Origin: a virus
Reading direction: 5' to 3' (one strand)
UHGV virus genome: UHGV-0222911
Length of the DNA stretch: 64,000 nucleotides
This document shows positions 1-64,000 of the stretch, one piece after another. The translations under genes were made by a program, and so were the position numbers. Each line of letters begins with the position of its first letter. The first letter of the stretch is position 1. The notes beneath the pieces are model-generated. The model was not told the DNA's origin. It saw only the letters and a list, made by a program, of their open reading frames with translations, and did no database searches.

Positions 1-951
1 TCAATGTTAAAAATCTTTGTAGTTGGCTTACCAAATGGCTTGATTTCATATGTCTGCATCTCACCGTTACGTACCTGCTGACGATACTTTGTCTTAGGGT
101 ACTTGGTAATTCTCTTCAGTCCATCTGCGTGACCAAATGCTTCAACATACTCATTCCAAGCTTTTGCAAACTCTTCTCCAGTGACTTTACCTTTGGTCTT
201 AATAGTTGGAGGAAGATGTGGTTCAACTTCTGAAGCAAGCTCATTAGTCAACTTGTCAAGTTCCTTTACATGGAACTCCATAAGCTCTTTATCAGCTTTC
301 CAACCATTGATAGCTTGTTGACTCATCCAGAAAGATGTTTCTTTAGCTCGCATATAGGTTTCATAAGTGTCTATGCCACACTTCTTTAGCTTGAGATACT
401 CATTATCCAGTGCGCGTTTAGTTTTGGCGTTAATACGGATATCTTCCACAACACGAGTGAAGATTTCTGCATTCCACACACCCCAATGTTCAATCTCTGG
501 TTTACGGACACCAACACGAGCACCCCATGCAGCCAAGCCATGAGCACCTTTATAGCCTTTTGGAGTTGGTCTATCCATCCACTGAACACGAGACTGGATA
601 AGAGAATCCTGAAAGAAATTACTCCACGGCTTACACTTTGGATTATCAAAGTTCCATAAATCAGGTGCAATGTGATTGAAAACCCACCAGTCATAACCCA
701 GACCATTATGGATGCAAAGTCGTTTTGCCTTTAACGCAAACTCAATACCTTCACGCAAACCACCCTTGATGTACTTGGTGTATTTGTGACCGAGGATAGG
801 CTCATCTGTAAAGACCCATACAGGTGGCTCTTCATCGTCAGATTTATAGTCTGCGAAAGCCATTACGTGCACTTTAGTGAACTCAAGGAGTAAACCATCA
901 GTTTCTGTATCACCAACTAAATGTAAGTTTTTAAAATCTACGTTTTCCATT
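1..951 (-). CDS. DNA polymerase, family A (T7 gp5-like), N-terminal 3'-5' exonuclease domain; gene continues beyond window start
   Basis: Own translation of minus strand from ATG at 949-951 (MENVDFKNLHLVGDTETDGL...) stays open to position 1; Exo I-like VGDTETDG and Exo II-like HNGLGYDW motifs; absent from ORF track because truncated. Confidence 0.6.
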
Positions 952-1010
952 TTTACTCCCTCTAAAATCATTAACCTCATACATTACTGCAAAAAATTAT
1001 AAAAAGCAAG

Positions 1011-1075
1011 TTGACAATGTACTTGACAAGGTGTTAATCTTTGCGAAGTGGGTTTTTACTTAAAAGGTTACTTAA
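1011..1075 (+). promoter_or_regulatory. Conserved promoter/operator element with tandem TTGACAA boxes (copy 1)
   Basis: TTGACAATGTACTTGACAAGGTGT then ACTTAAAAGGTTAC; near-identical element at 46537-46600; sits at divergent junction between minus-strand polymerase and plus-strand genes. Confidence 0.4.
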
Positions 1076-1207
1076 CAGTTTAACTATACAGATACTTTAA
1101 AACTCTTAAAAGATTATTTAATAGCTTTTAAAAAGTTTTAAAGTATAACGTATAGAATACGTTAAGATAAAAGATTAAAACTTAATAGTTACTTAAAAGA
1201 GGCTTAC

Positions 1208-1630
1208 ATGCAGAAAATGTTTGTTCACCCAGACATAGCTGACTTTGTTAGAGCTTTGCAGAAGTTGGAAGAACTTGACATTGCTGCTCAACGGGAATAT
1301 GCTCACCATCACAGGAGAATGGTTGATATACAACATGAAATAGAGTTGTCTGAAAACTATGAAGATGACTTAAAATGCTCTGTATTTGAGCATATGAAAG
1401 ATGTTGCTACAGCTAGACGTAAAGCTAAAGACACAGTTGCTTTACTAGATTCTCTTAAAAAGAGGTTGCAAAGTGGTACAGACCTGTGTAATCTAGCATC
1501 ACTGATTAATGATGTTGAAACTTCTTGGGATAGACATTACTATCCACGTTCTGAAAAGACACTTGACTTTTCTTCATCCGAAAACTTAAAATGTTCTAGA
1601 AAGAAACTTAACCAACTGAGAGAGAAATAA
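1208..1630 (+). CDS. hypothetical protein
   Basis: 140 aa ORF, first gene after divergent promoter region; no recognisable motif. Confidence 0.4.
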   Translation: MQKMFVHPDIADFVRALQKLEELDIAAQREYAHHHRRMVDIQHEIELSENYEDDLKCSVFEHMKDVATARRKAKDTVALLDSLKKRLQSGTDLCNLASLINDVETSWDRHYYPRSEKTLDFSSSENLKCSRKKLNQLREK

Positions 1631-1631
1631 T

Positions 1632-2444
1632 ATGAATACTACTGTAGACCAGATGCTTGAAGAAAAAGGTATTGACGAAGCTTTCTTAATCAATGCCGTA
1701 GAAAGCATGGCTATGATTCTTCGTGGAAACAACTACACAGAACAGTTTATGCCTGCAAGCTATAACCTGCCTAAAGACAAGTCTGATAACGGTGCTTTTG
1801 CAGAACAGGTTAATATGATGCTGTGTGACAAAACACTTGCTTTAGCATCTATTGTTGTAGGTGTTGATGCTCTTGCAGAGTTCATTTTTTATGAGATGCA
1901 GAAAAATGACTATATTGCCATGACCTCTGAAGAAAAAGACTCACTATTGCTCTTAGATAATAATGAGCTAGTTGACCTGTTAATTTCGTCAACGAGTGCT
2001 GTTATGGCTGCTCTTGAGAAGCGCATGGAAGAGAAGCTGTCACGATATGAAAAACTTGATTGGGGTGTAGAAGAGTTAAACCCACGAATCAAAGAGATTA
2101 TCCAGCAAACTAAAGATTCTTTAGAAGAAGCTGTGAAAGATGATTCTGTAGCTGATGTAGAACCACTACAGGTGAAGGTTGCTCTGATGATTCCAGCTAT
2201 TTCTACAATGATGAATATCGTTGCACTAATCCAACTTTCTCAGATGTTGGGAGTAACCATTGAGTTCGTTGAGGAAATGACTGGCGGTGTGAGTATGCAA
2301 GCAATCAATGATGTTTTGGTAAGCATCGGTGCTTCAATCATTGAAGAGAAGCTTCGCATTAACTTCGGTGATGATTTTGTTAAGCAAATCTCAGCTATGG
2401 CTGAAAAAGAACACTCACAGATTAATACTGACCAACTGCACTAA
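1632..2444 (+). CDS. hypothetical protein
   Basis: 270 aa ORF, start 2 nt after previous stop; no recognisable motif. Confidence 0.45.
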   Translation: MNTTVDQMLEEKGIDEAFLINAVESMAMILRGNNYTEQFMPASYNLPKDKSDNGAFAEQVNMMLCDKTLALASIVVGVDALAEFIFYEMQKNDYIAMTSEEKDSLLLLDNNELVDLLISSTSAVMAALEKRMEEKLSRYEKLDWGVEELNPRIKEIIQQTKDSLEEAVKDDSVADVEPLQVKVALMIPAISTMMNIVALIQLSQMLGVTIEFVEEMTGGVSMQAINDVLVSIGASIIEEKLRINFGDDFVKQISAMAEKEHSQINTDQLH

Positions 2445-2506
2445 GTCTTTATAAAAACTTACAAGCCTCCTTAGTTGGGGGCTTTTTAGTAATTAAGGGA
2501 GATAGA

Positions 2507-3250
2507 ATGAGTAATATTATCGCATTTACTGGAAAGGCACGTTCTGGAAAAGACACCTCATGTTCTATTGTTAAGAATATTCTAGAAGATGAGTATGGCT
2601 ACAATGTTGCAGTAATGGCCTATGCAGACAACCTTAAACTCTCTGCATCAAGGATATTTGACTTGACTTGGAATGACCTGTACGGTGAAACTAAAGAGAC
2701 TCCACAGGTTTTTGATTTATCATACTCTGAACTGATGTTCAAGGTCACAGAAGCTATGGAGTTTACCTTCAGAGGTGAACGTTATCATACGGACTTCAAA
2801 CTCATGTCAGAGTTAACCGGACGATTAATTATGGAACTGAAGAAGGTTGCTAAACCGACTCTATTAACACGTCTGGGATTTAGTAAAAAGTATAAATTTT
2901 CATCAAGACAGATTCAACAGATTTGGGGCACTGAAGTTATCCGTAAAGTTATGGGTGACAAATTCTGGGCTAAAGACCTCGAAAAACGAATGGCAAATTT
3001 CTTTGACGTTTGCTCACTTAAGAATCAAGATGGTGTTGTTTTAATCAGTGACTTAAGGTTTGACTCTGAAGCTGAGTGGTTGAGCAGATTTGCACACCAA
3101 ATTATTGAAGTAAAAAGAGACAATGTGGATAAGGTTTCGTCACATGTTTCAGAAAATGGGATTTCTACCAAATATGCGCGTGACATTATTCATAATAATG
3201 GTACTCTTGCAGACCTTGAAAGCAAGCTAAGAGCTATCCTGAAAATTTAA
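2507..3250 (+). CDS. P-loop nucleotide kinase, deoxynucleoside monophosphate kinase-like
   Basis: N-terminal Walker A AFTGKARSGKDT, 247 aa; resembles phage dNMP kinase N-termini (recalled); RBS AGGGAGA upstream. Confidence 0.5.
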   Translation: MSNIIAFTGKARSGKDTSCSIVKNILEDEYGYNVAVMAYADNLKLSASRIFDLTWNDLYGETKETPQVFDLSYSELMFKVTEAMEFTFRGERYHTDFKLMSELTGRLIMELKKVAKPTLLTRLGFSKKYKFSSRQIQQIWGTEVIRKVMGDKFWAKDLEKRMANFFDVCSLKNQDGVVLISDLRFDSEAEWLSRFAHQIIEVKRDNVDKVSSHVSENGISTKYARDIIHNNGTLADLESKLRAILKI

Positions 3251-3258
3251 AAGAGAGA

Positions 3259-3459
3259 ATGAAGATGAGAGTAAAAGATAATTTTAAAGTTATTGACCAT
3301 CGTTTAGTGGAACTCTCATCTCTTTCCAATGAGGTAATGATTGAACGTCTTAAAAGAGTTGAATCACGAAGGAAAGAGATTGCAGATGAGATTCATGAAC
3401 TTGACAAGATTGAAAATGGATTGAAGGCAGAACTACAACGAAGAGGTGCTAATGTCTAA
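3259..3459 (+). CDS. hypothetical protein
   Basis: 66 aa ORF, overlaps primase-helicase start by 14 nt. Confidence 0.3.
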   Translation: MKMRVKDNFKVIDHRLVELSSLSNEVMIERLKRVESRRKEIADEIHELDKIENGLKAELQRRGANV

Positions 3460-5437
3460 AGGTCGTAAATTGAAAGAGGCTGGTCAGTTTGTTGGTCATT
3501 GCGCATGTCCACGTTGTGGTTCATCAGATGCTGGTTCAATCTACCACCATGACGATGATTCATATTCGATGACTTGCTTTAGTTGTAATAAAGGTTTTCC
3601 AGAGTGGGATTTTGATAAAGGACAAATTGTGAGCACTTATTCTACTGGTTCAGATAATAAAAACCGTACTTTCCGTGGAATGGATTTAGACGATGTAAAA
3701 GAAAACCTTGAAGCAATGGACTTGAAAGACAGGAAGATTCCTGCAAAAGTTCTTGAGCGTCTCGGTATCAAGGTTGACATTGACAGTGACGGTGAAATTG
3801 ATGCACATTTCTATCCGACTTACAAACGTAATGAAGATGGCAAACTAGAACATGTCGGCTACCGTGTTCGTCACCGTTACCCAGAAGACCATCCAAAAGA
3901 ACACCTACGTGGTAAGCTAAAAGACTTCTCAGGTGGTGTTGGAGACATTAAAGGTGAACTGGCAATGTTCGGTTCATGGATTGCTCCAGAAGGTGGTAAC
4001 CGTCTATTCATCTGGGAAGGTGAGATGGAATGTGCGACAGCAATCTATATGACTTCTCTTGCGATTAAGGACAAGTCTCGTCGTAAGAATTACTGTCACG
4101 TATCTGTTCCATCGGGTGCAAACATTAAGTCTATCAAAGACAACTATCAGTACATCACATCATTTGATGAGATTTACTTGTGCTTTGATAACGATGAAGC
4201 AGGTGCTAAAGCTACCAAAGAGGCTGCTGGTATCTTACCTATTGAGAAGGTTCGTTTGTTCCAGTATCCAGAAGGTGTAAAAGACCTTAATGAATGGTGG
4301 ACAAAGTTCTATAAAGAGAAAGATACAGTTCTGGAAGGATTTAAGCAGCGTATCTACAACGCACCTCGTTATTGCCCTGCTGGTATCAAGAACTTTGCAG
4401 ATGGTTTTGAGGCAATGAAGAATCGTGGTCAGATTCCTTTGATTCCTTTCCCAGAATCTTTCGGGGATTTGAACAGACTAACTTACGGTGGTTATGGTTT
4501 AGGAGAGATTACAACTCTGGCAGCACCATCTTCAGTAGGTAAATCAGCTTACACTCGTGAGATGATTTACACTGCTTGGAAAGAAACTGATTATAATATC
4601 GGTGTAATTCCTGTAGAAGATACTTACGAAGAGCTTATGGAAATGCTCTGTGCAATCCACCTGAGCAAGCAGATTTCTGAGATTCCTTATGACGAACGTG
4701 ATTGGGATGAACTAAAAGGGGCACACGCCGAGCTTTCAAAAGGTCGTCGCATCCATATCGTTGACCATCAAGGGGCAATTGACCAAGATAACCTGCTGGA
4801 GTTTGTTGACTATCTTGTTAATAGTTTAGACTGTAAGATTATCATTCTTGACCCTATTACGTTGGCTCTGTCACGTTCTGATACGGATGAAGAGGAAGTC
4901 TTGTCTGAACTACTGCGTCGTTGCAAACGCTACCAGTATGCACAGGTGAACGTCTGTCACGTTCGTAAGAGTGCAGGTGGTCAGAAAGCTAACTCTGAAG
5001 GTGGAGATATCTCTGAAGAGGACATTAAAGGTTCTGGTGCGTATTTCCAGATTTCCATGAACAACATTCTGTTAATGCGTAACAAGGTTGACCCAGACCC
5101 TGTTAAGAAAAACTTGACAAAAATCAAGTTAACTAAGTGTCGTCGTCATGGTAAGTCAACAGGTATTGCTGGTCATACTTGGTACAATCCAGACACAGGA
5201 CGTCTTATCAAAGCTTCTGGATGTGGTGTTGACATTGATGGTGCAGCAGAAAATATCCGTCAACAGTTTGGTATTGGTGAAGCTGAAGACCATTATGACG
5301 ACTCTTTACCTCATTATGAGGATGAAGTGTTTGACCGTGAGACTGGTGAAGTCTATACTGAAGAACAGCGTCAAAGCTCAATGATTCCACCTGTATTAAG
5401 CGAGGATGCAGATGACTGCCCATTCGAAACTGAGTGA
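3446..5437 (+). CDS. bifunctional primase-helicase (T7 gp4-like)
   Basis: Zinc-ribbon CPRCGSSD...CFSCNKG at N-terminus; Toprim-like LCFDNDEAG; Walker A LAAPSSVGKSAY, Walker B IIILDPIT, arginine finger region CHVRK; 663 aa. Confidence 0.8.
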   Translation: MLMSKGRKLKEAGQFVGHCACPRCGSSDAGSIYHHDDDSYSMTCFSCNKGFPEWDFDKGQIVSTYSTGSDNKNRTFRGMDLDDVKENLEAMDLKDRKIPAKVLERLGIKVDIDSDGEIDAHFYPTYKRNEDGKLEHVGYRVRHRYPEDHPKEHLRGKLKDFSGGVGDIKGELAMFGSWIAPEGGNRLFIWEGEMECATAIYMTSLAIKDKSRRKNYCHVSVPSGANIKSIKDNYQYITSFDEIYLCFDNDEAGAKATKEAAGILPIEKVRLFQYPEGVKDLNEWWTKFYKEKDTVLEGFKQRIYNAPRYCPAGIKNFADGFEAMKNRGQIPLIPFPESFGDLNRLTYGGYGLGEITTLAAPSSVGKSAYTREMIYTAWKETDYNIGVIPVEDTYEELMEMLCAIHLSKQISEIPYDERDWDELKGAHAELSKGRRIHIVDHQGAIDQDNLLEFVDYLVNSLDCKIIILDPITLALSRSDTDEEEVLSELLRRCKRYQYAQVNVCHVRKSAGGQKANSEGGDISEEDIKGSGAYFQISMNNILLMRNKVDPDPVKKNLTKIKLTKCRRHGKSTGIAGHTWYNPDTGRLIKASGCGVDIDGAAENIRQQFGIGEAEDHYDDSLPHYEDEVFDRETGEVYTEEQRQSSMIPPVLSEDADDCPFETE

Positions 5438-5543
5438 TAGTTATAAAAGAGAGGGGTTTATACCCTTCTTTGAAGAAAAAAGTTTAAATGAATTTCAGGA
5501 AGAGTGTTTGACAAAGGTTGATAGGTTCTATAGAATGCTCTAC

Positions 5544-5693
5544 ATGAAATGTGATGGAGGCGTTGAGGTAGAAGAAAAGTTCCATCACAGCATAATCACA
5601 GTCACTATTACTATACCTAAACATAATATTGGTTGGCTGTTTGTAATAAAAGAAAATGTGTTTGAATATCAAGTATATCGGAGAATATCATGA
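5544..5693 (+). CDS. hypothetical small protein
   Basis: ATG after a TTGACA-17bp-TATAGA promoter-like site at 5509-5535; the track ORF 5406..5693 overlaps the primase 3' end, so trimmed to the internal ATG. Confidence 0.25.
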   Translation: MKCDGGVEVEEKFHHSIITVTITIPKHNIGWLFVIKENVFEYQVYRRIS

Positions 5694-5838
5694 AACACTC
5701 TAAAGCATTTGAAAAAGTTTTTGGGGATTCCTTAAAAGCCACTGCTGGAAAACCAGCAAAATACTATGAAGAGAAGCGTGTAAGAACTGGAAAAACTGCA
5801 CGTAAAGCAGCTTCTAAAGATAAGCACAACTTCCAGTA
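5690..5838 (+). CDS. hypothetical small basic protein (49 aa)
   Basis: ATGA start-stop overlap with upstream ORF; MKHSKAFEKVFGDSLKATAGKPAKYYEEKR...; below ORF-track length cutoff. Confidence 0.25.
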
Positions 5839-5911
5839 ATTAATGTTTGACAATAGAGTATCAACAAATTAGAATTGGTACTCTTCATAAATTGAGATAG
5901 AGGTTTAAATA

Positions 5912-6769
5912 ATGTCTAAAGTTGTTAAAATGAAAGCTCCGGTAGAGAAGTACAATGGTACTGAACGTCAAACTCTGCGTTACCTTCTGAAAGATGTTTG
6001 GTTTTATTACCTGAACACTTCACCACGTCCGGGGAAAGGTAAATCCATTGATAAGAAATTCCCAGGCAAAGACTGTAACTACAGTGTTTCAATTCTGGCA
6101 GAAGATGGTAACAAACTGTTTAAAGAGTTTACTAAGTCTAAGAAAAACCCAGAAGGTTGGGATAAAGTTACTACTGAAGCAGTTGATGCAGATGACTTCG
6201 AAGAGAAGTTTGGTTGCAAACCACCATTTGAAGCAGACACTTACTACATCTTGAAAGTAAGTCGTGCAGCAGCTTATAAAGATGGTGCTGTGTGGACAGC
6301 TAAACAGTCATTCCCTGTAATGCTGATTGAAGAAGTAAATGGTAAGCGTGTAGCTGTTAAACAGCCGATGAAGAAAATCAAAGCTCAAGCATCTGACAAA
6401 CATGAAGATGACAAGAACTATGATGTAATTCATCCAGATATTGCAGTCGGTAATGGTTCTTTTGGTAGTGTGATTCTTTCTACTCACTTCTACACTTTTG
6501 AGAACAATGTCCTGACAAAACCTATTCAGGAACAGTTTATCATTGACACCCTTGTACCTTACACTGGTGGTAACGGTGCTAACGGTGAACCTGAACTGGA
6601 TGAAGACGAACTGGCTATGCTTGGTCTTGACGGCGTTGAAGATAACGGCGAAATCACTGAAGAAGATGCAAAAGACCACAAACCTTCGAATGATTCTGAT
6701 GATGGTGACGATGAAGACTTGCCAGACCCAGACGACGAAGAAGATGAAGACTTCGATACAGAAGACTAA
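5912..6769 (+). CDS. putative single-stranded DNA-binding protein (gp2.5-like) with acidic C-terminal tail
   Basis: 285 aa; C-terminus DDGDDEDLPDPDDEEDEDFDTED (acidic tail with aromatic residue as in T7-type SSBs); sits between helicase and exonuclease; TTGACA/TAGAAT promoter-like upstream. Confidence 0.4.
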   Translation: MSKVVKMKAPVEKYNGTERQTLRYLLKDVWFYYLNTSPRPGKGKSIDKKFPGKDCNYSVSILAEDGNKLFKEFTKSKKNPEGWDKVTTEAVDADDFEEKFGCKPPFEADTYYILKVSRAAAYKDGAVWTAKQSFPVMLIEEVNGKRVAVKQPMKKIKAQASDKHEDDKNYDVIHPDIAVGNGSFGSVILSTHFYTFENNVLTKPIQEQFIIDTLVPYTGGNGANGEPELDEDELAMLGLDGVEDNGEITEEDAKDHKPSNDSDDGDDEDLPDPDDEEDEDFDTED

Positions 6770-6832
6770 TCTTTAAAAAGTTACTTTAAAGCCCTGTACT
6801 TAGTATGGGGCTTTTTCATATGGAGAGTCACA

Positions 6833-7873
6833 ATGGAGAAGTACACGCTAACAAAACTTCCCGATTCAGTTACACATGTCTTTATTGACTCTGATAGTAT
6901 TGCCTATAAAGGTGCTTGTGTAGTTGAGAAAGCAAAATATAAGTATGTCAATAAACTCACAGCAGAAGAATCTGAACCATTTGATAATGCAAAAGATGCG
7001 GCAAGATGGTTAGCAGACCAGAGAATCCTTGTGGAAGAACTTGGCCTGACATTTGATGAAGATGAATGGGAAAGACAGACTTGGAAAGAAGCTAAGAGTG
7101 AAAAAGAAGCTATCATGGCTACTCAGCAGGTTCTTCAGGAATGGCTTAAGGTTGTTGGTAAAGAAAGAACTTGGGTAGGTTACTTAACAGAGAAGGGTGT
7201 ACATAAACATAAAGACATTAAAGGTCTTGAGCACCAATATCAAGGTAACCGTAAAGAGGCTGTCACACCAACACACTTAGTTGCTTGTCGCGAATATCTT
7301 CTGTCAAGACCAGAGTTTAAACTCTTAAAGGGTGGCTTCGAAGCCGATTCCATCGTAATTGCTAAAGCTGAAAAGATGGGTAAGAAGGCTGCTCTTATGA
7401 GTATTGACAAAGACCTTCGACAAGCTGAAGGTACTTATTGTATTGATATGACTTATGAAAAGTCACCACTAATTTTTATTGCTGACAATAATGTTGGTGA
7501 TATCTGGGATTGTCCTATCAAATCAAAACCAAAAGCTGCAAAAACAGTTGGTGTAGGTTTTAAATTTTTGTGTTATCAGGCTGTTGCTGGAGATAATGCA
7601 GACAACTACTTCGGCCTTAAAGGTGCTGGAAAAGTAGCTGTGATGAATGCTTTAGAGGGTAAAGAGACCTATAAAGAGTGTCTTGATGCTATCTATGAAC
7701 TCTATGCTAAAAAAGAGTCTTACACCTATGTGTCATGGGATGGACAGACTGTTACCAAAACACCATTAGAGTTAATGGAACAACATTTCTGGATAGCATA
7801 TCAAGAGAGAAATCCAAAAGATAATTTCTCTTTTAAGAAATATAATTGGGAGCCGTGTATGAATGAAGATTAA
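6833..7873 (+). CDS. 5'-3' exonuclease (T7 gp6-like / FEN-like)
   Basis: 346 aa; N-terminal VFIDSDSIAYKGA and central SIDKDLRQ...DNADNYFGLKGAGKV resemble gp6 exonuclease motifs (recalled); terminator-like hairpin precedes gene. Confidence 0.55.
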   Translation: MEKYTLTKLPDSVTHVFIDSDSIAYKGACVVEKAKYKYVNKLTAEESEPFDNAKDAARWLADQRILVEELGLTFDEDEWERQTWKEAKSEKEAIMATQQVLQEWLKVVGKERTWVGYLTEKGVHKHKDIKGLEHQYQGNRKEAVTPTHLVACREYLLSRPEFKLLKGGFEADSIVIAKAEKMGKKAALMSIDKDLRQAEGTYCIDMTYEKSPLIFIADNNVGDIWDCPIKSKPKAAKTVGVGFKFLCYQAVAGDNADNYFGLKGAGKVAVMNALEGKETYKECLDAIYELYAKKESYTYVSWDGQTVTKTPLELMEQHFWIAYQERNPKDNFSFKKYNWEPCMNED

Positions 7874-8360
7874 AGGATTTGGCAATTGTCCCACCTATGG
7901 TCATTGGGTATCTTTGTGTGGGGAAGTTGACCCCACTAAACATTTTGGTTTTGTCTATTTAGTATACTGTAAGAAAACCGGACAATATTATATCGGAAAG
8001 AAACAACTTAATAGTGTGACCAAAAGAAAAGTTGCTGGCAAGACTCGGAAGAAGGTAGTCACTAAGGAAAGTGATTGGATGACTTATGAGACTTCTTCTG
8101 AGTATATTAAAAAAGATATTGAGAGCTTTGGAAAAGAATTTTTTGACTTTTACATTATCCAGACCTACTGCACAAAAGGTGGGCTAGTTTATGGTGAAGC
8201 AAACCTTCAACATAAATTCGATGTAATGACAAAAAGGATTGACTCTAAGCTCAGACTCTTCTACAATGCCAATATTGCAGCAATTAAGTTTATTACTAAA
8301 GAAACTTATGAAGATGCTGAAAAAAGAATCCATAAGGTAATGAAAGCAAATTGTGCTTGA
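7863..8360 (+). CDS. GIY-YIG-like protein (possible homing endonuclease)
   Basis: FVYLVYCKKTGQYYIGKK matches GIY-(10)-YIG spacing; 165 aa. Confidence 0.3.
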   Translation: MKIKGFGNCPTYGHWVSLCGEVDPTKHFGFVYLVYCKKTGQYYIGKKQLNSVTKRKVAGKTRKKVVTKESDWMTYETSSEYIKKDIESFGKEFFDFYIIQTYCTKGGLVYGEANLQHKFDVMTKRIDSKLRLFYNANIAAIKFITKETYEDAEKRIHKVMKANCA

Positions 8361-8366
8361 TAACTA

Positions 8367-8630
8367 TTGAGAGAGAATAAAATGTTTAACAAAAGTAAAG
8401 CTGTGAGTCATGTAGCAAAAGTTGACAGCAAGATTGAAGAACTTGGGCGCATTCTTGCAAATGCCAGAGAGTCAATAATTAGAGAAGTTGAAGCTGTTGA
8501 ATCTCAAATGCAGCACCTAATGCTTAAACGTCAAGAGCTACGTGAGCATCTGGAATATATTGAAACACGAGAGCTAAAGGTTAACAGATATTTTAAGGAG
8601 TCCAAATGTTTAACTCAAGAGAATCAGTAA
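8367..8630 (+). CDS. hypothetical protein
   Basis: 87 aa, coiled-coil-like composition. Confidence 0.3.
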   Translation: MRENKMFNKSKAVSHVAKVDSKIEELGRILANARESIIREVEAVESQMQHLMLKRQELREHLEYIETRELKVNRYFKESKCLTQENQ

Positions 8631-9361
8631 AAAACTGGAATCTTCGTTGTGGGAACACTCAAAAGCAACCTTACAGTAATGAGTATTGGGAATCTTTGAA
8701 ATCTCAATCTCTATGTATGCTTGAAGAAGCAAAAGAGCTTGTAAAAGCAATTGAAGAGAAAGACCCCATTGAGACACTTGATGCTCAGGCAGATTTGCAA
8801 TATGTCCTTGACGGTTTGATTTACCTGTCACAACATGACCATAATGGTGCTATGGAAGCTGTTTGCCATAATAATGACCTGAAGTATACAGACGACTATG
8901 AAGAAGCTTTAAAGCGTCTTGCAGATATTGAGAAGCGTACTGGTCAAGAGTGTATCATCAGAATGTCAGTAGTTGATGGTAAAGAGTGGTATGCGATTGT
9001 TCGTGCAGCCGATGGGAAGATTATGAAGCAATCAAATCTCCCTAAAGTACAGCTTGGTGAATACATTGTAGAGCTTGAAAGCCAAGAACTTTTTGTGGTA
9101 GTATCTGAGACATGCGTTATCTGCAAAGGTATTGTATGTAGCTTAAAGGATTTGGGTGTAGATGGTTTTGTAGAAGTTAATCCAATTACCTCTAAAGCAG
9201 ATAAAGATTTCTGTAAAGAGAATGGACTATGGATTGCAGATATTGTCTACTATGATGGTGAGCAGTTCCATGTAACCTCATACCCGAAACTGAATTATGA
9301 TGCTAATAACCTGAAGTGCTGGTTAAAAGGGGTTGGTTATAATGGATTCACAGAACATTAA
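8606..9361 (+). CDS. hypothetical protein with MazG-like NTP pyrophosphohydrolase N-terminal domain
   Basis: LEEAKELVKAIEEKDPIETLDAQADLQYVLDGL resembles the MazG/HisE EExxE...D motif pair; 251 aa. Confidence 0.3.
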   Translation: MFNSRESVKNWNLRCGNTQKQPYSNEYWESLKSQSLCMLEEAKELVKAIEEKDPIETLDAQADLQYVLDGLIYLSQHDHNGAMEAVCHNNDLKYTDDYEEALKRLADIEKRTGQECIIRMSVVDGKEWYAIVRAADGKIMKQSNLPKVQLGEYIVELESQELFVVVSETCVICKGIVCSLKDLGVDGFVEVNPITSKADKDFCKENGLWIADIVYYDGEQFHVTSYPKLNYDANNLKCWLKGVGYNGFTEH

Positions 9362-9665
9362 TAAAGAAGGTGTGGCTCAGAAGAGCCACTTCTCAAACTA
9401 CAATATTTCTATGACGGTGTTTATGAATGACCCGTTACTTGAGAAGTATGGTGAGACTCCAGATACACTTCTGGATAATGAACAAGTTTTAAAAGCAGTC
9501 CTGTACAAATACGGGATTGATATTGAGAAAGAGTATTCTTTTGAAATCTGTCAACACAGGAATACTTTTGGTAAAGTTGTAATGGCTCCACTCTTCATGG
9601 GTGTAGAAAGAACTGACTATGGTTGGTTATATCTAAAAAGAAACTTGGAGAAATACCGTGTCTAA
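9333..9665 (+). CDS. hypothetical protein
   Basis: 110 aa ORF in compact same-strand array. Confidence 0.3.
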   Translation: MVIMDSQNINKEGVAQKSHFSNYNISMTVFMNDPLLEKYGETPDTLLDNEQVLKAVLYKYGIDIEKEYSFEICQHRNTFGKVVMAPLFMGVERTDYGWLYLKRNLEKYRV

Positions 9666-9990
9666 AGCAAAAAAGTTATCTTATGATGACATTATCTCAG
9701 GTGCTAAACTAGGTGTTGATAGTATCGGACAAGATGTTAAGCACGGAGACACAGTTATGTACTGTGACGACCGAAGAGGCAGAAGTGCAATCTTGTTTGG
9801 AAGAGTTGTTTGCAAGATGCGAGGTAATTACGTTGTTGAAGACATGAATGTGGATGTCACAAAACAGCTTGAAATAATTATGAATAGTAATATATCATGG
9901 TTCGTCAATTGTATGCACACTTCGTCAGTCACAAAGGTAAGTGATAAGTTTTACGATATGTGGCAGAATGAGCAAATTTTCAAGATTTAA
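9658..9990 (+). CDS. hypothetical protein
   Basis: 110 aa ORF; followed by hairpin terminator at 9996-10020. Confidence 0.3.
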   Translation: MSKAKKLSYDDIISGAKLGVDSIGQDVKHGDTVMYCDDRRGRSAILFGRVVCKMRGNYVVEDMNVDVTKQLEIIMNSNISWFVNCMHTSSVTKVSDKFYDMWQNEQIFKI

Positions 9991-9995
9991 ACTAG

Positions 9996-10020
9996 GGAGC
10001 CTCTTCGGAGGCTCTTCTCA
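9996..10020 (+). terminator. rho-independent terminator-like hairpin
   Basis: GGAGCCTC-TTCG-GAGGCTC followed by TTCTC. Confidence 0.45.
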
Positions 10021-10036
10021 TCTGTAGGATTCAAAA

Positions 10037-12271
10037 ATGATTAAGACAATTAAAAAATCAAACGGTACAGTAGTAAGCTTTGACCCAGAAAGACTGAATA
10101 AGTGGGCATCATGGGCAGATAAGCGTGGAATTATCTGGTCAGAAGTCACTATGGAAGCTATGAAGCGTGTCTATGAAGGTTGCACTACAAAAGAGATGCA
10201 CCAAGCTATGATTGATGTTTGTGTTGATAAACAAACTCAAGAGTACTCAGACATGGCTGGACGGCTACTTCTGGGTATTATCTACAAAGAAGCCTTTGGA
10301 GGCTTTACTAAGGTTCCTACGCTGGTTACCTTCGTTAAAAATATGGAGAGAGCAGGACTTTGGGAGAAGATGGATTATTCACAGGAAGAACTTGAATACC
10401 TGCAAGGCTACATCGTGCACTCAAAAGATATCTCTTACGGCTATGCAGTGTTGAAACAGTTCAGAGATAAATATGGTATCCGTGATATTAAAACGGGAAG
10501 ACTTTTTGAGTCACCACAATTTATGTTTATGGGTATGGCTATGAAAGCCTTTGAGAAGCAACCAAAGCACCGTAGACTGCAAGATGTTATTAAGCTGTAC
10601 ACTTACCTATCTGACCTGAAGATTAATGCTCCTACACCTTATCTGAATGGTTTACGTGCTACTAAGTCAGGTTATGCGTCATGCTGTTTGATTAAGGCAA
10701 ATGATACTGCTGAGTCACTTGGTATTGCTGCAAAGGTTGCTTATGATATGACTACGAAGCAAGCTGGTATTGGTATGCTGATGGAGACCCGTACTATTGG
10801 TGATGGTATCCGTCAAAACACTATCGAACACATGGGTAAACTACCTTATTACAAGCTTGTACGTTCATCTGTAGAGGCAAATAAACAGAAGAGTCGTGGT
10901 GGTTCAGCTAACAACTTCTACACCGCTCTAGACCCGCAGATTGAAGATTTACTACGTTTGAAGCACCCTACAACGGTTCCTTCTAAACGTATTAACGAGA
11001 TGGACTACTCATTTGGTACAAATGATTATTTCTGGCAGTGTGTTCAGTATGATACAGATTGGTTGCTATTCTCTTACAAAGATGCACCAAAACTTTATGA
11101 TATGTTCTACACCGCATCTGCTGATGAGTTTGCTATGGCAGTTGGTCACGCAGTACATGCAGGTGTTAAGCACAGACGAGTAAAGGCTCGTGAAATTGCT
11201 AAACTGTTTATCCAGCAGCGTTATGCAACAGGTCGTGTGTACCCATTCTTCACAAACAATGCAAACACACATACACCATTTAAAGAACCTTTGAAGATGT
11301 CAAATCTTTGTATGGAAATTGTATTGCCAGTATATGGCTTTGAGAAGGAGACAGACCTTTACAGAGACGATGCTGTGAAAGAGGATGGTGAGGTAGCTCT
11401 TTGCTTCCTAGCTAGTTTGGTTGCAGGGAGAATTTCAGAAGATGAATACGCTGACGTTGCTTATTATGCTCTTGCAATGGTTGATTCCGTTATTGACCTT
11501 ATGGATTATCCGTATCCGTCGATGCGTAACCATGTTCAGAAGCGTCGTTCTGTTGGGATTGGCCTTACAAATGTGGCTCATTACCTTGCGAAAAACTACG
11601 TGAACTATTCTTCAAGAGCAGGTAAGACGAAGCTTCATGAGCTTGCTGAAATGCACTCTTACTACTTACACGAAGCTTCTTTAAGACTTGCTAAAGAACG
11701 TGGTGTACCTGAGTATATGCAGTTCACTAAGTATCCTGAAGGATGGGTTCCTCCAAAGACAGCTAACAAGAAGATTGATGAGAAGCATGATGCAAAACTA
11801 AGATATGATTGGGATGACTTAGCACAACGTATCAAAGAAAATGGTGGCATCCGTAACTCTGTATTAGAAGCTTACATGCCTAACGAGAGTTCTTCGCTGG
11901 CGACTAATACAACTAACGGCTTGTACCCAATTCGTGACTTTATTTTAACTAAAAAGTCTGCAACTGGTAACGTACTGTTTATTGTTCCAGATTATGAAGA
12001 GTTGAAGTATGTCTATGAAATTGCTTGGAATATTGACACCTTTGACCTGATTGATTGTTATGCAATTGTTCAAAAGTTCACTGGTCAAGCTATCTCTTCA
12101 GATTTCTATGTTGACTACGCAAAAGCTAAGAAGGTATCATTGGCTCAAGCTTTGAAGTACATGATTTATGCCAACTCGGTAGGTATGAAAACCATGTACT
12201 ACCTTAACAGTCGCATTGGTGTAGGTAAATCTGCACTGCAAGATGCTTATTGCGAGGGTTGTGGTGTTTAG
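10037..12271 (+). CDS. nrdA: ribonucleoside-diphosphate reductase large subunit (class Ia)
   Basis: 744 aa; N-terminal ATP-cone-like region, catalytic-site NLCMEIVLP, overall RNR alpha length and composition. Confidence 0.9.
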   Translation: MIKTIKKSNGTVVSFDPERLNKWASWADKRGIIWSEVTMEAMKRVYEGCTTKEMHQAMIDVCVDKQTQEYSDMAGRLLLGIIYKEAFGGFTKVPTLVTFVKNMERAGLWEKMDYSQEELEYLQGYIVHSKDISYGYAVLKQFRDKYGIRDIKTGRLFESPQFMFMGMAMKAFEKQPKHRRLQDVIKLYTYLSDLKINAPTPYLNGLRATKSGYASCCLIKANDTAESLGIAAKVAYDMTTKQAGIGMLMETRTIGDGIRQNTIEHMGKLPYYKLVRSSVEANKQKSRGGSANNFYTALDPQIEDLLRLKHPTTVPSKRINEMDYSFGTNDYFWQCVQYDTDWLLFSYKDAPKLYDMFYTASADEFAMAVGHAVHAGVKHRRVKAREIAKLFIQQRYATGRVYPFFTNNANTHTPFKEPLKMSNLCMEIVLPVYGFEKETDLYRDDAVKEDGEVALCFLASLVAGRISEDEYADVAYYALAMVDSVIDLMDYPYPSMRNHVQKRRSVGIGLTNVAHYLAKNYVNYSSRAGKTKLHELAEMHSYYLHEASLRLAKERGVPEYMQFTKYPEGWVPPKTANKKIDEKHDAKLRYDWDDLAQRIKENGGIRNSVLEAYMPNESSSLATNTTNGLYPIRDFILTKKSATGNVLFIVPDYEELKYVYEIAWNIDTFDLIDCYAIVQKFTGQAISSDFYVDYAKAKKVSLAQALKYMIYANSVGMKTMYYLNSRIGVGKSALQDAYCEGCGV

Positions 12272-12326
12272 TTTTAACAACTATGAGGGTCGTAAAAGAC
12301 CCTCTAAAAATAACTTTGGAGAGACC

Positions 12327-12584
12327 ATGAAAGATTTAATAGAAAAACATGAGCGACCAATATACCTGCTCTACAAACCCCGCAAAACATTGTACTATGT
12401 GAGTAGCACAGGTATCATGATAAAGCAGAATGATGACTTATGGGTCACTGGAGCCTCTTACATCTCTACAGCAGATGGTAAAATCTACGCAAGACCTTAT
12501 GAGATGTTTAACAAAGAAAATTGGGAAGTTTTAGACAGAAAACAAGCCTTAGAAATGATAAAGAAAGGAGAAATCACACTATGA
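12327..12584 (+). CDS. hypothetical protein
   Basis: Track ORF 12243..12584 trimmed to ATG after the nrdA terminator hairpin (12283-12310) with GGAGAG RBS; overlaps nrdB start. Confidence 0.3.
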   Translation: MKDLIEKHERPIYLLYKPRKTLYYVSSTGIMIKQNDDLWVTGASYISTADGKIYARPYEMFNKENWEVLDRKQALEMIKKGEITL

Positions 12585-13654
12585 TTAACCAGCACCCAAT
12601 CTTTTTAGGTGGTGAGAGAAAAACTTTTGACTCACTTAATAAGCACTACCCAAAAATCTTTGAACTTTATAAACAACAAAAAGCACAAGACTGGTCAGAA
12701 GATGAGTTCCCTTTTGAACAATCACGTCTTGATTTTGAGAGTGTCCCAGCATCAATGTCAGGTGTAATGCTTGAGATTCTTAAGTGGCAATGGGAAGCAG
12801 ATACTCAAGTTGCTAAGAGCTTGGCATTTGCCTTTGCACCCTTTATCTCTGATGACATCTATGCAACTGCAATTATGAAGCAGTCTGAGATTGAAAACCT
12901 ACACGCTCTTACTTACTCAGAGATTGTAAGGCAATGTATTAAAAACCCTGAAACAATCTTAGATGAGATTAACCAGAATGTTGCTGTACAAGACCGATTA
13001 AAAACTGTGAATCGTGTTCTTGAAGAATTGCTGGATGAAGGTATAAACTATCGACTGAGTTATGTCCGTGACTCACTTCTGGACAAAGACCCTTTACACT
13101 TCCATAAAGTGATTCTGAAAGGTCTATTTGCAGTGACTGCACTGGAAGGTATATCTTTTATGGCATCCTTTGCATGTACTTTTGCACTTGATGCTCAAGA
13201 TAAATTTCAGGGTATTGCTCAAGCTGTCCAGAAAATTATGCTTGATGAAATCCTTCACACTAAAATTGATATTGAAGTTTTAAAAGAAACTTTAAGAGAT
13301 GATGAGTGGCAAAAAGCTTTCCAACAAATTCTTCCAGAGATTAAAGTAATCTTAGATGAAGTAGTTGAAAGTGAAGAAAAATGGTCGTATTATATCTTCT
13401 CCGAAGGACGTGCTGTAGTTGGTTTAAATACAAAGCTTCTTCATGAGTGGGTTTACTATAATGCTGCCCCACTGTATGATATGTTTGGCATTCCCAGAGA
13501 TTTTGTAGCTCCTAAAGAACCACCTTTGAAGTATATGATTAAGAAGATGGAAATTGATAAAGAGCAGAATGCTAATCAGGAGCAACAGAACGGTGCGTAT
13601 TTATTGAATACTGTTGTAGATGATTTGAATAGTGGATTTTTAGAGGTTCCTTAA
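12581..13654 (+). CDS. nrdB: ribonucleoside-diphosphate reductase small subunit (class Ia)
   Basis: Start moved to ATG with AAGGAG RBS (MINQHPIFLGG); di-iron/tyrosyl-radical type helices incl. EGISFMASFA and DEILH; follows nrdA. Confidence 0.85.
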   Translation: MINQHPIFLGGERKTFDSLNKHYPKIFELYKQQKAQDWSEDEFPFEQSRLDFESVPASMSGVMLEILKWQWEADTQVAKSLAFAFAPFISDDIYATAIMKQSEIENLHALTYSEIVRQCIKNPETILDEINQNVAVQDRLKTVNRVLEELLDEGINYRLSYVRDSLLDKDPLHFHKVILKGLFAVTALEGISFMASFACTFALDAQDKFQGIAQAVQKIMLDEILHTKIDIEVLKETLRDDEWQKAFQQILPEIKVILDEVVESEEKWSYYIFSEGRAVVGLNTKLLHEWVYYNAAPLYDMFGIPRDFVAPKEPPLKYMIKKMEIDKEQNANQEQQNGAYLLNTVVDDLNSGFLEVP

Positions 13655-13896
13655 TGACTTATATAATTTACTCCAAAACCGGATGCCCTCAGTGTGAGAC
13701 TGCAAAGAATTTTGCGAAAGCTCGTGGTATTGGCCATGTTGTGAGAATGTTAGGGCAGGATTATGAACTGTCAGACCTGATGGATATTGCACAGATGCCA
13801 GTTCGTCAGATGCCATTCATCATGAAAACTGACGGTCAAAACTTAAAACCTGTTGGAACGCTACAGAATTTTATGGCAGAGGTGAATAATGCTTAA
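13654..13896 (+). CDS. glutaredoxin/NrdH-like redoxin
   Basis: 80 aa with CPQC active-site motif near N-terminus, immediately after nrdB. Confidence 0.6.
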   Translation: MTYIIYSKTGCPQCETAKNFAKARGIGHVVRMLGQDYELSDLMDIAQMPVRQMPFIMKTDGQNLKPVGTLQNFMAEVNNA

Positions 13897-14095
13897 ACGC
13901 CTTTGGGAAGGTTTGGTTGTTGATGCACCAGCCATTGTGATTGGTATGCTTGTTGTTAACCTATTTACTGATTTTGAACAAGGTTCATTGTTTGGAGCCA
14001 TGCTATTATGGGTTATCTTTGAAATATTAGAGATACAGCTAGGCATCACTGAAAAACTAAGAAAACTCGTTTCAAAGTTTTCTAAAAAGATTTAA
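13889..14095 (+). CDS. hypothetical small membrane protein
   Basis: 68 aa, hydrophobic stretch AIVIGMLVVNLF and LLWVIFEILEI. Confidence 0.25.
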   Translation: MLKRLWEGLVVDAPAIVIGMLVVNLFTDFEQGSLFGAMLLWVIFEILEIQLGITEKLRKLVSKFSKKI

Positions 14096-14101
14096 AATGA
14101 A

Positions 14102-14125
14102 AGGGTCTCTTCGGAGACCTTTTTA
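14102..14125 (+). terminator. rho-independent terminator-like hairpin
   Basis: AGGGTCTC-TTCG-GAGACCT followed by TTTTT. Confidence 0.45.
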
Positions 14126-14143
14126 GCATGTAAAGGGGCAATA

Positions 14144-16288
14144 ATGAACAAAGTACAGATTATTAAAAAGAATGGCTCACTTGAAGAACCTGATATCAAA
14201 AAAGTTTTAGCAGCAGTAACTAAGTCAGCTAACAGGGTTGGGTATAGAGAACTTCCACCAGATGTTACCCAAGCTCTTGAGTCAGCATTTATGAGGATTC
14301 TGGTAAAGTCCACTAAGCAGAATAATTTACTAATTTCGGTAAATGATATTCACAGTATTGTTGAGGGTGCTTTGGCAGAAGTCAATCACGAGATTTATGA
14401 GTCTTACTCAACATATAGAAATTACCGTAAAGAGGTTGCTCAAAATTGGGATGAACTCTACCAGAAGACTAAAGATACACTCTTCTTAGGTGACCGTGAA
14501 AATGCTAACTTTGACAGCAGTTTAATTTCTACGAAAGGTTCAATTATCCGTGGTTACCTGACTAAAGAAATCTTTAAACAGTATCATCTAACACCAGAGG
14601 AACTTGAAGCCATTGAGAAAGGCTTTATCTATATCCATGATTTAAGAGACCTGATTTTTGGTGGTATTAACTGTTGCCTGTTTGACATTGGTAAAGTACT
14701 AAAAGGTGGCTTTGAAATGTCCGGCATTGAGTACTGTGAACCTAAATCTGTACTGTCAGCGTTGCAGGTTATTGGTGACGTAGTACTTTCAGCAACTGCA
14801 CAGCAATTTGGTGGTTTTACTTTAGCAGAGATTGATAAGGTACTTGTACCGTATGCTAAGAAGTCTCTACGCTATCATGCTGAGAAAGCATCATCTTATG
14901 GTATTCCTAAAGAGCATTACCACAATTATGTAATGGAGCAGTTACAAATTGAACTGACTCAAGGTTTTCAGTCACTTGAGATGAAACTAAATACCGTACC
15001 TTGTAGCCGTGGTGATTTTGCATTCACAACTTTAACATTTGGTTTACTTGACTCAGATATGTCTAATGAGGATAATCGACTACAATACATGATTGCAAGT
15101 ACTCTCCTAGATGTTCGTATGAATGGACAAGGCAAGAGTAAAAAACCTGTTGTATTCCCTAAACTGGTTTATATTTATGACCAGAAGAGACATGATGAGA
15201 ATATCTGTCAAGGTCACCTGTACAGTAAAGCTATTGAGTGTTGCTCTAAAGCAATGTACCCAGATTTCTTAAGTGTGTCTGGTCATGGTGCTGTAGCAGA
15301 GGCTTTTGAGCGTTCTGGTAAGGTAATTTCACCGATGGGTTGCAGAGCCTTCTTATCTCCATATTTTAATGAGGATGGGGAAGAGTTTTACGTTGGTCGT
15401 GCTAACATTGGTGCTGTATCTTTGAACTTGCCAATGATTTACCAGTACTCTAAAGAGAATGGTTTAGATTTCTGGAAAGAGCTTGATAAGTACCTAGAGA
15501 TGATTCGCAACTTCCACAAGAAACGCTACGAAATGATTGCTAATATGCCAGCAAGTTCTAACCCTCTTGCGTTCACACAAGGTGGTCTGTACAAAGGTAC
15601 TAAGAAACCTACTGATAAGGTTGGTTGGGATATCGTGAAGTCCTTCACAGCTTCTTTTGGGGTTACTGCACTTGATGAGTTATCTGTTCTTGCTGAAGGT
15701 AAACGACTTCATGAAGTTGGAAGCTATAGTTTTGCATATGATGTTCTGGCATACATCAACATGAAAACCGAAGAGTTTAAAAATGAAGATGGCTTCTTAT
15801 ATGCCGTCTATGGTACTCCAGCAGAATCACTTTGTGGAACTCAACTAAAACAGTTCAGAGATATGTTTGGCGTTATCAAAGGCGTTTCTGACAAGGAATA
15901 CTTTACAAACAGTTTCCATATGAATGTTGCAGCAGACATCTCACCATTTGAGAAGCAGGACTTAGAAGAGCCATTCTTCCATATCTGTAGAGGCGGTAGA
16001 ATCCAGTATGTAAGAGTAGCTAACCCAGAAAACTTATCAGCACTTAAAAGTTGTATTACAAGAGGGATGTTGAAAGGTTTCTATCAGGGACTTAACTTTG
16101 ACTTAGCAATCTGTGAACATTGTGGTAACAGACCAAAGGCTGATGTTGAAGAATGTGAGGTTTGCCATTCACACGATATCTCTGTGATTAACAGGGTGTG
16201 CGGGTACTTGTCATTCACAAAAATTAAAGGTCAGTCTCGAATGAATGACGCTAAGATGGCAGAAATTAAGGATAGGGTTTCTATGTAG
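14144..16288 (+). CDS. nrdD: anaerobic ribonucleoside-triphosphate reductase
   Basis: 714 aa; C-terminal Zn-ribbon CEHCG...CEVC and glycyl-radical motif RVCGYLS. Confidence 0.9.
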   Translation: MNKVQIIKKNGSLEEPDIKKVLAAVTKSANRVGYRELPPDVTQALESAFMRILVKSTKQNNLLISVNDIHSIVEGALAEVNHEIYESYSTYRNYRKEVAQNWDELYQKTKDTLFLGDRENANFDSSLISTKGSIIRGYLTKEIFKQYHLTPEELEAIEKGFIYIHDLRDLIFGGINCCLFDIGKVLKGGFEMSGIEYCEPKSVLSALQVIGDVVLSATAQQFGGFTLAEIDKVLVPYAKKSLRYHAEKASSYGIPKEHYHNYVMEQLQIELTQGFQSLEMKLNTVPCSRGDFAFTTLTFGLLDSDMSNEDNRLQYMIASTLLDVRMNGQGKSKKPVVFPKLVYIYDQKRHDENICQGHLYSKAIECCSKAMYPDFLSVSGHGAVAEAFERSGKVISPMGCRAFLSPYFNEDGEEFYVGRANIGAVSLNLPMIYQYSKENGLDFWKELDKYLEMIRNFHKKRYEMIANMPASSNPLAFTQGGLYKGTKKPTDKVGWDIVKSFTASFGVTALDELSVLAEGKRLHEVGSYSFAYDVLAYINMKTEEFKNEDGFLYAVYGTPAESLCGTQLKQFRDMFGVIKGVSDKEYFTNSFHMNVAADISPFEKQDLEEPFFHICRGGRIQYVRVANPENLSALKSCITRGMLKGFYQGLNFDLAICEHCGNRPKADVEECEVCHSHDISVINRVCGYLSFTKIKGQSRMNDAKMAEIKDRVSM

Positions 16289-16295
16289 CATACAA

Positions 16296-16853
16296 ATGAA
16301 TTACGAACTAATATATAATGCAATTATTAAGAAGGCACATTCTGAAAGGGGTGTGCCTCTTACATACTACAAATGTCAAGGTAAGGGTTATGAAAGACAC
16401 CATATCATACCAGTATGTCTAGGTGGAGATAAAATTAGTGGAGATAATATTGCTTTGCTTACACCTAGAGAGCATTATATAGCTCATAAATTACTGGTTA
16501 AGATGTATCCAAACAATCATAAGTTATGGTTTGCATGGAACAGGTTAGCTCATGATGGCCTAGATAGGAAAATATCATCCAGAGACTATGAAAAGGTAAG
16601 AGCTTTGAACTCGAAAGCTTTATCTATTGTGAATAAAGGTAGGGTTTTCACTGAAGAACATCGAAGACGATTAGGAGAATCTCAAATAGGCAATACAAAA
16701 TCAAAAGGTTGTAAAAGGTCTATAGAAACAAGGAAGAAGATGTCAGAAGCCGGAAAAAAGCCAAAGAAAAAGAAAACTTGCCCTCATTGTGGTATGACTG
16801 GTGGTGCTGGTAACATGACTCGATATCATTTTGACAATTGTAAGAAAAAATAA
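16296..16853 (+). CDS. HNH homing endonuclease
   Basis: HHIIPVCLGGDKISGDNIALLTPREHYIAHK HNH motif; inserted between nrdD and nrdG; track ORF 16245.. trimmed to first ATG after nrdD stop. Confidence 0.6.
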   Translation: MNYELIYNAIIKKAHSERGVPLTYYKCQGKGYERHHIIPVCLGGDKISGDNIALLTPREHYIAHKLLVKMYPNNHKLWFAWNRLAHDGLDRKISSRDYEKVRALNSKALSIVNKGRVFTEEHRRRLGESQIGNTKSKGCKRSIETRKKMSEAGKKPKKKKTCPHCGMTGGAGNMTRYHFDNCKKK

Positions 16854-17017
16854 CCTTATGTAAAACTTGACATGGTGGTGTGAGTCTTGATAGGCTTACA
16901 TCACCTTTTTATTTGGATGTTAGATATGGCAGAGAGTATTATTGGGTTGTTCATAGGTTCTGTCTTACTAGGGTTCTTTTTAGGACTTTCTTATTGTGAA
17001 TTGAAAGGTAAGTTAAA

Positions 17018-17218
17018 ATGTTTAAGATATCAAAAGCGTTGATATACATACTCCATATTCTAGTCTTCTTCTTTGGGGTTAGTGTTATGGTATGGGGTTT
17101 TTCAGACCCACAATGGAGTTTCTCATATCATGGTCAGATGGATTTATGGTCATGCTTCAAACCATTTTTAGGGTTAGTCATAGCATTCAGTGCATTACCA
17201 ACTAAGGTGAAATTATGA
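17018..17218 (+). CDS. hypothetical small membrane protein
   Basis: 66 aa with two hydrophobic segments. Confidence 0.25.
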   Translation: MFKISKALIYILHILVFFFGVSVMVWGFSDPQWSFSYHGQMDLWSCFKPFLGLVIAFSALPTKVKL

Positions 17219-17610
17219 TTAAGTTGAGCCAAAAACAGTTAGAGTGGATTAAAGATTATGCCTCAGAGTGTGGCTCTTGTGAAAAGAATCATGTAAGATA
17301 CTCAACATTCCACACGGTCTTCACATTGTATATCGGCGACAATGTTCTAAGTGATTCTGTAGAAGATGGTGTAGCATTGCCTAATGAATTGCTTGACAAA
17401 TTAGCTGTAGTCACTGGAACTTGGTCTGAAGAAGATGGTCACGAACTATCTGATGATGTTGTCTTCTACAGTCTTGAAAACATCATGAATCCAGAGTACA
17501 TTATGCTAATGACTTGCGCACAAGATTGTGTACCATTACAAAACTTCATTAAAGAGCACTGTGAAGAATTTATTACTAAACAGGTTCCTTGTCAGGTGGT
17601 GTTTGAATGA
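17215..17610 (+). CDS. hypothetical protein
   Basis: 131 aa, start overlaps previous stop (ATGA). Confidence 0.35.
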   Translation: MIKLSQKQLEWIKDYASECGSCEKNHVRYSTFHTVFTLYIGDNVLSDSVEDGVALPNELLDKLAVVTGTWSEEDGHELSDDVVFYSLENIMNPEYIMLMTCAQDCVPLQNFIKEHCEEFITKQVPCQVVFE

Positions 17611-17669
17611 GTAAAACAATTCGAAGAAAAGGTTTAAAGAACATTTATATTTATTGGTGAGGTAACTAG

Positions 17670-18155
17670 ATGAATTACATGGAGATTAGACCATTTGACA
17701 CGGCTAATGGTGAAGGGGTTCGTGTAAGCCTCTTCGTAGCTGGTTGTAAGCATCACTGTGAAGGCTGCTTTAACAGGGAGTCTTGGAAGTTTAATGCTGG
17801 TAAGGTATTTACTTATGCAAACCTCTACGGAATCATCCAGCTAATGGGTGATAATGCTGTCAGTGGTTTGTCAATACTTGGTGGAGAACCTCTGGATGAT
17901 AGAAATATTCAAGAGGTTACAGACATATGCAAACGTGTTAAAACTGTTTACCCAGAGAAGACTATATGGCTCTGGACAGGTTTTCAGTTACACGAAAAAA
18001 TTCACCTAGATGTAATGAAATATGTTGACGTGGTGATTGATGGTAAGTATGATTCATCTAAACCAACAGTTAAACCATATCGTGGTTCTGATAACCAAAA
18101 CCTCTGGAGAAAAGAGTATGGGTGGCAAGGCGATTGTCAATGGAGAGCCGAGTAA
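17670..18155 (+). CDS. nrdG: anaerobic RNR activating protein (radical SAM)
   Basis: CKHHCEGC (CxxxCxxC) radical-SAM cluster motif, 161 aa, downstream of nrdD. Confidence 0.8.
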   Translation: MNYMEIRPFDTANGEGVRVSLFVAGCKHHCEGCFNRESWKFNAGKVFTYANLYGIIQLMGDNAVSGLSILGGEPLDDRNIQEVTDICKRVKTVYPEKTIWLWTGFQLHEKIHLDVMKYVDVVIDGKYDSSKPTVKPYRGSDNQNLWRKEYGWQGDCQWRAE

Positions 18156-18279
18156 GTCTCGTCGTAAAGCAGGTTATCGGTAAAGGGCACTTTACAATGT
18201 TCTACAGAACAAACTTAACCGTTTGTGTCACTGAAAAAGAACTTAAAACATTTTGTGAAAAGATTGAGAGAGATATGAA

Positions 18280-18537
18280 ATGGGACTCTGGAATAGTTTT
18301 AAATCAAAAGTAAAAGCAGCACTAGCTTCATTAGGTATGCTCACTGGTGTTGATGTGACTCACCTTATGCAGAACTTCAAGATGGATGAGAAGCTGGCTA
18401 ATGAGATTATGAAAAGTATCTATGTAGGCCGTGGTAAAGGTGGTAAGAAACAAGCCCACCGTCCGTCTGGTGCAGCAGCTATTAAACGAGCAGCTAAGAA
18501 AGCTCGTAACCGTAAACGTAATAAGAAGGCTAAATAA
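18280..18537 (+). CDS. hypothetical protein with highly basic C-terminus
   Basis: 85 aa; C-terminal KRAAKKARNRKRNKKAK. Confidence 0.3.
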   Translation: MGLWNSFKSKVKAALASLGMLTGVDVTHLMQNFKMDEKLANEIMKSIYVGRGKGGKKQAHRPSGAAAIKRAAKKARNRKRNKKAK

Positions 18538-18539
18538 TC

Positions 18540-18860
18540 ATGAGCAAAGTTTATAACACTCGCAAATTACAGATTTTCGTACTGTGCCAGTTTATGGCTA
18601 AAGAATATAACTTCTACTATTGCGGCACAGGTTTTATTAGCGACGATGATGGTTCATACCTACCATTTAAAGAAGCTGTGAAGCTCTTTAATGAAGAGAA
18701 AAGCTCTAAGAAAGATATTGAAAAGGTTAAGCTAACCTATAGCAAGAAAGATAAGAAGATTATCTGCCTAGATAATTTTGTAAAAGTTACTGGAGAAGCA
18801 AAAGAGTTTATGGATGAGAGTGAGATTTCATTCACAAGCATCTTGAAAGTAGCTCAGTAA
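18540..18860 (+). CDS. hypothetical protein
   Basis: 106 aa ORF; followed by hairpin terminator 18873-18900. Confidence 0.3.
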   Translation: MSKVYNTRKLQIFVLCQFMAKEYNFYYCGTGFISDDDGSYLPFKEAVKLFNEEKSSKKDIEKVKLTYSKKDKKIICLDNFVKVTGEAKEFMDESEISFTSILKVAQ

Positions 18861-18872
18861 ACAGATACTATA

Positions 18873-18900
18873 AGGGAACTGTAAAGGTTCCCTTTTTATT
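18873..18900 (+). terminator. rho-independent terminator-like hairpin
   Basis: AGGGAAC-TGTAAA-GGTTCCC followed by TTTTTATTTT. Confidence 0.45.
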
Positions 18901-18911
18901 TTGGAGATAAC

Positions 18912-19427
18912 ATGTATCTGACAAATCTGAAACGTTCGGCTGCAATGTCAGTGCTAAGACTCAGCTTTGAGGAACGTCAAGAGTTCATTGACTCCCACCA
19001 ATACGACCATTCTAACTCCAATCACATGATTCTCTGGAATCGTGGCAGTACTCGTGAAAGAGCACTATTCCGCTATTACCCACACTACACCATAGACAAC
19101 CTGTATGAATGTTTTGTTGTGAAGAACACTATCACAGTACTCAACAAACTTTGCAGATACACAGGTAACCAGTCCTTCACATTAGGTCACCACAAACCTG
19201 TTACAAAAGGTGGTGAACATCACTGTGCAAACTGGTTTATCCAGACTAAACTTGATAACCAGAAGCAAGGTGATAGCCTTTTAAGCACCCCTAAGATGAC
19301 CTATGAAGAGCAAGAGAAATATATCAAAAATAATATGCCAGATGTGCTTGACAACAACTATACAGATTTGGCAATATCTCTCCTGTTGAAGTTCGAGACA
19401 GTTTATAGGGCAACTTATAATGGCTAA
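18912..19427 (+). CDS. HNH endonuclease-like protein
   Basis: GHHKPVTKGGEHHCANWFIQTKLDNQKQGD resembles HNH motif; 171 aa. Confidence 0.4.
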   Translation: MYLTNLKRSAAMSVLRLSFEERQEFIDSHQYDHSNSNHMILWNRGSTRERALFRYYPHYTIDNLYECFVVKNTITVLNKLCRYTGNQSFTLGHHKPVTKGGEHHCANWFIQTKLDNQKQGDSLLSTPKMTYEEQEKYIKNNMPDVLDNNYTDLAISLLLKFETVYRATYNG

Positions 19428-19698
19428 AGAAAAGTGGGAGATTTTACCATTAGTTAGCGAAGGTGGTAATGGTTGTGAGATGTACATGATACGAGGCCAT
19501 GTTCCAGAACCAATTGCACTTGAGATGATAAACAATTTTACAGATGGTTCTTACAAAGACTTAGGCGAACCAACTGTCAAGCAACAATGGGTTAAACCTG
19601 TACCAGACAGCACAGGCAACTGTAGTGTACTTTATCACGTTGTGGACCCTGCAAAATGCAAATCTGCAATGGCAGTAACAAACGTAACTTTTGATTGA
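19420..19698 (+). CDS. hypothetical protein
   Basis: 92 aa ORF. Confidence 0.3.
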   Translation: MAKEKWEILPLVSEGGNGCEMYMIRGHVPEPIALEMINNFTDGSYKDLGEPTVKQQWVKPVPDSTGNCSVLYHVVDPAKCKSAMAVTNVTFD

Positions 19699-19710
19699 GA
19701 GAGAAAAACT

Positions 19711-20592
19711 ATGAAAACATCTATCCGTGTTACAGTTCATTCACCAACTAAAGGAACTCATGAAGAAGAGTTTAACATCATCCAATTTCCTTCTGGTGAG
19801 ATTGGTGGACACTTTTCGCCAGAGTTTGTTGATTTTACTGCTTATGCAGCATCATCCATCAACAATGTGATTATGATTGTAAAAGGTTATGATAAGGACA
19901 CATTGTTTGCTGTGGCACTTGCTAAAGAAGCAATTGATGATTTAATTCCTCACGATTATGCTTTAAAGACTGTCATCTTTTACTACTTACCAAATGCACG
20001 ATATGACCGTCACATGTTTAAAGGCGACGCAGCAGCTTTAAAGGTTTTTGCTAAACAGATTAATGCAATGGGGTTTGGCGCAGTCTGTGCAGTTGACCCT
20101 CACAGCTATGTACCAGATAACCTGTTTAACTGCTTCCAGAGTATTCCTCAAAAGGAAATTGCAGTCCACTATGCAAATGACCCACTGATTGATTACTTAG
20201 TAGCCCCAGATGCAGGTGCTGCTAAGAAGATTGCAGAGACTGCTAAAGAGGTGGATAAACCATACATCACAATGTCTAAAGTGCGTAACCTTAAGACTGG
20301 TGAAATTACTGGTATGCGAATCCTTGATGATGTTGATTTGACAGATAAAACCGTTATGATTCTGGATGATATCTGTGATGGTGGTCGAACCTTCATAGAA
20401 GCAGCGAAACATCTTCGTGAAGCAGGTGCAAAACGTGTGGAACTTTATGTAACACATGGTATCTTCTCTAAAGATGTTGAAAACCTTCTTGACAATGGTA
20501 TCGACCATATTTACACTACAAACTCTTTAGGCGAAGCTAAAGACCGTGGCTTAACACATTACAGTCAAGTTACTGTAGCAAACCTTGATTGA
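19711..20592 (+). CDS. ribose-phosphate pyrophosphokinase-like enzyme (Prs family; candidate ADP-ribose pyrophosphate synthetase of an NAD+ reconstitution pathway)
   Basis: 293 aa; PRPP-binding motif VMILDDICDGGRTF; immediately upstream of a NAMPT-like gene. Confidence 0.65.
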   Translation: MKTSIRVTVHSPTKGTHEEEFNIIQFPSGEIGGHFSPEFVDFTAYAASSINNVIMIVKGYDKDTLFAVALAKEAIDDLIPHDYALKTVIFYYLPNARYDRHMFKGDAAALKVFAKQINAMGFGAVCAVDPHSYVPDNLFNCFQSIPQKEIAVHYANDPLIDYLVAPDAGAAKKIAETAKEVDKPYITMSKVRNLKTGEITGMRILDDVDLTDKTVMILDDICDGGRTFIEAAKHLREAGAKRVELYVTHGIFSKDVENLLDNGIDHIYTTNSLGEAKDRGLTHYSQVTVANLD

Positions 20593-20601
20593 AAGTTTAT
20601 A

Positions 20602-20621
20602 GGGGCTTAAAAGCCCCATTT
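20602..20621 (+). terminator. hairpin between the two NAD-pathway genes
   Basis: GGGGCTT-AAA-AGCCCC followed by ATTTT. Confidence 0.3.
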
Positions 20622-20637
20622 TGAGAGAGATTAAAAG

Positions 20638-22419
20638 ATGACTAAATCACTTTATGCAGTACCAGCAGGTTTAAATGCAGATGCTTACAAATCTGGTCAT
20701 GTTTACCAGTATCCTAGCGCAACAGAGTACTTGATGTTCAATCTGACACCACGTAGCGACAAATGGTTTAACAGCCCTTTAGCAATTGACGGTGTAGTGG
20801 CTTTTGGTATTCAACGTTTTGTTAAAGATTACTTGATAGACCACTGGAATGCCACTTTCTTTGAACGTGATAAAAAAGAAGCCATTGATGAAATCTTAGA
20901 AGTCATGAATGGTGTTCTGGGTAAAGATGCTATCGGTCGAGAGCATTGGGAAGCACTTCACGACTTAGGTTATCTACCAGTTGAAGTATACGCTGTAGAA
21001 GAAGGCACAGTTGTTCCAATGCGTGTCCCGATGATTGTCTTTCATAACACTGTTTCAGGTTTTCATTGGGTAGCAGGTTATCTGGAAGATGCTTTCTCTG
21101 CTGAAATTTGGAAGGCTTGCACCATTGCAACTATTGCATTGCATTACAAACGCATCTGTAAGAAGTGGGCTGACCTTACTTGTGACAATGACTTACATTT
21201 ACCTTATCAGTGCCATGATTTTGCTATGCGTGGTATGTCCGGCTTTACTGATGACGCATTTAACGCTGTAGGTCACTTAACCAGCTTTAAAGGGACTGAT
21301 AGCTTCCCTGCTGTATACACGGCTAAACGAATCTATGGACAGTCCTACCCAATCTCTGATATTGGTAGCTCTGTACCAGCCACTGAGCACTCTGTAATGT
21401 GTGCAAACATTGCTTGGGAAGGTGGTAACGAGTTAATTGAAGAAGAAAGACGCTTTAAAGGTGAGTTACAAACCTTCCGTCGTTTCTTAACAGAAACTTA
21501 CCCAACTGGTATTGCAAGTGTTGTTTCAGATACTTATAACTTCTGGAGAACTGTATCAGTCATATTACCAGAACTCCGTAAAGAGATTATGGAACGTAAT
21601 GGCAAACTGGTAATTCGTCCTGATTCTGGAGACCCTGTACATATTGTCACAGGATACAAAGCAATCCATTTAGAGTGTGCTAAAAAGGCTTATTATGAAC
21701 ACTTAAGCAAGCTGGAAGCCAGTGACACAATGTTGAATGCTGTTCTGAACATGAAGCTTGAAAACATCAATTATGGTATTGCTGGATGGCTACTGTCAGA
21801 AGGCTACGAAATGGTTGTTGACAGAGAAGACTTTGAAGTTGCTGATACAGTGCTGTTGAAAAACGCTTATATGGTTGGTTCTGCAAACGTTGTAACACGT
21901 CCTGTAGCGGAGATTGATGGAGCTATCAAGACACTGTATAACATCTTTGGAGGAACTATCAACTCTAAAGGTTTTAAAGTACTGGATGAGCATATCGGGC
22001 TTATTTATGGCGACTCTATCACGTTGGAACGTGCAAACGAAATACTGAAGCGTTTGTATGAAATGGGTTTTGCAAGCTCTAACGTAGTGTTTGGTGTAGG
22101 TTCTTACACTTACCAGTACATGACTCGTGACACCTTTGCATTTGCTGTCAAAGCAACTCTTGGAAGCATTGGTGGTAAAGAGATTATGCTTGCAAAAGAC
22201 CCTAAAACAGATAGTGGTGTTAAGAAGTCTGCTTTTGGTGGTGTAGCACCTATGTGGGATGGTGAAAATCTGAAAGCTGTAGATGGCTATGGGTTCCAGA
22301 GCTTTGCAGATGCACTTGAACACCCAGCTTGTGCTTTACGTCTAGTCTTTAGCGACTCTGAGCAGTTCGGCTACACGACTCTTGGTGATATTCGAAATAA
22401 TATTGACAAGCAGCTTTAA
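20638..22419 (+). CDS. nicotinamide phosphoribosyltransferase-like enzyme (NAMPT/NadV family)
   Basis: 593 aa; N-terminus MTKSLYAVPAGLNADAYKSGH and overall length typical of NAMPT-family proteins (recalled). Confidence 0.75.
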   Translation: MTKSLYAVPAGLNADAYKSGHVYQYPSATEYLMFNLTPRSDKWFNSPLAIDGVVAFGIQRFVKDYLIDHWNATFFERDKKEAIDEILEVMNGVLGKDAIGREHWEALHDLGYLPVEVYAVEEGTVVPMRVPMIVFHNTVSGFHWVAGYLEDAFSAEIWKACTIATIALHYKRICKKWADLTCDNDLHLPYQCHDFAMRGMSGFTDDAFNAVGHLTSFKGTDSFPAVYTAKRIYGQSYPISDIGSSVPATEHSVMCANIAWEGGNELIEEERRFKGELQTFRRFLTETYPTGIASVVSDTYNFWRTVSVILPELRKEIMERNGKLVIRPDSGDPVHIVTGYKAIHLECAKKAYYEHLSKLEASDTMLNAVLNMKLENINYGIAGWLLSEGYEMVVDREDFEVADTVLLKNAYMVGSANVVTRPVAEIDGAIKTLYNIFGGTINSKGFKVLDEHIGLIYGDSITLERANEILKRLYEMGFASSNVVFGVGSYTYQYMTRDTFAFAVKATLGSIGGKEIMLAKDPKTDSGVKKSAFGGVAPMWDGENLKAVDGYGFQSFADALEHPACALRLVFSDSEQFGYTTLGDIRNNIDKQL

Positions 22420-22432
22420 AAGTATATGATAA

Positions 22433-22455
22433 GAGGCTCCTACGGGAGCCTTTTT
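22433..22455 (+). terminator. rho-independent terminator-like hairpin
   Basis: GAGGCTCC-TACG-GGAGCC followed by TTTTT. Confidence 0.45.
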
Positions 22456-22472
22456 AATTTCTGGAGAAGATT

Positions 22473-22808
22473 ATGAAAATCAAAGAGATGAACATCAACA
22501 TCGTCTTAGAAGAACGTTGGGAGAACATTAAGAAGCCTGAAAATGGTCATAAGTTCCTTAACAAAATTTTAGTAGCAGCTAAAGAAGAACTGACTGGTAA
22601 GATTGCAGCAGCAATCACAATAAAGGTCTGTGTAAAAGGTCTTCCAGACAATCACCAATTTGCACTTGACGAGTTTAAAGAAAGCTTCTACAATCCAAAC
22701 AAACAGATGCTTGAAAGTAACTTTGCAGTGTCTACAAGTATCGTCCATGACAGAAGCTTTATCCTTTACAAGAATATGAGAGGTGAGTCATGCAAGCATA
22801 TTGGATAG
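22473..22808 (+). CDS. hypothetical protein
   Basis: 111 aa ORF. Confidence 0.3.
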   Translation: MKIKEMNINIVLEERWENIKKPENGHKFLNKILVAAKEELTGKIAAAITIKVCVKGLPDNHQFALDEFKESFYNPNKQMLESNFAVSTSIVHDRSFILYKNMRGESCKHIG

Positions 22809-22965
22809 AAATTTTGCTGTCACTTGGTAGTGTAGCAGTATTTGTTTACCTCCTTTGTAAGTACTTTGCAGAGCACAAAAAATGTGACTACTGTAATGGA
22901 GAGGGGTACATAAGGGCAGGATGTTGCCCTATGTGTGGTGGTTCTGGTAAAATGTTTAACAAGTA
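22789..22965 (+). CDS. hypothetical small membrane-anchored zinc-ribbon protein (58 aa)
   Basis: Own translation: MQAYWIEILLSLGSVAVFVYLLCKYFAEHKKCDYCNGEGYIRAGCCPMCGGSGKMFNK; one TM helix plus CxxC...CxxC; below track cutoff. Confidence 0.25.
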
Positions 22966-22994
22966 ATTTAACAGTAAACTAAGAGGAAAGTATT

Positions 22995-25361
22995 ATGCGC
23001 ATGGTAAATGACCACGCAGAAGTGATTAAGAGTTCAACTTCTTTAGAGACGTCTCAAGCACAGATTACAATGACACCTGAGATGTTCAGCCTTTTGAGTT
23101 CTGGTGTATATACCTTTAAAGAAAGGGCAGTGATTCGTGAACTGTCATGTAATGCAGTAGATGCTCAGAAAGAAGCTGGAAAAGAAAACATCCCGTTCCA
23201 TGTGCATTTACCTACTCGATTTGAGCCTTACTTTGAAGTCCGTGACTTTGGAACTGGTTTAACCCATGACAAAGTAATGAGTTTGTATCTGAACTACGGT
23301 GCTTCTACGAAGAATGACTCTAATGACTACATTGGTGCAATGGGTATCGGCTCAAAGTCACCGTTTGCAATTGCTCAGTCATTCACAGTATCTAGCTATG
23401 TTGATGGTGTTGTTAATAAGTACTCTGTTTACCTTGAGAATGGTATCCCTCAAGTAACTAAGCTTACTACTAACCAAACAAATGAACCTAATGGTTTAGC
23501 GGTACGTGTGGCAGTTGCTGACCACCGTATCTCAAAGTTCTTTGAAGAAGCTGGGAATGTGTACTCATACTTCACTGTAAAACCAGAAAGTAATATTGAG
23601 TACGACGATGTATTAGCAGATATGAACGTCATTGCCCGTGAAGAAGGTGTTTATGATGCCATGATTCATAAGCAAAGCTGGCGTTCTAGTGGTAACAGGA
23701 CAGAGTTTAATGTGGTGATGGGTAATATTGCCTATCCAGTGAACATGGAAGCATTACTTGGTGATGATTTCTTCAAAGTCTTGCCAGAGTTTTTCCGTAG
23801 GAGCGTAGACCTTGTAAACATCTACATGCCTATTGGTTCAGTTGCTATAGCAGCTTCTCGTGAAGCATTGCAGATGAATGACACGACAAAAAATGTTATC
23901 ATTGAGGCTACTAAAAAGATAACTGAAGCCATTACAAAGGATGTTATCAAGAAAGTTAATAGCCAACCTACACTCATGGATGCTGCACAGGCTTATGCAG
24001 AGTTACGTTTGAACTCACGAGAGATGTTTAATGCTGTGTGTCCAAAGCTAGAGTGGGGAGGCGTTAAGCTTGATTCTCTGGAAGAAGAATTGTTAAACAT
24101 TCGTCGTGGAATTATCTACGCAGAAGACGGCTCAGTCATTTATGAACGTGACGGTAAAGGCAATATTAAGGTTGATAGGAACGGGAACAATATCCCTAAA
24201 GTAGATTATCTTTATGACCCAGTTGCTTATGTCAAGTTCAACTCTTTAGAGAGTAAGATTCGTGCAACAGCACTTTCCTACACTCAAGAGGCAAGCATGT
24301 TCAATATCTTTGGTGCAATGCGTAAAAGCCAAATTGAACAGTTTTTGTTCGTGATTAATGACCGTCGCAATAAAAACGGTACTGAGAAGACTGTAGGACG
24401 CAATCAAATTTTGCGTGGTGCATGTCGAGACTACGCCAGTGAGTCAAATCTGTTTCACAGATACAATGGTATTGTCTTTGTATTCTCTACAGAGAAAGAG
24501 CTAGATGACTTAATCAATCTGCACAAACTTGATAAAAGCTTGTTAAAGATTGTGAAGATGTCTGATAAGGAACATCACTATCAGCGTAAAGAAGCTGTAA
24601 GAGGTGTTGTAAAACTCTGGAAAGCTGTTCCAGCAGAAGGTGTAGCTTCCTATAAAGAGGTTTCAGAGGACTTTGATACAATTGAAGAACCTCAGCTTTA
24701 CATTAAGGCAGTTGGTGACACAGTTGACGGTGAATGTTTTTGCTCATCTCCAGAAGATGTAGCCAAGTCAGTTGCTAATGTTATAGGGAAGACAGTCTAT
24801 GTTTTCCGAAAAGCAAATTGGAAAAAGATACCAGAAGACTGGATTGAAGTAGACGAGAAACTCTTGAACGACAGCTTAACTGACGTTCACTGGATTAACC
24901 ATAACAGATATATGACACGTATCTATATGAATGGTGTCCTCGACCTTACAAGCAGTTGGATTATTGCCAGAAACTTTACGTTCAATAACAGGAAGATTTC
25001 TCGTGGCTATTGCTATTCACGAGACACAAACAAAACTATCTTCTTAGAAGGCAATGAAGATGCTGTTGAGGCAATGTTTGGTAAAATCCAATACGTTGCT
25101 GCACCGTTTGCATACACTTACACTATTAGTAGATTGCAAACTTTGAAAGAATGCCTTGACAATGATACAAAACTGTACAAGAAAATTAAGAAAGCTGGTG
25201 ACCGCATGGTCATTAAGGTGACAAACTACCTTTCAAAAAGAAAACAAGAAAACTTCTTGCTTTCACACTTAGATTGGAATAAAGTGTCACCCATCGAAGT
25301 GAGTAAGTTCTTAGGCTTTGATGTGAAGTGTGTTCCAGAAGGGACTACAATTTACGATTAA
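22995..25361 (+). CDS. rIIA: rIIA-like protein with GHKL (histidine-kinase-like) ATPase domain
   Basis: 788 aa; N-box IRELSCNAVDA, G1 box VRDFGTGL, G2 box GAMGIGSKSPF; followed by rIIB-like gene. Confidence 0.6.
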   Translation: MRMVNDHAEVIKSSTSLETSQAQITMTPEMFSLLSSGVYTFKERAVIRELSCNAVDAQKEAGKENIPFHVHLPTRFEPYFEVRDFGTGLTHDKVMSLYLNYGASTKNDSNDYIGAMGIGSKSPFAIAQSFTVSSYVDGVVNKYSVYLENGIPQVTKLTTNQTNEPNGLAVRVAVADHRISKFFEEAGNVYSYFTVKPESNIEYDDVLADMNVIAREEGVYDAMIHKQSWRSSGNRTEFNVVMGNIAYPVNMEALLGDDFFKVLPEFFRRSVDLVNIYMPIGSVAIAASREALQMNDTTKNVIIEATKKITEAITKDVIKKVNSQPTLMDAAQAYAELRLNSREMFNAVCPKLEWGGVKLDSLEEELLNIRRGIIYAEDGSVIYERDGKGNIKVDRNGNNIPKVDYLYDPVAYVKFNSLESKIRATALSYTQEASMFNIFGAMRKSQIEQFLFVINDRRNKNGTEKTVGRNQILRGACRDYASESNLFHRYNGIVFVFSTEKELDDLINLHKLDKSLLKIVKMSDKEHHYQRKEAVRGVVKLWKAVPAEGVASYKEVSEDFDTIEEPQLYIKAVGDTVDGECFCSSPEDVAKSVANVIGKTVYVFRKANWKKIPEDWIEVDEKLLNDSLTDVHWINHNRYMTRIYMNGVLDLTSSWIIARNFTFNNRKISRGYCYSRDTNKTIFLEGNEDAVEAMFGKIQYVAAPFAYTYTISRLQTLKECLDNDTKLYKKIKKAGDRMVIKVTNYLSKRKQENFLLSHLDWNKVSPIEVSKFLGFDVKCVPEGTTIYD

Positions 25362-25440
25362 AGTGTTTGACAAGGGGCTTCAAAGCCCCTTAGAATAGCC
25401 TTACAAAATGATTTATTAACTAACAAGAGAGAGTAATAAG

Positions 25441-26346
25441 ATGACTACTAAAACTAAAGCACAGATTGACGCAGAAATTTACGAACTGGTTAAAGAAGGT
25501 AAGCTGACTAAAACAGCTATTGCACAGAAGTTCAATACTTCAACCCGTTCAGTTGGTCGTGCTGTAGAGCGTCATGAAGCAACCTTAAAAGGTAAGAAGA
25601 AGGCGACTTCTACACCAGCTAAGAAGACCCTAAAACAAGTTGCTAAGTCAGTTAAAAAGAAAGCTGACAAACCAGTTGAAAAGGCCGTTAAAGACGCTGT
25701 ACAGAAAGCTCCAGTAAATAAACTGCATGAAGCTATGCAGAAAGATGACAAGATTGAGTACATGATTACTGGTGACTCTGTAATTATGACTTACGGTTCA
25801 GAATCTGAAATTGTTGAGTCTACTCATCCGAACTATCAAGAGATTGTAGTTCATGTTGTGAAAGGTGAGTTCAAGAAAGCATTTGAACTGATGAACATTC
25901 GTAAGTCTATCGAAAACTTCACTCAGGGTGCTATCACAATCAAAGGTGACAAGCTCTTCTACGGTGCTGTTGAGATGCGTTCTACTCTGGTTGACCGTAT
26001 TCTTCACATGATGAAAACTGGTGATAAAGGTTTTGAACGACTTGTAATGTTCTTCGAAAAACTGATGGAAAACCCATCTAAAGATTCTGTAGAACAACTT
26101 TGGGGATTTGTATCTCACCTTGATGTTGAAATTGATGAAGAAGGTTACATCATTGGTTGGAAGAAAGTCTCTACTCGTGAAGGCAAGCTGGTTGACTCTC
26201 ACACCTACAAAGTGCCTAATGATTTGGGTAACATTGTAGAGATGCCACGTTGGATGGTTGATAACAACCGTAACGTAACTTGCTCTCAAGGTCTTCATGT
26301 TGGCGCTTGGATTATGTTCGTTGCTTCTCAGGTGATACCATCCTGA
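25441..26346 (+). CDS. rIIB: rIIB-like protein, 5' portion (reading frame interrupted near 26302-26310)
   Basis: 301 aa ORF downstream of rIIA-like gene; C-terminal TCSQGLHV then frame is lost; continuation is in overlapping frame. Confidence 0.5.
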   Translation: MTTKTKAQIDAEIYELVKEGKLTKTAIAQKFNTSTRSVGRAVERHEATLKGKKKATSTPAKKTLKQVAKSVKKKADKPVEKAVKDAVQKAPVNKLHEAMQKDDKIEYMITGDSVIMTYGSESEIVESTHPNYQEIVVHVVKGEFKKAFELMNIRKSIENFTQGAITIKGDKLFYGAVEMRSTLVDRILHMMKTGDKGFERLVMFFEKLMENPSKDSVEQLWGFVSHLDVEIDEEGYIIGWKKVSTREGKLVDSHTYKVPNDLGNIVEMPRWMVDNNRNVTCSQGLHVGAWIMFVASQVIPS

Positions 26347-26549
26347 AGGTTCGTGTCCATCCACGAGATGTTGTATCCGTACCAACTGATTACAACGATA
26401 TGAAGATGCGTTCCTCTCGTTATGAAGTTGCAGCAATCGTTGATAATCAACGTAAAGTGCTGAAAGCATGGGATGGTAAGACTGAAGCTTTGCATGTCAT
26501 CGTTGGCACTGCTGGTGAACTTATCTCTCAACGTAAACGTGAAATCTAA
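26310..26549 (+). CDS. rIIB: rIIB-like protein, 3' portion in shifted frame
   Basis: Frame-0 translation DYVRCFSGDTILKVRVHPRDVVSVPTDYNDMKMR... continues the rIIB-like sequence; no ATG at its 5' end. Confidence 0.4.
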   Translation, partial: DYVRCFSGDTILKVRVHPRDVVSVPTDYNDMKMRSSRYEVAAIVDNQRKVLKAWDGKTEALHVIVGTAGELISQRKREI

Positions 26550-26564
26550 TAAGTAATTTCTTAA

Positions 26565-26590
26565 AAGGCTGCTTCGGCGGCCTTTTTTAT
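26565..26590 (+). terminator. rho-independent terminator-like hairpin
   Basis: AAGGCTGC-TTCG-GCGGCC followed by TTTTTTATTT. Confidence 0.45.
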
Positions 26591-26649
26591 TTGTATTTTG
26601 TGCAGAGTGCTGTATAATTGTTGTCACGATAAACTAAACAGGAGAACCA

Positions 26650-27198
26650 ATGAAGAAATTGATTCTAGGCTTGTGCTTAATGTTTACAGCACACTTATCT
26701 TATGCAGTTGACTGCCCAGAGCTATCAATTAGCCAAAAAGTTAACATGTTAAAAGCTTACCAGTATGGTGAGAATAATATGGGGAAAGGCTGGGGTATTA
26801 CTCTAGCAGCTATAGCCTTACAAGAGTCAGAGTTAGGTCTGAAGGTAGAGAATAAAAAGACCCACGACTATGGTATTTTCCAGAATCACTTGAAGACTGT
26901 TGTAAAGCGTAACAAAATTAGTCCTAATGTGGCTAAAAAGAAACTCTTAAAAGATTTTGACTATGCAGCAAAAGAGACACATAAAGAGCTTGAGTTTTGG
27001 ACTAAGGTACATGGTCACCCGAAGTCAAAGAAGACTTTACAAAAAGTTTTAGCATCATATAATGCTGGGTATTCGTACAAAATCCCTAAAGCTAAGAAAT
27101 ACTCTCAAGATGTCTATAACAATATGAAAGTTATCGCTCAATGTGAATTTGCAACAAACATTTCTAAGGTAAATCATGAAAAAATTAAGAAAGTCTGA
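26650..27198 (+). CDS. secreted lytic transglycosylase-like (SLT-domain) protein
   Basis: N-terminal signal peptide MKKLILGLCLMFTAHLSYA; SLT-like AIALQESELG ... DYGIFQN. Confidence 0.4.
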   Translation: MKKLILGLCLMFTAHLSYAVDCPELSISQKVNMLKAYQYGENNMGKGWGITLAAIALQESELGLKVENKKTHDYGIFQNHLKTVVKRNKISPNVAKKKLLKDFDYAAKETHKELEFWTKVHGHPKSKKTLQKVLASYNAGYSYKIPKAKKYSQDVYNNMKVIAQCEFATNISKVNHEKIKKV

Positions 27199-27871
27199 TG
27201 AAGTCCTGTGCCATGCTTATGACTTGCATCCTCATGAGTTAGGTCTTGATTCCTGTGTATGGACTCCAGAACAGTGCAGGGATTTTGAAGACACTGCAAG
27301 AGAAGTTGTATGTTCACTTGAAGAGTTCCACACATCAGAACCAATTGTGAACGTTGTGGACAAAGAGACTGGACAAACTATAGGTGTAAGGCGCGATAGT
27401 TTAGTCATAGTCAATAAAGACCTTGTAGAAAAAGGTAACCTCATCTTAGCAGATATTGATGGTGTTCTTACAAATTTTAATCACGAAGATTGCTCAACGG
27501 AATTGACTGATGGGTCATTCTCACAGTACACTAATCTTCTTGATTCTGTAAGAGCAAAGCCAACATATGTTTTCAACATTATTGATGCAATTGCAAATCA
27601 TGCAGCAGTTGGACTCTTGACAGCAAGAGGTGAATCTCAGAGAATACCTACTGAGATGTTTTTAAGGCACAATATAGAGCATGATTACTTGCTTTTTATG
27701 CGTGGTTTTGGAACTAACTCTATAAGTGCAGAAAGTTTAAAAGTGAGGATGATTCAGTCTTGCATTCTTCCTTATTTTAATATAGTATGCTTTATAGAAG
27801 ATACAGAGAATAATGTTCAGAAGGTAAACAGAATCCTTCCACACATTAAAACTATGTTAGTTAAACATTGA
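27176..27871 (+). CDS. HAD-superfamily phosphatase-like protein
   Basis: HAD motif I ILADIDGVLT; 231 aa. Confidence 0.35.
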   Translation: MKKLRKSDEVLCHAYDLHPHELGLDSCVWTPEQCRDFEDTAREVVCSLEEFHTSEPIVNVVDKETGQTIGVRRDSLVIVNKDLVEKGNLILADIDGVLTNFNHEDCSTELTDGSFSQYTNLLDSVRAKPTYVFNIIDAIANHAAVGLLTARGESQRIPTEMFLRHNIEHDYLLFMRGFGTNSISAESLKVRMIQSCILPYFNIVCFIEDTENNVQKVNRILPHIKTMLVKH

Positions 27872-28347
27872 GAGAAGAACTTATGAACAATATCATTACG
27901 GTAGCACTGGACGATACGGCAAACAAATCTGAAGTAGTTCGTAAAATGATTCAAGGTAACTTTGAAGGTAAAATTTTCCGTGCTGTTAATGTAAAAGCTG
28001 ATGGCAGTATTCGTGAATATCGTGCATTGTTGAATGTTAAGAAGCACGTAAAAGGTGCTGGTTCAACGACTGCACACAAAGAAAACCTGATGACTATCTA
28101 TGATATGGGTAAGGCTTCAGAGTTAGGTGCTGAAGGTATCGTTAAAGAAGGTGCTCCATATCGCTCTTTCAATCTGGAAACTACCCTTATGCTTTCCTTT
28201 ACGAGTGGTTCTAAAACAATCACTTATCTCTTTACTGATGCTGCAACGGTATCTGCTATTAAGGATAGCACTGTCAAAGCTGGCGTAGTTGCTGCTGCAA
28301 AAGCTTCTTCGATGGCTGCAAATATCCTTGCTAAAGTCCTCGGTTAA
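27868..28347 (+). CDS. hypothetical protein
   Basis: 159 aa ORF; hairpin terminator 28360-28381 follows. Confidence 0.3.
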   Translation: MREELMNNIITVALDDTANKSEVVRKMIQGNFEGKIFRAVNVKADGSIREYRALLNVKKHVKGAGSTTAHKENLMTIYDMGKASELGAEGIVKEGAPYRSFNLETTLMLSFTSGSKTITYLFTDAATVSAIKDSTVKAGVVAAAKASSMAANILAKVLG

Positions 28348-28359
28348 GGTTAAGATACA

Positions 28360-28381
28360 GGCTCCTTCGGGAGCCTTTTTC
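28360..28381 (+). terminator. rho-independent terminator-like hairpin
   Basis: GGCTCC-TTCG-GGAGCC followed by TTTTT. Confidence 0.45.
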
Positions 28382-28399
28382 ATTTCAGGAGATTGTTAA

Positions 28400-28747
28400 A
28401 TGACATTTAAAGAGTTCTGTCAAGCTACTTTCATAATTGTTTTCTTAGTTGGGGCAGGTGTCTGGGGAGGATACTCTTACAGAGACTACCAAGTTGCTGA
28501 AGCTGAGTTAAGCAATGAGAAACTAATAAGTATTGCTAAAGACGCTTATCAGGAAGGTTTAGCCACACTGAGCACCAATTACAAAAATGATTTGAAAGAT
28601 GTGCTTGCTAAGAATAAGCATACAAAAGAGGTACTAACATATGAAAAAACTAAGCCAGAGTTTTATAATGTTTGTGTTACTGATAATTATGTCAGGGTGT
28701 TCAACGAACAAAGTGAACAGTACATTCAAAAACTCCCAAGTAAGTGA
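28400..28747 (+). CDS. candidate i-spanin (Rz-like): N-terminal TM anchor plus periplasmic helical domain
   Basis: 115 aa; TM FIIVFLVGAGVWGGY then charged helical region; a lipoprotein ORF overlaps its 3' end out of frame. Confidence 0.3.
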   Translation: MTFKEFCQATFIIVFLVGAGVWGGYSYRDYQVAEAELSNEKLISIAKDAYQEGLATLSTNYKNDLKDVLAKNKHTKEVLTYEKTKPEFYNVCVTDNYVRVFNEQSEQYIQKLPSK

Positions 28748-28910
28748 GAGTGATAAGTACACTCAAGAAGATTCAAGATTCACTATCAAAGGTAATACTG
28801 GTAGTGATGTGGCAGCAGCCCTTGAGTTCTATCGTGATGGATTTTACCAGTGCACAATCAAAGCTAATAGCCTTATTGATATGATTTTATTAGGAAATAA
28901 ACAGCAATGA
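28641..28910 (+). CDS. candidate o-spanin (Rz1-like) lipoprotein, overlapping previous gene
   Basis: Signal peptide with lipobox-like IIMSGC; start embedded in 28400..28747 in a different frame. Confidence 0.3.
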   Translation: MKKLSQSFIMFVLLIIMSGCSTNKVNSTFKNSQVSESDKYTQEDSRFTIKGNTGSDVAAALEFYRDGFYQCTIKANSLIDMILLGNKQQ

Positions 28911-36904: not shown

Positions 36905-38560
36905 ACGTCTATGCAATAGCCCCTATACAAGCCTTTCCCTTTCCTTTCCAGAATCTATCCCGTACCTTAAAAGCAATAACTCTATAGCTTACTCTATAGC
37001 CCCTTATCAAATCAACTTAAATAAAAGCCAATAACCCCAGAAAGGGGATGGCCTACTAATTGGTATTGTTACCAATCCCCTAAACGCTCTATAAAGCTCT
37101 ATAACAGCCTTATCAACCTAACTTAAGGGATTGCATTAACCCACTCTAAAAAGCCCTTTATAAAGCTTCCTATAGCCTTAAAAGAATCTTATAAGGGTGT
37201 AAGCTTTATCATCTCGTTAGTTATCTTGTGAATAACTCAATAGCCCTTGATAGTCTCTAAAAAGTATGTTATAGGGGCTGTTAAGTTACTTTGAAGTTAC
37301 GTAAAAGAGGCTATAAAGTTACGTAAACGCTAGCCCCCTTAACATTTTCTTAACAATTTCTTAACAATCCCTACATAGTTATGCTTTTAAGGCACTTGTT
37401 AGAGACTTGTTAGCCCCTTGTTAAATCTCTGTTAAGACCACGTAAAAGCCTTGTAAGAGTCTTTGGCATAGCCTTTAAAGCTCCTATAAAGCCCTATAAA
37501 GAGGTGTCTGTATAGTTGGGGTGTAGTTACTAGGAAGAGACTTAAAAGAGCTTATAAGGGGCTATAGAGAGCTTTTAAGAGGTATGTTTAGAGAGTCACT
37601 AAAAGGGAAGGGAACAATAAGAAAAGAGTAGTGACCATGTTAATAGCTTGTTAAAAAGATTAAACACTTGTTAGGAACTTGTTAATTATCTAATTGGTAT
37701 TGTTACCAATCCCTAACAAAATAACTCTTTAAAATTAACTTGTTAGCTCTTGTTAGTCATCTGTTAAGATTCTGTAAAGTCTATGTATCAACTGTTAAGA
37801 AACTGTTACATCCTTGTTAGTTCTGTTAAGAATCTGTTAAGACCTTTGAAGAGTTGTTAAGAGGATGTAGTAGCTGTTAAGAGATTGTTAAGGATATTTT
37901 AAAATTTTGCAAAGTACTTGTAAGGGAGCTGTTAAGGGCTACCAAGCAGATATACATCTTCTACAGATATTTTTCAGTTCCTTCAAAGACCCTAAAAAAT
38001 GACTTGACAGTCCTATTTTATAAAAATTTTAAAATTCTGAATAATTACCTAGACAGTCTTTTAAAAATACAGGCATAAACAGGCTTATAAGATACCTTGT
38101 TAGTACCGTGTTAGACCTTGTGAGATAAGGTCTGTAAAGATATTCCTGTTAAGTTTGTTAAAACAGTCTATATAGAGGCTTAGTATTTCCTAGTGAACAC
38201 CTATAGAGAGTAACATAGCTAACCTAATGGGTTACTGTTAAGTAACACAGGTAACCTAGAGATTAAGAGGTGTATAGGAGCTTCTAAGAGGGTGTAGAGA
38301 GATGGTTAAGGTGATTGTATAGGTTGTTAAGAAGGCTTGTTAGAAGAGTGTTTAGAAGGGCTATACAGAGGGGCTATTAAGACCACTAGATAGATACTAA
38401 GATACTATATAGTACTATATAACTATATAGAGAGTAAGATTAAGAAGGTTGTTAAGAAGGATAGATATTTTATTCACATATGATGGTGACCCAGAGGTTG
38501 GGACAACCGATAAAATTTTATAAAAATTAAAAAGCCCCCAATTAAGGAGGCTCTTAAGAT
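36905..38560. repeat. 1.7 kb ORF-free region densely populated by YTGTTARG iterons and CTATARAG motifs, plus two copies of CTAATTGGTATTGTTACCAATCCC
   Basis: More than 25 copies of (C)TTGTTAG / CTGTTAAG, often in runs with 10-12 bp period (e.g. 37395-37436, 37739-37892); no ORF of 60 aa or more; lies between convergent gene blocks. Confidence 0.6.
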
Positions 38561-38563
38561 ATT

Positions 38564-39157
38564 TTAAATCAGTGTTTCCAGAACTGTCTTTAGTGATGAC
38601 TTGGTTGTCTGATAAAAATGAGTAAATCCATTGTTATTATCGAATACCTGCATCATGATATCATCTCCCTTGATTGGGTACACTCGGATATCATAGTGAA
38701 AACCATTAAAGACACAAGAACCACTACAGAATGCTCTAAAGTCATCCACTGAGATATACTCTTCATGACCTGTGATTTTTATACAAACACCTTTACTCGG
38801 TCTCTTAGGGTTGATATCTTCCATCACAGACATACTCTGTCCACCAAGAGATACCATAGTGACCACTTTACGGTTCTTCTGTTTAAAGTACATCTTAACT
38901 TTCTGCAAAGTGTCTTCATAGAACGGATACGACTTCTCTACAAAGATTCCTTCAAGTGGCTCTTTACCATTTTGAACCTCTCTGTAACCCCGTACTGCAA
39001 AGATAATTTGTTCTAACCTATTAAGGCTTTCTTCGTAGAGTGCTCCACGAATATCATTCCAGTCAAGGACTAGGTAGTTACCTTCAACTTCTTTTAAGTT
39101 ATCTTTTTCCATAGCTATCACACCATTATCGTAAAACTTGGTAAGCTGGAACTGCAA
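38564..39157 (-). CDS. hypothetical protein
   Basis: 197 aa ORF, first (3'-most) gene of minus-strand block; start may be the internal ATG at 39112. Confidence 0.35.
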   Translation of the reverse strand: MQFQLTKFYDNGVIAMEKDNLKEVEGNYLVLDWNDIRGALYEESLNRLEQIIFAVRGYREVQNGKEPLEGIFVEKSYPFYEDTLQKVKMYFKQKNRKVVTMVSLGGQSMSVMEDINPKRPSKGVCIKITGHEEYISVDDFRAFCSGSCVFNGFHYDIRVYPIKGDDIMMQVFDNNNGFTHFYQTTKSSLKTVLETLI

Positions 39158-39590
39158 ACTTGTTGCCGTTGTTCTTAATGAGGTCTTCTTCTGTTACTAA
39201 GAATGTAATCCCGCATAAGTGTGTGTAGTGGCTATCATACTCAAATATTTTAAATAAGTATTTACCATCATGATAAACAGACTCTACTACACCTTTTGCA
39301 ACAATCTTTCCAGTCTTGAAGTCTTTAAGGTGGTATACATTACCAACTTTAGGAACTGTTTTCATCTCAGGTTCTTTTAGCTTCTCACCAACTTCTACAT
39401 CACCTAGTAAGTTAGAACTTTCAAAAGCTATATGTTTCATATAAGCTTCTGAGCATTCCAAGATAAAGCAATGCACAAGAGCCTTAGCAGCATGTCTTGA
39501 ACAACTCAGCTTATCACAAATCTCTTTGTACATTTTATCTTTAGTTGAGTTGTTAAGCATTGCTTTTTGAACAACTACTTTAACTTTCAT
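39126..39590 (-). CDS. hypothetical protein
   Basis: 154 aa ORF. Confidence 0.35.
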   Translation of the reverse strand: MKVKVVVQKAMLNNSTKDKMYKEICDKLSCSRHAAKALVHCFILECSEAYMKHIAFESSNLLGDVEVGEKLKEPEMKTVPKVGNVYHLKDFKTGKIVAKGVVESVYHDGKYLFKIFEYDSHYTHLCGITFLVTEEDLIKNNGNKFAVPAYQVLR

Positions 39591-40008
39591 AAGCTCTCCG
39601 AATAACCCTATTAAGCATCTCTAAAGTCAGCTTTCCAGATTCTAAATGTGGCATAATGAGCTTTAAAGCTTCTTCAACATCATGCACAACATCTATTATA
39701 CCTTCTTCATAGGCTTCTACAAGGATATCTTTTACATTTTGTGATTTACCTTTTTGTGGTATCACTAGACGCATATCAAACCCATTTGCTTGAGGATGGT
39801 TCTTACCTTGCCAATAACCGTCTTTGTTAAAGCTGATGTAGTCACCATGATAAAAGTGTATACCATTAGCTTTAAACTTTTCCAACACAAGGCATTGAAT
39901 GGGGTATTCAGTATTCCAATCCCTAACTCCTATAGCCTTCACTGTTGCGATATACTTCTGTGTTTTTGCATCTATGATGTCAAGTTCTTGACCAGCTATG
40001 ATTTGCAT
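39580..40008 (-). CDS. hypothetical protein
   Basis: 142 aa ORF. Confidence 0.35.
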   Translation of the reverse strand: MQIIAGQELDIIDAKTQKYIATVKAIGVRDWNTEYPIQCLVLEKFKANGIHFYHGDYISFNKDGYWQGKNHPQANGFDMRLVIPQKGKSQNVKDILVEAYEEGIIDVVHDVEEALKLIMPHLESGKLTLEMLNRVIRRAYES

Positions 40009-40062
40009 ATTCGATACCTTCTAAGTTTCTACAAAGGGGCTATCAAGTAACCCCTCAAATTA

Positions 40063-40287
40063 CTACTCAGACTTTTCAGCCTTCTTATCGGATTTCTTAC
40101 TAGTCTTCTTCTCAGCTTTCTGTTCAGGTTCCTTCTCAGAAGTTGCCTTGATAACCATGTCAAGAAGCTCTGACAGGTCACTCTTCAGTAAAGTAACAGG
40201 CTGCTCATTGTAGAAGTTTTTGTCAAGATAAACTTTGAACTCTTCAATAGAAGGAAATCCAAAAATTGGTACAGGCGTCTTAATCAT
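40063..40287 (-). CDS. hypothetical protein with Lys-rich C-terminus
   Basis: 74 aa; C-terminal EQKAEKKTSKKSDKKAEKSE. Confidence 0.3.
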   Translation of the reverse strand: MIKTPVPIFGFPSIEEFKVYLDKNFYNEQPVTLLKSDLSELLDMVIKATSEKEPEQKAEKKTSKKSDKKAEKSE

Positions 40288-40363
40288 TACTTAGTCTCTC
40301 CATAGGCATCTTTCAAGATTGCCTTGTTAATCATTTCAGCGATTGCAAAACGAACACATACAG

Positions 40364-40867
40364 CTATAATTGTAGGTTGCATTCTTTACTTACCTCTTCA
40401 AGTTTAACCTCAGAGTCCTTGAGTCGCTTCTTATGAACTCTGAATCTTAGTAGTGAGATGATGATACCAACTAAAGGAACAACATACAAGTACCAAACAT
40501 CATACACCTTTGCAGTAACTTGTGTAATGGTTAAATCTTGAGCTATGGAACTAATTGCTGATACTGCCAGCAACGTTGCTAAGAAAAATGCCAGTACCAT
40601 CACAGTACTTAAACAACCTCTGGCATGGTGTTCATGCTTAATGCACTTATTTTTCTCGTCAACAACCCTGTTGTAGTCATTTGTAAAGTCTCTGTAGAAA
40701 GCTTTCAAGTATTCTTGACTGTAACCTTCAAAGCAACCTGTACCATACCAATAATCACCACCAAAATGTGCTATGATACCAGTATCTCCATTTGGTTTGG
40801 TTACTCTCAAAGAGGTGTGATGACGGGTATCTTGATAGTCTATTTTGTATCTTTCTTCGTAAATCAT
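40364..40867 (-). CDS. hypothetical membrane protein (two predicted TM helices)
   Basis: 167 aa; LSTVMVLAFFLATLLAVSAISSIA and VWYLYVVPLVGIIISLL followed by basic tail. Confidence 0.35.
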   Translation of the reverse strand: MIYEERYKIDYQDTRHHTSLRVTKPNGDTGIIAHFGGDYWYGTGCFEGYSQEYLKAFYRDFTNDYNRVVDEKNKCIKHEHHARGCLSTVMVLAFFLATLLAVSAISSIAQDLTITQVTAKVYDVWYLYVVPLVGIIISLLRFRVHKKRLKDSEVKLEEVSKECNLQL

Positions 40868-41082
40868 TTTTCAATCCCTCTCAATCGTTTGTTCCACTCA
40901 AGGTCAACAAGTCTTTGCAGGACTTTACCTCTAGGTGTTACACCTTTTAAATCTGCATCGTAACAATGGTAAAAATCACCTTCAGCATGTCTACCATAGC
41001 ATTTTCTGATGTTCTGACTCCTACGATACTGCTCTAATAGGGACAGTTTGTAGTAATCTTCAACTGTAGTTAGTTTTTTCAT
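40864..41082 (-). CDS. hypothetical protein
   Basis: 72 aa, start-stop overlap with neighbour. Confidence 0.3.
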   Translation of the reverse strand: MKKLTTVEDYYKLSLLEQYRRSQNIRKCYGRHAEGDFYHCYDADLKGVTPRGKVLQRLVDLEWNKRLRGIEK

Positions 41083-41165
41083 TCTTTCACCACGTATCTT
41101 CTCAAGAAACTAAAAAGGGAACTACCTCTCGATAGCTCCCATCATAGTTAATGTTGTATATTCGG

Positions 41166-41747
41166 TCAAGAGTATTTTTTAGGCAGTAATGCACTGCGCT
41201 TGTTGCTCTCTTCACTCAATAGTGCGATAAATTCATCACCTTTCCCTTTCCACGGGCTGAATGTAGGGATGTGCTCTCTGATAGCATCAATCACTGTTTT
41301 CAGGGCGTTGTTCTTTAACCACCAATCAGACACTGCCGAAGCTACAATGTAATAAGCACCATCATCTGTGAAGATTGGCTCAGAGATACATGGTGAAATC
41401 ATAGTGGTAATGATAGAGCCATTGTTCATGTAGTATGTTCTTTTTTCAACCTTATCAAGAAGCTTATGAAGGTCTGCAAAGAGACTCACCACCTCTTTAT
41501 GGTCAATATCTTTTTCAAGATTTGCTCTGTATTTCAATAGTGCAGCATCAACCTCTTTATCGTTGAATTTGAAGTATTGGACTTCTTCATTCACACATAC
41601 GCTGATGTTGTTGGTGTTTATCGTCAATTTGCACAGTTTGACTGGAGAGTTGATGTTGGTCTGGAAAAGTGCTACACAGCCTTCTACATTCCCGAAATGT
41701 TTGACTAATGTAACTTCTGGTTGGATGTGCTCATGTTCTTCTGACAT
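41166..41747 (-). CDS. hypothetical protein
   Basis: 193 aa ORF. Confidence 0.35.
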   Translation of the reverse strand: MSEEHEHIQPEVTLVKHFGNVEGCVALFQTNINSPVKLCKLTINTNNISVCVNEEVQYFKFNDKEVDAALLKYRANLEKDIDHKEVVSLFADLHKLLDKVEKRTYYMNNGSIITTMISPCISEPIFTDDGAYYIVASAVSDWWLKNNALKTVIDAIREHIPTFSPWKGKGDEFIALLSEESNKRSALLPKKYS

Positions 41748-42091
41748 TATAGTTTCCTCATTAAATACTTTTTAAGTTGTGTGTTAGGTTTCTCAAAAAC
41801 TTCTATAGAAGATATCTTGACAGATTCACCACGCATACCTGTATGTTTGAATATATAGTACTCTAACATCCCTATATACTTTGCTGGTAAGTCATGCTTG
41901 ACATACACCGTTACAGAATCTTCAAATTCAACAACCTTTGTACCATCTTTGTAGTTAAACTCTTTAGGATGGTTGTAGTTGTCGATATCGTACATTAAAA
42001 AGAGTCTTTTCCGTTGCATGTCGAGCTTGTTGGTTAAAGACTCTTTGATATCTGAGAAGTTTTTGTACACTGTGACATGGAGCTTACTCAT
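41747..42091 (-). CDS. hypothetical protein
   Basis: 114 aa ORF. Confidence 0.35.
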   Translation of the reverse strand: MSKLHVTVYKNFSDIKESLTNKLDMQRKRLFLMYDIDNYNHPKEFNYKDGTKVVEFEDSVTVYVKHDLPAKYIGMLEYYIFKHTGMRGESVKISSIEVFEKPNTQLKKYLMRKL

Positions 42092-42377
42092 CGTTAAACT
42101 CTCTGACGAAGAAATAATTGACTTTATTATTACCTACCATAAGGTCAAAGCAGGTATTCTCAAAAGGTTTGTTGTAGGCATCGTATGAAGTGTACGTATC
42201 AGCTACTTGTTTAGTATTTAGCTTTTTACTTGATGGGTTTAAGAGGCCACCATACAGCTTCTTGATAGCCTCTTCTACAACAGACCAGATAATTTCGTCA
42301 GTAATTTCTTCGTACAGGTCAAGTTCACGCTCTAGTGAGAAGTCACAAATAGGGAAGATAACCTGTACTTTACTCAT
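42084..42377 (-). CDS. hypothetical protein
   Basis: 97 aa ORF. Confidence 0.3.
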   Translation of the reverse strand: MSKVQVIFPICDFSLERELDLYEEITDEIIWSVVEEAIKKLYGGLLNPSSKKLNTKQVADTYTSYDAYNKPFENTCFDLMVGNNKVNYFFVREFNDE

Positions 42378-42772
42378 TAACGGATAACCTGTGTGACTTG
42401 AATTGCTTCAGTTACGGACAATTCACCTACTTTCTCTTCTTTGATAAAAGTGAAGGTGAGTTCAACAGGTTCTTGCTCTTCTTGCTCAACTGGAACACCA
42501 TTAAGCTCATCAAAGATTGATTGGGTAGTCCAGTCTTCCCCACCATCTGGATAGTGGATGGCATAAAGAGGAAACTCTAAATTATACCAAGCAAAAACAG
42601 GACAACCGTCTGCATCATCTCGGCATCTGTGGAGGTACGTATTTGTACCTTCAAAATGCAAATGAAGATTGCCATTCTTCTCAAATAGAAGAGCATCTCG
42701 CAGGTCTAGTTCCTCATTTTCGCTGTAACGACTGACATCAACTTTAACGTGGATATGACTGTTATTATTCAT
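42377..42772 (-). CDS. hypothetical protein
   Basis: 131 aa ORF. Confidence 0.35.
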   Translation of the reverse strand: MNNNSHIHVKVDVSRYSENEELDLRDALLFEKNGNLHLHFEGTNTYLHRCRDDADGCPVFAWYNLEFPLYAIHYPDGGEDWTTQSIFDELNGVPVEQEEQEPVELTFTFIKEEKVGELSVTEAIQVTQVIR

Positions 42773-43163
42773 AAAAACCTCTCTCTGCTTGTTCGATTTT
42801 TGCTCTTAAAGTTTCGCAATGCTGTAAATGGTGGTTAGCTTCTTGTTCATGTGTTGCTAACTGCCTTTCAAGAACAGTTTTATAGTAACCTGCAAGTTGC
42901 TCTTTTGTCAATGGGTGCTCTGAAATAATATCAAGTCCACTTTCACCAAGAGGATTGAATTGTCCATGCTCATTGACATTGTAAGTCTCAAACTTGAACA
43001 TACCATTGTTCACAGACTCAATAGGTGACAGTTCAACAAGCTCTACAGTAAACCGTGTATACACCTTGTCGCCTCTTGAAACTACATTGTTTCCAATGAT
43101 GCGTACAAGCGAACCATTGCGAGTGTATTTAAAAGTCCCAAAGTCACTAGCCCAAAGCTTCAT
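42765..43163 (-). CDS. hypothetical protein
   Basis: 132 aa ORF. Confidence 0.35.
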   Translation of the reverse strand: MKLWASDFGTFKYTRNGSLVRIIGNNVVSRGDKVYTRFTVELVELSPIESVNNGMFKFETYNVNEHGQFNPLGESGLDIISEHPLTKEQLAGYYKTVLERQLATHEQEANHHLQHCETLRAKIEQAERGFYE

Positions 43164-43175
43164 AGTTTTCTCCTT

Positions 43176-43205
43176 AGAAAATAAAAAAGGCTCCCGAAGG
43201 AGCCT
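43176..43205 (-). terminator. rho-independent terminator-like hairpin downstream of endolysin gene
   Basis: Minus-strand AGGCTCC-TTCG-GGAGCCT followed by TTTTTTATTTT. Confidence 0.45.
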
Positions 43206-43214
43206 ATGAAGATA

Positions 43215-43679
43215 TTACTTTGGGTATACACTGTCAAGATAAATGTCAGCTTCCATTCTACGTCTGTTTTTAAGACCGTTTGAGGTGACCTTCTTACCTT
43301 TGACTGTAACCTTGTTCCACCACTGCATAGCTTCTGCACAACCTACCTTATTACCAGCATTGTGGCGCTTGATAAATGTAGAATCCTGCATAGCTGTGAT
43401 ACCGATGTTGTATGTTTCACTTACAAGTGCATCGAACTCATTCTGAGAAGTTGGAACCTTGATAGCTTTGTTCACTGCTGCAACAAACTTTTCAACATCT
43501 GCGAGAAGATACTGTTCGGCTTGTTCAGCAGTAATTTTCATACCCATCTTAACAGGTTTCCCGTCAATACGGATTGTGCCATACCCAATTGTTGGGATTC
43601 CGGCAGAGTCTTCGTAAGCCTCTAGCTTCAGACCTTCAAAGAACTTAATGGCTTCTAAGCCTTTTCTTGAGAGTTGCAT
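43215..43679 (-). CDS. endolysin, phage lysozyme (GH24 muramidase-like)
   Basis: 154 aa; EGLKLEAYEDSAGIPTIGYG with catalytic Glu-Asp-Thr spacing typical of T4/lambda-type lysozymes (recalled). Confidence 0.65.
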   Translation of the reverse strand: MQLSRKGLEAIKFFEGLKLEAYEDSAGIPTIGYGTIRIDGKPVKMGMKITAEQAEQYLLADVEKFVAAVNKAIKVPTSQNEFDALVSETYNIGITAMQDSTFIKRHNAGNKVGCAEAMQWWNKVTVKGKKVTSNGLKNRRRMEADIYLDSVYPK

Positions 43680-45061
43680 TATGCCTCCCCTGTTGGGTTA
43701 ACTGTAACTGTTGCCGCATTAGATGTTACAGAGCCACCTGCACCAGTTACAACACAAGTGTAGCTTCCTGCATCAGCAGCGGTTGCACCTTCTTTGGTGT
43801 AAGTTGCAGTAGTTGCGTCTGGGATGTTTTCCTCACCCTTCTTCCACTGGTAGCCTGTTGCACCTGTTGCCACAACATTCAGCGTTAAGGTCTCACCTTC
43901 AGTGATTTCTTGATTGGTTGGCTGTTGAGTGATTACAGGAAGAGCATTCACAGTTACTACAGCAGCGTCAGAGACTACATCTCCACCTGCGCCAGTTACC
44001 GTGCATTTGTAAGACCCAGCATCAGCAGGTGTTACACCAGCTTTGGTAAAGGTTGCAGATTTTGCTTCCTCAATACTTACGTTATCTTTGCTCCACTGGT
44101 AGCCTGTTGCTCCAGTTGCAACGATGTTAAGAGTAAGTGTGCCACCCTCATTTACTGTTTTTGCAGTTGGCTGTTGAGTGATTACAGGAAGAGCATTCAC
44201 AGTAACTGTCGCTGCACTAGATGTGACTGAACCACCCGCACCAGTTACTACACAGGTATATGAGCCTGCATCTGTTGGTAGTGCGCCAGACTTGCTATAG
44301 GTAGCTTCTGTAGCTGAAGGGATGTCAGAGCCATCTTTCTTCCATTGGTAACCTGTTGCACCCGTTGCAGTAACCTCCAAGTTGATATTTCCACCCTCAT
44401 TGATGGTCTGACTAGAAGGTTGCTGTGTAATCACGGGTAGCGCATTAACAGTAACTGTTGCCGCATCTGATGTAACACTTGTCCCTGCCTCTCCAGATAC
44501 AACACAAGTGTATGAACCAGCGTCAGAAGGCACTACAGATTGTTTTGTATAAGTTGCAGAAGTGGCACTGGAGATGTCCTCGCCACCCTTCTTCCACTGA
44601 TATCCAGTGGCATTAGTTGCGATAACGCTTAGGGTAAGTGTGCCACCCTCATTAACTGTTTGGTTTGTCGGTTGCTGAGTGATTGCTGGTGGCTTAATAG
44701 CATCCTTCAACTTAGCATTCAACATTGAGAACGGTTTAACTCTTGCCAACCATTCACAATAAACTGTATCAACGTCTTTACCATTGATAATTGCGTATTG
44801 TAAATCCATGAAGAAGTCAGAAGTTCTCATCTGAGCACCGATACTGTAAAGCAAATCATCACTAAAAGGGACTTTGTAGTCTGGTTTGTAGTCAAACTTC
44901 TCAACCTCTGCGATATCAGCTTCAGGCCAATATGAACTATAGGTAAGTGGTAAAATAGCCTCTTGATATGTTCTAAAATCATATCTCTTACCAGCCTTTA
45001 CATTTGCAATGAAGCCCTTTACAAATTCTTTGAAGTCTGGATAAGTCTTTGCTTTAATCAT
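43679..45061 (-). CDS. protein with four tandem Ig-like domains and a unique N-terminal domain
   Basis: 460 aa; four repeats of about 90 aa each (ITQQPTNQTVNEGGTLTL...ATGYQWKK...DAGSYTCVVTGAGGSVTS...ATVTVNALPV); N-terminal domain paralogous to neighbouring 45058..45429 product. Confidence 0.5.
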   Translation of the reverse strand: MIKAKTYPDFKEFVKGFIANVKAGKRYDFRTYQEAILPLTYSSYWPEADIAEVEKFDYKPDYKVPFSDDLLYSIGAQMRTSDFFMDLQYAIINGKDVDTVYCEWLARVKPFSMLNAKLKDAIKPPAITQQPTNQTVNEGGTLTLSVIATNATGYQWKKGGEDISSATSATYTKQSVVPSDAGSYTCVVSGEAGTSVTSDAATVTVNALPVITQQPSSQTINEGGNINLEVTATGATGYQWKKDGSDIPSATEATYSKSGALPTDAGSYTCVVTGAGGSVTSSAATVTVNALPVITQQPTAKTVNEGGTLTLNIVATGATGYQWSKDNVSIEEAKSATFTKAGVTPADAGSYKCTVTGAGGDVVSDAAVVTVNALPVITQQPTNQEITEGETLTLNVVATGATGYQWKKGEENIPDATTATYTKEGATAADAGSYTCVVTGAGGSVTSNAATVTVNPTGEA

Positions 45062-45429
45062 TTCTTTTTAGCCTCTAAACGTGCGTTTAATCTGAAATAG
45101 CCTTTATGTTGTGGAGATACATCACCAACAACAATACCTTCAACTTTATAACCCTTACCAATTACATACTGGATATCCATAAGAAACGTACCAAGCCCAA
45201 CAATGTGGAACATTGGGTATAGTAACTTATCTGAATCTGGGAGTTTAATGTCTGGGTTATAGGTAGGTTGCTCGGCAGTTGGTGTAATATCCTCTTCAGG
45301 CCATCTACTCATTCTCCATGTTAAAGGTGATGAAATAACATCGTTAAGATTGTATTTTTCACCATTCTCCACGGAGCGGATATAGGATTGTAGGAAGCAA
45401 TAAAAGTCTTTTGCACTCTTAGCCTTCAT
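45058..45429 (-). CDS. hypothetical protein, paralog of the N-terminal domain of the Ig-repeat protein
   Basis: 123 aa; MKAKSAKDFYCFLQSYIRSVENGEKY aligns with MIKAKTYPDFKEFVKGFIANVKAGKRY of the neighbour. Confidence 0.4.
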   Translation of the reverse strand: MKAKSAKDFYCFLQSYIRSVENGEKYNLNDVISSPLTWRMSRWPEEDITPTAEQPTYNPDIKLPDSDKLLYPMFHIVGLGTFLMDIQYVIGKGYKVEGIVVGDVSPQHKGYFRLNARLEAKKK

Positions 45430-45476
45430 TAAATATCCTTATAAATAGATAAAGGGGCGTTAGCCCCTGTTTACAC

Positions 45477-46067
45477 TTAAGCTTTGGTCTTAAGTAGGTT
45501 CTTAAGCTTTTTGAGATTCATGCTCTCATCAAACTTAAAACCAAATCCATTGACATAATCAATGAACTCGGATTTCTTACTAAGTGATAGTGCGTAACTC
45601 ATATCGAAGTTATTACTTGTTTCTGCGTCTGGACTAGAGTTCACATCAAATGAAATTTCTGTAGGTTCTTGTTTGCTGCTTCTCATATTATCAATCAATA
45701 GACAGGTATAGTTTGCCGGATAGAAGTTAACACTCCCATCAACATACCCATACTTATTATTGTGAATGAGGCTGGAAAATACCTTAAGAAATGTTTCTGC
45801 GTCGTGGCATACAAGTTTGAATTGACTGCATTCACCAAGAGCCACTAAAGAGTAAGGGCTTTCACTATCAATGTCATAATTCGGATTTGATGTTGTAACC
45901 GTCACACGCATCAGGTTATTGGCGATAGTCTTCTGCTTAAAAGAATTTGGAACATAGTGAAGACCTCTGTCACACTGATTAACTAACTCTTTCAATAGGT
46001 CGTTTGCATATGGTGAATTAATTGATACAGAGCCATCACTATTGTAATTAAAACTTACTGTTAACAT
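45477..46067 (-). CDS. hypothetical protein
   Basis: 196 aa ORF. Confidence 0.35.
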   Translation of the reverse strand: MLTVSFNYNSDGSVSINSPYANDLLKELVNQCDRGLHYVPNSFKQKTIANNLMRVTVTTSNPNYDIDSESPYSLVALGECSQFKLVCHDAETFLKVFSSLIHNNKYGYVDGSVNFYPANYTCLLIDNMRSSKQEPTEISFDVNSSPDAETSNNFDMSYALSLSKKSEFIDYVNGFGFKFDESMNLKKLKNLLKTKA

Positions 46068-46294
46068 TTTTCAGTTCTCCTGCGATTTATAATTTTGCTG
46101 CAATAGAGAAACGAAGTAAACTCACTGGAAGAAACCATTAAGTGTTGTTCACTAGATTGAGCCATTGCCCTGAAATACATTCCAGTCAAAGCATCATAGT
46201 GACTATTCTTTCCAATTGAGGTTATATAGCCATGACTCTTTGCAGTTTGATATAAATCTATAATATCTGCGATTTCTAATTGGGAACTACACAT
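46061..46294 (-). CDS. hypothetical protein
   Basis: 77 aa ORF. Confidence 0.3.
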   Translation of the reverse strand: MCSSQLEIADIIDLYQTAKSHGYITSIGKNSHYDALTGMYFRAMAQSSEQHLMVSSSEFTSFLYCSKIINRRRTEKC

Positions 46295-46458
46295 AGATAA
46301 TCCTCTTGTCTTCTGTAATTTTGAAAGAACAGGTACAGACCAATTTCAGAGGATGAATAGTAGAGTAACTCTACCCTTTTTGATTCCTTACAGTGATTGG
46401 TATTTTTACCTTTCTTCGGGTTATTTGATTTTCTCATTAAGTCTCCTTTGTAGAACAA
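46276..46458 (-). CDS. hypothetical small protein
   Basis: 60 aa ORF at 5' end of minus-strand block. Confidence 0.2.
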   Translation of the reverse strand: MFYKGDLMRKSNNPKKGKNTNHCKESKRVELLYYSSSEIGLYLFFQNYRRQEDYLCVVPN

Positions 46459-46536
46459 GGCAGACCTACAGCTTTAAGTAAGATGGTACAGTAATCCATA
46501 CAACAAGTCAAGAACTATTGCAAGTTAAAAAAGTTG

Positions 46537-46600
46537 TTGACAAAGTACTTGACAAGGTGTAGGCTTATAAATACTTAGAAGATAACTTAAAAGGTTCCTC
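46537..46600 (+). promoter_or_regulatory. Conserved promoter/operator element with tandem TTGACAA boxes (copy 2)
   Basis: TTGACAAAGTACTTGACAAGGTGT ... AACTTAAAAGGTTCC; matches 1011-1075. Confidence 0.4.
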
Positions 46601-46686
46601 TAAAAAGGCTATTTAAACAGATATCTTTCTGGATATCTATCTTTTATCTTAAAAGCCTTTTAAGAGGTCTTATAAGAGGCATACCA

Positions 46687-47058
46687 ATGAAAAACAGAAC
46701 AAACAAAGGCCAGTTTAAAAAAGGCCAGTCTGGAAACCCATCTGGAAGACCAAAAGGCTCTCGTAACAAAAGCTCACTCGTAAAAGCTCAACTGACCATT
46801 GATAATTCTGCTGAGTTTGCTGCAAAGCTGTTTGAGGCGATTGTTACAAGGGACGCTGCTAAGCTTGCAGAGTTTGGGTTAAACACAGATGACGTAACCA
46901 TCAAGAGCATGATTGAGGTCGGTAAAACCATCTTTACTCACTCAGCAGGTGAGATGAAAGCACTTGCAGCAGACACTAAGAAAACCCCTGATAATGGCGG
47001 TCAGCCACAGACAGATAACAAACCAACGTTCTCTGCTGTAGCGACTCTCAAAAAATAA
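46687..47058 (+). CDS. hypothetical protein with N-terminal basic GNPxGRPKG motif
   Basis: 123 aa; KGQFKKGQSGNPSGRPKGSRNK. Confidence 0.35.
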   Translation: MKNRTNKGQFKKGQSGNPSGRPKGSRNKSSLVKAQLTIDNSAEFAAKLFEAIVTRDAAKLAEFGLNTDDVTIKSMIEVGKTIFTHSAGEMKALAADTKKTPDNGGQPQTDNKPTFSAVATLKK

Positions 47059-47138
47059 TTTTAAAAGGTGTTGACAGACTCTACAAAGTTGTTCTAAAGT
47101 CTGTCACATCAAACAACAATGAGAGAAGAGAGTAAAAT

Positions 47139-48554
47139 ATGAGCGAATTATTTAAACATGCGCACCTTCATGCAGGTCGAACTGAAAATGGTGCTGTAAA
47201 CCATACTTCATCAATGTCTGCTCTTGTAGACTTTTACAAAGCTGCTGGTTCTAGCCGTAGCAATGTAGAAATCTTACCAGACCTGTTCTACAAAGCTTTG
47301 CGTGAGGATGTTGATGTTGCAGTTCGTATTTTACTGCATATGCGAGATGTACGAGAAGGTATGGGTGAGCGTAAAGCTTTCCGAACTGTTTTAATTCAAG
47401 CAGTTGAAGATAAAGTTTTAGAACCTACACAGGTTCTTCGCATTATGGATAAGATTGCAGAGCTTGGTCGCTTTGATGACTTCAAAATCTTTGTAGGTAC
47501 TCGTTTCGAGACAGATGCCTTCAAACACTTAGAAGCAGCATTACTAGACCCTGCAACAGCAGGTTTGGCGGCTAAGTGGTTACCACGAGTCAAACCACGT
47601 CATAAGCAGTTTGTAAAACGTTTCTGCAAGTTTGCCAACTTGAGCGAGAAAGAGTACCGCACACTGTTGTCTGCACTATCTGATACAGTTGAGCAAAAAA
47701 TCTCTGCTAATGAGTTTGGTAAGATTGACTACAGTAAGATTCCTTCACTTGCTGCTGCACGCTACCAAAAACTGTTTAACCGTAAAGATGGAGAGCGATA
47801 CAAAGCTTACATCGAGTCCTTATCAAAGGGTGAGGCTAAGATTAATGCTGGTGCTGTTTACCCATACGATGTGATTAAATCTGTCAAGCATGGTAATGCA
47901 GATGTTGCTAATGAGCAGTGGAAAGCACTACCAAACTGGATGGCAGAAGGTGAAAACATCTTATGTATGTCTGATGTATCAAGTTCAATGTCTTGGGTGA
48001 ATTTTGGCTCCATTACTGCTCTGGATATTGGTGTATCACTTGCCTTGTATGTAGCAGAACGCAATACAGGCTGCTTTAAGAATGAGTTGATGGTTTATTC
48101 AACAAACCCTCACTTCATCGAACTGAGTGGTGATTTACGAAACCGTCATCGTCAGGTGATGCGACACGTTGAATATGGCTCAACTAACTTACAAGCAGCT
48201 TTTGACCGTATTCTTGAGGTAGGTAAGAGAAACAACTTGACTCAGAAAGATATGCCAAGTAAGCTTATCATCTTCTCTGATATGGAGTTCAATCAGGTTG
48301 ATGGTGCAAATGGTCGTACAAACTTTGAAGTAATTCGTAGTAAGTACAAAAAAGCTGGATACGAAATGCCACAACTAGTATTCTGGTACTTAGCAAACCG
48401 TAATGGTACTTGCGAAGTGTCTGTTAAGGATAACGGTGTAGCAATGGTATCAGGGTTCTCTCCAGCCACTTTAAAAGCTCTGCTCGGTGGTGAGAATTTT
48501 GACCCAATCAGCGTAATGCTCAAAGCAGTAATGATTGACCGTTACATCTGGTAA
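47139..48554 (+). CDS. vWA-domain protein with helical N-terminal domain (possible Ro60/TROVE-like architecture)
   Basis: 471 aa; MIDAS-type DVSSSM (DxSxS) with downstream GSTN and FSDMEF elements in the C-terminal half; N-terminal about 280 aa helical. Confidence 0.45.
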   Translation: MSELFKHAHLHAGRTENGAVNHTSSMSALVDFYKAAGSSRSNVEILPDLFYKALREDVDVAVRILLHMRDVREGMGERKAFRTVLIQAVEDKVLEPTQVLRIMDKIAELGRFDDFKIFVGTRFETDAFKHLEAALLDPATAGLAAKWLPRVKPRHKQFVKRFCKFANLSEKEYRTLLSALSDTVEQKISANEFGKIDYSKIPSLAAARYQKLFNRKDGERYKAYIESLSKGEAKINAGAVYPYDVIKSVKHGNADVANEQWKALPNWMAEGENILCMSDVSSSMSWVNFGSITALDIGVSLALYVAERNTGCFKNELMVYSTNPHFIELSGDLRNRHRQVMRHVEYGSTNLQAAFDRILEVGKRNNLTQKDMPSKLIIFSDMEFNQVDGANGRTNFEVIRSKYKKAGYEMPQLVFWYLANRNGTCEVSVKDNGVAMVSGFSPATLKALLGGENFDPISVMLKAVMIDRYIW

Positions 48555-48572
48555 AAAGTTTTAAAAGGGGTA

Positions 48573-48602
48573 TTGACAATGTGTTTAATACCCTTTAATA
48601 TG
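48573..48602 (+). promoter_or_regulatory. sigma70-like promoter upstream of tRNA cluster
   Basis: TTGACA-17-TTTAAT; second TTGACA at 48664. Confidence 0.35.
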
Positions 48603-48719
48603 TTCTACATAGAAACGAAATGAGAGCTTTTCTAAGATACTGAAAAATATTTTAAAAAAGTTCTTGACAACCACTAAAAAATAATGTTAAAGTGGTTACA
48701 TAGAGTTTGAAAAGTTTAT

Positions 48720-48796
48720 CTCTGTTTAGCTCAGCTTGGTAGAGCGTTCCGTTTGGGGCGGTAAGGCCGGAGGTTCAAGTCCTCCAACAGAGACCA
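48720..48796 (+). tRNA. tRNA-Pro (anticodon UGG)
   Basis: Cloverleaf parsed by eye: perfect 7-bp acceptor CTCTGTT/AACAGAG, D arm GCTC/GAGC, anticodon loop TTTGGGG, T loop TTCAAGT, CCA encoded. Confidence 0.7.
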
Positions 48797-48803
48797 AATT
48801 AAT

Positions 48804-48881
48804 GTTCCAGTAGACAAAATGGTAAAGTCACCACTCTTTCAAAGTGGATATTTGAGGGTTCAAATCCCTTCTGGAACGCCA
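48804..48881 (+). tRNA. tRNA-Glu (anticodon UUC)
   Basis: Acceptor GTTCCAG/CTGGAAC, anticodon stem CCACT/AGTGG loop CTTTCAA, T arm GAGGG-TTCAAAT-CCCTT, CCA. Confidence 0.65.
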
Positions 48882-48887
48882 GTTTTG

Positions 48888-48962
48888 ACAGAAGACCAAT
48901 TACAGCAAACTTAATCTTATTCATCTGAAGGTAAATCGGACAAAGAAGAGATTTGGTCTGGT
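48888..48962 (+). ncRNA. structured element family A, copy a (conserved stem ACAGAAGACCAAT...ATTTGGTCTGG)
   Basis: 5' ACAGAAGACCNNTTACAGCAA and 3' GGTCTGG conserved in 4 copies; ends are reverse-complementary. Confidence 0.4.
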
Positions 48963-48972
48963 CATTAAGAAT

Positions 48973-49049
48973 TGCGGGTATAGAGAAAGGGCGTCTCACA
49001 TGTCTCATTAGCATGGTATCGGCAGGTTCGACTCCTGCACCCGCCTCCA
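48973..49049 (+). tRNA. tRNA with anticodon CAU (Met or Ile2); irregular 5' half
   Basis: T arm GCAGG-TTCGACT-CCTGC, 3' acceptor ACCCGCC-T-CCA, anticodon stem CATGT/GCATG loop CTCATTA; 5' acceptor pairing imperfect by eye. Confidence 0.5.
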
Positions 49050-49056
49050 AATTTAC

Positions 49057-49120
49057 AGAAGACCGTTTACAGCAATATTTATTAAATTTTTAGCGGAAAA
49101 ATTGAAAGATACGGTCTGGT
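49057..49120 (+). ncRNA. structured element family A, copy b
   Basis: ACAGAAGACCGTTTACAGCAA ... ATACGGTCTGG with internal hairpin AATTTTT-AGCGG-AAAAATT. Confidence 0.4.
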
Positions 49121-49132
49121 AATACTAAACAT

Positions 49133-49209
49133 GGTTAGGAAGCACATAAGGTATGTGCGGTCGCCTGTTAAGCGAATGGCACAGGGTTCGAATCCCTGAC
49201 TAACCGCCA
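49133..49209 (+). tRNA. tRNA-Asn (anticodon GUU)
   Basis: Acceptor GGTTAGG/ACTAACC, D arm GCAC/GTGC, anticodon loop CTGTTAA, T arm CAGGG-TTCGAAT-CCCTG, CCA. Confidence 0.65.
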
Positions 49210-49278
49210 AATTTAGGAGAGAAGCGATTGCTCACCGATTTGTAAGGTGCAAGTCCTTAGCCTGAATAGAAATTAAAT

Positions 49279-49366
49279 GTGTCGTTATCCCGTAGATGGT
49301 AGCGGTGGGGACTGTAAATCCCTTGTCATTGAGACTCGGTAGGTTCGACTCCTACACGGCACACCA
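49279..49366 (+). tRNA. tRNA-Tyr (anticodon GUA), long variable arm
   Basis: Acceptor GTGTCGT/ACGGCAC, anticodon stem GGGGA/TCCCT loop CTGTAAA, 14-nt variable arm, T arm GTAGG-TTCGACT-CCTAC, CCA. Confidence 0.65.
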
Positions 49367-49371
49367 AGTAA

Positions 49372-49450
49372 AGGTTATGTAGTTTAATCTGGTTAAAATA
49401 CTCCCCTGTCACGGGAGATGATGAGGGTTCGAATCCCTTCGTAACCGCCA
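49372..49450 (+). tRNA. tRNA-Asp (anticodon GUC)
   Basis: Acceptor GGTTATG/CGTAACC, anticodon stem CTCCC/GGGAG loop CTGTCAC, T arm GAGGG-TTCGAAT-CCCTT, CCA. Confidence 0.7.
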
Positions 49451-49529
49451 AATTATAATAAGTATTTCAAAATGATGTTTTGAGAGGGCTATTTAGCCCC
49501 TCCCTTAAAGAGTTCTTACGAGTATTCTT

Positions 49530-49612
49530 TAAAGGAGCAGAAGACCAAATTCAGCAAGTTACTTAAAATTTCAAGCCAATTTAATTTTGAAAAATTTAAA
49601 ACTTGGTCTGGC
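49530..49612 (+). ncRNA. structured element family A, copy c
   Basis: GCAGAAGACCAAATTCAGCAA ... AACTTGGTCTGG. Confidence 0.4.
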
Positions 49613-49623
49613 TCAACAAATTT

Positions 49624-49756
49624 ACAGAAGACCGTTTACAGCAAACTTTAAACAATCTATTTCTCCGGTAAAGAAAAGGCGAAGGTTCGATTCCTTCACT
49701 CGGCAGATGTCGAGTTGGTGTAATGGTAGCACTTAAGATGATAAACAACGGTCTGG
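49624..49756 (+). ncRNA. structured element family A, copy d, enclosing a tRNA-like module (T arm then acceptor/D-arm-like segment)
   Basis: Outer stem CAGAAGACCGTT/AACGGTCTGG; inside GAAGG-TTCGATT-CCTTC + ACTCGGC followed by GTCGAGT-TG-GTGTAATGGTAGCAC (acceptor strands complementary but in 3'-then-5' order). Confidence 0.4.
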
Positions 49757-49900
49757 TAATTATCTTTGCAGATAAGTTATTAAGCTTACCTGTGAGTATG
49801 CGACCACAAAGGGTGAAAGGGTAAATTCTAGATTTAAACCCAACAAGGCACATCGCTACAGACCTTAAGCAAGTCTGGGTAGCTTATCTACAAAGATAAT
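49757..49900 (+). ncRNA. candidate structured RNA bounded by inverted repeats TATCTTTGCAGATAAG / CTTATCTACAAAGATA
   Basis: Terminal 16-nt arms reverse-complementary (1 mismatch); internal hairpins CAGACC-TTAAGCAA-GTCTG and palindrome TAAATTCTAGATTTA. Confidence 0.3.
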
Positions 49901-49905
49901 TTAAT

Positions 49906-49981
49906 GGAAGTGTAGCAGAATGGTGATGCGGCAGACTTTTAATCTGACAGGCGATGGGTTCGAATCCCTCCACTTCTACCA
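49906..49981 (+). tRNA. tRNA-Lys (anticodon UUU)
   Basis: Acceptor GGAAGTG/CACTTCT, anticodon loop CTTTTAA, T loop TTCGAAT, CCA; paralog of tRNA at 51982. Confidence 0.55.
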
Positions 49982-50060
49982 AATTCACCCTTAACTGAGA
50001 AACACCTGCGCGGCTGGAAACACCCACTCAACAGTTTCTCTAACTAGGGTACTTATTCTG

Positions 50061-50136
50061 GTTCAGTCGCAGATAAGGTAATGCAAGGGTCTCATAAGCC
50101 CTATGAATGTGGGTTCGATTCCCATCTGAACCTCCA
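50061..50136 (+). tRNA. tRNA with anticodon CAU (Met or Ile2)
   Basis: Perfect acceptor GGTTCAG/CTGAACC, anticodon stem AGGGT/GCCCT loop CTCATAA, T arm GTGGG-TTCGATT-CCCAT, CCA. Confidence 0.65.
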
Positions 50137-50137
50137 A

Positions 50138-50213
50138 GCTGGTATAGTTAAGAAGGTTATAACACTCCCCTGATAAGGGAACATCGGTGGTTCGATTCCA
50201 CCTACCAGTACCA
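50138..50213 (+). tRNA. tRNA-Ile (anticodon GAU)
   Basis: Acceptor GCTGGTA/TACCAGT, D arm GTTA/TAAC, anticodon loop CTGATAA, T arm GGTGG-TTCGATT-CCACC, CCA. Confidence 0.65.
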
Positions 50214-50228
50214 ATTTCAATAAAGTTG

Positions 50229-50258
50229 TTGACATTGAGATGTGACCACTTTATAGTA
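50229..50258 (+). promoter_or_regulatory. sigma70-like promoter inside tRNA cluster
   Basis: TTGACA-17-TATAGT. Confidence 0.4.
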
Positions 50259-50461
50259 ACCTTAGTTTTCGTTGCGTAGCGTCTATTTTGCAAATTTAAA
50301 ATAAATGCAAACGACAATGTTTTTCTGGCAGTAGCTTGATAGGCTAAACACCAGTGAGGTCTTCCAATCCCTCATCAAAGAATTTGGCGTACTCGCCCAC
50401 GGTATGATTAATAAGGTGGGCATCTTTAAGGGCTTTCTAAGAGAGTCTTTAAAGATAATTA

Positions 50462-50543
50462 CGGGGCGTATCTCAGCGGTCTTCTAAACCGCCGTTAACC
50501 GAGTAAGTGGAGTATGCGGGTTCGAGTCCTGCCGCCTCGACCA
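50462..50543 (+). tRNA. atypical tRNA-like gene (anticodon-like loop CTTCTAA = UCU, Arg?) immediately upstream of HNH gene
   Basis: Perfect 7-bp acceptor CGGGGCG/CGCCTCG, T arm GCGGG-TTCGAGT-CCTGC, CCA, hairpin GCGGT-CTTCTAA-ACCGC; no canonical D arm found by eye, 23-nt extra region. Confidence 0.35.
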
Positions 50544-50557
50544 ATTTTGGAGAAATC

Positions 50558-50905
50558 ATGAAAACTTGTATTAGGTGCAAACTTAGCAAGGATGAAAATG
50601 ATTTCTACATGAAAGATGGTAGGAGAACTCATTCATACTGTAAAAAGTGTGTTAATGAGCAAACCATAGAAAGACAAAGAGCACTTAAACTCTTAGCTAT
50701 TGAGTACAAAGGTGGGGTTTGTCATGATTGTGGTAAGAAGTATCATCCAGCAGTGTATGACTTCCATCATTTGAATCCTTCAGATAAAGATTTTAACATT
50801 GGTCATAGGAAAAGCCTTAAGTTCTCTCAAGAACTAAAAGATGAACTTGACAAATGTGTTTTGCTATGTTCAAATTGCCATAGGGTAAGACATGCAAAAT
50901 ATTAG
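50558..50905 (+). CDS. HNH endonuclease with N-terminal zinc-finger (inserted in tRNA cluster)
   Basis: Track ORF 50507.. overlaps tRNA; trimmed to MKTCIRCKL; HHLNPSDKDF...CVLLCSNCHRVRH HNH/Zn motif; paralog of 51134..51538. Confidence 0.55.
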   Translation: MKTCIRCKLSKDENDFYMKDGRRTHSYCKKCVNEQTIERQRALKLLAIEYKGGVCHDCGKKYHPAVYDFHHLNPSDKDFNIGHRKSLKFSQELKDELDKCVLLCSNCHRVRHAKY

Positions 50906-51048
50906 TTAGCAGATTACTTAGACGACCTTAGCGGGTCTTCCTGTAGGGAGGTGGTCTGTATCTCATGTTTTCCAGAACATGTAAATAATCTGAGAAGGGG
51001 CTTTACAGTGTTGAGATAATACGGTAAGCTTCGAATTATAGTTTTAAT

Positions 51049-51119
51049 AGGGGTGAGCTATGGCAGCAATAGAGTCTCCAAAATTCTTGATTAGAGTTCG
51101 AATCTCTACACCCATGCCA
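51049..51119 (+). tRNA. compact tRNA-like gene, anticodon loop CTCCAAA (CCA, Trp?)
   Basis: Acceptor AGGGGTG/CACCCAT (1 mismatch), anticodon stem AGAGT/ATTCT, T arm TAGAG-TTCGAAT-CTCTA, CCA; shortened D arm. Confidence 0.35.
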
Positions 51120-51133
51120 GAACAGGTGCTTGT

Positions 51134-51538
51134 ATGAAACTTTGTAGAAAATGTTCTCAAGAAAAGCCTTTAAGCTGCTTTCATAAAAGAGGTAATGGCT
51201 ATCAGTCTGCTTGCAAAGATTGTAAAGCTAAGTACTCAGCAAAGAGATACAAAGAAGACCCTACTTATAAAGCAAAAAGAAAAGTTAGGGCAAAATATGA
51301 CAAAAAGAGGAACAGAGAGTTCCTTAGTAGATATAAGAAGTTTTGCAAATGCAGAATATGTGGCGAATCTGAGCCAGTAGCTTTGGATTTTCATCACTTA
51401 GACCCTAAAGAGAAAGATTTTGCTCCAAGCAATCTTAAAACTTACTCTAGGGGCACTATTAAGCGTGAAGTCCGTAAGTGTGTTGTGCTTTGTTCAAACT
51501 GTCATAGGAAAGTTCATGCAGGACTGTTAAGTATTTAA
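51134..51538 (+). CDS. HNH endonuclease with N-terminal zinc-finger (inserted in tRNA cluster)
   Basis: 134 aa; CRKCSQEK...CKDCKAK and HHLDPKEKDF...CVVLCSNCHRKVH. Confidence 0.55.
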   Translation: MKLCRKCSQEKPLSCFHKRGNGYQSACKDCKAKYSAKRYKEDPTYKAKRKVRAKYDKKRNREFLSRYKKFCKCRICGESEPVALDFHHLDPKEKDFAPSNLKTYSRGTIKREVRKCVVLCSNCHRKVHAGLLSI

Positions 51539-51551
51539 CAGTCTTATTAGG

Positions 51552-51639
51552 GGTAGGTAGCGGCTAATGGTAGCCAAACTGTCTTGAAAACAGTTGCCAC
51601 TGTAGAGATACGGTGAGGGTTCGACTCCTTTACTTACCG
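51552..51639 (+). tRNA. tRNA-Ser (anticodon UGA), long variable arm
   Basis: Acceptor GGTAGGT/ACTTACC, D arm GGCT/AGCC, anticodon stem ACTGT/ACAGT loop CTTGAAA, 20-nt variable arm, T arm GAGGG-TTCGACT-CCTTT; CCA not fully encoded. Confidence 0.6.
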
Positions 51640-51796
51640 CCTAATAAGATTTAAAGCCAAGCTTCATTCGGATGTTGCTTTGGTATCCCTCGTGTATTGT
51701 CGTACACACTGATAAAGCACCTAGTAGGTGTCACGGAGAAGAGATAATATCAAGCTCTCCAAAGGTTCTAGTCACCGGATTAAACAAGACTATGCA

Positions 51797-51822
51797 AAGA
51801 CCTTTTTAGGTCTTTTTAGAGG
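51797..51822 (+). terminator. hairpin with T-runs inside tRNA cluster
   Basis: AGACC-TTTTTA-GGTCT followed by TTTTAG. Confidence 0.3.
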
Positions 51823-51896
51823 GCTTCTAAGGTTATTACAGCTTGTTGTGGAACCTTGTTGCTTAGGTTCTTAGAAGTTCTCTAAAAAGATTTAAT

Positions 51897-51974
51897 GGGA
51901 GATTGACGGTAATTGGTAAACCTACCATCCTTAGAAGTTGGTGTTTGAGGGTTCGAATCCCTTGTCTCCTACCA
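51897..51974 (+). tRNA. tRNA with anticodon UAG (Leu-type anticodon, short variable arm)
   Basis: Acceptor GGGAGAT/GTCTCCT, anticodon stem CCATC/GTTGG loop CTTAGAA, T arm GAGGG-TTCGAAT-CCCTT, CCA; D arm weak by eye. Confidence 0.45.
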
Positions 51975-51981
51975 AATTAAT

Positions 51982-52057
51982 GCAGGTGTAGCAAAATGGT
52001 TATGCGGCTGACTCTTAATCAGTAAGACGATGGGTTCAATTCCCTCCACCTGTACCA
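51982..52057 (+). tRNA. tRNA-Lys (anticodon CUU)
   Basis: Acceptor GCAGGTG/CACCTGT, anticodon loop CTCTTAA, T loop TTCAATT, CCA; paralog of tRNA at 49906. Confidence 0.55.
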
Positions 52058-52063
52058 AACAAT

Positions 52064-52139
52064 GGGGTCATAGTTTATATGGTTAAAATTCGAGTTTTGC
52101 AAACTTGGGAACTGAGTTCAATTCTCAGTGACTCCACCA
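52064..52139 (+). tRNA. tRNA-Ala (anticodon UGC)
   Basis: Acceptor GGGGTCA/TGACTCC, D arm GTTT/AAAT, anticodon stem CGAGT/ACTTG loop TTTGCAA, T arm CTGAG-TTCAATT-CTCAG, CCA. Confidence 0.7.
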
Positions 52140-52145
52140 ATTAGT

Positions 52146-52220
52146 GCATCCATAGTTTAAACGGGAAAATTACAGTCTTCCAAACTGAGGTTGAGGGTTC
52201 GATTCCCTCTGGATGCTCCA
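52146..52220 (+). tRNA. tRNA-Gly (anticodon UCC)
   Basis: Perfect acceptor GCATCCA/TGGATGC, anticodon loop CTTCCAA, T arm GAGGG-TTCGATT-CCCTC, CCA. Confidence 0.7.
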
Positions 52221-52227
52221 AATTAAT

Positions 52228-52304
52228 GCTGCTTTCGTATAATTGGCTATTACACATCCCTTGTAAGGATGGAAATGCAGGTTCGAGTCCTGTGAGCAGC
52301 ACCA
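52228..52304 (+). tRNA. tRNA-Thr (anticodon UGU)
   Basis: Acceptor GCTGCTT/GAGCAGC, anticodon stem CATCC/GGATG loop CTTGTAA, T arm GCAGG-TTCGAGT-CCTGT, CCA. Confidence 0.7.
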
Positions 52305-52305
52305 A

Positions 52306-52395
52306 TTCAGAGGTCAAGTGAAAGACCGCTGGTGTCAACTGAAGACCGTAACAAATTCCACGGAGTTGAGTTAGCGGCACAACTTCAGACCTCTT
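52306..52395 (+). ncRNA. structured element related to family A (contains TGAAGACCGTAACAAATTCC), flanked by CAGAGGTC / GACCTCT inverted repeat
   Basis: Lies between tRNA-Thr and tRNA-Val; no tRNA fold; shares GAAGACCGT core with family A. Confidence 0.3.
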
Positions 52396-52399
52396 TCAC

Positions 52400-52474
52400 A
52401 CTCGCTTAGTTTATATGGTAAAACATCACCCTTACAAGATGAAGAAAAAGGTTCAAGTCCTTTAGTGAGTACCA
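52400..52474 (+). tRNA. tRNA-Val (anticodon UAC)
   Basis: Acceptor ACTCGCT/AGTGAGT, D arm GTTT/AAAC, anticodon loop CTTACAA, T arm AAAGG-TTCAAGT-CCTTT, CCA. Confidence 0.7.
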
Positions 52475-52475
52475 T

Positions 52476-52553
52476 GTTCCAGTATCCCAATTGGCAGAGG
52501 ATGCAAGCTCAAACCTTGTATTAGTGACGGTTCGAATCCGTCTTGGAACACCA
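52476..52553 (+). tRNA. tRNA with anticodon CAA (Leu-type anticodon, short variable arm)
   Basis: Acceptor GTTCCAG/TTGGAAC, anticodon stem GCAAG/CTTGT loop CTCAAAC, T arm GACGG-TTCGAAT-CCGTC, CCA. Confidence 0.5.
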
Positions 52554-52569
52554 ATTTTAGGAGAACACT

Positions 52570-52677
52570 ATGATTAATAAATCAATTGCAAAAAAGTTTA
52601 TAGCGTCATTCAAAAACAGGCGTAAAAACAACTCTTGTGAAAAACTGTATGGTGTTCTTGTAGGTAAGCAGGATTAG
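52570..52677 (+). CDS. possible micro-ORF (35 aa) overlapping the 5' end of tRNA-Arg
   Basis: TAGGAGA RBS 5 nt upstream of ATG; MINKSIAKKFIASFKNRRKNNSCEKLYGVLVGKQD; below track cutoff; may be non-coding spacer. Confidence 0.15.
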   Translation: MINKSIAKKFIASFKNRRKNNSCEKLYGVLVGKQD

Positions 52678-52743
52678 TTCAAATGGATAGAGCAACAGTC
52701 TACGAAGCTGTTAATAGGGGTTCGAATCCCTTATCCTGCACCA
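52668..52743 (+). tRNA. tRNA-Arg (anticodon ACG)
   Basis: Perfect acceptor GCAGGAT/ATCCTGC, D arm GTTC/GAGC, anticodon stem ACAGT/GCTGT loop CTACGAA, T arm AGGGG-TTCGAAT-CCCTT, CCA. Confidence 0.7.
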
Positions 52744-52762
52744 ATTTAAAGAGGCTATTTAG

Positions 52763-53320
52763 ATGAGATATTTGAAGTATGCTTCATGGATTTTCTTAGC
52801 TTTGTTAGAGCCATTTGCAGCAATCTTAGCAGTTATCTTAGCACCTTTCGTAGTCCCATTCTACAGTGAGAAGAAAGGACACTTACCTTTCGGCTTCAGA
52901 TGGATGGAGACATATGACAACCCAATTGATGGTGATAAAGGGCATGTCGAACGATGGGCTAAGATTAGAAAGATTGGCAAGCTTGGTGTCTATATGCAGA
53001 GAGTCGGTTGGCTCTGGAGAAACAAAGCTTATAACTTCTCTTACCATGTATTAGGAAGAGATGTAAAAGATGTTACTAAGTGGAAAGGTAATATCAACGT
53101 AAGTTCTAACCCTGAAGATAATCAGACAGGTTATCTCCTAATGTGGAACAGTAATGCTTGGGGATTATTCGCTTTTATCCCATCAATTAAAGTCTTTGGT
53201 AAACAATTCTACTGGAGAATTTATGTTGGATGGAAGCTAAAAAGTGTTGTCCCAGAAGAAAGAGCATTCTCAAGGGAAAGAGTTATGTTGGCATTCTTTA
53301 TTCATCCACTAAGAAAGTAA
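52763..53320 (+). CDS. hypothetical membrane protein embedded in tRNA cluster
   Basis: 185 aa; N-terminal hydrophobic WIFLALLEPFAAILAVILAPFVVPF. Confidence 0.4.
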   Translation: MRYLKYASWIFLALLEPFAAILAVILAPFVVPFYSEKKGHLPFGFRWMETYDNPIDGDKGHVERWAKIRKIGKLGVYMQRVGWLWRNKAYNFSYHVLGRDVKDVTKWKGNINVSSNPEDNQTGYLLMWNSNAWGLFAFIPSIKVFGKQFYWRIYVGWKLKSVVPEERAFSRERVMLAFFIHPLRK

Positions 53321-53328
53321 AGATTTAA

Positions 53329-53404
53329 AGGGGATTAGTTTACAAGGTTAAAACCTCGGTCTTTGAAATCGAAGAAGTTGGTTCAATTCCAACATCCCCC
53401 GCCA
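53329..53404 (+). tRNA. tRNA-Gln (anticodon UUG)
   Basis: Acceptor AGGGGAT/ATCCCCC (1:72 unpaired), D arm GTTT/AAAC, anticodon stem TCGGT/ATCGA loop CTTTGAA, T arm GTTGG-TTCAATT-CCAAC, CCA. Confidence 0.65.
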
Positions 53405-53406
53405 AT

Positions 53407-53485
53407 GCTCCATTACTCCAATTGGTAGAGAGGCCAGACTTAAAATCTGTGTTATGTATCGGTTCGAATCCGATATGGAGTACCA
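53407..53485 (+). tRNA. tRNA with anticodon UAA (Leu-type anticodon, short variable arm)
   Basis: Acceptor GCTCCAT/ATGGAGT, anticodon loop CTTAAAA between CAGA/TCTG stem, T arm ATCGG-TTCGAAT-CCGAT, CCA. Confidence 0.5.
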
Positions 53486-53490
53486 AATTT

Positions 53491-53566
53491 AGCGGTATAG
53501 CATAACTGGCAATGCAGCAGTCTCTGAAGCTGTCTTATTAAGGTTCAAATCCTTATGCCGCTGCCA
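53491..53566 (+). tRNA. tRNA-Gln (anticodon CUG)
   Basis: Acceptor AGCGGTA/TGCCGCT, D arm GCAT/ATGC, anticodon stem GCAGT/GCTGT loop CTCTGAA, T arm TAAGG-TTCAAAT-CCTTA, CCA. Confidence 0.65.
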
Positions 53567-53597
53567 CTTCTAAGGGTTCTTACGAGAGTCCTTAAAT

Positions 53598-53673
53598 GTG
53601 GCCTTATCATAAATGGTAATGACCCATGCTGTGAACATGGTCTATACGGGTTCAAATCCCGTAGGTCACCCCA
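53598..53673 (+). tRNA. tRNA-His (anticodon GUG)
   Basis: Acceptor GTGGCCT/AGGTCAC, D arm TCAT/ATGA, anticodon stem CCATG/CATGG loop CTGTGAA, T arm ACGGG-TTCAAAT-CCCGT, CCA. Confidence 0.7.
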
Positions 53674-53679
53674 ATTTAT

Positions 53680-53755
53680 AGTCCAAGTAGCTTATATGGT
53701 TAAAGCGCGTGTCTGAAAAACATGAGAAGAGGGTTCAAATCCCACTGGACTACCA
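53680..53755 (+). tRNA. tRNA-Phe (anticodon GAA)
   Basis: Acceptor TAGTCCA/TGGACTA, D arm GCTT/AAGC, anticodon stem CGTGT/ACATG loop CTGAAAA, T arm GAGGG-TTCAAAT-CCCAC. Confidence 0.6.
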
Positions 53756-53771
53756 ATTTCAAAGGTGCTTA

Positions 53772-54458
53772 ATGAAAGAGATGACAGAACAAGGTAAGGA
53801 GATTTTTAATCTCTTAAAAACTGGTAAAGGGTTTTCTAACCCCCTTATTACTGGTGCAGCAGTTCTCGGTGGAACCGTAGCTGCCTCTACATCACTTGTA
53901 AGCTCTATTAGCTCTGTATCAGACCCTACAGTAAAGGATAAGCTTGTTGCTGCTGGACTTACAACAGTTCTGCTTAACAGCTTTACCACGAGTCTGACAA
54001 GCACTACATCAACTACCAAAACACTGACAGATTACGGTCAAAAGTCCATTGATGAGTTTTCATCACGTATGCAGGTAGCAAAAGGTTATTCTAATGTTAT
54101 GGGTGCAGCAGGTGAACAAGTTGGCTGTACACCATTTAGTGGTATTATGGGTGTTGCTACAGAGTATGGTCAAAAAGCTATTGATACGATTAATAGTGCA
54201 CTAGACGGTGTTAATGATGTATTAAGTGACTTACAAGACGCTATTGACAAAGGTCTTGATACTATTTCTGATTTAGCTAACCAAGCTGTTAGTAAGATTA
54301 ATGAAGGTATCTCGAAGATTACAGCTTATGCAGATGAAGTTGTGCAGATGATTGAAGAAGAAGCTGCCCTTATTGCAGAGTACCTTAAAACGAATATCAA
54401 TGGGTTCTTAGCAGGTATCTACCAGACTGGTTTGATGATGCTTGTAAAACTGGTGTAA
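53772..54458 (+). CDS. hypothetical Ser/Thr-rich protein with N-terminal hydrophobic region
   Basis: Track ORF 53709.. overlaps tRNA-Phe; trimmed to MKEMTEQGKEIF; 228 aa. Confidence 0.4.
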   Translation: MKEMTEQGKEIFNLLKTGKGFSNPLITGAAVLGGTVAASTSLVSSISSVSDPTVKDKLVAAGLTTVLLNSFTTSLTSTTSTTKTLTDYGQKSIDEFSSRMQVAKGYSNVMGAAGEQVGCTPFSGIMGVATEYGQKAIDTINSALDGVNDVLSDLQDAIDKGLDTISDLANQAVSKINEGISKITAYADEVVQMIEEEAALIAEYLKTNINGFLAGIYQTGLMMLVKLV

Positions 54459-54507
54459 TTGACACTATTGCAACACCAGAAATGAAGAACGCATTACAGA
54501 AATAAAT

Positions 54508-54600
54508 GGAAGATTAACCCTAAAAGGTAAGGGAGCAGTTTGCTAAACTGCCAGTAGCTGAGAAATCGGTGTACCAGTTCAAGTCTGGTATCTTCCTCCA
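54508..54600 (+). tRNA. tRNA-Ser (anticodon GCU), long variable arm
   Basis: Perfect acceptor GGAAGAT/ATCTTCC, anticodon stem GCAGT/ACTGC loop TTGCTAA, 21-nt variable arm, T arm ACCAG-TTCAAGT-CTGGT, CCA. Confidence 0.65.
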
Positions 54601-54604
54601 ATTT

Positions 54605-54680
54605 GAATCCGTGACAGAAATGGCTATGTGCCTGTCTGCAAAACAGGTTTATAAGGGTTCGAGTCCCTTCGGATTCTCCA
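54605..54680 (+). tRNA. tRNA-Cys (anticodon GCA)
   Basis: Perfect acceptor GAATCCG/CGGATTC, anticodon stem CCTGT/ACAGG loop CTGCAAA, T arm AAGGG-TTCGAGT-CCCTT, CCA. Confidence 0.7.
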
Positions 54681-54719
54681 AGTTATTTTACTCTCTCTCT
54701 CAATTAAAATAATAATAAT

Positions 54720-54779
54720 GCCCTGCTATAAGTATTCTTCCTTTCGCTACCGAAGAGTATTTTTAGACAGGGCTTTTTT
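54720..54779 (+). terminator. long imperfect hairpin plus T6 closing the tRNA cluster
   Basis: GCCCTG ... CAGGGC outer stem followed by TTTTTT. Confidence 0.4.
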
Positions 54780-54844
54780 ACAGAGTTATACTTTATAAGA
54801 AGTCTTATACAGTATGTCTCTGACGTACATTGTGGTTTCTCCTT

Positions 54845-54867
54845 GACGGTCTCTGTACCGTCTTTTT
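54845..54867 (+). terminator. second terminator-like hairpin
   Basis: GACGG-TCTCTGT-ACCGTC followed by TTTTTT. Confidence 0.4.
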
Positions 54868-54904
54868 TAAGGGGAAACATGGTTAACTATTTGGAGAAAA
54901 CATA

Positions 54905-55105
54905 ATGAGCGAGACCGTTTATAAAGAACTTTATGAAGCTAATAAGAAGCTAGAATTTATGCAGAATACTATCATGGCAATTGCAGACAGATTATCTGTA
55001 GCAACAGGTATTGATATTAAAGAAGCATCTATGGATGCACTTCTTGATGCTGTTGATGCAAAGTTCGAAGTTAAGAAAGAAGAGACTGCTACAGACTCTG
55101 AATAA
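54905..55105 (+). CDS. hypothetical small protein upstream of large terminase
   Basis: 66 aa; position immediately 5' of the terminase gene. Confidence 0.3.
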   Translation: MSETVYKELYEANKKLEFMQNTIMAIADRLSVATGIDIKEASMDALLDAVDAKFEVKKEETATDSE

Positions 55106-55111
55106 TTCTAT

Positions 55112-56728
55112 TTGCGGAGGCGCTTAATGGACTTAAATGCTGTTAAGCAGAAGCGAGTGGAAGATGTTAGGAAAGTCCTAGCTGGAGAGTTGGGGCTTTC
55201 TGATGAAGTAAAAGAAATTATCAAATCATTCGGTAAAGACCCCTCTAAATTCCTTCCAACTCAAATTCTGACTTTATTAAGATACACACCAGACCAAGTT
55301 AGACTTATCTTCAAATTGATGACTGATAAGAACTATGTAGCCCCTCAGCCGGGTTCTCAAGAGGTCTTTTTAAATACTAATGCTGACTTGGTTCTCTATG
55401 GTGGTGCTGCGGGTGCTGGTAAGACTGCTGCATTGTTAATGGACTCTTTAAGGTTTATTGATGACCCTAATTATAATGCTGTATATTTCCGTCGAAATAC
55501 AACACAGCTACAAGGTGGTTTGTGGCCTGCTGCAAAGAAACTATTTGGTAAGTTTGGTGGGGTTCCTCACGAGCAGAAGATGACTATCACATTCCCTTCT
55601 GGGGCAACTATCAAGTTTACCTATCTAGAGCTTGAAAAGCACGCTGAAGGTCATCAGGGTATTGAGTATTCAGCTATTTACTTTGACGAAGGTACTCACT
55701 TCTCTGCTTCACAGATTTCATACCTACAGACCCGTCTGCGTTCTGGTGCTGAAGGTGACTCATACATGAAGATTTCTATGAACCCAGATAGAGACCACTT
55801 CATTTATGATTGGGTAGAACCCTTCTTAGATGAAGAAGGTTACCCAGACCCTGAGAAGTGCGGTCGTATTCGTTGGTATGTTATGAATGATGGTGTGATG
55901 GTTTCTGATTGGGAAAGAGACAAGATTCTTGAAATGTTCCCTCTTGAGATTCCTCAGACATACACCTTCATCTCTGGTACGATTGATGATAACCCAATTC
56001 TTGACTTCTTAGAACCTAAATATCGTGGTAAGTTGGAAAACAACACACCTGTAAACGTTGCAAGACTTCGTTTCGGTAACTGGAAGGCTCGCGCAGAAGG
56101 TTCAAACTATTGGCAAAGACAATGGTGTGAGATTGTTGATTCACTCCCAGAAGATGTGTTTGATGTCAGAGCATGGGACTTAGCAGCAACTTTACCATCT
56201 GAGATTAACCCTAATCCAGACTGGACAGCGGGTGTTAAGATGGGTAAATCTAAAAAAGACGGTTGCTATTATATCATTGATGTAGTAAGATTTAGAGATA
56301 GACCCTCTGGAGTCGAAACACAAATTAATTTGACTGCTGAAAGTGACGGTAAGCGAACTGGTATTTTTATCCCTCAAGACCCAGGCGCTGCTGGTAAATC
56401 CTATGCAACATCCCTCATCAGGAAACTTGCCGAGAAAGGTTATCGCGCAAGAGCTAAACCAACAAATAAAGATAAAGTTACCCGCTTTGCGGGATTTTCT
56501 GCTGCTTCTGAAGCTGGACTTGTAAAAGTCTTGAGAGGTAGTTGGAACGAAGCTTACTTTCAAGAACTTGAAGGTTTTTGTGGTGATGGTAAAACTAAAG
56601 ATGACCAAGTGGATGCTACCAGTGATGCTTTCAACAGTCTTAACGAAGTTAAATTATTCAAGCCACCATCAATGGGTGCTCACACAGACTTAGTGAGAGG
56701 AAACCCATATGAGGGGCTTAGACGTTGA
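55112..56728 (+). CDS. terL: terminase large subunit
   Basis: 538 aa; Walker A LYGGAAGAGKT, Walker B-like IYFDEGTH; C-terminal nuclease-like region; followed by portal gene. Confidence 0.8.
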   Translation: MRRRLMDLNAVKQKRVEDVRKVLAGELGLSDEVKEIIKSFGKDPSKFLPTQILTLLRYTPDQVRLIFKLMTDKNYVAPQPGSQEVFLNTNADLVLYGGAAGAGKTAALLMDSLRFIDDPNYNAVYFRRNTTQLQGGLWPAAKKLFGKFGGVPHEQKMTITFPSGATIKFTYLELEKHAEGHQGIEYSAIYFDEGTHFSASQISYLQTRLRSGAEGDSYMKISMNPDRDHFIYDWVEPFLDEEGYPDPEKCGRIRWYVMNDGVMVSDWERDKILEMFPLEIPQTYTFISGTIDDNPILDFLEPKYRGKLENNTPVNVARLRFGNWKARAEGSNYWQRQWCEIVDSLPEDVFDVRAWDLAATLPSEINPNPDWTAGVKMGKSKKDGCYYIIDVVRFRDRPSGVETQINLTAESDGKRTGIFIPQDPGAAGKSYATSLIRKLAEKGYRARAKPTNKDKVTRFAGFSAASEAGLVKVLRGSWNEAYFQELEGFCGDGKTKDDQVDATSDAFNSLNEVKLFKPPSMGAHTDLVRGNPYEGLRR

Positions 56729-56735
56729 TAGCTAG

Positions 56736-58211
56736 GTGAGAAGAATGGCAGATATTACAGAAACACAAGAAAGCTTACCACCATTTAGAATGGGTGAAGT
56801 AGGTTCTTTGGGTCTGAAGGTTAAGAATGGAAGAATCTATGAAGAACCTCGTCAGGCACTAAGGTTCCCTGAAAGTATTAAAACTTTCCAATTAATGATG
56901 CGTGACCCTGCTGTAGCAGCATCTGTAAATATTATTAAGATGTTTGTCAGAAAAGTCAACTGGAGATTCGTACCTCCAAAGGGAAAAGAGCAAGACCCTA
57001 AAATGCTTGAAAGAGCAGACTTCTTTAATTCTTTAATGGATGACATGGAGCATGATTGGGCAGATTTTATTAACTCTGTAATGTCATTCTGCACTTATGG
57101 GTTCTGTGTTAACGAAAAGGTTTATAAGAAACGTCAGGGTAAAAAAGGAAAGTACCAGTCAAAATTTGATGATGGTCTAATTGGGTGGGCTAAATTACCA
57201 ATCAGAAACCAGTCAACGCTTGATAAGTGGTATTTTGACGAAGACTTTAGAAAAGTTACTGGTGTTAGACAGAATCTGAGAAATGTTTCACATATTGCTG
57301 GAGCAATCAATCTCGGAGAAAGACCACTAACAAGAAAACTTCCACGAGCTAAATTCATGCTGTTTAAGTATGATGATGAGTATGGTAACCCAGAAGGTCG
57401 TTCACCATTACTTAATGCTTATGTACCGTGGAAATATAAAGTACAGATTGAAGAGTATGAAGCTGTTGGTGTTTCAAGAGACTTAGTAGGTATGCCAAAG
57501 ATTGGTTTACCACCAGACTATCTGGATGAAAATGCAGAGCCTGAAAAGAAAGCTTTCGTACAATACTGCAAAACTGTTGTTAATGACATGATTGCTAATG
57601 ACAGAGCAGGTTTAATCTGGCCTAGATATATCGACCCAGAAACTAAAGAGGATATCTTTGAGTTCTCATTAGTTTCTAGACAGGGTGCTAAAGCATATGA
57701 TACAGGTTCTATCATTGACAGATATTCCAAGCAAATTATGATGGCATTTATGTCAGATGTTCTTGCTATGGGTCAGTCAAAATATGGTTCATTCTCTCTT
57801 GCAGATTCTAAGACAAGCCTATTAGCAATGTCAGTAGATATTCTGCTGAAGCAAATTAAGAACGTAATTAACCGTGATTTAGTTGCACAGACTTATGCTC
57901 TTAATATGTGGGATGATGAAGAACATGTACAAATCACATACGATGATATCGAAACTCCAGACCTTGAAGCAATTGGTTCTTATATTCAGAAGACTGTTGC
58001 AGTAGGTGCTTTGGAAGTTGACAAAGAGCTATCTAACAAACTTAGAGAGCATATTGGTCTTCCTCCTGCTGATGAGTCTCAGCCAGTATCTGAAAAGCTT
58101 TCTCCAAATAGCCAAAGCCGTTCAGGAGATGGTTATAAGACCGCTGGAGAAGGTACTGCAAAGACACCTTCAGCGAAAGACCCAAGCACAGCAAATAAGG
58201 CAAATAAATAA
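56736..58211 (+). CDS. portal protein
   Basis: 491 aa ORF immediately downstream of terL, upstream of protease/scaffold and capsid genes; call rests on gene order and size. Confidence 0.6.
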   Translation: MRRMADITETQESLPPFRMGEVGSLGLKVKNGRIYEEPRQALRFPESIKTFQLMMRDPAVAASVNIIKMFVRKVNWRFVPPKGKEQDPKMLERADFFNSLMDDMEHDWADFINSVMSFCTYGFCVNEKVYKKRQGKKGKYQSKFDDGLIGWAKLPIRNQSTLDKWYFDEDFRKVTGVRQNLRNVSHIAGAINLGERPLTRKLPRAKFMLFKYDDEYGNPEGRSPLLNAYVPWKYKVQIEEYEAVGVSRDLVGMPKIGLPPDYLDENAEPEKKAFVQYCKTVVNDMIANDRAGLIWPRYIDPETKEDIFEFSLVSRQGAKAYDTGSIIDRYSKQIMMAFMSDVLAMGQSKYGSFSLADSKTSLLAMSVDILLKQIKNVINRDLVAQTYALNMWDDEEHVQITYDDIETPDLEAIGSYIQKTVAVGALEVDKELSNKLREHIGLPPADESQPVSEKLSPNSQSRSGDGYKTAGEGTAKTPSAKDPSTANKANK

Positions 58212-58711
58212 TGGCTGAAGTTATCTCTATTTCAAATGCTACACGAGTGCATTCGTATAGGGGTGTCCTTATCATCACTGATAAGTTATCTGTAGAGGCT
58301 GGCTCAAGGGTCAGCCTTTCAGGTTATGTTAGTGATGGTGGAGTCTCTGACGTTTTCACTATTTGCAGGTTACTTGATGCACCAATGAGTGGAAAACCGT
58401 TTATTTCAGGAAATTGTAGTGAAATTGTTAAAATTCCATTTGACAGTTCATGCCTTTTGGGTGTAAAGTTATATAACTGCGAGAATAAACGTGTCAATGT
58501 TAATAGCATTGAAGCCGCTTTCATTACCCTCGATACTGCATTTCAATCCCCAATGACAGTTAACAAAGAAACAAACAGACTTGAATACATTTTTTCACAA
58601 AATGATTACAAAGTACTTGTCAAAGGTAAAGTATATGATATGATTGTAAATGTGGTAGATGAATCTGGTAACCATTCAACAGTCCTTAAACAAAAAGTAA
58701 GGTTTAATTAA
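58211..58711 (+). CDS. hypothetical head-module protein
   Basis: 166 aa, start overlaps portal stop (ATGA-type). Confidence 0.35.
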   Translation: MAEVISISNATRVHSYRGVLIITDKLSVEAGSRVSLSGYVSDGGVSDVFTICRLLDAPMSGKPFISGNCSEIVKIPFDSSCLLGVKLYNCENKRVNVNSIEAAFITLDTAFQSPMTVNKETNRLEYIFSQNDYKVLVKGKVYDMIVNVVDESGNHSTVLKQKVRFN

Positions 58712-59043
58712 TGGGAACATTAACTATTGATGGTAAGAATAAAATCCTCGCCACGCTAACCCCAACGACTATTATTTTACACAATGTAGACCCAACGGCA
58801 GACCCTACAGCAAATAAGGTTACTCAGCCAGTGGCTATTTATTTTTCTGAACCGGATAATGGCTTAATTGCCTCAGAAGACACAGTTAATATTACTGTTC
58901 CAGCTTCTGCAACGGTCTCACACTATAGCTTGTGGGATGCTAACGATAAATGCGTGGCAACTGGTGCTCTTAGCAAACCTCAATTCTTTGCTGAAGAAGG
59001 TATCTATGTTATCTCTTCAGTCTCTGTAGATTTAAACAAATAG
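58711..59043 (+). CDS. hypothetical head-module protein
   Basis: 110 aa. Confidence 0.35.
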   Translation: MGTLTIDGKNKILATLTPTTIILHNVDPTADPTANKVTQPVAIYFSEPDNGLIASEDTVNITVPASATVSHYSLWDANDKCVATGALSKPQFFAEEGIYVISSVSVDLNK

Positions 59044-59054
59044 GGTGAGTAAAA

Positions 59055-60401
59055 ATGAGTTCGAATATCTTCAGACTTGCTGATAGATTATTCAACCAAC
59101 CTTTACTAGCCACTGAATCATTAGCTCACTCAGCAGCAACTTATGTGAATAACAGATTGCTGGGTGATGTCCAAGCAGCAGTAAACTTTGATAAACCCAA
59201 AGGTGAAGCAAGAAGTCTTTTAAAAGTAAAAGATGATATTGCTATTATTCCTATTATGGGTGGCTTAACCCATCGTATGACATTCATTGATGCAATGTGT
59301 ACAGGTGGTTTAAGCTCTTATGAAGGTTTACGCAGAGGCTTTGACGAAGCTTTAGCAGATGAGTCAATTAAGACTATTGTTCTGCACATCGATTCTGGTG
59401 GTGGTGAAGCTTCAGGTTGCTTTGAATTAGCACGTCACATTATGGCTTCAAGAGGCCAAAAGAAAATTATTGCTTATGTAGATGAGTTCGCTTGTTCCGC
59501 TGCATATGCTCTTGCATCTTCTGCTGAAGAAATTATTGCATCACCAGATGCAGATGTTGGTTCTATCGGTGTAATCATGGTTCATCAGGAATTAACTAAG
59601 GCATTTGAAAAGAATGGCGTAACAATTAACGTCATCAAAGCTGGTGAGTTTAAAGGTATGGGTTCACCATTCCAAGCACTTTCAGAAGAAAGCAAAGAAA
59701 GACTTCAAAAGAGAATTAATGATACCTACGCAACCTTTACAGGTTTTGTAGCTGAATCACGTAATATCTCTGAAGAAGCTGTAAAGAATACTGAGGCGAA
59801 TGTTTATTCTGCTCAGGAAGCTCTTGAACTTGGTTTAATTAACTCAATCATGTCTCAAGATGATTTCTTAAATTACTTACAAGGTTCTGAAGAGGCTCCT
59901 GTAAGTTTAAACGTTAACAATTCAGGTGAAGAAATGACTGAACAAGAAAAGCAAGAACTAGAAGCTTTGCGTCTTCAGGTTGCTCAAATGAAAGCTAAAG
60001 AACAGGAAGCTGCTTTGTCAGATTTGACTAATAAGATTTCTGCTTCTGCTGAAGCTTTTGGATTTGATGCAAAAGAAGCTGCAACGACTATTTTAGGTGC
60101 TGGTCTTGATAACCCTCTGAGTGTTCTGTTTATGAATGCTATGGAAGGTGCTAACCAGAAACTTAATGAAACTATCGCGTCCCATGCTTCTGCAATGGAA
60201 GAAAAAGAATCAGAAATTACCAAGCTGAAAGAAACTGCTGGTGCTGTTCTTGAACATTCCAACGCTATGGAAGAAGTGGGTAATGACGGCGAAGCTGATT
60301 TAGTTGAAGAAGAAAAAGAACCAGCTAAGAATGCTTCCGAAGACACCGCTGAACAACGCAAACTGGCTCTCCAGAATGCTCTAAAATCTCTTATCAAATA
60401 A
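59055..60401 (+). CDS. prohead protease (S49/ClpP-like fold) fused to C-terminal scaffold-like coiled-coil domain
   Basis: 448 aa; IAIIPIMGGL...VLHIDSGGGEASG...IAYVDEFACSAAYALAS peptidase-like N-half; C-half Glu/Ala/Lys-rich helical. Confidence 0.55.
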   Translation: MSSNIFRLADRLFNQPLLATESLAHSAATYVNNRLLGDVQAAVNFDKPKGEARSLLKVKDDIAIIPIMGGLTHRMTFIDAMCTGGLSSYEGLRRGFDEALADESIKTIVLHIDSGGGEASGCFELARHIMASRGQKKIIAYVDEFACSAAYALASSAEEIIASPDADVGSIGVIMVHQELTKAFEKNGVTINVIKAGEFKGMGSPFQALSEESKERLQKRINDTYATFTGFVAESRNISEEAVKNTEANVYSAQEALELGLINSIMSQDDFLNYLQGSEEAPVSLNVNNSGEEMTEQEKQELEALRLQVAQMKAKEQEAALSDLTNKISASAEAFGFDAKEAATTILGAGLDNPLSVLFMNAMEGANQKLNETIASHASAMEEKESEITKLKETAGAVLEHSNAMEEVGNDGEADLVEEEKEPAKNASEDTAEQRKLALQNALKSLIK

Positions 60402-60412
60402 GGAACACAATA

Positions 60413-60790
60413 ATGGCATATCAAGGTTTTACTAAGTTAGGTAAAAGAGAACCTCTGAATGATATCATTCTTTGGGAACAGGTTACCCCAACAGGCCACT
60501 CTCGTAAAGAGTACACCCCACAGGCATCTACAGAATATCGTGTAGGTGAAGTTCTGAAAGCAGATGGTACTAAAGTTGCAGCAGGGGAAGAAGCTCAGGC
60601 TGATTCTGTATGTATCGTTAACTTTTATGCAGACCTGCAACTGTCTTACCACGGTCAGTTGAAAGTTGTTGGTATTTACCGTGACGCAGAACTGAAAGAC
60701 ATGCTGACTCTTGAGTCTGGTGTTAATGCCGAGAGCGTCAAGACAGCTCTGGCTGCTAAAGGTATTGATTTCGTACCAACTGGCCTGTAA
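60413..60790 (+). CDS. hypothetical head protein (possible decoration protein)
   Basis: 125 aa between protease/scaffold and major capsid genes. Confidence 0.35.
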   Translation: MAYQGFTKLGKREPLNDIILWEQVTPTGHSRKEYTPQASTEYRVGEVLKADGTKVAAGEEAQADSVCIVNFYADLQLSYHGQLKVVGIYRDAELKDMLTLESGVNAESVKTALAAKGIDFVPTGL

Positions 60791-60823
60791 TAACAATAAT
60801 AAGACATTCTGGAGAATTTTACA

Positions 60824-61930
60824 ATGTTGACTAATTCTGAAAAAAGCAGATTTTTCCTTGCTGACCTGACTGGTGAAGTCCAGTCTATCCCAAATACTTA
60901 TGGGTATATTTCCAACTTAGGTCTGTTCCGTTCAGCACCAATCACCCAAACTACTTTCCTTATGGACTTGACTGATTGGGATGTTAGCTTGCTTGATGCG
61001 GTAGACCGTGATAGCCGTAAAGCAGAGACTAGCGCACCTGAGCGTGTTCGTCAAATCAGCTTCCCAATGATGTACTTCAAAGAAGTTGAAAGCATTACTC
61101 CTGATGAAATTCAGGGTGTACGTCAGCCAGGCACTGCAAACGAACTGACTACTGAAGCTGTAGTACGTGCTAAGAAGCTGATGAAGATTCGTACCAAGTT
61201 CGATATTACTCGTGAGTTCCTGTTTATGCAAGCTCTGAAGGGTAAAGTTGTTGATGCTCGTGGTACTCTGTATGCTGACCTGTACAAGCAGTTCGACGTT
61301 GAGAAGAAGACTGTTTACTTCGACCTTGACAACCCTAATGCTGACATCGACGCTTCTATTGAAGAACTGCGTATGCACATGGAAGACGAAGCTAAGACTG
61401 GCACTGTAATCAACGGTGAAGAAATTCACGTAGTTGTTGACCGTGTATTCTTCAGCAAGCTGACTAAACACCCTAAGATTCGTGATGCCTATCTTGCACA
61501 GCAGACCCCACTGGCTTGGCAACAGATTACTGGTTCTCTGAGAACTGGTGGTACTGACGGCGTTCAGGCTCACATGAACACTTTCTACTACGGTGGTGTT
61601 AAGTTTGTCCAGTACAACGGTAAGTTCAAAGACAAGCGTGGTAAGGTTCATACTCTGGTGAGCATTGATGGTGCTGGTGCAGAGGTTGGTGTAGGACACG
61701 CTTTCCCTAACGTTTCTATGCTGGGTGAAGCAAACAACATCTTCGAAGTGGCTTATGGCCCATGCCCTAAGATGGGTTACGCAAATACACTTGGTCAGGA
61801 ACTGTATGTATTCGAATACGAAAAAGACCGTGATGAAGGTATTGACTTCGAAGCTCACTCTTACATGCTGCCATACTGTACTCGTCCTCAGTTGCTGGTA
61901 GACGTTCGTTCTGACGCTAAAGACGAATAA
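60824..61930 (+). CDS. major capsid protein
   Basis: 368 aa ORF in canonical position after protease/scaffold; strong RBS; long antisense ORF on opposite strand is consistent with highly expressed gene codon bias. Confidence 0.6.
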   Translation: MLTNSEKSRFFLADLTGEVQSIPNTYGYISNLGLFRSAPITQTTFLMDLTDWDVSLLDAVDRDSRKAETSAPERVRQISFPMMYFKEVESITPDEIQGVRQPGTANELTTEAVVRAKKLMKIRTKFDITREFLFMQALKGKVVDARGTLYADLYKQFDVEKKTVYFDLDNPNADIDASIEELRMHMEDEAKTGTVINGEEIHVVVDRVFFSKLTKHPKIRDAYLAQQTPLAWQQITGSLRTGGTDGVQAHMNTFYYGGVKFVQYNGKFKDKRGKVHTLVSIDGAGAEVGVGHAFPNVSMLGEANNIFEVAYGPCPKMGYANTLGQELYVFEYEKDRDEGIDFEAHSYMLPYCTRPQLLVDVRSDAKDE

Positions 61931-61951
61931 TATTCTTAAGGAGGGTTATGA

Positions 61952-62401
61952 ATGTGTTATACAGGCGACCCAGCCAATAACCCTCTTGATAGAGTAAGAA
62001 TCCTCTGCACAGACACCAATAATGATGAAATTCTTATTGAACAGTCTGTGCTAGAGTGGTTCTATCTAGAATCTGGAAAGGATGAAAAGAAAGCAGCCAT
62101 CAAAGCTCTTAAATATTTACTCTTTCAAGTAGCCAAGATGGGAGATGAGAAGGTTGGTGGTGTTTATTTACGTAACTCTTCCAGATTCAAATCTCTGAAA
62201 GCTGTTTATGACGACCTTGTTAAAAGCTCTGTTTCAGGACTACCCTATGCAGGTGGTATTAATCAGTGCGACATTGATATGCGTCGTCAAAATCCTTGCT
62301 CTGTCAAGAAATACACAGAATATGGTGATGCTGCCAGATACGAAGGCAGAGATTACTGCAACCGTGTTAATGGCGTATTTATTATCGAGCGAGATGAATA
62401 A
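61952..62401 (+). CDS. hypothetical head-tail module protein
   Basis: 149 aa. Confidence 0.35.
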   Translation: MCYTGDPANNPLDRVRILCTDTNNDEILIEQSVLEWFYLESGKDEKKAAIKALKYLLFQVAKMGDEKVGGVYLRNSSRFKSLKAVYDDLVKSSVSGLPYAGGINQCDIDMRRQNPCSVKKYTEYGDAARYEGRDYCNRVNGVFIIERDE

Positions 62402-62883
62402 TGGTTAAAAGGGTTATTCACCCCGCTAGAGCAAAATTAGTCGGGGCTATGAAGAACTTGCAAACGGCTAATGCTCAAGTTGGGTATTTTCAAGAACAAG
62501 GTCAACATAGCTCTGGTTTTTCTTATCCTGCTTTAATGTATTTACAAGAAGTTATTGGGGTTCCATCAGCTTCTGGTAAAGTATATCGTAGGTTGTTTGA
62601 AATCACTATGATGCTAAACAGACAGACCTTGTTAGAGCAGACTAAGAAGAATCTATATAAGCAACTTAGCAGTCTCAACACAGACCCTTCAAATACCTTA
62701 GAAGCATTTGCAAAGAATGCTCAAAAGGCAATTAAAAGAGGTTTTGGTAATTCTGCTATCCTCCCTCCTAACGCACCTTCCACAGTCAAGAAAAAAGGCT
62801 TTAATGCACCTCTTGTTGAGACAGGTGACTTAAGGGATAACCTTGCTTATAAAATTTCTACTAAGAAGGGTATTAAAAAATGA
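62401..62883 (+). CDS. hypothetical head-tail module protein
   Basis: 160 aa, ATGA overlap with upstream. Confidence 0.35.
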   Translation: MVKRVIHPARAKLVGAMKNLQTANAQVGYFQEQGQHSSGFSYPALMYLQEVIGVPSASGKVYRRLFEITMMLNRQTLLEQTKKNLYKQLSSLNTDPSNTLEAFAKNAQKAIKRGFGNSAILPPNAPSTVKKKGFNAPLVETGDLRDNLAYKISTKKGIKK

Positions 62884-63281
62884 GACTCTTAAACAGACAC
62901 AGCTTTGTAGTAAAGCGCAAAGTCTCTGAAGATGGTTATTACAATGATGATGGTGATTGGGTAGCTTCACAAGATGTTGTAGAGGTTAACTGTAAAGGTA
63001 ATATCCAGCCATATATCAAAGGTTCTGTAAAGAATGGTACACAGATTGCTTTACCGGAAGGTATTAGACTTACTGATACAAGAATCCTGTATACCACATA
63101 TAAGCTTAGAACTTCAGATGATGTAGAGTGGAATGAGTCTGACATTGTTATGATTGATGGTCATGAGTATGAAGTATTTATGACTATGGATTGGTCACAG
63201 CAATTAGCCCATACGTCCCATTATGAATATATCATTATTAGAAGGGATAAAATGAATGCAGTTAGAAACAGCAGAACTTGA
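62880..63281 (+). CDS. hypothetical head-tail module protein
   Basis: 133 aa. Confidence 0.35.
   Translation: MRLLNRHSFVVKRKVSEDGYYNDDGDWVASQDVVEVNCKGNIQPYIKGSVKNGTQIALPEGIRLTDTRILYTTYKLRTSDDVEWNESDIVMIDGHEYEVFMTMDWSQQLAHTSHYEYIIIRRDKMNAVRNSRT

Positions 63282-64000: not shown

Follow-up and report, generated by a model that had tools for sequence, protein, structure and literature searches.

What is the function of a stretch of about 1.7 kb in a phage genome that is free of genes and filled with short, regularly spaced repeats? The stretch in question, positions 36905-38560, lies in a 64-kb phage sequence (UHGV-0222911; "the window" denotes this whole stretch of 64,000 nucleotides), and an earlier note made from the letters of the sequence had offered an origin, a centromere, or a terminus or pac region as possible answers. 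BLAST placed the window in Felixounavirus, among the Felix O1-like phages of the Ounavirinae; our first guess, the injection-stop region of a T5-type long terminal repeat, was dropped on this assignment.

An untranscribed spacer between convergent gene blocks

No open reading frame (ORF) of at least 60 amino acids lies within 36930-38564, in agreement with the earlier description of the region as ORF-free, and its left border is overlapped only by two minus-strand ORFs (36722-36916 and 36760-36930). An intrinsic terminator was found on either side:

36872..36899, plus strand: intrinsic terminator (stem-loop and T-run) closing the rightward block of small genes, the last plus-strand gene of which ends at 36837
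38530..38555, minus strand: intrinsic terminator closing the leftward gene block, the first minus-strand gene of which ends at 38564

The corresponding stretch of 1.6-1.7 kb is non-coding in 256 records from Felixounavirus, Suspvirus and Mooglevirus. Comparison shows the region to be an untranscribed spacer between two convergent terminators. A non-coding RNA was rejected as an explanation, as an Rfam search of the region gave no match better than E = 0.14, and a cluster of promoters was rejected because sigma-70-like sites were not enriched (12, versus 8.2 ± 3.4 in shuffled sequences).

A helically phased array of TGTTA units

Motif counts in the spacer are far above what shuffling predicts. 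YTGTTA occurs 29 times on the plus strand of 36905-38560 (1.66 kb), in line with the more than 25 copies reported before, whereas 1000 dinucleotide shuffles gave 1.92 ± 1.35 copies with a maximum of 7; on the same strand, YTGTTARG was observed 15 times (0.28 expected) and CTATARAG 6 times (0.27 expected). The density of YTGTTA is 17.5 per kb in the region as compared to 0.77 per kb across the other 62 kb, and the motif is strongly biased by strand, with only 4 copies on the minus strand against the 29 on the plus strand. The plus strand carries 32 TGTTA cores in all. The array is laid out as follows, "repeat" denoting a 611-bp segment (37333-37943) described in the next section:

36905..37332: left flank, made up of degenerate CTATAAAG / CTATAGCCCC-like units of 10-11 bp, most of them inverted (motif map)
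37337..37367, minus strand: inverted units CCTTAACA, CTTAACAA and CTTAACAA, 11 bp apart and immediately inside the left edge of the repeat, which score as two ArcA boxes (see below)
37395..37436, plus strand: four CTTGTTAG / CTGTTAAG units, exactly 11 bp apart
37460..37636: centre of the repeat, with TATAAAG, TATAGAG and CTTAAAAG-type units and few TGTTA cores (motif map, repeat families D4 and D7)
37637..37686, plus strand: run of four TGTTA units
37739..37937, plus strand: main run of about 15 TGTTA(A/G)G units, extending to the right edge of the repeat
37957..38530: right flank, A+T-rich and unit-free to about 38090, then with scattered TGTTA and TATAGAG units at 38097-38456

Both head-to-tail runs named in the earlier note (37395-37436 and 37739-37892) were found. 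The repeat holds 21 forward and 4 inverted TGTTA cores, with the units close to each of its edges pointing toward that edge. In the left flank, autocorrelation is seen at lags 10, 11, 22 and 32 (z = 2.7-3.8), and TAGCCC occurs in the plus orientation only.

Neighbouring YTGTTA copies are mostly 11 bp apart (9 cases), with further spacings of 9-10 and 20-21 bp, and pairwise distances peak at 11, 20-22, 31, 40-42, 51-53 and 60-64 bp. Fourier analysis within 37333-37943 retrieved a peak at 10.4 bp (power 0.70, against a median of 0.02), upholding the earlier claim of helical phasing. Intrinsic curvature through phased A-tracts was rejected: tracts of at least three A or T are not periodic beyond expectation (z = 1.5), and the periodicity of AA and TT (z = 3-5) is accounted for by the TGTTA motif itself. 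The phasing is best read as pointing to cooperative protein binding along one face of the DNA.

Two copies of a hairpin-forming sequence had also been described as part of this array. Both are present, as the only two exact copies of the 24-mer CTAATTGGTATTGTTACCAATCCC, whose folded form is a hairpin with a stem of 7 bp (-4.7 kcal/mol, z = -4.7), although they start at 37056 and 37690 rather than at 37058 and 37689. The element is not a component of the array but a 22-bp insertion polymorphism, missing from most relatives:

37056..37079, plus strand: hairpin element copy 1 (22-24 bp); among the aligned relatives, only SUSP2 has a near-identical copy here
37690..37713, plus strand: hairpin element copy 2, inserted within the repeat; found at the same site in Ro111lw and in genomes L025, L027 and L034, and lacking in most relatives

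The array coincides with the direct terminal repeat of relatives

Direct terminal repeats (DTRs) determined with PhageTerm have been reported for relatives of this phage (PMC6454146, PMC8303462, PMC11737134), PhageTerm results being available for Ro111lw, Pr103Blw, D4, Fifi106 and Fifi318. The exact terminal duplications of Ro111lw (613 bp) and of phage D4 (581 bp) both map onto 37333-37943 of the window, and both terminate at 37943; several records of PhageTerm-opened relatives begin at about 37333, and others finish at about 37942-37952. Since these duplications map there, the array can be described as a DTR with its flanks, and the mapped ends and the DTR of the relatives coincide with the densest part of the array, which favours the "terminus or pac region" among the options first proposed.

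37333..37943: DTR of about 611 bp, placed by homology (about 87-91% identity to relatives)
37331..37344, plus strand: left-edge element TAGCCCCCTTAACA, at the putative left terminus 37332/37333; conserved in four genera
37930..37941, minus strand: right-edge element TAGCCCTTAACA (bottom strand), at the putative right terminus 37943/37944
37944..37956, plus strand: conserved box AAGCAGATATACA just outside the right terminus, identical in three genera

Judged by sequence comparison, the gene-free 1.7 kb appears to be the genome-end (concatemer-junction) region, containing both the start and the end of the linear chromosome. The DTR would then be represented once in the collapsed or permuted sequence of the window and twice in virion DNA, where the left flank would be unique sequence just ahead of the right-end repeat and the right flank unique sequence following the left-end repeat. 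The array is absent from the Felix O1 genome paper, which speaks only of "short terminal repeats" and of other repeats.

The pattern TAGCCC-N0-3-TTAACA is found only twice in the 64 kb (0.05 expected), once at each edge of the repeat and in inverted orientation. As judged from PhageTerm-style calls, the distance from TAGCCC to the cut is not the same at both edges, differing by about 4 nt. The edge elements were used to predict the termini of the distant Erwinia phages of the genus Kolesnikvirus, at about 17028 and about 17466 in phiEa21-4, and the prediction was borne out by records that begin at 17027-17029 and finish at 17465-17468; M7, of the same genus, has an exact 444-bp DTR at the homologous place. 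The 13-mer AAGCAGATATACA was read from the sequence of phiEa21-4, its counterpart at that place in M7 being GTAGATATACA.

The record of Roscha1 begins at the predicted terminus yet contains a single copy of the repeat. TGTTA units run on for about 500 bp past the right edge, where a pure "repeat ruler" would not need them.

Conservation of the units across genera

In 31 sequences, the TGTTA cores are 99.1% identical, as compared to 88.0% for the other columns of the repeat (permutation p < 0.0002). The right flank is also highly conserved, with most 50-bp bins at 0.83-0.95 and dips to 0.58-0.70 at 38188-38287. In phiEa21-4 only the edges of the repeat align, yet the TGTTA unit and the lags of 11, 22, 32-35 and 43-44 persist. 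The number of units in the run at 37395..37436 differs between phages by 11-bp steps; EC6 has gained 11-bp units, the number at this position is lower in Felix O1 and Alf5, and Alf5 carries an extra inverted unit. Because the number varies in steps of 11 bp, the phase is kept. The TGTTA unit is shared by four genera, whereas the flank arrays differ (CTATAAAG versus CTTCTAAG).

Candidate packaging proteins and a model for the genome ends

None of the relatives examined carries a small terminase annotation. Two genes of the window are of interest as possible partners of the array:

46687..47058, plus strand: DUF5681 protein of 123 aa, candidate array binder (Pfam DUF5681, E = 2e-14 on the D4 orthologue)
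55112..56728, plus strand: large terminase TerL (Terminase_6N/6C, phrog_979), the expected nuclease and motor at the repeat edges

TerL is 70% identical to the TerL of phiEa21-4, and the DUF5681 protein is 60% identical to phiEa21-4 gp42; the basic N-terminal third of the latter is near-identical among Ounavirinae orthologues and contains the invariant basic motif FKKGQSGNPxGRPKGSxN. In two unrelated lineages of distant phages (L045/L046 and L051), DUF5681 genes overlap the start of TerL by 20 nt, and in a third lineage the gene follows a ParB_N-methylase gene. This position directly upstream of TerL suggests that the product of 46687-47058 is a probable small terminase. In the present phage the gene lies 8 kb from TerL, with a Ro-like gene, a tRNA island and two ORFs between them. 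Within 4 kb on either side of the DUF5681 genes of the distant phages we found no TGTTA arrays, and their packaging sites may lie elsewhere; as the N-terminal motif is common to phages without such arrays nearby, it may mean general rather than sequence-specific contact with DNA. An AlphaFold model of the protein, itself weak (pLDDT 67), shows two long helices and, at residues 1-27, a basic arm that is disordered, and a Foldseek search with this low-confidence model gave no match at E < 1.

Two other candidates were set aside. The 66-aa ORF directly upstream of TerL, considered as a small terminase, is acidic as judged by eye from its sequence, shares only 30% identity with the corresponding phiEa21-4 protein, and gave no family or structure match. 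The N-terminal extension of TerL, considered as a DNA reader, had no PDB sequence match, and its homologue search gave only 3 fragments, too few to model.

The best overall explanation, and on balance a probable one, is that this is the genome-end region and that the array acts as a protein-binding handle for cutting and packaging. Proteins would bind the array cooperatively, and the array would thereby serve as a scaffold that marks where genome copies join in replicated concatemers and that directs cleavage by the large terminase to both edge elements, with one cut in each strand. Strand-displacement synthesis, the mechanism put forward for T7-type phages, would then duplicate the 611 bp that separate the two cuts, leaving a full repeat at both ends of every packaged genome. 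The reader of the units is most likely the DUF5681 protein, the putative small terminase. ArcA-P, the phosphorylated form of the oxygen-response regulator ArcA of the host (a two-component system), may assist it as an architectural cofactor, a predicted role suggested by the match between its known site architecture and the TGTTA units.

ArcA-like boxes in the terminal repeat

The site of ArcA-P consists of a 10-bp element, ATGTTAAAAA, with TGTTA as its most conserved core; elements are arranged as direct repeats 11 bp apart centre-to-centre, extra elements follow at 11 or 22 bp, binding is cooperative, and more or better elements lead to occupancy even in air (PMC3798270, PMC4173790). We built a position weight matrix (PWM) from 115 published 18-bp ArcA boxes, with a threshold of 11.8 bits corresponding to the 25th percentile of the real boxes (minimum 7.4, median 13.1 bits). 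Ten boxes reach at least 11.8 bits in the 611-bp repeat versus 4 in the other 62 kb, a 256-fold enrichment (16.4 versus 0.064 per kb), and shuffles of the repeat give 0.08. Boxes at or above the median of real ones lie at 37339 (minus strand), 37350 (minus), 37418 (plus) and 37637 (plus). The repeat of M7 has 11 boxes in 444 bp, as compared to 2 in the 83 kb of phiEa21-4 outside the repeat; the ends of T7 have 0.

Alternative explanations

Variation in the number of 11-bp units between close relatives (EC6, Felix O1, Alf5) indicates that slippage is active, and the repeats could be imagined as a functionless by-product of replication slippage or unequal recombination inside the terminal repeat. 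We consider this extremely improbable, since the TGTTA cores are far more conserved than the spacers, the differing spacers show that the units did not arise by copying of a single recent one, and unit, orientation pattern and phase persist in a genus in which the interior of the repeat does not align. An origin of replication, with the units as iterons for a phage or host initiator and 37944-38090 as the unwinding element, would fit the phased direct repeats adjoining that A+T-rich, unit-free segment, the absence of transcription, and the reported binding of ArcA-P to oriC. This proposal of the earlier note nevertheless appears very unlikely. There is no cluster of DnaA boxes, only two with one mismatch that lie 1.2 kb apart; the flanking genes have no Pfam match and PHROG matches only to families of unknown function, so that no initiator gene is evident beside the array; the units measure 8 bp every 10-11 bp, versus 17-22 bp for iterons; and the replication genes (DNA polymerase, primase/helicase) lie far off, diverging from a point at the start of the window, some 37 kb from the array. 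GC skew tracks gene orientation only, and the array falls exactly on the terminal repeat, so that termini account for it without an origin. The centromere reading likewise found no support, as the complete annotation of the relative D4 contains no ParA, ParM or ParB partner, and a Pfam scan of 20 conserved proteins of unknown function returned no Par family.

A different division of labour, in which the array is above all a giant host ArcA-P binding site and the terminase recognizes the edge elements alone, we regard as possible but somewhat unlikely. Such a predicted site might titrate ArcA-P, lifting anaerobic repression of respiratory and TCA genes as hundreds of genome copies accumulate, or might make a genome-end step dependent on the redox state of the host. 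The architecture is that of ArcA sites (TGTTA core, direct repeats, modal spacing of 11 bp, 32 plus-strand cores), the boxes are concentrated in the terminal repeats here and in M7, and the known hosts (Escherichia, Salmonella, Shigella, Citrobacter and Erwinia) are all Enterobacterales, with a working ArcBA system in E. amylovora; a host factor would explain why an identical unit is found in four phage genera despite their differing flank arrays. On the other hand, the flanking-base preferences of the ArcA element (A/T at -1, A/C/T at +5, A/T-rich at +6 to +9) are not followed: C occupies -1 in 11/32 phage units (34%) as compared to 3/115 ArcA boxes (3%), G at +5 in 9/32 (28%) as compared to 3/115 (3%), and G at +6 in 15/32 (47%) as compared to 9/115 (8%). 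Second-neighbour spacings of 20 bp are also commoner in the phage than those of 22 bp. In a genome-wide screen in Salmonella, arcA was absent from the Felix O1 host factors; arcB was among them, but it was shared with an unrelated phage and is attributed by the authors of the screen to an RpoS network. In addition, Felix O1-type phages grow well in air, a condition of low ArcA-P. The more specific proposal that the chromosome ends of this whole subfamily of lytic enterobacterial phages carry more than 20 putative ArcA sites, on which ArcA-P would polymerise, is a tentative one that we think rather unlikely; the polymer would act either as an architectural cofactor in end formation and packaging or by titrating ArcA-P and so reprogramming the respiration of the infected host. 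If true, it would tie phage development to the availability of oxygen in the gut or in plant tissue.

Implications

Felix O1-type phages are widely used in Salmonella typing, biocontrol and therapy. For these phages our analysis supplies candidates at the nucleotide level, namely two cut sites and a conserved cis-acting array, together with DUF5681 as a candidate family of small terminases and a connection to a redox regulator of the host that can be tested. These could serve for correcting genome start points in annotation, for packaging-competent vectors or transducing plasmids, and for predicting altered behaviour of these phages in anaerobic hosts. Should ArcA indeed bind, a virulent phage would be exploiting a response regulator as a structural cofactor or a decoy target, which is rarely seen.

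Comparison with known systems

The type II centromere parC of plasmid R1 consists of ten 11-bp iterons that are bound cooperatively by ParR to form a helical scaffold. The present array resembles it in having many short direct repeats one helical turn apart, but the phage is lytic, no ParM or ParA gene is annotated, and the array lies at the genome termini. E. coli ArcA-P sites share with the phage array the TGTTA core, the head-to-tail arrangement and the modal spacing of 11 bp, and the scores of the phage boxes fall in the range of real ones; however, ArcA-P sites have 2-5 elements and lie at promoters, whereas the phage array has 21 + 4 cores and no promoter, and the flanking bases are Y-TGTTA-R-G in the phage as compared to W-TGTTA-H-W for ArcA.

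The sites of small terminases (SPP1/SF6 pac, lambda cosB with IHF, and HK97 cos; PMC4737164, PMC11331095) are likewise cis-acting sites beside a cut, thought to engage many subunits of an oligomer, and in lambda a host architectural protein assists (IHF at cosB). They differ in being shorter, in lacking a long array of one phased unit, and in serving headful or cos packaging, with no duplicated terminal repeat.

As proposed here, the ends of T7 consist of a short direct terminal repeat that is non-permuted and lies in non-coding DNA, with arrays of 7-8-bp units in one orientation at the repeat (the SRL/SRR short-repeat arrays); in the T7 sequence we found the 160-bp repeat followed by (C)CTAAAG / ATAAAG units at nt 176-340. 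The T7 units, however, lie outside the repeat and 13 bp apart, and hence not on one helical face, whereas in this phage units of another sequence fill the repeat at 10.4-11 bp. T7 is a podovirus, whereas the present phage is an unrelated myovirus with a T4-type TerL fold.

A conserved non-coding gap filled with phased TGTTA units

Between 36930 and 38564 the window contains no ORF of at least 60 aa, as the earlier note had claimed. All relatives examined have the syntenic 1.6-1.7 kb without annotation, flanked by a small rightward gene on one side and a leftward gene on the other. Matches to the region came from 256 phage records, at identities of roughly 76-92%; almost all belong to Felixounavirus, Suspvirus or Mooglevirus (subfamily Ounavirinae). 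Terminators mark the borders of the region:

36872-36899, + strand, rightward terminator (left border of the region)
38530-38555, - strand, leftward terminator (right border of the region)

Promoter-like sites were not enriched in the region, and an Rfam search of it gave no match. Being unannotated in relatives, terminator-bounded and without promoter enrichment or Rfam match, the region is a conserved, probably untranscribed non-coding stretch.

The + strand of 36905-38560 carries 29 copies of YTGTTA, versus 1.92 +/- 1.35 (maximum 7) expected from 1000 dinucleotide-preserving shuffles, and 15 of the full YTGTTARG versus 0.28 expected; YTGTTA density is 17.5 per kb, compared with 0.77 per kb in the remaining window. 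The - strand of the region has just four copies. Neighbouring copies are most commonly spaced by 11 bp, pairwise distances peak at 11, 20-22, 31, 40-42, 51-53 and 60-64 bp, and the spectrum of the motif indicator has a sharp 10.4-bp peak. The enrichment and one-helical-turn phasing proposed in the earlier note thus withstood the shuffle and periodicity checks, and the two copies of the hairpin-forming sequence, a 24-mer, were recovered at 37056 and 37690.

The array is densest in what is almost certainly the terminal repeat

Several relatives' records start at the equivalent of window ~37333 and others stop at ~37943-37952. Ro111lw and D4, two relatives with mapped ends, carry exact duplications of 613 bp and 581 bp, respectively, at their two ends, both of which align to 37333-37943. 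Direct terminal repeats (DTRs) of these lengths, obtained with PhageTerm, were published for Ro111lw, D4 and related phages (PMC6454146, PMC8303462, PMC11737134); the Felix O1 genome paper mentions only 'short terminal repeats', deduced from genome size. Since these record ends and duplications align to 37333-37943 (~611 bp), where the array is densest, this stretch is, by homology, almost certainly the DTR of the virion chromosome, and the ORF-free sequence outside it is unique DNA flanking the DTR on either side. Among the functions that had been guessed for the array, a terminus or pac region is supported, and an origin or a centromere is not.

The contig of a metagenomic relative (L029, IMG/VR contig 3300045988_004931) stops no more than 3 bp from the left DTR edge (window ~37336), as expected if assemblers stall at a doubled-coverage terminal repeat. 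GC skew changes sign at ~1 kb (window 1-1000), by synteny with D4 the point where leftward DNA-polymerase and rightward primase/helicase genes diverge, and a more conventional spot to seek a replication origin than the array.

Edge elements and anatomy of the repeat

The left DTR edge reads CTA and then, across the boundary, GCCCCCTTAACA; the right edge reads TGTTAAGGGCTACC and then AAGCAGATATACA. The 64-kb window has just two copies of the element TAGCCC-N0-3-TTAACA (0.05 expected), one at each DTR edge and in mutually inverted orientation, and a (TA)GCCC..TTAACA..CTTAACA pattern opens the DNA from both physical ends, reading inward. Three inverted units lie directly inside the left edge and all 21 TGTTA cores from 37396 to the right edge point rightward; units near each edge therefore face that edge.

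TAGCCC itself has six + copies (36857, 36917, 36997, 37241, 37331 and 37411), a single inverted copy at 36849, within the terminator stem, and four - copies (37559, 37936, 38358 and 38371). Among them, CTCTATAGCCCCTTAT (36992) and ATAAGGGGCTATAGAG (37554) are perfect inverted repeats of each other over 16 nt. The whole region (36857-37416 versus 37559-38376) has a loose dyad symmetry that is not limited to the TGTTA units.

Conservation and change of the array

Across 31 aligned, non-identical sequences, TGTTA cores in the DTR are 99.1% identical, compared with 88.0% for other DTR columns (permutation p < 0.0002). Whole 11-bp units are gained or lost between close relatives (window 37345-37370 and 37385-37420): EC6 has additional CTTGTTAGTAG units where Felix O1 and Alf5 have fewer, and Alf5 has one additional inverted unit, TTTCTTAACAA. 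The array therefore grows and shrinks by whole helical turns.

A 22-bp palindromic element, AATTGGTATTGTTACCAATCCC (37058-37079 and 37692-37713), is confined to the region within the 64-kb window and has a TTGTTA unit in its loop. It is an insertion polymorphism, also involving the relatives' records L010, L013, L017, L025, L027, L032, L033 and L034, with at least five insertion sites in the region among phages (window ~37060, ~37601, 37694, 37740 and 37798), and VpaE1 carries it reversed at the ~37601 site. This element behaves like a tiny mobile hairpin targeting the array. Its insertion, together with the 11-bp unit changes, plausibly accounts for DTR lengths of 581, 611 and 613 bp, by an arithmetic that we infer.

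The same construction in Kolesnikvirus

The Erwinia phage phiEa21-4 (Kolesnikvirus; record L038), whose large terminase (TerL) is 70% identical to that of the window, has a nearly ORF-free gap of ~1.2-1.4 kb at the syntenic position. TGTTAR reaches 12.5 per kb in this gap versus 0.60 elsewhere, with autocorrelation at 11/22/32-35/43-44 as in the window; alignment to the window survives only at the two DTR edges. From the edge elements, termini were expected near 17028 and 17466; the starts of Kolesnikvirus records indeed fall at 17027-17029 and their ends at 17465-17468. M7, an Erwinia Kolesnikvirus, has an exact 444-bp terminal duplication at the predicted place, the units of its left half being inverted and those of its right half direct. 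The left flank in phiEa21-4 (16617-16915) holds another phased array, of twelve CTTCTAA(G/A) at 10-12 bp spacing, where Felixounavirus has CTATAAAG / CTATAGCC units; the DTR unit has therefore been kept across genera while flank units diverged.

The annotated 73-aa CDS gp32 of phiEa21-4 (17660-17881) sits within the right-flank GTTAAG array and is probably not a real gene; D4 CDS0001 (1033-1170) and CDS0149 are similar cases.

A proposed scaffold for end formation and a candidate small terminase

The best-supported reading, which we regard as fairly probable, is that the array is a scaffold for end formation. Helically phased, oriented and selectively conserved units would point to cooperative protein binding along one DNA face, and the inverted edge elements may direct one nuclease to opposite strands, 611 bp apart. 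Such cuts would have the geometry of DTR duplication by staggered nicks and strand displacement, the classical model for T7-type phages.

No small terminase is annotated in the relatives. A comparison of all ORFs of D4 with those of phiEa21-4, combined with a Pfam scan of twenty conserved proteins without a known function, yielded one candidate, listed here with TerL:

46687-47058, DUF5681 (Pfam) protein, 123 aa, putative small terminase
55112-56728, large terminase (TerL)

The DUF5681 protein is 60% identical to its phiEa21-4 counterpart, in another genus, and has an invariant basic N-terminal motif, FKKGQSGNPxGRPKGSxN, whose GRP core between basic residues appears AT-hook-like. The DUF5681 gene overlaps the TerL gene start, the classical small-terminase position, in two unrelated phage lineages, and follows a ParB_N-methylase gene in a third. 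The protein is probably a small terminase; structure prediction was uninformative. Here a 471-aa gene, a tRNA island and two ORFs separate it from TerL. The 471-aa protein (47139-48554), encoded just upstream of the island, which holds the window's 26 tRNA genes, has a D4 orthologue annotated 'RNA-binding protein'.

A serious rival, or cofactor, is the host regulator ArcA, which we rank below the end-formation scaffold. ArcA-P sites are direct repeats with TGTTA as best-conserved core, 11 bp centre-to-centre; additional elements lie at 11 or 22 bp, binding is cooperative, and sites with more or stronger elements are filled even in air (PMC3798270, PMC4173790). The phage unit matches this architecture. 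With a weight matrix from 115 published ArcA boxes and a cut-off of 11.8 bits, ten boxes were found in the 611-bp DTR (0.08 in DTR shuffles) and four in the other 62 kb; the M7 DTR has eleven, the rest of phiEa21-4 two and the T7 ends none. Every known host of these phages belongs to the Enterobacterales, and a functional ArcBA system is present in Erwinia amylovora. However, the bases flanking the core depart from real ArcA sites at three positions, toward bases rare there, and a genome-wide Salmonella screen for Felix O1 host factors listed arcB but not arcA; arcB was common to an unrelated phage, and the authors credit an RpoS-mediated effect.

How these ends compare with known systems

That Felix O1-type phages have a terminal repeat was known before; for its phased TGTTA construction, the inverted elements at its edges, the match to ArcA sites and the DUF5681 candidate, no description was found in the literature searched, which lay mostly outside subscription journals. 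The closest known system is the T7 end, where, according to the T7 record, a 160-bp repeat precedes an array of CCTAAAG-type units. That array is outside the repeat, and its units, being 13 bp apart, are not helically phased, whereas the units here fill the DTR at ~10.4-11 bp. Functional analogues of the array are small-terminase recognition sites and the lambda cosB site with IHF (PMC4737164, PMC11331095).

What the first reader, a model, noticed from the sequence alone, without database searches (positions are those of the whole stretch)
43679..45429. Protein with four tandem Ig-like domains and a duplicated N-terminal module, encoded next to the endolysin
The 460-aa minus-strand protein contains four consecutive repeats of about 90 aa with the Ig-like signature (xYxWxK ... 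DAGSYTCVVTGAGGSVTS), encoded by near-identical DNA repeats of about 270 bp (about 43700-44700). Its N-terminal domain of about 120 aa is paralogous to the adjacent 123-aa protein. Phage Ig-like domains are typically displayed on virions (Hoc-like decoration, fibres) and mediate adhesion to carbohydrates, yet this gene lies in a block with the endolysin rather than in the morphogenesis module. The DNA repeats are also a substrate for copy-number variation.
Basis: seen in the sequence. Interest (0 to 1): 0.5.

Follow-up and report, generated by a model that had tools for sequence, protein, structure and literature searches.

The report
Known Hoc-like capsid decoration protein
The gene encodes the already characterised "Hex-Dec" head-decoration protein of Felix O1-like phages, a capsid anchor carrying four immunoglobulin-like domains; the only piece not yet described is the small neighbouring gene, which is a copy of the anchor alone.

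Summary
The ORFs, the four Ig repeats, the N-terminal paralogy and the position next to the endolysin are all real. Two details are wrong. The repeat unit is 83 aa / 249 bp, not about 90 aa / 270 bp. The DNA copies are only 61-70% identical, not near-identical.

The window is a Felixounavirus. The 460-aa protein differs by one residue over the 458 aligned residues from PDB 9NCF chain S, the Bas63 (JohannRWettstein) "Hex-Dec" protein. Cryo-EM placed that protein as a monomer at hexamer centres of the T=9 capsid. [quoted passage not shown] The Sf14 homologue gp20 and Felix O1 gp36 were found in virions by mass spectrometry.

Variation in Ig number and the position of the gene outside the structural module are both published.

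My additions are modest:
- Paralogue, Hex-Dec and endolysin form a cassette of overlapping genes. CapBD-endolysin adjacency holds even in distant relatives.
- One-Ig variants are in-register Ig1/Ig4 chimeras.
- There are two kinds of four-Ig protein.
- The 123-aa paralogue is not mentioned in the papers I read. It is under purifying selection, is transcribed late in Felix O1, was not reported in virions, and lacks both capsid-anchoring arginines.

The parts
43679..45061 (-). Hex-Dec: Hoc-like hexamer-centre capsid decoration protein, 460 aa
   Evidence: ORF. One residue differs from PDB 9NCF chain S over 458 aligned residues. Best PHROGs match is phrog_3995, labelled 'tail protein', which the Bas63 paper identifies as a misannotation; Hoc-like phrogs also match.
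44693..45061 (-). Capsid-binding domain (CapBD), aa 1-123, including Arg79 and Arg107
   Evidence: Aligns 1:1 with the modelled parts of 9NCF_S and 9C2D_S. R79 and R107 are present; in Sf14 they form salt bridges with MCP Asp221 (PMC11821841).
44441..44692 (-). Ig-like domain 1 (aa 124-207)
   Evidence: Pfam Ig_3/I-set; segmentation.
44192..44440 (-). Ig-like domain 2 (aa 208-290)
   Evidence: Present in three- and four-Ig relatives, absent from two-Ig relatives.
43943..44191 (-). Ig-like domain 3 (aa 291-373), the Bas63-type extra domain
   Evidence: Absent from three-Ig relatives. The other four-Ig relatives carry a different third domain, 58-60% identical.
43694..43942 (-). Ig-like domain 4 (aa 374-456)
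   Evidence: This terminal domain is kept in nearly all relatives. It is homologous to the Ig domain of T5 pb10, PDB 5LXK, E=1.5e-11.
45058..45429 (-). Ig-less paralogue of the CapBD, 123 aa (Bas63 gp125, Felix O1 ORF37, phrog_4463)
   Evidence: 36% identity to the CapBD, E=5e-18. The only significant PDB fold matches are 9c2d_S and 9ncf_S. dN/dS is 0.11. Gly78 and Gln107 stand in place of the anchoring arginines.
43215..43679 (-). Endolysin (T4-lysozyme type), last gene of the cassette; its ATG overlaps the Hex-Dec stop (TAATG)
   Evidence: Pfam Phage_lysozyme E=6.6e-41; junction sequence.
45453..45468 (-). Terminator-like hairpin just upstream of the paralogue
   Evidence: The matching hairpin is listed among the predicted terminators of Felix O1 (PMC3185647 Table 2).
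43188..43205 (-). Terminator-like hairpin just downstream of the endolysin
60824..61930 (+). Major capsid protein, the binding partner; Asp221 is present
   Evidence: Near-identical to 9NCF_A and 9C2D_A; residue 221 is D.

Best explanation
The 460-aa protein is the Felixounavirus 'Hex-Dec' head-decoration protein.

How it most likely works: one monomer plugs its N-terminal helical capsid-binding domain (aa 1-123) into the centre of a major-capsid-protein hexamer. Arg79 and Arg107 form salt bridges with the ring of MCP Asp221. It occupies only the 60 pentamer-proximal hexamers of the T=9 shell. Four acidic I-set-type Ig domains (net charge about -14) extend outward as a flexible fibre. By analogy with T4 Hoc and T5 pb10, the fibre probably mediates weak adhesion to host surfaces, mucus or other particles. 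That last step is inferred, not shown.

Genomic setting: the gene is the middle of a three-gene cassette, CapBD-only paralogue, then Hex-Dec, then endolysin. The genes overlap by 4 nt and 1 nt, and terminator-like hairpins lie on both sides. The cassette sits about 10 kb upstream of the terminase, across a tRNA island.

The 123-aa paralogue is a conserved, selected gene that is transcribed late in Felix O1. It has the same fold but lacks both anchoring arginines, and it has not been reported in virions. My guess, and it is only a guess, is that it is a non-structural or transient assembly or occupancy factor for Hex-Dec or the hexamer site.
For: Identity:
- One residue differs from Bas63 Hex-Dec (PDB 9NCF_S) over 458 aligned residues; E=3.6e-166 to Sf14 gp20 (9C2D_S).

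Location on the capsid:
- Cryo-EM of Bas63 (PMC12609058) and Sf14 (PMC11821841).
- Virion mass spectrometry: Sf14 gp20 and Felix O1 gp36 at 44% coverage (PMC3185647).

Anchoring residues:
- R79 and R107 are present and MCP D221 is present.

Ig domains:
- Pfam hits; calculated charge.

Cassette:
- ATGA and TAATG overlaps; hairpins.
- Paralogue-Hex-Dec adjacency in all 27 IMG/VR loci, with the endolysin directly downstream wherever the contig extends far enough (25 of 27). The same order holds in a relative whose paralogue is in a separate 50%-identity cluster.
- In Felix O1, ORFs 36 and 37 peak late, at 60 min.

Paralogue:
- Sequence homology; fold match; dN/dS 0.11.
- Arginines replaced.
- Not among the 17 Felix O1 virion proteins. 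No density was seen at the other hexamers.

Function hint:
- Bas63 g124 knockouts were less fit on E. coli S17-1 than on three other hosts (PMC11482910).
Against: - The binding target of the Ig fibre has not been measured for any Ounavirinae phage, so the adhesion role rests on analogy.
- The Ig domains were not resolved in either cryo-EM map.
- For the paralogue there is no direct functional evidence. Its absence from virions rests on one 2010 proteome with a 25% coverage cut-off and on icosahedrally averaged maps, either of which could miss a low-occupancy 14-kDa protein.
- The paralogue model is only moderate (pLDDT 61.5), and its alignment included CapBD sequences.
Confidence: 0.9

Rival explanations
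1. It is a tail protein or major tail protein, as most Felixounavirus genome records annotate it.
For: Records under the match carry 'tail protein', 'putative tail protein' or 'major tail protein'. phrog_3995 is labelled 'tail protein'. Felix O1 gp36 was called 'major tail protein' in 2010. Ig_3/I-set domains also occur on phage tail-tube proteins (phrog_158 and phrog_853 hits).
Against: Two independent cryo-EM reconstructions model the N-terminal domain in capsid hexamer centres (9NCF_S, 9C2D_S). The Bas63 paper states explicitly that 'tail protein' is a misannotation. The tail-related phrog hits cover only the Ig repeats.
Confidence: 0.02
2. It is a lysis accessory, for example a cell-envelope-binding partner of the adjacent endolysin, rather than a virion component.
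For: Hex-Dec and the endolysin overlap (TAATG). CapBD-endolysin adjacency is conserved even in distant relatives.
Against: The protein is in virions by mass spectrometry and cryo-EM. In Felix O1 the endolysin ORF35 peaks at 25 min while ORFs 36 and 37 peak at 60 min. The linkage is better explained by shared late-stage expression.
Confidence: 0.03
3. The four-repeat array is an assembly artefact or a very recent, unstable tandem amplification.
For: Tandem repeats often misassemble, and copy number does differ among relatives.
Against: The copies are only 61-70% identical at DNA level and share no exact word longer than 26 nt. Protein identity exceeds DNA identity, which indicates old copies under selection. 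The same four-domain protein is encoded by Bas63 and was deposited as a 460-aa chain.
Confidence: 0.01
4. The 123-aa paralogue is itself a second capsid protein, an Ig-less plug. It would occupy sites that Hex-Dec does not, such as the 20 three-fold hexamers or proheads, or compete with Hex-Dec to set its occupancy.
For: It has the same fold and is clearly homologous to the CapBD. It is transcribed late together with Hex-Dec in Felix O1 and its stop codon overlaps the Hex-Dec start. It is under strong purifying selection. It is basic (pI 8.6), while the hexamer centre carries a ring of Asp221. In more distant relatives the single CapBD protein can lack Ig domains altogether (P0105).
Against: Both arginines that anchor the CapBD to Asp221 are replaced, by Gly78 and Gln107. 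Neither cryo-EM study saw density at the unoccupied hexamers. It is not among the Felix O1 virion proteins.
Confidence: 0.25

Closest known systems
Bas63 (Escherichia phage JohannRWettstein) Hex-Dec, gp124, PDB 9NCF chain S
   Same: Same length (460 aa), with one substitution over the 458 aligned residues. Same four Ig domains, including the Bas63-type third domain. Same neighbours: gp125 paralogue upstream, gp123 endolysin downstream. 97.8-98.3% nucleotide identity across the locus.
   Different: The rest of the window is only about 91% identical to the best database matches over 24 kb, and Bas63 is not among the eight best-covered records. This is therefore a different, mosaic Felixounavirus carrying the Bas63-type allele.
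Shigella phage Sf14 gp20 (PDB 9C2D chain S) and Felix O1 gp36
   Same: Homologous CapBD with Arg79 and Arg107, N-terminal anchor followed by C-terminal Ig domains, binding at pentamer-proximal hexamer centres, and presence in virions by mass spectrometry.
   Different: Sf14 gp20 has three Ig domains (372 aa) and Felix O1 gp36 has two (294 aa); the window protein has four.
T4 Hoc
   Same: A monomeric, non-essential-type decoration at hexamer centres, with a string of Ig-like domains projecting from a small capsid-binding domain and an acidic surface. PHROGs 'Hoc-like head decoration' families match the Ig part.
   Different: The domain order is reversed: in Hoc the Ig domains are N-terminal and the CapBD is C-terminal. 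According to the Bas63 paper the CapBD is topologically distinct, larger and pseudo-two-fold symmetric. T4 Hoc scores only weakly on I-set/PKD models. No T4 counterpart of the CapBD paralogue is known. T4 Inh, encoded upstream of hoc, shows no similarity to the 196-aa ORF upstream of the cassette.
T5 pb10 (PDB 5LXK, 8ZVI)
   Same: N-terminal capsid-binding domain plus a C-terminal Ig domain at hexamer centres. The Ig domain shows detectable sequence homology to Ig4 (E=1.5e-11 and 2.4e-11).
   Different: pb10 has a single Ig domain, and phmmer found no similarity in the capsid-binding part; only chain residues 81-160 aligned.

Membership tests
Ounavirinae Hex-Dec / Sf14 gp20 decoration protein family | N-terminal capsid-binding domain homologous to the modelled domain of 9NCF_S / 9C2D_S | tested here: met
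   phmmer E=3.4e-298 and 3.6e-166, with residues 1-123 aligned 1:1.
Ounavirinae Hex-Dec / Sf14 gp20 decoration protein family | Arg79 and Arg107, which form salt bridges with MCP Asp221 | tested here: met
   R79 and R107 are present. The MCP encoded at 60824-61930 has D221. The role of these residues comes from PMC11821841.
Ounavirinae Hex-Dec / Sf14 gp20 decoration protein family | One to four C-terminal Ig-like (I-set/Ig_3) domains | tested here: met
   Four domains, Pfam Ig_3 E=1.2e-42.
Ounavirinae Hex-Dec / Sf14 gp20 decoration protein family | Conserved gene position immediately upstream of the endolysin | tested here: met
Ounavirinae Hex-Dec / Sf14 gp20 decoration protein family | Physical binding as a monomer at centres of pentamer-proximal hexamers | not testable with these tools
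   Shown by cryo-EM for the Bas63 protein, which differs by one residue in the aligned region; inferred for this phage.
T4 Hoc family | N-terminal Ig-like domains followed by a C-terminal capsid-binding domain | tested here: not met
   The order is reversed: CapBD at aa 1-123, Ig domains at 124-456.
T4 Hoc family | Capsid-binding domain homologous to that of Hoc | tested here: inconclusive
   The Hoc-like PHROGs families match only the Ig region, aa 289-458. The Bas63 paper reports a distinct topology. I did not run a direct structural comparison.
CapBD-only paralogue family (phrog_4463) | About 123 aa, homologous to the Hex-Dec CapBD, no Ig domain, encoded immediately upstream of Hex-Dec | tested here: met
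   phrog_4463 E=1.5e-77; BLASTP E=5e-18 to the CapBD; position conserved in 27 of 27 loci plus L029 and L030.

The most novel reading that the evidence does not exclude
The 123-aa gene upstream is not mentioned in the papers I read and is not a dead duplicate. On this reading it is a conserved, late-expressed, Ig-less homologue of the hexamer-centre anchor that acts on the capsid or on Hex-Dec. It could be a transient prohead or hexamer-site placeholder, or an occupancy regulator that explains why Hex-Dec fills only 60 of the 80 hexamers. Together with the distant relatives, where the same anchor carries Big_2, I-set or a Lys/Ser-rich tail, this would make the CapBD a small, portable display scaffold that stays linked to the endolysin gene.
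Probability: 0.25. Interest if true: 0.4.

Novelty: already known. Interest (0 to 1): 0.15.

Why it matters
For the finding as written, little is new. The protein's structure, its capsid location, its Hoc-like architecture, its position outside the structural module and its variable Ig number were all published in 2025. Its presence in virions was shown in 2010.

The practical value is annotation. Most Felixounavirus records still call this gene a 'tail protein'.

The small residual interest has two parts. First, the CapBD-only paralogue is unstudied and could bear on how decoration proteins select a subset of quasi-equivalent hexamers. Second, the CapBD is a compact anchor that naturally tolerates different display domains, which is relevant to phage-display engineering.

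Tried and rejected
1. Programmed -1 frameshift fusing the paralogue to Hex-Dec. The junction reads GCT AAA AAG AAA TGA, which looks slippery. The motif is absent in relatives outside the close Felixounavirus group, and the frame offset differs in L022 and L023. The conserved element is a GAGG Shine-Dalgarno sequence, so this is ordinary stop/start overlap.
2. A T4 inh-hoc analogy for the upstream 196-aa ORF. The precomputed 'Phage_Inh_N (faint)' hit on a distant homologue was not reproduced. There is no similarity to T4 Inh, and T4 Inh itself does not match that Pfam family.
3. A shared late-promoter motif downstream of the upstream hairpin. CTATTTATAAGGA occurs once in the window, which is fewer than chance would give.
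4. σ70 promoter scan. The number of hits did not exceed shuffled controls, so it is uninformative.
5. Virion proteome lists for VpaE1 and fitness values for Bas63 gp125 are in figures or supplements that the library does not hold.
6. The search for homologous proteins with the CapBD returned almost only 210-aa, one-Ig proteins, a candidate-selection bias. I therefore took the copy-number distribution from BLAST spans and IMG/VR loci instead.
Full report
**Observation.** The region holds three overlapping minus-strand ORFs:
- a 123-aa ORF at 45058..45429;
- a 460-aa ORF at 43679..45061;
- a 154-aa ORF at 43215..43679.

The 460-aa protein scores Pfam Ig_3 at E=1.2e-42, Ig_2 at 4.6e-35 and I-set at 8.7e-34, each in four stretches. 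The 154-aa protein matches Phage_lysozyme at E=6.6e-41.

Segmenting the protein gives four domains of 83-84 aa at residues 124-456, which is nt 43694-44692. The start-to-start spacing of the DNA copies is 249, 249 and 252 bp. Pairwise identity between copies is 64-72% for protein but only 61-70% for DNA. The longest exact word shared by two copies is 26 nt, and Tandem Repeats Finder reports nothing in the region.

The N-terminal ~120 aa aligns with the 123-aa neighbour at 36% identity, E=5e-18. The paralogy is real.

**What it is.** Megablast places the locus in the genus Felixounavirus. The best match is Escherichia phage JohannRWettstein (Bas63) at 97.8% identity, where the gene is bas63_0124, "immunoglobulin-like domain protein".

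The protein differs by one residue over the 458 aligned residues from PDB 9NCF chain S. It matches Sf14 gp20 (PDB 9C2D chain S, 372 aa) at E=3.6e-166.

The Bas63 cryo-EM paper (PMC12609058) calls this protein Hex-Dec and reports the following:
- Four predicted Ig-like domains extend outward and were not resolved.
- The gene lies more than 10 kb outside the structural module.
- Most genomes misannotate it as "tail protein".
- The number of Ig domains varies from 1 to 4 across the genus.
- By analogy with Hoc, it may serve adhesion or environment sensing.

The Sf14 paper (PMC11821841) gives the same picture. It adds virion mass spectrometry and identifies gp20 Arg79 and Arg107 as forming salt bridges with MCP Asp221. 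Both arginines are present here. The window also encodes the MCP at 60824-61930, which has Asp221.

Felix O1 gp36, the two-Ig homologue, was detected in virions at 44% coverage in 2010, and its authors had already noted its position away from the morphogenesis genes (PMC3185647).

**Genomic setting.** The paralogue's stop overlaps the Hex-Dec start (ATGA). The Hex-Dec stop overlaps the endolysin start (TAATG). A conserved GAGG Shine-Dalgarno sequence lies within the last codons of the paralogue. Terminator-like hairpins flank the three genes at 45468-45453 and 43205-43188. The upstream hairpin corresponds to a terminator predicted in Felix O1.

In Felix O1 RT-PCR, ORFs 36 and 37 peak at 60 min together with tail and portal genes. 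The endolysin ORF35 and ORF38 peak at 25 min.

The terminase, portal, protease, β-tulip Dec and MCP genes start at 55112. Between them and the cassette lie a DUF5681 gene, a DUF2828/vWA-type gene and a 26-tRNA island. In a more distant relative without the island, the cassette lies about 4.7 kb from the terminase. The "odd" location is thus the outer edge of the late region, pushed away by the tRNA island.

**Copy-number variation.** I anchored a BLAST query in the endolysin and the paralogue. Spans in 60 sampled records fall into classes of about 1901, 1652, 1403 and 1151 bp, which correspond to 4, 3, 2 and 1 Ig domains.

In 27 IMG/VR loci the paralogue-Hex-Dec order is invariant. The endolysin follows directly wherever the contig extends far enough, which is 25 of the 27 loci. 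Scored against the window's four domains, the architectures are:

| Architecture | Loci |
|---|---|
| Ig1-Ig4 | 10 |
| Ig1-Ig2-Ig4 | 9 |
| single domain, Ig1-like | 2 |
| single domain, Ig4-like | 2 |
| Ig1-Ig2-X-Ig4 | 2 |

In the last class, X is only 58-60% identical to the window's Ig3. There are therefore two kinds of four-Ig protein.

The single-domain proteins are in-register Ig1/Ig4 chimeras. Their junctions fall at different conserved motifs, GYQWKK or DAGSYTCVV, which indicates independent deletions. Several database phages other than Bas63 carry four domains. This is a small extension of the published statement that Bas63 alone has four.

**The paralogue.** Neither cryo-EM paper contains the words "paralog" or "gp125", and the PhageMaP preprint does not mention gp125. 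What I found:
- It belongs to phrog_4463, function unknown.
- It is conserved at 64-98% identity across Ounavirinae.
- A further relative, in a separate 50%-identity cluster, keeps the same gene order.
- Median pairwise dN/dS is 0.11, against 0.05 for the CapBD.
- An AlphaFold2 model is moderate (pLDDT 61.5, pTM 0.58). Its only significant PDB fold matches are 9c2d_S and 9ncf_S, at TM about 0.6 and probability 1.00. The input alignment included CapBD sequences, so this is not fully independent of the sequence homology.
- At the positions of the two anchoring arginines it has Gly78 and Gln107, the latter His or Arg in a few homologues.
- It is basic (pI 8.6), whereas the CapBD has pI 6.3.
- It is not among the 17 Felix O1 virion proteins, and no density was seen on the hexamers that Hex-Dec leaves empty.

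The simplest reading is a late, non-structural or transient factor related to the anchor. A role as a minor capsid protein cannot be excluded.

**Family breadth.** A profile of CapBD plus paralogue sequences, searched against 1.84 billion representative proteins, found only 12 clusters. Distant members carry the anchor fused to Big_2 (P0101, P0102, P0104), to an I-set-like domain (P0103), or to a Lys/Ser-rich tail (P0105). Where genomic context was available and the neighbour could be identified (P0101, P0105 and the P0099/P0100 locus), the gene sits directly upstream of a lysozyme gene, and in the first two it has no second copy. The gene downstream of P0103 has no Pfam match. The duplication therefore appears specific to the core Ounavirinae. 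The anchor-endolysin linkage is older.

**Function.** The only functional data come from a Bas63 knockout screen. There, g124 mutants were less fit on E. coli S17-1 than on three other hosts, and the authors speculated about adherence (PMC11482910). The adhesion role of the Ig fibre is inferred from Hoc and pb10, not shown.

**Verdict.** The feature is already known and structurally characterised. The residual novelty lies in the paralogue, which the papers I read do not mention, and it is modest.

Noticed in passing
window 48720-54680 (+): An island of 26 tRNA genes lies between the decoration/endolysin cassette and the terminase gene. A distant relative (L029) lacks the island, and there the cassette lies about 4.7 kb from the terminase.
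   Followed up: partly
window 47139-48554 (+): A 471-aa ORF directly upstream of the tRNA island matches phrog_850 'RNA-binding protein'. Relatives annotate it as a vWFA protein, and a distant homologue carries DUF2828 and DUF7788. A conserved RNA-binding/vWA-type protein next to a tRNA array may deserve its own look.
   Followed up: no
L031 869-1489; L032 6001-6462; L035 2179-2868: Distant members of the capsid-anchor family carry other C-terminal modules: Big_2, a Lys/Ser-rich tail, or a single I-set-like domain. In L031 and L032 the gene sits just upstream of a lysozyme gene; the gene downstream in L035 has no Pfam match. The whole family has only 12 clusters at 50% identity among 1.84 billion proteins.
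   Followed up: partly
window 45477-46067 (-): The 196-aa ORF upstream of the cassette (phrog_4034, function unknown) is syntenic even in distant relatives (L029, L031, L032). It has no Pfam match and no similarity to T4 Inh.
   Followed up: partly
window 60413-60790 (+): This 125-aa ORF is labelled 'tail protease' in PHROGs (phrog_4146). According to the Bas63 paper, the Dec protein (gp7), a β-tulip capsid decoration, is annotated as 'tail protease'; the ORF sits just upstream of the MCP gene, where gp7 lies. This looks like a second widespread misannotation.
   Followed up: partly
window 30000-54000: Over 24 kb the window is only about 91% identical to the closest phage records, and Bas63 is not among the best-covered records. 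The Hex-Dec locus alone is 98% identical to Bas63. This suggests a mosaic genome that carries the Bas63-type four-Ig allele.
   Followed up: no

What the first reader, a model, noticed from the sequence alone, without database searches (positions are those of the whole stretch)
47139..49760. vWA-domain (possibly Ro60/TROVE-like) protein sits immediately upstream of a family of non-tRNA structured RNAs, one with an embedded tRNA-like module
The 471-aa protein has a C-terminal vWA domain with MIDAS motif DVSSSM and a helical N-terminal domain of about 280 aa, the same domain order as Ro60 (TROVE then vWA). Directly downstream, inside the tRNA cluster, are four copies of an element with conserved 5' ACAGAAGACCNNTTACAGCAA and complementary 3' NNGGTCTGG arms (48888, 49057, 49530, 49624). 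Copy d encloses a perfect T arm (GAAGG-TTCGATT-CCTTC) plus acceptor- and D-arm-like segments. Bacterial and phage Ro60 orthologs are known to be accompanied by Y-RNA-like ncRNAs that contain tRNA-like domains (YrlA), so this could be a phage Ro60/Y-RNA module. The Ro60 assignment is an inference from motif and architecture only.
Basis: partly seen in the sequence, partly recalled or inferred. Interest (0 to 1): 0.8.

Follow-up and report, generated by a model that had tools for sequence, protein, structure and literature searches.

The report
Phage Ro60-like protein with Y-like RNAs
A Felix O1-type phage encodes a ring-shaped Ro60-like RNA-binding protein followed by four small structured RNAs, one of which mimics a tRNA; the same protein-RNA pairing recurs next to this gene in many unrelated phages, which points to a widespread viral version of the Ro/Y-RNA particle whose RNA half I could not find described.

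Summary

The four downstream elements are real. Each has a terminal stem (AGACCNN/NNGGUCU), then G, then single-stranded (U)UACAGCAA, plus an outer 4-bp helix.

The new result is that this RNA signature lies beside DUF2828 genes across distant phages of Proteobacteria, Campylobacter, Listeria, Staphylococcus, Enterococcus, Bacillus and Mycobacterium. It is always on the gene's strand and usually within 600 nt. The stem covaries fully and ACAGCAA is nearly invariant.

Copy d has the YrlA order V, T arm, closed acceptor-like hairpin, D arm. A model built only from non-Felix relatives finds it at E 2e-12.

Rfam 15 has no family for these RNAs, and they lack the canonical CGAA motif. Protein-RNA binding and expression are untested. 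Verdict: a new variant of the Ro60/Y-RNA system.

The parts
47071..47100 (+). promoter-like site (TTGACA-18-TAAAGT) 39 nt upstream of the Ro60-like gene
   Evidence: Consensus scan. The number of such sites in the region is not above chance, so this is only a plausible site.
47139..48554 (+). Ro60-like protein gene (471 aa): N-terminal helical repeat domain (about 1-265) plus C-terminal vWA domain with a complete MIDAS site (D279, S281, S283, T349, D381)
48573..48693 (+). two promoter-like sites (48573-48601 and 48664-48693) between the gene and the first tRNA; likely start of the tRNA/Y-like RNA array transcript
   Evidence: 10 of 12 matches each. Function is inferred.
48886..48964 (+). Y-like RNA a (short form), between tRNA-Glu and tRNA-Met: outer helix UGAC/GUCA, AGA/G loop, stem AGACCAA/UUGGUCU, ACAGCAA at 48902-48908
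   Evidence: R1 47.7 bits, E 1.8e-9. The interior is replaced in relatives while the ends are kept.
49053..49122 (+). Y-like RNA b (short form), between tRNA-Met and tRNA-Asn: outer helix UUAC/GUAA, stem AGACCGU/ACGGUCU, ACAGCAA at 49069-49075
   Evidence: R1 51.8 bits, E 1.7e-10. The outer helix covaries: UUAC/GUAA becomes UUGC/GCAA in L005, L006, L008, L011 and L015.
49535..49614 (+). Y-like RNA c (short form): outer helix GAGC/GCUC, stem AGACCAA/UUGGUCU, UCAGCAA at 49551-49557
   Evidence: R1 42.7 bits, E 3.3e-8.
49621..49759 (+). Y-like RNA d (long, YrlA-like form): outer helix UUAC/GUAA, stem AGACCGUU (49629-49636)/AACGGUCU (49747-49754), ACAGCAA 49638-49644, V hairpin 49660-49676, T arm 49681-49697, closed acceptor-like hairpin 49698-49715, D arm 49718-49732
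   Evidence: R2, built without any Felixounavirus sequence, gives 67.3 bits, E 1.9e-12, over the full model. The AS hairpin is wholly exchanged but still paired in L011-L014.
49758..49901 (+). possible fifth partner RNA: a 144-nt structured RNA whose inner hairpin (49860-49877) AGAC-CUUAAGCAA-GUCU-G looks like a minimal version of the motif
   Evidence: MFE -43.2, z -5.07. The closing stem and inner hairpin covary in L011-L014. Not hit by R1. Membership is uncertain.

Best explanation
The locus encodes a phage version of the Ro60/Y-RNA ribonucleoprotein. The 471-aa protein is a highly divergent Ro60-fold protein (helical-repeat domain closed by a vWA/MIDAS domain).

The four RNAs a-d are transcribed with the tRNA array from promoters just downstream of the gene. 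Processing of the flanking tRNAs by RNase P and the 3' tRNA-processing enzymes would release them. This transcription and processing step is inferred.

Each RNA carries the same recognition module: its 5' and 3' ends pair into a stem that begins 5'-AG(A/G), its 3' strand is followed by an unpaired G, and the nearly invariant single-stranded ACAGCAA leaves the 5' strand of the stem. By analogy with the Y RNA stem on the outer surface of Ro60, I infer that this module is the binding site for the Ro60-like protein.

The variable interior is the effector or regulatory module. It is short and A/U-rich in a-c (YrlB-like). In d it is a tRNA-like body (V, T arm, closed 7-bp acceptor-like hairpin, D arm, with the G18G19 and T-loop elbow nucleotides), as in bacterial YrlA.

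The RNP most likely acts on RNA metabolism during infection: gating the protein's RNA-binding surface and/or tethering it to host tRNA-binding or RNA-decay enzymes. The protein also contributes to counter-defence, since it neutralises the Ppl system in Bas63.

Shown here: the fold, the RNA family, its covariation and its linkage to the gene. Inferred: direct binding, processing and the cellular target.
For: Protein:
- AF2 model pLDDT 90.3, pTM 0.89.
- The top 12 Foldseek hits are all Ro60/TROVE, full length.
- The MIDAS residues are invariant.

RNA family:
- The motif occurs 4 times in the window against 0.03 expected.
- A descriptor (AG-stem of at least 7 bp, 1-5 nt, CNGCA[AC], complementary strand, CTG) gives 109 hits on the gene strand and 2 on the opposite strand in 81 loci.
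- In the 65 non-Felix loci it gives 48 hits on the gene strand, 2 on the opposite strand and 0-4 in dinucleotide shuffles.
- Covariance model R1 gives 60 hits with E<=1, all on the gene strand. The 47 hits with E<=0.01 fall in 34 of 65 loci, including loci not in the seed. 43 of the 47 lie within 600 nt of the gene and none lie inside it.
- Stem pairing is 97% over 55 distinct sequences, with 127 double-sided changes and 0 of 500 shuffles as high. For the seed set.

Breadth:
- The same signature lies next to DUF2828 genes in cluster L mycobacteriophages and in phages of Listeria, Staphylococcus, Enterococcus, Bacillus, Campylobacter and Sinorhizobium.
- No other gene is conserved with the Ro-like gene; the best candidate is present in 14 of 66 loci.

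Long form:
- The T arm, covarying AS hairpin and D arm are seen in many phages.
- Relatives give sub-threshold Rfam YrlA hits of 34-45 bits.
- R2, built without Felix sequences, finds copy d at E 1.9e-12.
- The module order matches YrlA (PMC4201824).

Function:
- Bas63 gp130, 97% identical and in the same synteny, counters Ppl (10.1101/2024.10.10.617714).
- Thermus phage Ro60 binds two adjacent Yrl RNAs and host PNPase (PMC12135203).
Against: - No binding or expression data exist for these RNAs.
- There is no sequence-level similarity to TROVE or Ro60: Pfam gives only DUF2828/DUF7788, and a family profile finds no Ro60 chain in the PDB.
- The RNAs lack the GNCGAA/CGAA or GGUCCGA motifs of known Y RNAs. 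They are not found by the Rfam Y_RNA or YrlA models in the window even at E<=10.
- Single-sequence folding energies are not significant (z -1.2 to -1.9).
- gp130 alone, expressed from a plasmid or from T7, rescues T7 on a ppl host. The anti-Ppl activity therefore does not need the phage RNAs.
- With strict criteria only about half of the distant loci show an element.
- In a reverse scan several convincing elements had no detectable DUF2828 gene in the DNA held.
Confidence: 0.75

Rival explanations
1. The elements are cis-acting parts of mRNAs or precursor transcripts, not free ncRNAs. Examples would be UTR elements through which the protein autoregulates or stabilises its own message, or processing/stability signals of the tRNA precursor.
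For: In most distant phages the elements lie 10-600 nt upstream or downstream of the gene and always on its strand. This fits 5' or 3' UTR positions. Some are only 10-13 nt from the start codon (L022, L023).
Against: In the window they are separated from the gene by promoter-like sites and two tRNAs, and they sit between tRNAs. They occur in 2-7 copies per locus. Many carry a complete tRNA-like body, which a UTR operator does not need. Bacterial Y RNAs are also co-transcribed with rsr, so the two readings are not exclusive. Even under this rival the protein would bind the motif.
Confidence: 0.1
2. The elements are tRNA-derived spacers or decoys that act independently of the Ro60-like protein. 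They could be degenerate tRNA remnants or tRNA-like decoys for host anticodon nucleases, and the adjacency to the gene would be incidental to the tRNA cluster.
For: In the window they lie inside the tRNA array. Copy d has tRNA-type T and D arms. tRNA-tRNA junctions give weak hits to the long-form model. Some elements in the reverse scan have no DUF2828 gene in the DNA held.
Against: Most distant loci with the element have no tRNA within 4 kb, yet they have the gene. The conserved part is the non-tRNA module (AG-stem, ACAGCAA, G), present in short forms with no tRNA-like sequence. The acceptor-like hairpin is self-complementary and covaries, which two unrelated tRNA remnants would not do.
Confidence: 0.1
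3. The four copies are DNA-level repeats: miniature mobile elements with inverted ends, homing-endonuclease-associated repeats, or operator sites. They would not be RNAs.
For: The copies have inverted-repeat ends (CAGAAGACC...GGTCTGG), and the tRNA region holds HNH endonuclease genes.
Against: There is a strict strand bias relative to the gene: 109 against 2, and 60 against 0. The stem sequences are completely different between phages with pairing preserved, including G-U pairs that would be mismatches on the other strand. A single-stranded motif is conserved only on one side. The interiors are tRNA-like.
Confidence: 0.03

Closest known systems
Bacterial Ro60 (Rsr) with YrlA/YrlB Y RNAs (Salmonella, M. 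smegmatis; Chen et al. 2014, PMC4201824; Rfam RF02553)
   Same: A ring-fold Ro60-type protein with a vWA/MIDAS domain. At least two small RNAs are encoded next to it. One long RNA has the module order V, T arm, acceptor-like stem-loop, D arm between paired 5'/3' ends, and the others are shorter. The long-form relatives give sub-threshold YrlA hits.
   Different: The protein is not a recognisable TROVE sequence. The presumed protein-binding motif is AG-stem plus ACAGCAA plus 3' G instead of GNCGAAN0-1G. No RtcB/RtcA operon context. There are three to four or more copies, embedded here in a phage tRNA array. The window's RNAs are not detected by RF02553.
Thermus phage phiLo Ro60 with Yrl1/Yrl2 (Hu et al. 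2025, PMC12135203; PDB 9kop, 9l5y)
   Different: phiLo Ro60 is an annotated TROVE protein, and its Yrls carry the CGAA motif and no tRNA-like body. Sequence identity to the window protein is only about 15%.
Bas63 (Escherichia phage JohannRWettstein) gp130, PhageMaP preprint 10.1101/2024.10.10.617714
   Same: It is the same protein (97% identity, same synteny). It was reported as structurally Ro60-like and as a transferable counter of the Ppl defence. The authors speculated about Y RNAs in the tRNA region.
   Different: The preprint suggested that some annotated tRNA genes might be Y RNAs. The candidates found here are the unannotated spacers between tRNAs. The RNA family, its motif and its spread across phages were not described there.
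SEA-PHAGES 'Ro-like RNA binding protein' of cluster L mycobacteriophages (e.g. LeBron gp53, LilDestine gp55)
   Same: Same Pfam architecture, DUF2828+DUF7788, 32-34% identity. Three ACAGCAA-type elements (short, tRNA-like, short) follow the gene before a terminator.
   Different: The terminal stem is GGNNNNN/NNNNNCC, closed by a U-A pair rather than A-U. The genomes are high-GC. I found no description of these RNAs in the papers held. The YrlA example that Chen 2014 shows is from Mycobacteriophage ET08; its protein was not examined here.
Metazoan Y RNAs
   Same: The 5' and 3' ends pair into a stem with a conserved asymmetric interruption. In the Felix group there is an outer 4-bp helix, an AGA/G internal loop and then the main stem. 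The interior is variable.
   Different: No sequence similarity and no GGUCCGA motif. The Rfam Y_RNA model gives no hit.

Membership tests
Ro60 / TROVE protein family | Helical (HEAT-like) repeat domain forming a ring closed by a C-terminal vWA domain | tested here: met
Ro60 / TROVE protein family | Sequence match to the Pfam TROVE domain or to Ro60 sequences | tested here: not met
   Pfam at E<=1 gives only DUF2828 and DUF7788. phmmer and a 64-sequence family profile against PDB sequences find no Ro60. Identity in the structural alignments is 11-16%.
Ro60 / TROVE protein family | vWA domain with a MIDAS motif (DxSxS...T...D) | tested here: met
   D279, S281, S283, T349 and D381 are invariant in 64 homologues.
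Ro60 / TROVE protein family | Binds Y RNA on the outer surface and misfolded RNA 3' ends in the central cavity | not testable with these tools
   Needs RIP, EMSA or a structure.
Y RNA / YrlA (Rfam RF02553; Chen 2014) | Encoded adjacent to the Ro60-type gene, on the same strand | tested here: met
   In the window, 330-1200 nt downstream. In relatives, 43 of 47 model hits lie within 600 nt and all are on the gene strand.
Y RNA / YrlA (Rfam RF02553; Chen 2014) | 5' and 3' ends pair to form the protein-binding stem | tested here: met
   97% paired, 127 double-sided changes, 0 of 500 shuffles as high.
Y RNA / YrlA (Rfam RF02553; Chen 2014) | Conserved Ro-binding motif GNCGAAN0-1G (bacteria) or GGUCCGA bulged helix (animals) | tested here: not met
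   The sequences show AG(A/G)-stem plus (U)UACAGCAA instead.
Y RNA / YrlA (Rfam RF02553; Chen 2014) | tRNA-like domain in the order V, T arm, acceptor-like stem-loop, D arm (YrlA only) | tested here: met
   Copy d at 49660-49732. The AS hairpin covaries. R2 E 1.9e-12.
Y RNA / YrlA (Rfam RF02553; Chen 2014) | Reaches the Rfam gathering score (69 bits) | tested here: not met
   No YrlA hit in window 48555-50520 at E<=10. Long-form relatives score 34-45 bits.
tRNA | Cloverleaf with an anticodon arm and an open acceptor stem | tested here: not met
   ARAGORN calls none of a-d. The Rfam tRNA model gives 24.7 bits, below the threshold of 29, on the T-arm side of d only. The acceptor-like stem is closed by a 4-nt loop and there is no anticodon arm.

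The most novel reading that the evidence does not exclude
The DUF2828 proteins and their ACAGCAA-type RNAs form a second, previously unrecognised lineage of Ro/Y ribonucleoproteins. It is very common in virulent phages: about 710 of 50,697 deposited phage genomes and about 5,800 protein clusters. Its tRNA-shaped RNA arm lets the particle engage host tRNA-recognising enzymes or tRNA- and RNA-targeting immune nucleases, which would make it a general RNA-based counter-defence module. The same RNA body exists in two circularly permuted topologies, Y-type with a closed acceptor and tRNA-type with an open acceptor ending in ACCA. Because DUF2828 also occurs in eukaryotes such as plants, the motif could lead to unknown cellular partner RNAs.
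Probability: 0.3. Interest if true: 0.85.

Novelty: new variant of a known kind. Interest (0 to 1): 0.68.

Why it matters
Ro60/Y-RNA particles are conserved from bacteria to humans, where Ro60 is a major lupus and Sjogren autoantigen. Their RNA-recognition rules and functions are still poorly understood.

This finding gives the large DUF2828 'Ro-like' family a concrete, testable RNA partner with a simple signature: a terminal stem, ACAGCAA and a 3' G. It shows that the pairing is conserved across phages of at least four bacterial phyla. It corrects where the Y-like RNAs of Felix O1/Bas63-type phages lie, which is in unannotated spacers and not in annotated tRNA genes.

It also links the RNAs to a protein with a published counter-defence phenotype (anti-Ppl). 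That makes direct experiments possible on whether and how phage Y-like and tRNA-like RNAs take part in the phage-host arms race. Finally, it supplies seed alignments for a new RNA family absent from Rfam 15.

Tried and rejected
- Rfam at gathering thresholds and at E<=10 over the region gave no Y_RNA or YrlA hit. It gave only tRNAs and chance matches such as Dicty_Class_I, sX4 and tmRNA_permuted at 29.6 bits (threshold 47).
- Sequence searches of the protein and of its family profile against PDB sequences gave nothing relevant.
- Single-sequence folding z-scores of a-d were not significant, so thermodynamics alone could not validate the elements.
Only a tRNA-plus-spacer artefact appears with R2, so it was rejected as a member.
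- I looked for other genes conserved with the Ro-like gene (RNA ligase, RtcB, PNK and others). None is present in more than 14 of 66 loci, and the top 'clusters' were antisense ORFs inside the gene.
- The first MAFFT seed alignments misplaced two or three sequences (L023, L034, L038), which I removed.
- The reverse scan of viral contigs with AAGGNNNNTTACAGCAAAC was only partly informative. Many matches are chance hits or lie inside ORFs, and the DNA held around matches is short.
- The two Wolin-lab reviews on bacterial Y RNAs and the supplementary tables of Chen 2014 are not held. I therefore could not check which phage YrlAs they list.


Full report
WHAT THE WINDOW IS. The region is about 96% identical to Salmonella phage Felix O1 and other Felixounavirus genomes. 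ORF 47139-48554 corresponds to Felix O1 ORF42, which RefSeq names 'RNA-binding protein'. It is followed by the phage tRNA array, which is interspersed with HNH endonuclease genes.

CHECKING THE OBSERVATION. The 471-aa ORF is present. It carries DVSSSM at residues 279-284. In an alignment of 64 homologues (down to about 42% identity) the complete MIDAS set D279/S281/S283/T349/D381 is invariant.

The motif CAGAAGACCNNTTNCAGCAA occurs four times, at 48889, 49056, 49538 and 49625, all on the + strand. The expectation is 0.03, and no shuffle out of 100 gave four. All four copies fold into the same shape: an outer 4-bp helix, an AGA/G internal loop, a 7-8-bp stem AGACCNN/NNGGUCU, then single-stranded (U)UACAGCAA. 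The folding energies alone are unremarkable (z -1.2 to -1.9).

Copy d additionally holds a V-like hairpin, a perfect T arm, a 7-bp hairpin closed by AGAU and a D arm. None of the four is a tRNA according to ARAGORN or Rfam.

THE PROTEIN. Pfam assigns DUF2828 plus DUF7788, and PHROGs assigns family 850, 'RNA-binding protein'. Sequence methods do not connect it to Ro60.

The family is large. There are 5,805 50%-identity clusters at E<=1e-3. Homologues occur in 710 deposited phage genomes, covering phages of Escherichia, Mycobacterium, Salmonella, Vibrio, Listeria, Staphylococcus, Campylobacter, Enterococcus, Bacillus and Aeromonas.

The 'Ro-like RNA binding proteins' of cluster L mycobacteriophages belong to this family. 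They have DUF2828+DUF7788 and 32-34% identity.

PRIOR KNOWLEDGE ABOUT THE PROTEIN. The PhageMaP preprint (10.1101/2024.10.10.617714) reports that Bas63 gp130 is structurally similar to Ro60. It lies directly upstream of the tRNA genes, and it counters the Ppl defence system. It can be transferred to T7, and the protein alone is sufficient there. [quoted passage not shown] I located Bas63 (MZ501086). Gene bas63_0130 is 97% identical to the window's ORF and has the same synteny. The Ro60-like nature of the protein is therefore already known.

THE RNAs IN FELIXOUNAVIRUSES. Across 15 related genomes the four elements are conserved in place. The changes are informative:
- The outer helix of b switches from UUAC/GUAA to UUGC/GCAA.
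- The interior of a is replaced by an unrelated hairpin in some genomes while the ends stay the same.
- The acceptor-like hairpin of d changes from ACUCGGC/GUCGAGU to ACACG/CGUGU or ACCCUUC/GAAGGGU, while the T and D arms stay fixed.

THE RNAs BEYOND FELIXOUNAVIRUSES. This is the main new result. I fetched 65 loci from viral contigs that encode homologues of 39-46% identity. Many carry, just upstream or downstream of the gene, elements with the same logic but entirely different stem sequences: 5'-(A)AG(G/A)NNNN-(N)UU/A-CAGCAA ... NNNN(C/U)CU-G.
- A simple descriptor finds 109 such elements on the gene's strand and 2 on the other strand in all 81 loci.
- In the non-Felix loci it finds 48 on the gene strand, 2 on the other strand and 0-4 in dinucleotide shuffles.
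- A covariance model of 26 short forms (R1) gives 60 hits at E<=1 in the non-Felix loci, all on the gene strand.
- The 47 hits at E<=0.01 fall in 34 of 65 loci, including loci not used as seeds. 43 lie within 600 nt of the gene and none lie inside it.
- On the model-based alignment of 55 distinct sequences the stem is 97% paired, with 127 double-sided changes. Slid controls reach 31-55% paired, and 0 of 500 shuffles are as high.

The seed set was selected for pairing. Its 100% pairing is therefore circular, but the diversity of its pair types is not.

No protein-coding neighbour is conserved with the Ro-like gene; the best candidate is present in 14 of 66 loci. The RNA is thus the gene's only constant companion.

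The same signature flanks the gene in other groups:
- cluster L mycobacteriophages: three elements, GUGGNNNN-UAACAGCAA...NNNNCCAG, the middle one tRNA-like, then a terminator
- Listeria phage LMTA-94: three upstream
- Staphylococcus phage 6ec: three downstream
- Enterococcus phage phiSHEF13: three upstream, two of them tRNA-like
- Bacillus phage Chewbecca
- Campylobacter phage CPX: two
- Sinorhizobium phage phiM7: one small element

The hallmark is ACAGCAA leaving the 5' strand of the terminal stem, with a G after the 3' strand.

THE LONG, tRNA-LIKE FORM. In many phages at least one element encloses a T arm, an acceptor-like hairpin of 6-9 bp followed by two nucleotides, and a D arm. The hairpin has a different sequence in each phage. 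This is the V-T-AS-D order that defines bacterial YrlA (PMC4201824).

The Rfam YrlA model gives significant but sub-threshold hits on these relatives, 34-45 bits against a threshold of 69. It gives none in the window.

A second model (R2) was built only from 11 non-Felix long forms, including ones from mycobacteriophages and an Enterococcus phage. It recovers copy d as the best hit in the 64-kb window: 67.3 bits, E 1.9e-12, over the full model length. The next hits, at 31.6 bits or less, are tRNA-tRNA junctions. Copy d is therefore an independent member of this long-form class.

Its 7-bp acceptor-like stem is the length that made M. smegmatis YrlA an RNase P substrate. Cleavage in the AGAU loop is a reasonable but untested possibility.

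HOW IT PROBABLY WORKS. By analogy with Ro60-Y RNA, and with phage phiLo Ro60-Yrl, for which binding and a PNPase complex were shown (PMC12135203), I propose that the protein binds the terminal stem plus ACAGCAA module. The variable interior would then gate the protein or tether it to partners. In d the tRNA-shaped body would give access to tRNA-recognising enzymes.

In the window the RNAs sit 3-11 nt from neighbouring tRNAs, downstream of two promoter-like sites. Processing of the tRNAs would therefore release them. This is an inference.

The published anti-Ppl phenotype belongs to the protein and does not require the phage RNAs. The RNAs may modulate that activity or serve another one.

COMPARISON AND NOVELTY. 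Phage Ro60/Y-RNA modules are known from mycobacteriophages with recognisable Ro60 (Chen 2014) and from Thermus phage phiLo (2025). The Ro60-like fold of this very protein is also known (Bas63 gp130).

I could not find the following in Rfam 15 or in the searchable literature:
- the cognate RNA family
- its distinct motif (ACAGCAA rather than CGAA)
- its short and tRNA-like forms
- its conservation across phyla
- its actual location in Felixounaviruses, which is unannotated inter-tRNA spacers and not annotated tRNA genes

I class it as a new variant of a known kind.

LIMITS. There are no expression or binding data. The structure is predicted. Strict detection finds the RNA in about half of the distant loci. 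A reverse scan starting from the RNA motif found several convincing elements without a detectable DUF2828 gene in the short stretches of DNA held. The exclusivity of the pairing is therefore not established.

Noticed in passing
window 49758-49901: A 144-nt strongly structured RNA lies between element d and tRNA-Lys (MFE -43.2 kcal/mol, z -5.07). Its long closing stem and an inner hairpin AGAC-CUUAAGCAA-GUCU-G (49860-49877) covary in L011-L014 (AAACC-CUUUAGCAA-GGUUU-G). The hairpin looks like a minimal version of the AG-stem/ACAGCAA motif. There is no Rfam hit.
   Followed up: partly
L038:5895-6137, L040:7751-8136, L042:7900-8320: In Aeromonas Aeh1-like and related large phages the same RNA body occurs in tRNA topology. 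The acceptor stem is open and ends in ACCA. The anticodon arm is replaced by a hairpin (3' strand-CUG-short loop-AGA-5' strand) followed by UUC(A/C)GCA. Rfam calls these tRNAs of 113-121 nt. This is a natural circular permutation of the Y-type form seen in the window.
   Followed up: partly
window 49210-49278: This spacer element between tRNA-Asn and tRNA-Tyr folds better than shuffles (z -2.64) and has a T-arm-like GGUGCAAGUCC. It is present in some Felixounaviruses and cleanly absent in others (L002, L003, L007, L010). It may be a tRNA remnant or an indel.
   Followed up: no
window 52305-52399: This spacer between tRNA-Thr and tRNA-Val folds well (MFE -30.7, z -2.96) and contains GAAGACCGUAACAAA, reminiscent of the element's 5' arm. 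It is not recovered by the family model. It may be a decayed copy or an unrelated structure.
   Followed up: partly
L088:800-1340 (Enterococcus phage phiSHEF13): Each of the three Y-like elements upstream of the DUF2828 gene is preceded by a conserved hairpin of about 50 nt (AAAAGGUUUUG...CAUAGUUCCAACCU...GGUAGCCGGAACAUAA). The repeating unit is therefore larger than in other phages.
   Followed up: no
window 50462-50540 and 50507-50905: A tRNA detected by Rfam (31.7 bits) but missed by ARAGORN overlaps the start of an HNH endonuclease ORF. A second, paralogous HNH ORF lies at 51134-51538. The Rfam tmRNA_permuted model gives a weak sub-threshold hit at 50155-50339 (29.6 bits, threshold 47).
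   Followed up: no
L095:4134-5090: In the reverse scan, one convincing short element (L095:1526-1590) has no DUF2828 gene in the DNA held. A 318-aa vWA/MIDAS protein (DVTGSM) is encoded 2.6 kb downstream, and it may be a different vWA partner.
   Followed up: no
window 43679-45061 (- strand): A 460-aa ORF has four tandem Ig-like repeats (about 90 aa each, ...QQPTNQTVNEGGTLTL...GSYTCVVTGAGGSVTS...). It is annotated in Bas63 as an immunoglobulin-like domain protein.
   Followed up: no

What the first reader, a model, noticed from the sequence alone, without database searches (positions are those of the whole stretch)
49624..49756. Structured element containing tRNA halves in permuted order (T arm and 3' acceptor strand precede the 5' acceptor strand and D arm)
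Within element copy d, the sequence GAAGGTTCGATTCCTTC-ACTCGGC (canonical T arm plus a 7-nt 3' acceptor strand) is followed 3 nt later by GTCGAGT-TG-GTGTAATGGTAGCAC, whose first 7 nt are complementary (with one G-U) to ACTCGGC and which continues into a D-arm-like hairpin. The whole unit is clamped by the long-range stem CAGAAGACCGTT / AACGGTCTGG. This is either a circularly permuted or split tRNA-like gene, a Y-RNA-type tRNA mimic, or a recombination scar between tRNAs. None of these is a routine annotation.
Basis: seen in the sequence. Interest (0 to 1): 0.7.

Follow-up and report, generated by a model that had tools for sequence, protein, structure and literature searches.

The report
Phage Y RNA mimicking a tRNA
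The odd "tRNA halves in the wrong order" are real: they form a tRNA-shaped small RNA that probably partners a Ro60-like protein encoded next door, and the same unannotated RNA-protein pair sits beside tRNA genes in phages of many bacterial groups.

Summary
Window 49629-49754 (+) folds as an 8-bp terminal helix enclosing a tRNA body in permuted order: anticodon-arm-like hairpin, T arm, 7-bp acceptor stem closed by a 4-nt loop, then D arm. Distant phages keep all four helices with compensatory changes (94% of cells paired vs 64% shuffled; 21 of 24 pairs change on both sides).

Elements a-d share one module: a 7-bp terminal stem starting exactly 10 nt before an invariant CAGCAA, usually followed by a 3' G. 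This module clusters on the gene strand beside DUF2828 genes:
- 41 vs 1 hits in 13 curated sources (the window plus 12 phage loci).
- 62 vs 8 hits in 65 independent metagenomic loci.

Rfam YrlA does not detect element d, the YrlA GNCGAA motif is absent, and the protein is not TROVE by sequence. I call it a new variant of a known kind. RNA-protein binding, processing and function are inferred, not shown. A resemblance to Dictyostelium Class I RNAs remains untested.

The parts
47139..48554 (+). Gene for a 471-aa Ro60-fold protein (HEAT-repeat ring plus vWA/MIDAS domain); the proposed protein partner of RNAs a-d
48573..48693 (+). Two sigma-70-like promoters (48573-48601 and 48664-48693) ahead of the tRNA/Y-RNA array
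   Evidence: Each matches 10 of 12 consensus positions, with TTGACA as the -35 hexamer. The scan reports no terminator-like site on the + strand between 48596 and 53829, so none lies between these promoters and element d. These are consensus matches only.
48893..48960 (+). Element a: short Y-like RNA (7-bp terminal stem AGACCAA/TTGGTCT, TTACAGCAA, 3' G)
   Evidence: R1 hit of 29.4 bits. It lies between tRNA-Glu and tRNA-Met.
49060..49118 (+). Element b: short Y-like RNA (AGACCGT/ACGGTCT, TTACAGCAA, 3' G)
   Evidence: R1 hit of 36.7 bits. It lies between tRNA-Met and tRNA-Asn.
49542..49610 (+). Element c: short Y-like RNA (AGACCAA/TTGGTCT, ATTCAGCAA, 3' G)
49629..49755 (+). Element d: long Y-like RNA with a permuted tRNA-like body (the finding itself)
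49629..49644 (+). 5' strand of the terminal helix (AGACCGTT, 49629-49636) plus the invariant motif TACAGCAA (49637-49644); proposed protein-binding module together with 49747-49755
   Evidence: In 39 elements from 12 phage lineages the stem starts exactly 10 nt before CAGCAA. CAGCAA is invariant by construction, because the elements were found by searching for it. Pairs 1-7 are 99% paired, against 59% in shuffles.
49660..49676 (+). V / anticodon-arm-like hairpin TTTCT-CCGGTAA-AGAAA
   Evidence: Sf13 and SUSP2 have the loop CTGGTAA. The hairpin differs in Moogle and HP1.
49681..49697 (+). T arm GAAGG-TTCGATT-CCTTC
   Evidence: Helix 2: 98.7% of cells paired, and 4 of 5 pairs change on both sides.
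49698..49715 (+). Acceptor stem closed by a loop: ACTCGGC - AGAT - GTCGAGT
   Evidence: Helix 3: all 7 pairs change on both sides, and 95.9% of cells are paired.
49716..49732 (+). TG (the tRNA positions 8-9) plus the D arm GTGT-AATGGTA-GCAC with G18 G19
   Evidence: Helix 4: 98.2% of cells paired, and 2 of 4 pairs change on both sides.
49747..49755 (+). 3' strand of the terminal helix (AACGGTCT) plus the conserved unpaired G
   Evidence: Helix 1: all 8 pairs change on both sides. The 3' G is present in 36 of 39 elements.

Best explanation
Element d is a phage-encoded Y-type noncoding RNA of the YrlA kind.

Proposed mechanism:
- It is transcribed on the + strand together with the tRNA array.
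- Its ends pair in a 7-8-bp helix that is followed directly by (U)ACAGCAA.
- Its interior folds into a tRNA-like L-shape whose acceptor end is closed by a loop. In the linear sequence the T arm and 3' acceptor strand therefore come before the 5' acceptor strand and D arm.
- Elements a, b and c are short paralogues that carry only the terminal helix and motif.
- This helix-plus-motif module is the docking site for the Ro60-fold protein encoded 1 kb upstream (47139-48554).
- As in known Ro60/Rsr-Y RNA particles, the RNA would gate or tether the protein ring. The tRNA-like body would recruit tRNA-recognising factors (processing or modification enzymes, an exoribonuclease such as PNPase, or a tRNA-directed host defence).
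- The particle would therefore act on tRNA or structured RNA during infection.

What is shown: the sequence features, the covarying structure, the Ro60 fold, and the genomic co-occurrence on the same strand.

What is inferred: transcription and processing, protein-RNA binding, and the downstream function.
For: - Structure: the MFE fold gives the permuted cloverleaf. A covariance model built from five Ounavirinae copies finds full-length copies in phages of Enterococcus (64.9 bits), Bacillus (58) and Mycobacterium (50.1), and weaker ones in Sinorhizobium, Campylobacter and Yersinia phages. All lie on the gene strand.
- Covariation: 94.0% of cells are paired against 63.9% in shuffles and 33-45% when the partner is slid. 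21 of 24 pairs change on both sides.
- YrlA architecture: the paper's description and the Rfam consensus alignment show the same T, AS, D order. Rfam YrlA gives significant sub-threshold hits on relatives: 44.9, 36.4 and 34 bits.
- Protein: Ro60 fold, with an invariant MIDAS motif.
- Co-occurrence: the strict module (7-bp stem starting 10 nt before CAGCAA) gives 41 gene-strand hits against 1 on the other strand in 200.8 kb (the window plus 12 curated loci), with a shuffle mean of 1.4. In 65 independent IMG/VR loci it gives 62 against 8, is present in 41 of 65 loci, and shuffles give 3-12.
- G-U pairs fit the + strand only (Moogle GACTGT/ACGGTC and GGCCAA/TTGGTC).
- Same modules in the other permutation: tRNA-shaped RNAs with an open acceptor stem and NCCA carry the helix-plus-motif in place of the anticodon loop.
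- Literature: in the Felixounavirus Bas63, gp130 is described as Ro60-like, upstream of the tRNAs, and needed against the Ppl defence. By that description it appears to be the counterpart of the window's ORF, which I did not check. Its authors only guessed that some tRNA genes might be Y RNAs (PMC11482910). A Listeria phage homologue is Rsr-like by HHpred, and Y RNAs were suspected nearby (PMC12282133). Thermus phage Ro60 binds phage Y-like RNAs and host PNPase (PMC12135203).
Against: - Rfam YrlA (RF02553) gives no hit on element d even at E <= 10.
- The YrlA/Y RNA motif GNCGAAN0-1G is absent and is replaced by UACAGCAA.
- The protein has no TROVE Pfam hit. It has no HMM similarity to solved Ro60 proteins. 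The relationship rests on a predicted fold.
- The folding energy of d alone is not unusual (z = -1.16).
- There are no expression or binding data for this phage. The Listeria phage's top-expressed 490-nt region turned out to be a ROOL-like RNA, not the module cluster.
- The alignment used for pair counts was fitted to the model. The 39-element set was picked with a stem criterion, so its 99% pairing is partly circular.
Confidence: 0.75

Rival explanations
1. A genuine permuted or split tRNA gene. RNase P would cut at 49708/49709, and the 3' end would be trimmed and given CCA. The resulting two-piece molecule, held together by the acceptor and terminal helices, would work in translation, for example as a tRNA-Thr(GGU).
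For: - The 49660-49676 hairpin sits exactly where an anticodon arm would, with a 4-nt variable region, and the tRNA model scores 24.7 bits.
- Sf13 and SUSP2 have a canonical loop, C-U-GGU-A-A.
- Moogle and HP1 encode GCCA, and phiM7 and Cronobacter S13 encode ACCA, directly after the 3' acceptor strand.
- M. smegmatis YrlA is cut by RNase P and receives CCA in vivo.
Against: - The hairpin is not conserved as an anticodon arm. It has C33 in the window and G33 with no variable region in Moogle and HP1. It is unrecognisable in the Mycobacterium and Bacillus phage copies.
- ARAGORN does not call it.
- A helix inserted at position 26/27 has no precedent in a decoding tRNA.
- The short paralogues a-c carry the same helix and motif without any tRNA body, so the conserved unit is the module and not a tRNA.
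Confidence: 0.05
2. A recombination scar or pseudogene: the 3' part of one decayed tRNA followed by the 5' part of the next, with no function.
For: - It lies in a dense tRNA array that also contains homing-endonuclease-like ORFs.
- Adjacent tRNAs can mimic the T arm, spacer, D arm order. Chen et al. warn that dimeric tRNAs could score. One R1 hit in Cronobacter S13 (6946-7066) does span two neighbouring tRNA-shaped genes.
Against: - The two acceptor strands pair with each other, and all 7 pairs show compensatory changes.
- The element is kept at 95-99% identity in about 200 Felixounavirus records. It is recognisable in Mooglevirus and Suspvirus and in phages of Gram-positive hosts and mycobacteria.
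- The invariant motif and the fixed 10-nt spacing are shared with non-tRNA paralogues.
Confidence: 0.02
3. Cis-acting processing or insulator structures of the polycistronic tRNA precursor (guides for RNase E, III or P), with no trans-acting RNP.
For: a and b sit exactly between tRNAs. Each element follows a tRNA 3' end plus AAATTT-ACAG-like leader. Other conserved hairpins occur in the array.
Against: - In many phages the elements are not between tRNAs. They lie directly up- or downstream of the DUF2828 gene: Mycobacterium, Staphylococcus, Campylobacter and Listeria phages and most metagenomic loci.
- The association follows the protein gene, not the tRNAs.
- A sequence-invariant single-stranded CAGCAA next to a covarying helix looks like a protein-binding site.
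Confidence: 0.08
4. A tRNA decoy that acts without the Ro-like protein, soaking up a tRNA-directed host nuclease, toxin or modification enzyme.
For: The elbow-forming nucleotides of the tRNA are intact (U8, A14, G18 G19, U54 U55 C56, A58). Phage tRNA arrays are thought to counter tRNA-cleaving defences (my own knowledge). The Bas63 protein counters a defence system.
Against: It does not explain the short forms, the invariant CAGCAA module, or the strict linkage to the protein gene. It is compatible with the main explanation rather than a true alternative.
Confidence: 0.08

Closest known systems
YrlA-type bacterial Y RNAs (Rfam RF02553; Salmonella, Mycobacterium smegmatis, mycobacteriophages; Chen et al. 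2014, PMC4201824)
   Same: - A terminal helix enclosing a tRNA-like domain in the order V, T arm, closed acceptor stem, D arm.
- Conserved T-loop and D-loop nucleotides.
- Encoded within a few kb of, and on the same strand as, a Ro60-type protein gene.
- Accompanied by shorter Y RNAs that lack the tRNA body (like YrlB).
- Relatives of d score 34-45 bits with the YrlA model.
   Different: - Element d is not detected by RF02553 at all.
- The proposed protein-binding motif is (U)ACAGCAA at a fixed 10-nt register rather than GNCGAAN0-1G.
- The partner protein is DUF2828/DUF7788 and is not TROVE by sequence.
- The RNAs are embedded in a phage tRNA array, with up to 8 copies per locus.
- Some phages carry the alternative, open-acceptor permutation.
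Thermus phage phiLo Ro60 with Yrl1/Yrl2 (PDB 9KOP, 9L5Y; PMC12135203)
   Different: The phiLo RNAs carry the canonical CGAA motif in a bulge. No tRNA-like body was noted in the passages I read. The phiLo protein is a recognisable TROVE protein.
Dictyostelium Class I RNAs (Rfam RF01414; PMC7919456)
   Same: - A short terminal stem closed by a G-C pair.
- (C)CUUACAGCAA directly after the 5' strand.
- An A+U-rich variable middle.
- A 3' strand followed by UG.
- The positions nearly invariant in Dictyostelia (C6, C9, A10, A11 of the motif) all fall inside the phage-invariant CAGCAA.
- RF01414 was the only non-tRNA family to hit the short elements repeatedly: 19.7-20.1 bits in the window and 28-29.8 bits in Aeromonas phage 4_4572.
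   Different: - All hits are below the gathering score of 41.5.
- There are no hits on the copies in phages of Gram-positive hosts, Campylobacter or mycobacteria.
- Class I RNAs are eukaryotic, have their own DUSE promoter, and are reported to be unique to Dictyostelia.
- Their only verified direct binder is an RRM protein.
- I could not test whether Dictyostelia encode a DUF2828 protein.
Circularly permuted tRNA-type genes elsewhere: permuted tRNA genes of Cyanidioschyzon merolae and two-piece (permuted) tmRNA genes (from my own knowledge)
   Same: The 3' acceptor/T-arm half is encoded upstream of the 5' acceptor/D-arm half.
   Different: Those genes yield a functional tRNA or tmRNA after processing. 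Here there is no conserved anticodon arm, no tag reading frame and no G3:U70. The conserved extra module is a protein-binding helix. The weak Rfam tmRNA and permuted-tmRNA hits in the array lie elsewhere (50155-50460).

Membership tests
YrlA-type Y RNA (RF02553) | tRNA-like domain in the order V, T arm, closed acceptor stem (AS), D arm inside a terminal helix | tested here: met
   MFE fold; covariation in all four helices; same order as in the Rfam consensus and in the paper's description.
YrlA-type Y RNA (RF02553) | Conserved tRNA elbow nucleotides (T loop UUCRAnn; D loop with GG; U8/A14) | tested here: met
   TTCGATT, AATGGTA and the TG at positions 8-9. The T-loop core (GTTCGA, then T and C) and the D-loop GG are invariant across 10 distant copies. 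The Levitt pair would be A15:C48, which is not canonical.
YrlA-type Y RNA (RF02553) | Encoded within about 4 kb of, and on the same strand as, a Ro60 orthologue | tested here: met
YrlA-type Y RNA (RF02553) | 5' motif GNCGAAN0-1G (proposed Rsr contact) | tested here: not met
   The 5' region reads AGACCGTT-TACAGCAA. CAGCAA is present in all 39 collected elements, which were found by searching for it.
YrlA-type Y RNA (RF02553) | Reaches the Rfam gathering score (69 bits) | tested here: not met
   No hit on d at E <= 10. Relatives score 25.6-44.9 bits.
YrlA-type Y RNA (RF02553) | RNA is expressed, bound by the Ro protein, and carries tRNA modifications | not testable with these tools
   Needs RNA sequencing, immunoprecipitation and modification mapping.
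Ro60 / TROVE protein family (for ORF 47139-48554) | HEAT-repeat ring plus C-terminal vWA domain with a MIDAS motif | tested here: met
Ro60 / TROVE protein family (for ORF 47139-48554) | Sequence membership (Pfam TROVE PF05731) | tested here: not met
   Only DUF2828 and DUF7788 at E <= 1. Neither the single sequence nor the profile matches solved Ro60 sequences.
Canonical or permuted tRNA gene | A complete cloverleaf with a conserved anticodon arm (U33, purine 37), recognised by tRNA finders | tested here: not met
   ARAGORN makes no call. The Rfam tRNA model scores 24.7 bits, below 29. The hairpin loop is CCGGTAA (C33) and is not conserved in Moogle, HP1 or distant copies.
Dictyostelium Class I RNA (RF01414) | Short terminal stem plus the 11-nt motif CCUUACAGCAA next to the 5' strand, and a 3' CUGU | tested here: inconclusive
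   The phage elements have UUACAGCAA in the same place and a 3' ...CU-G. Stem length and spacing differ by one position.
Dictyostelium Class I RNA (RF01414) | Reaches the Rfam gathering score (41.5 bits) | tested here: not met
   14.7-20.1 bits in the window; at most 29.8 bits in Aeromonas phage 4_4572.

The most novel reading that the evidence does not exclude
The helix-plus-(U)UACAGCAA RNAs may be the general RNA partners of DUF2828 Ro-like proteins wherever that protein family occurs. Pfam, as I recall it, describes the family as found in eukaryotes and viruses.

On this reading the Dictyostelium Class I RNAs are the eukaryotic members of the same RNA family. Those RNAs are abundant, were discovered about 20 years ago, have no known mechanism, and are reported to be unique to Dictyostelia. 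They would then be Y-type RNAs of a second, unrecognised branch of Ro ribonucleoproteins that is shared by phages and eukaryotes.
Probability: 0.2. Interest if true: 0.9.

Novelty: new variant of a known kind. Interest (0 to 1): 0.72.

Why it matters
- Scale. Ro60-Y RNA particles are known from animals, some bacteria and a few phages. This work points to a second, much larger phage branch: tblastn finds the protein in 710 of 50,697 phage records, and it has 2,839 homologues among the 8,000 candidates scored in the large protein set. None of its RNAs is annotated or covered by Rfam.

- Candidate RNAs for two published guesses. Two recent papers suspected Y RNAs next to this protein but did not locate them (PMC11482910, PMC12282133). 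The coordinates and the sequence/structure signature given here supply concrete candidates.

- A route to function. In Bas63 the protein is required against the Ppl defence system. The RNAs are therefore direct candidates for an RNA-based counter-defence or tRNA-care mechanism that can be tested genetically.

- Annotation. The overlong 'tRNA-Ser' and 'tRNA-OTHER' calls in some phage genomes are explained as the alternative permutation of the same RNA.

- Dictyostelium. If the Class I resemblance is real, a long-standing orphan RNA class would gain a testable partner.

Tried and rejected
- Rfam at gathering and permissive thresholds on the window and on 15 loci. No curated family covers a-d. 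YrlA hits only some relatives, below threshold.
- ARAGORN does not call d.
- Thermodynamic significance of d alone is weak.
- Sequence and profile searches of the protein against PDB sequences found nothing. Only the fold comparison worked.
- MAFFT alignments of distant long copies (A2, A3) and of short copies (A7) mis-register the 3' stem strands. I therefore used a model-based alignment (A6) and coordinate-based counts in Python.
- I expected the Listeria phage CKA15 'most transcribed region' (26,236-26,727) to be the module cluster. It is not. The cluster is at 25,274-25,575, and in the related phage LP-064 the region at the corresponding position is a ROOL-like RNA.
- The afdb50 fold library was unavailable. 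With no named eukaryotic hits, I could not check whether Dictyostelium has a DUF2828 protein. Literature searches on DUF2828 identifiers gave only plant and unrelated papers.
- Avesson et al. 2011 and two Wolin-lab reviews are not held.
- Literal motif strings occur in no held paper.
- The Vibrio ValKK3 and KVP40-like loci gave only an ambiguous module overlapping the gene start.

Full report
**Context.** The window is a Felix O1-like phage (Felixounavirus, Ounavirinae). The region 48700-50300 matches 306 phage records, most at 90-99% identity. ARAGORN finds 26 tRNA genes between 48720 and 54680, all on the + strand, and none at the finding.

**The observation.**
- Element d runs from 49629 to 49754.
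- The terminal helix is AGACCGTT (49629-49636) with AACGGTCT (49747-49754).
- TACAGCAA (49637-49644) follows the 5' strand directly.
- A 5-bp, 7-nt-loop hairpin occupies 49660-49676, followed by AGGC.
- The T arm is 49681-49697 and the 3' acceptor strand is 49698-49704.
- The loop AGAT is 4 nt, not 3.
- The 5' acceptor strand is 49709-49715, followed by TG and the D arm at 49718-49732.

The MFE fold gives exactly this permuted cloverleaf, but its energy is not exceptional (z = -1.16). The Rfam tRNA model scores 24.7 bits on 49641-49705, below its threshold of 29. It reads the hairpin as an anticodon arm.

**Comparative test.** Element d is conserved in 253 phage records and is recognisable in Mooglevirus and Suspvirus at 75-88% identity.
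- The acceptor stem changes by compensation. It is ACTCGGC/GTCGAGT here, ACACG/CGTGT in Sf13 and SUSP2, and ACCCTTC/GAAGGGT in Moogle and HP1.
- Moogle also has G-U pairs in the terminal helices that fit only a + strand RNA.
- A covariance model (R1) built from these five copies finds full-length copies on the gene strand in phages of Enterococcus (64.9 bits), Bacillus (58.0) and Mycobacterium (50.1 and 32.7).
- Weaker full-length copies appear in Sinorhizobium, Campylobacter and Yersinia phages.
- Independent single-sequence folds of these copies give the same T arm, closed acceptor stem and D arm.
- On the model-based alignment, 94.0% of cells pair, against 63.9% in shuffles and 33-45% with slid partners.
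- 21 of 24 pairs change on both sides, including all 7 acceptor pairs and all 8 terminal pairs. The alignment is fitted to the model, which favours the structure, but the margin is large.

This excludes a scar of two unrelated tRNAs.

**What it is.** The order V hairpin, T arm, closed acceptor stem, D arm inside a terminal helix is the defining layout of YrlA-type bacterial Y RNAs (Chen et al. 2014). It is also the layout of the Rfam YrlA consensus.

The ORF 47139-48554 ends 1.07 kb upstream of d on the same strand.
- It is Pfam DUF2828 + DUF7788 and PHROG 850 'RNA-binding protein'.
- It has no sequence-level match to TROVE or to solved Ro60 proteins.
- Its AlphaFold model (pLDDT 89.2) is a full-length Ro60 fold.
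- The 12 best Foldseek PDB hits are all Ro60/TROVE.
- A MIDAS DxSxS motif is invariant.

**A wider RNA family.** Elements a (48893-48960), b (49060-49118), c (49542-49610) and d share one module. It is a 7-bp terminal stem that starts exactly 10 nt before an invariant CAGCAA, usually within (U)UACAGCAA, and is followed by an unpaired G. The stems covary between paralogues (GACCAA/TTGGTC against GACCGT/ACGGTC).

The same module lies next to DUF2828 genes, on the gene strand, in phages of Aeromonas (8 or more copies), Yersinia, Cronobacter, Campylobacter, Sinorhizobium, Mycobacterium, Bacillus, Enterococcus, Staphylococcus and Listeria. A typical locus has two or three short copies and one long, tRNA-like copy.

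In 39 collected elements the first seven pairs are 99% paired, against 59% in shuffles, with 3-5 pair types per position. The 3' G is present in 36 of 39. This set was chosen with a stem criterion, so I also ran tests that do not depend on that choice:
- The strict pattern gives 41 hits on the gene strand against 1 on the other strand in 200.8 kb, with a shuffle mean of 1.4.
- In 65 independent IMG/VR loci whose protein is at most 46% identical, it gives 62 against 8. It is present in 41 of 65 loci, mostly within a few hundred bases of the gene, and shuffles give 3-12.
- R1 finds 12 more hits in eight of those loci, at least eight of them full-length tRNA-like copies, all on the gene strand.

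**Two permutations.** Aeromonas phage 4_4572 (L007 2493-2613) and Cronobacter phage S13 (L009 6895-7019 and 7025-7141) carry tRNA-shaped RNAs with an open acceptor stem and an encoded NCCA. The S13 pair is annotated as a 121-nt 'tRNA-Ser' and a 'tRNA-OTHER'.

In these RNAs the anticodon arm is replaced by the same helix, now closed by a short loop, followed by AUUCAGCA/UUACAGCAA and a V hairpin. S13 also has a copy with the topology of d (7154-7288).

The two functional units, protein-type module and tRNA body, are therefore kept while the chain termini move. Several d-type copies encode N-CCA right after the 3' acceptor strand: Moogle and HP1 have GCCA, and phiM7 and S13 have ACCA. This suggests cleavage in the acceptor loop, as reported for M. 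smegmatis YrlA. The window's loop, AGAT, has no CCA.

**Relation to known families.**
- Rfam YrlA does not hit d even at E <= 10.
- It does give significant sub-threshold hits on the Enterococcus and Mycobacterium phage copies: 44.9, 36.4 and 34 bits, against a gathering score of 69.
- The YrlA motif GNCGAAN0-1G is replaced by UACAGCAA.
- I therefore do not file d as a member of RF02553. It works like a YrlA and belongs to a distinct family associated with DUF2828.

**Literature.**
- The PhageMaP preprint noted that Bas63 gp130 resembles Ro60, lies upstream of the tRNAs and counters the Ppl defence. It only guessed that some tRNA genes might be Y RNAs.
- A Listeria phage study made a similar guess.
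- Thermus phage Ro60 binds canonical CGAA-type Y-like RNAs and host PNPase.
- I found no description of the RNAs reported here.

**Mechanism.**
- Shown: the covarying structure, the strand, the linkage to a Ro60-fold gene, and strong sigma-70-like promoters at 48573-48601 and 48664-48693 with no terminator-like site reported on the + strand between them and element d.
- Inferred: a-d are co-transcribed with the tRNAs and released by tRNA-end processing.
- Inferred: the helix-plus-CAGCAA module binds the Ro-like ring.
- Inferred: the tRNA-like body recruits tRNA-recognising factors. The particle would then act in tRNA or structured-RNA surveillance, repair or counter-defence.
- Neighbouring RtcB, RNA ligase and CCA-adding enzyme genes in other phages fit an RNA-repair setting.

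**Side observation.** The only non-tRNA Rfam family that repeatedly touches the short elements is the Dictyostelium Class I RNA family. It scores 19.7-20.1 bits in the window and 28-29.8 bits in the Aeromonas phage, against a gathering score of 41.5.

The shared layout is striking: a G-C-closed short stem, then (C)UUACAGCAA, an A+U-rich middle, and the 3' strand followed by UG. However, copies in phages of Gram-positive hosts, Campylobacter and mycobacteria are not hit. I could not test whether Dictyostelia have a DUF2828 protein.

**Verdict.** The 'Y-RNA-type tRNA mimic' reading is supported. It is a new variant of a known kind, with a broad and previously unannotated distribution.

Noticed in passing
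window 49757-49905: Directly after d lies a structured element of about 145 nt, with a terminal helix of about 23 bp (MFE -43.6 kcal/mol). It is conserved in Mooglevirus and Suspvirus with 10 compensatory pairs among five sequences. No Rfam family matches it.
   Followed up: partly
window 48894-48960, 49061-49118, 49630-49755; L007 525-577, 4140-4193, 4598-4660: Sub-threshold hits of the Dictyostelium Class I RNA model (RF01414) fall on the short elements. The shared layout is a terminal stem, then (C)UUACAGCAA, then the 3' strand followed by UG. Whether this reflects a real relationship is untested.
   Followed up: partly
L009 6895-7019 and 7025-7141 (Cronobacter phage S13); L007 2493-2613 (Aeromonas phage 4_4572): Overlong 'tRNA' genes: the S13 pair is annotated as tRNA-Ser (121 nt) and tRNA-OTHER, and the unannotated Aeromonas copy is a 117-nt Rfam tRNA hit. 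They are tRNA-shaped RNAs whose anticodon arm is replaced by the helix-plus-CAGCA(A) module. This is the other circular permutation of element d.
   Followed up: yes
L001 about 1595-1615; L004 about 2065-2085; L011 2338-2362; L009 about 7220-7245: In Moogle and HP1 (GCCA) and in phiM7 and S13 (ACCA), the acceptor 'loop' begins with a discriminator base plus CCA. This hints at cleavage in the loop and a free CCA end. The window's copy has AGAT instead.
   Followed up: partly
L015 3429-3980 (Listeria phage LP-064); L018 about 1049-1540 (phage CKA15, record 26,236-26,727): A ROOL-like RNA (RF03087, 87.4 bits, gathering score 99.1, E 4e-16) lies between the tRNAs and the Ro-like gene of LP-064. 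By position it corresponds to the most highly transcribed, unexplained region reported for phage CKA15; the CKA15 copy itself did not reach the gathering score.
   Followed up: partly
L006 4964-5010 (Vibrio phage ValKK3); L011 4896-4930; L007 4908-4958; L010 4896-4973: In several phages a module copy sits in the 5' untranslated region of the DUF2828 gene, or overlaps its start. This could allow the protein to regulate its own mRNA.
   Followed up: no
window 50558-50905 and 51134-51538: Two small ORFs inside the tRNA array have Cys-pair and His-rich motifs that look like HNH homing endonucleases by eye. I did not test them with a profile search.
   Followed up: no
window 50462-50540: The Rfam tRNA model hits here (31.7 bits, just above threshold), but ARAGORN does not call it. 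In Moogle and Sf13 a tRNA-Arg is annotated at roughly the same distance past tRNA-Ile (correspondence judged by position only). It may be a degenerate or unusual tRNA.
   Followed up: no
window 49508-49540, 50427-50456, 51808-51880, 53572-53597: Related imperfect hairpins (CTTTAAAGAGTTCTTACGAGTATTCTTTAAAGG and variants) recur between tRNAs. Similar ones occur in Moogle and in Yersinia phage P778. Their role is unknown; they may be processing sites.
   Followed up: no
L013 877-1227 (Enterococcus phage phiSHEF13): A full tmRNA gene (RF00023, 145.5 bits) lies in the phage tRNA region, upstream of the Ro-like gene.
   Followed up: no
short elements in L002 800-862, L003 825-883, L004 1351-1412, L005 7788-7878, L007 3990-4043: Many copies carry a central U-rich hairpin with a 7-nt loop of the type YGCAUAG or CUGCAUA. 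It resembles an anticodon loop and may be a second recognition element.
   Followed up: no
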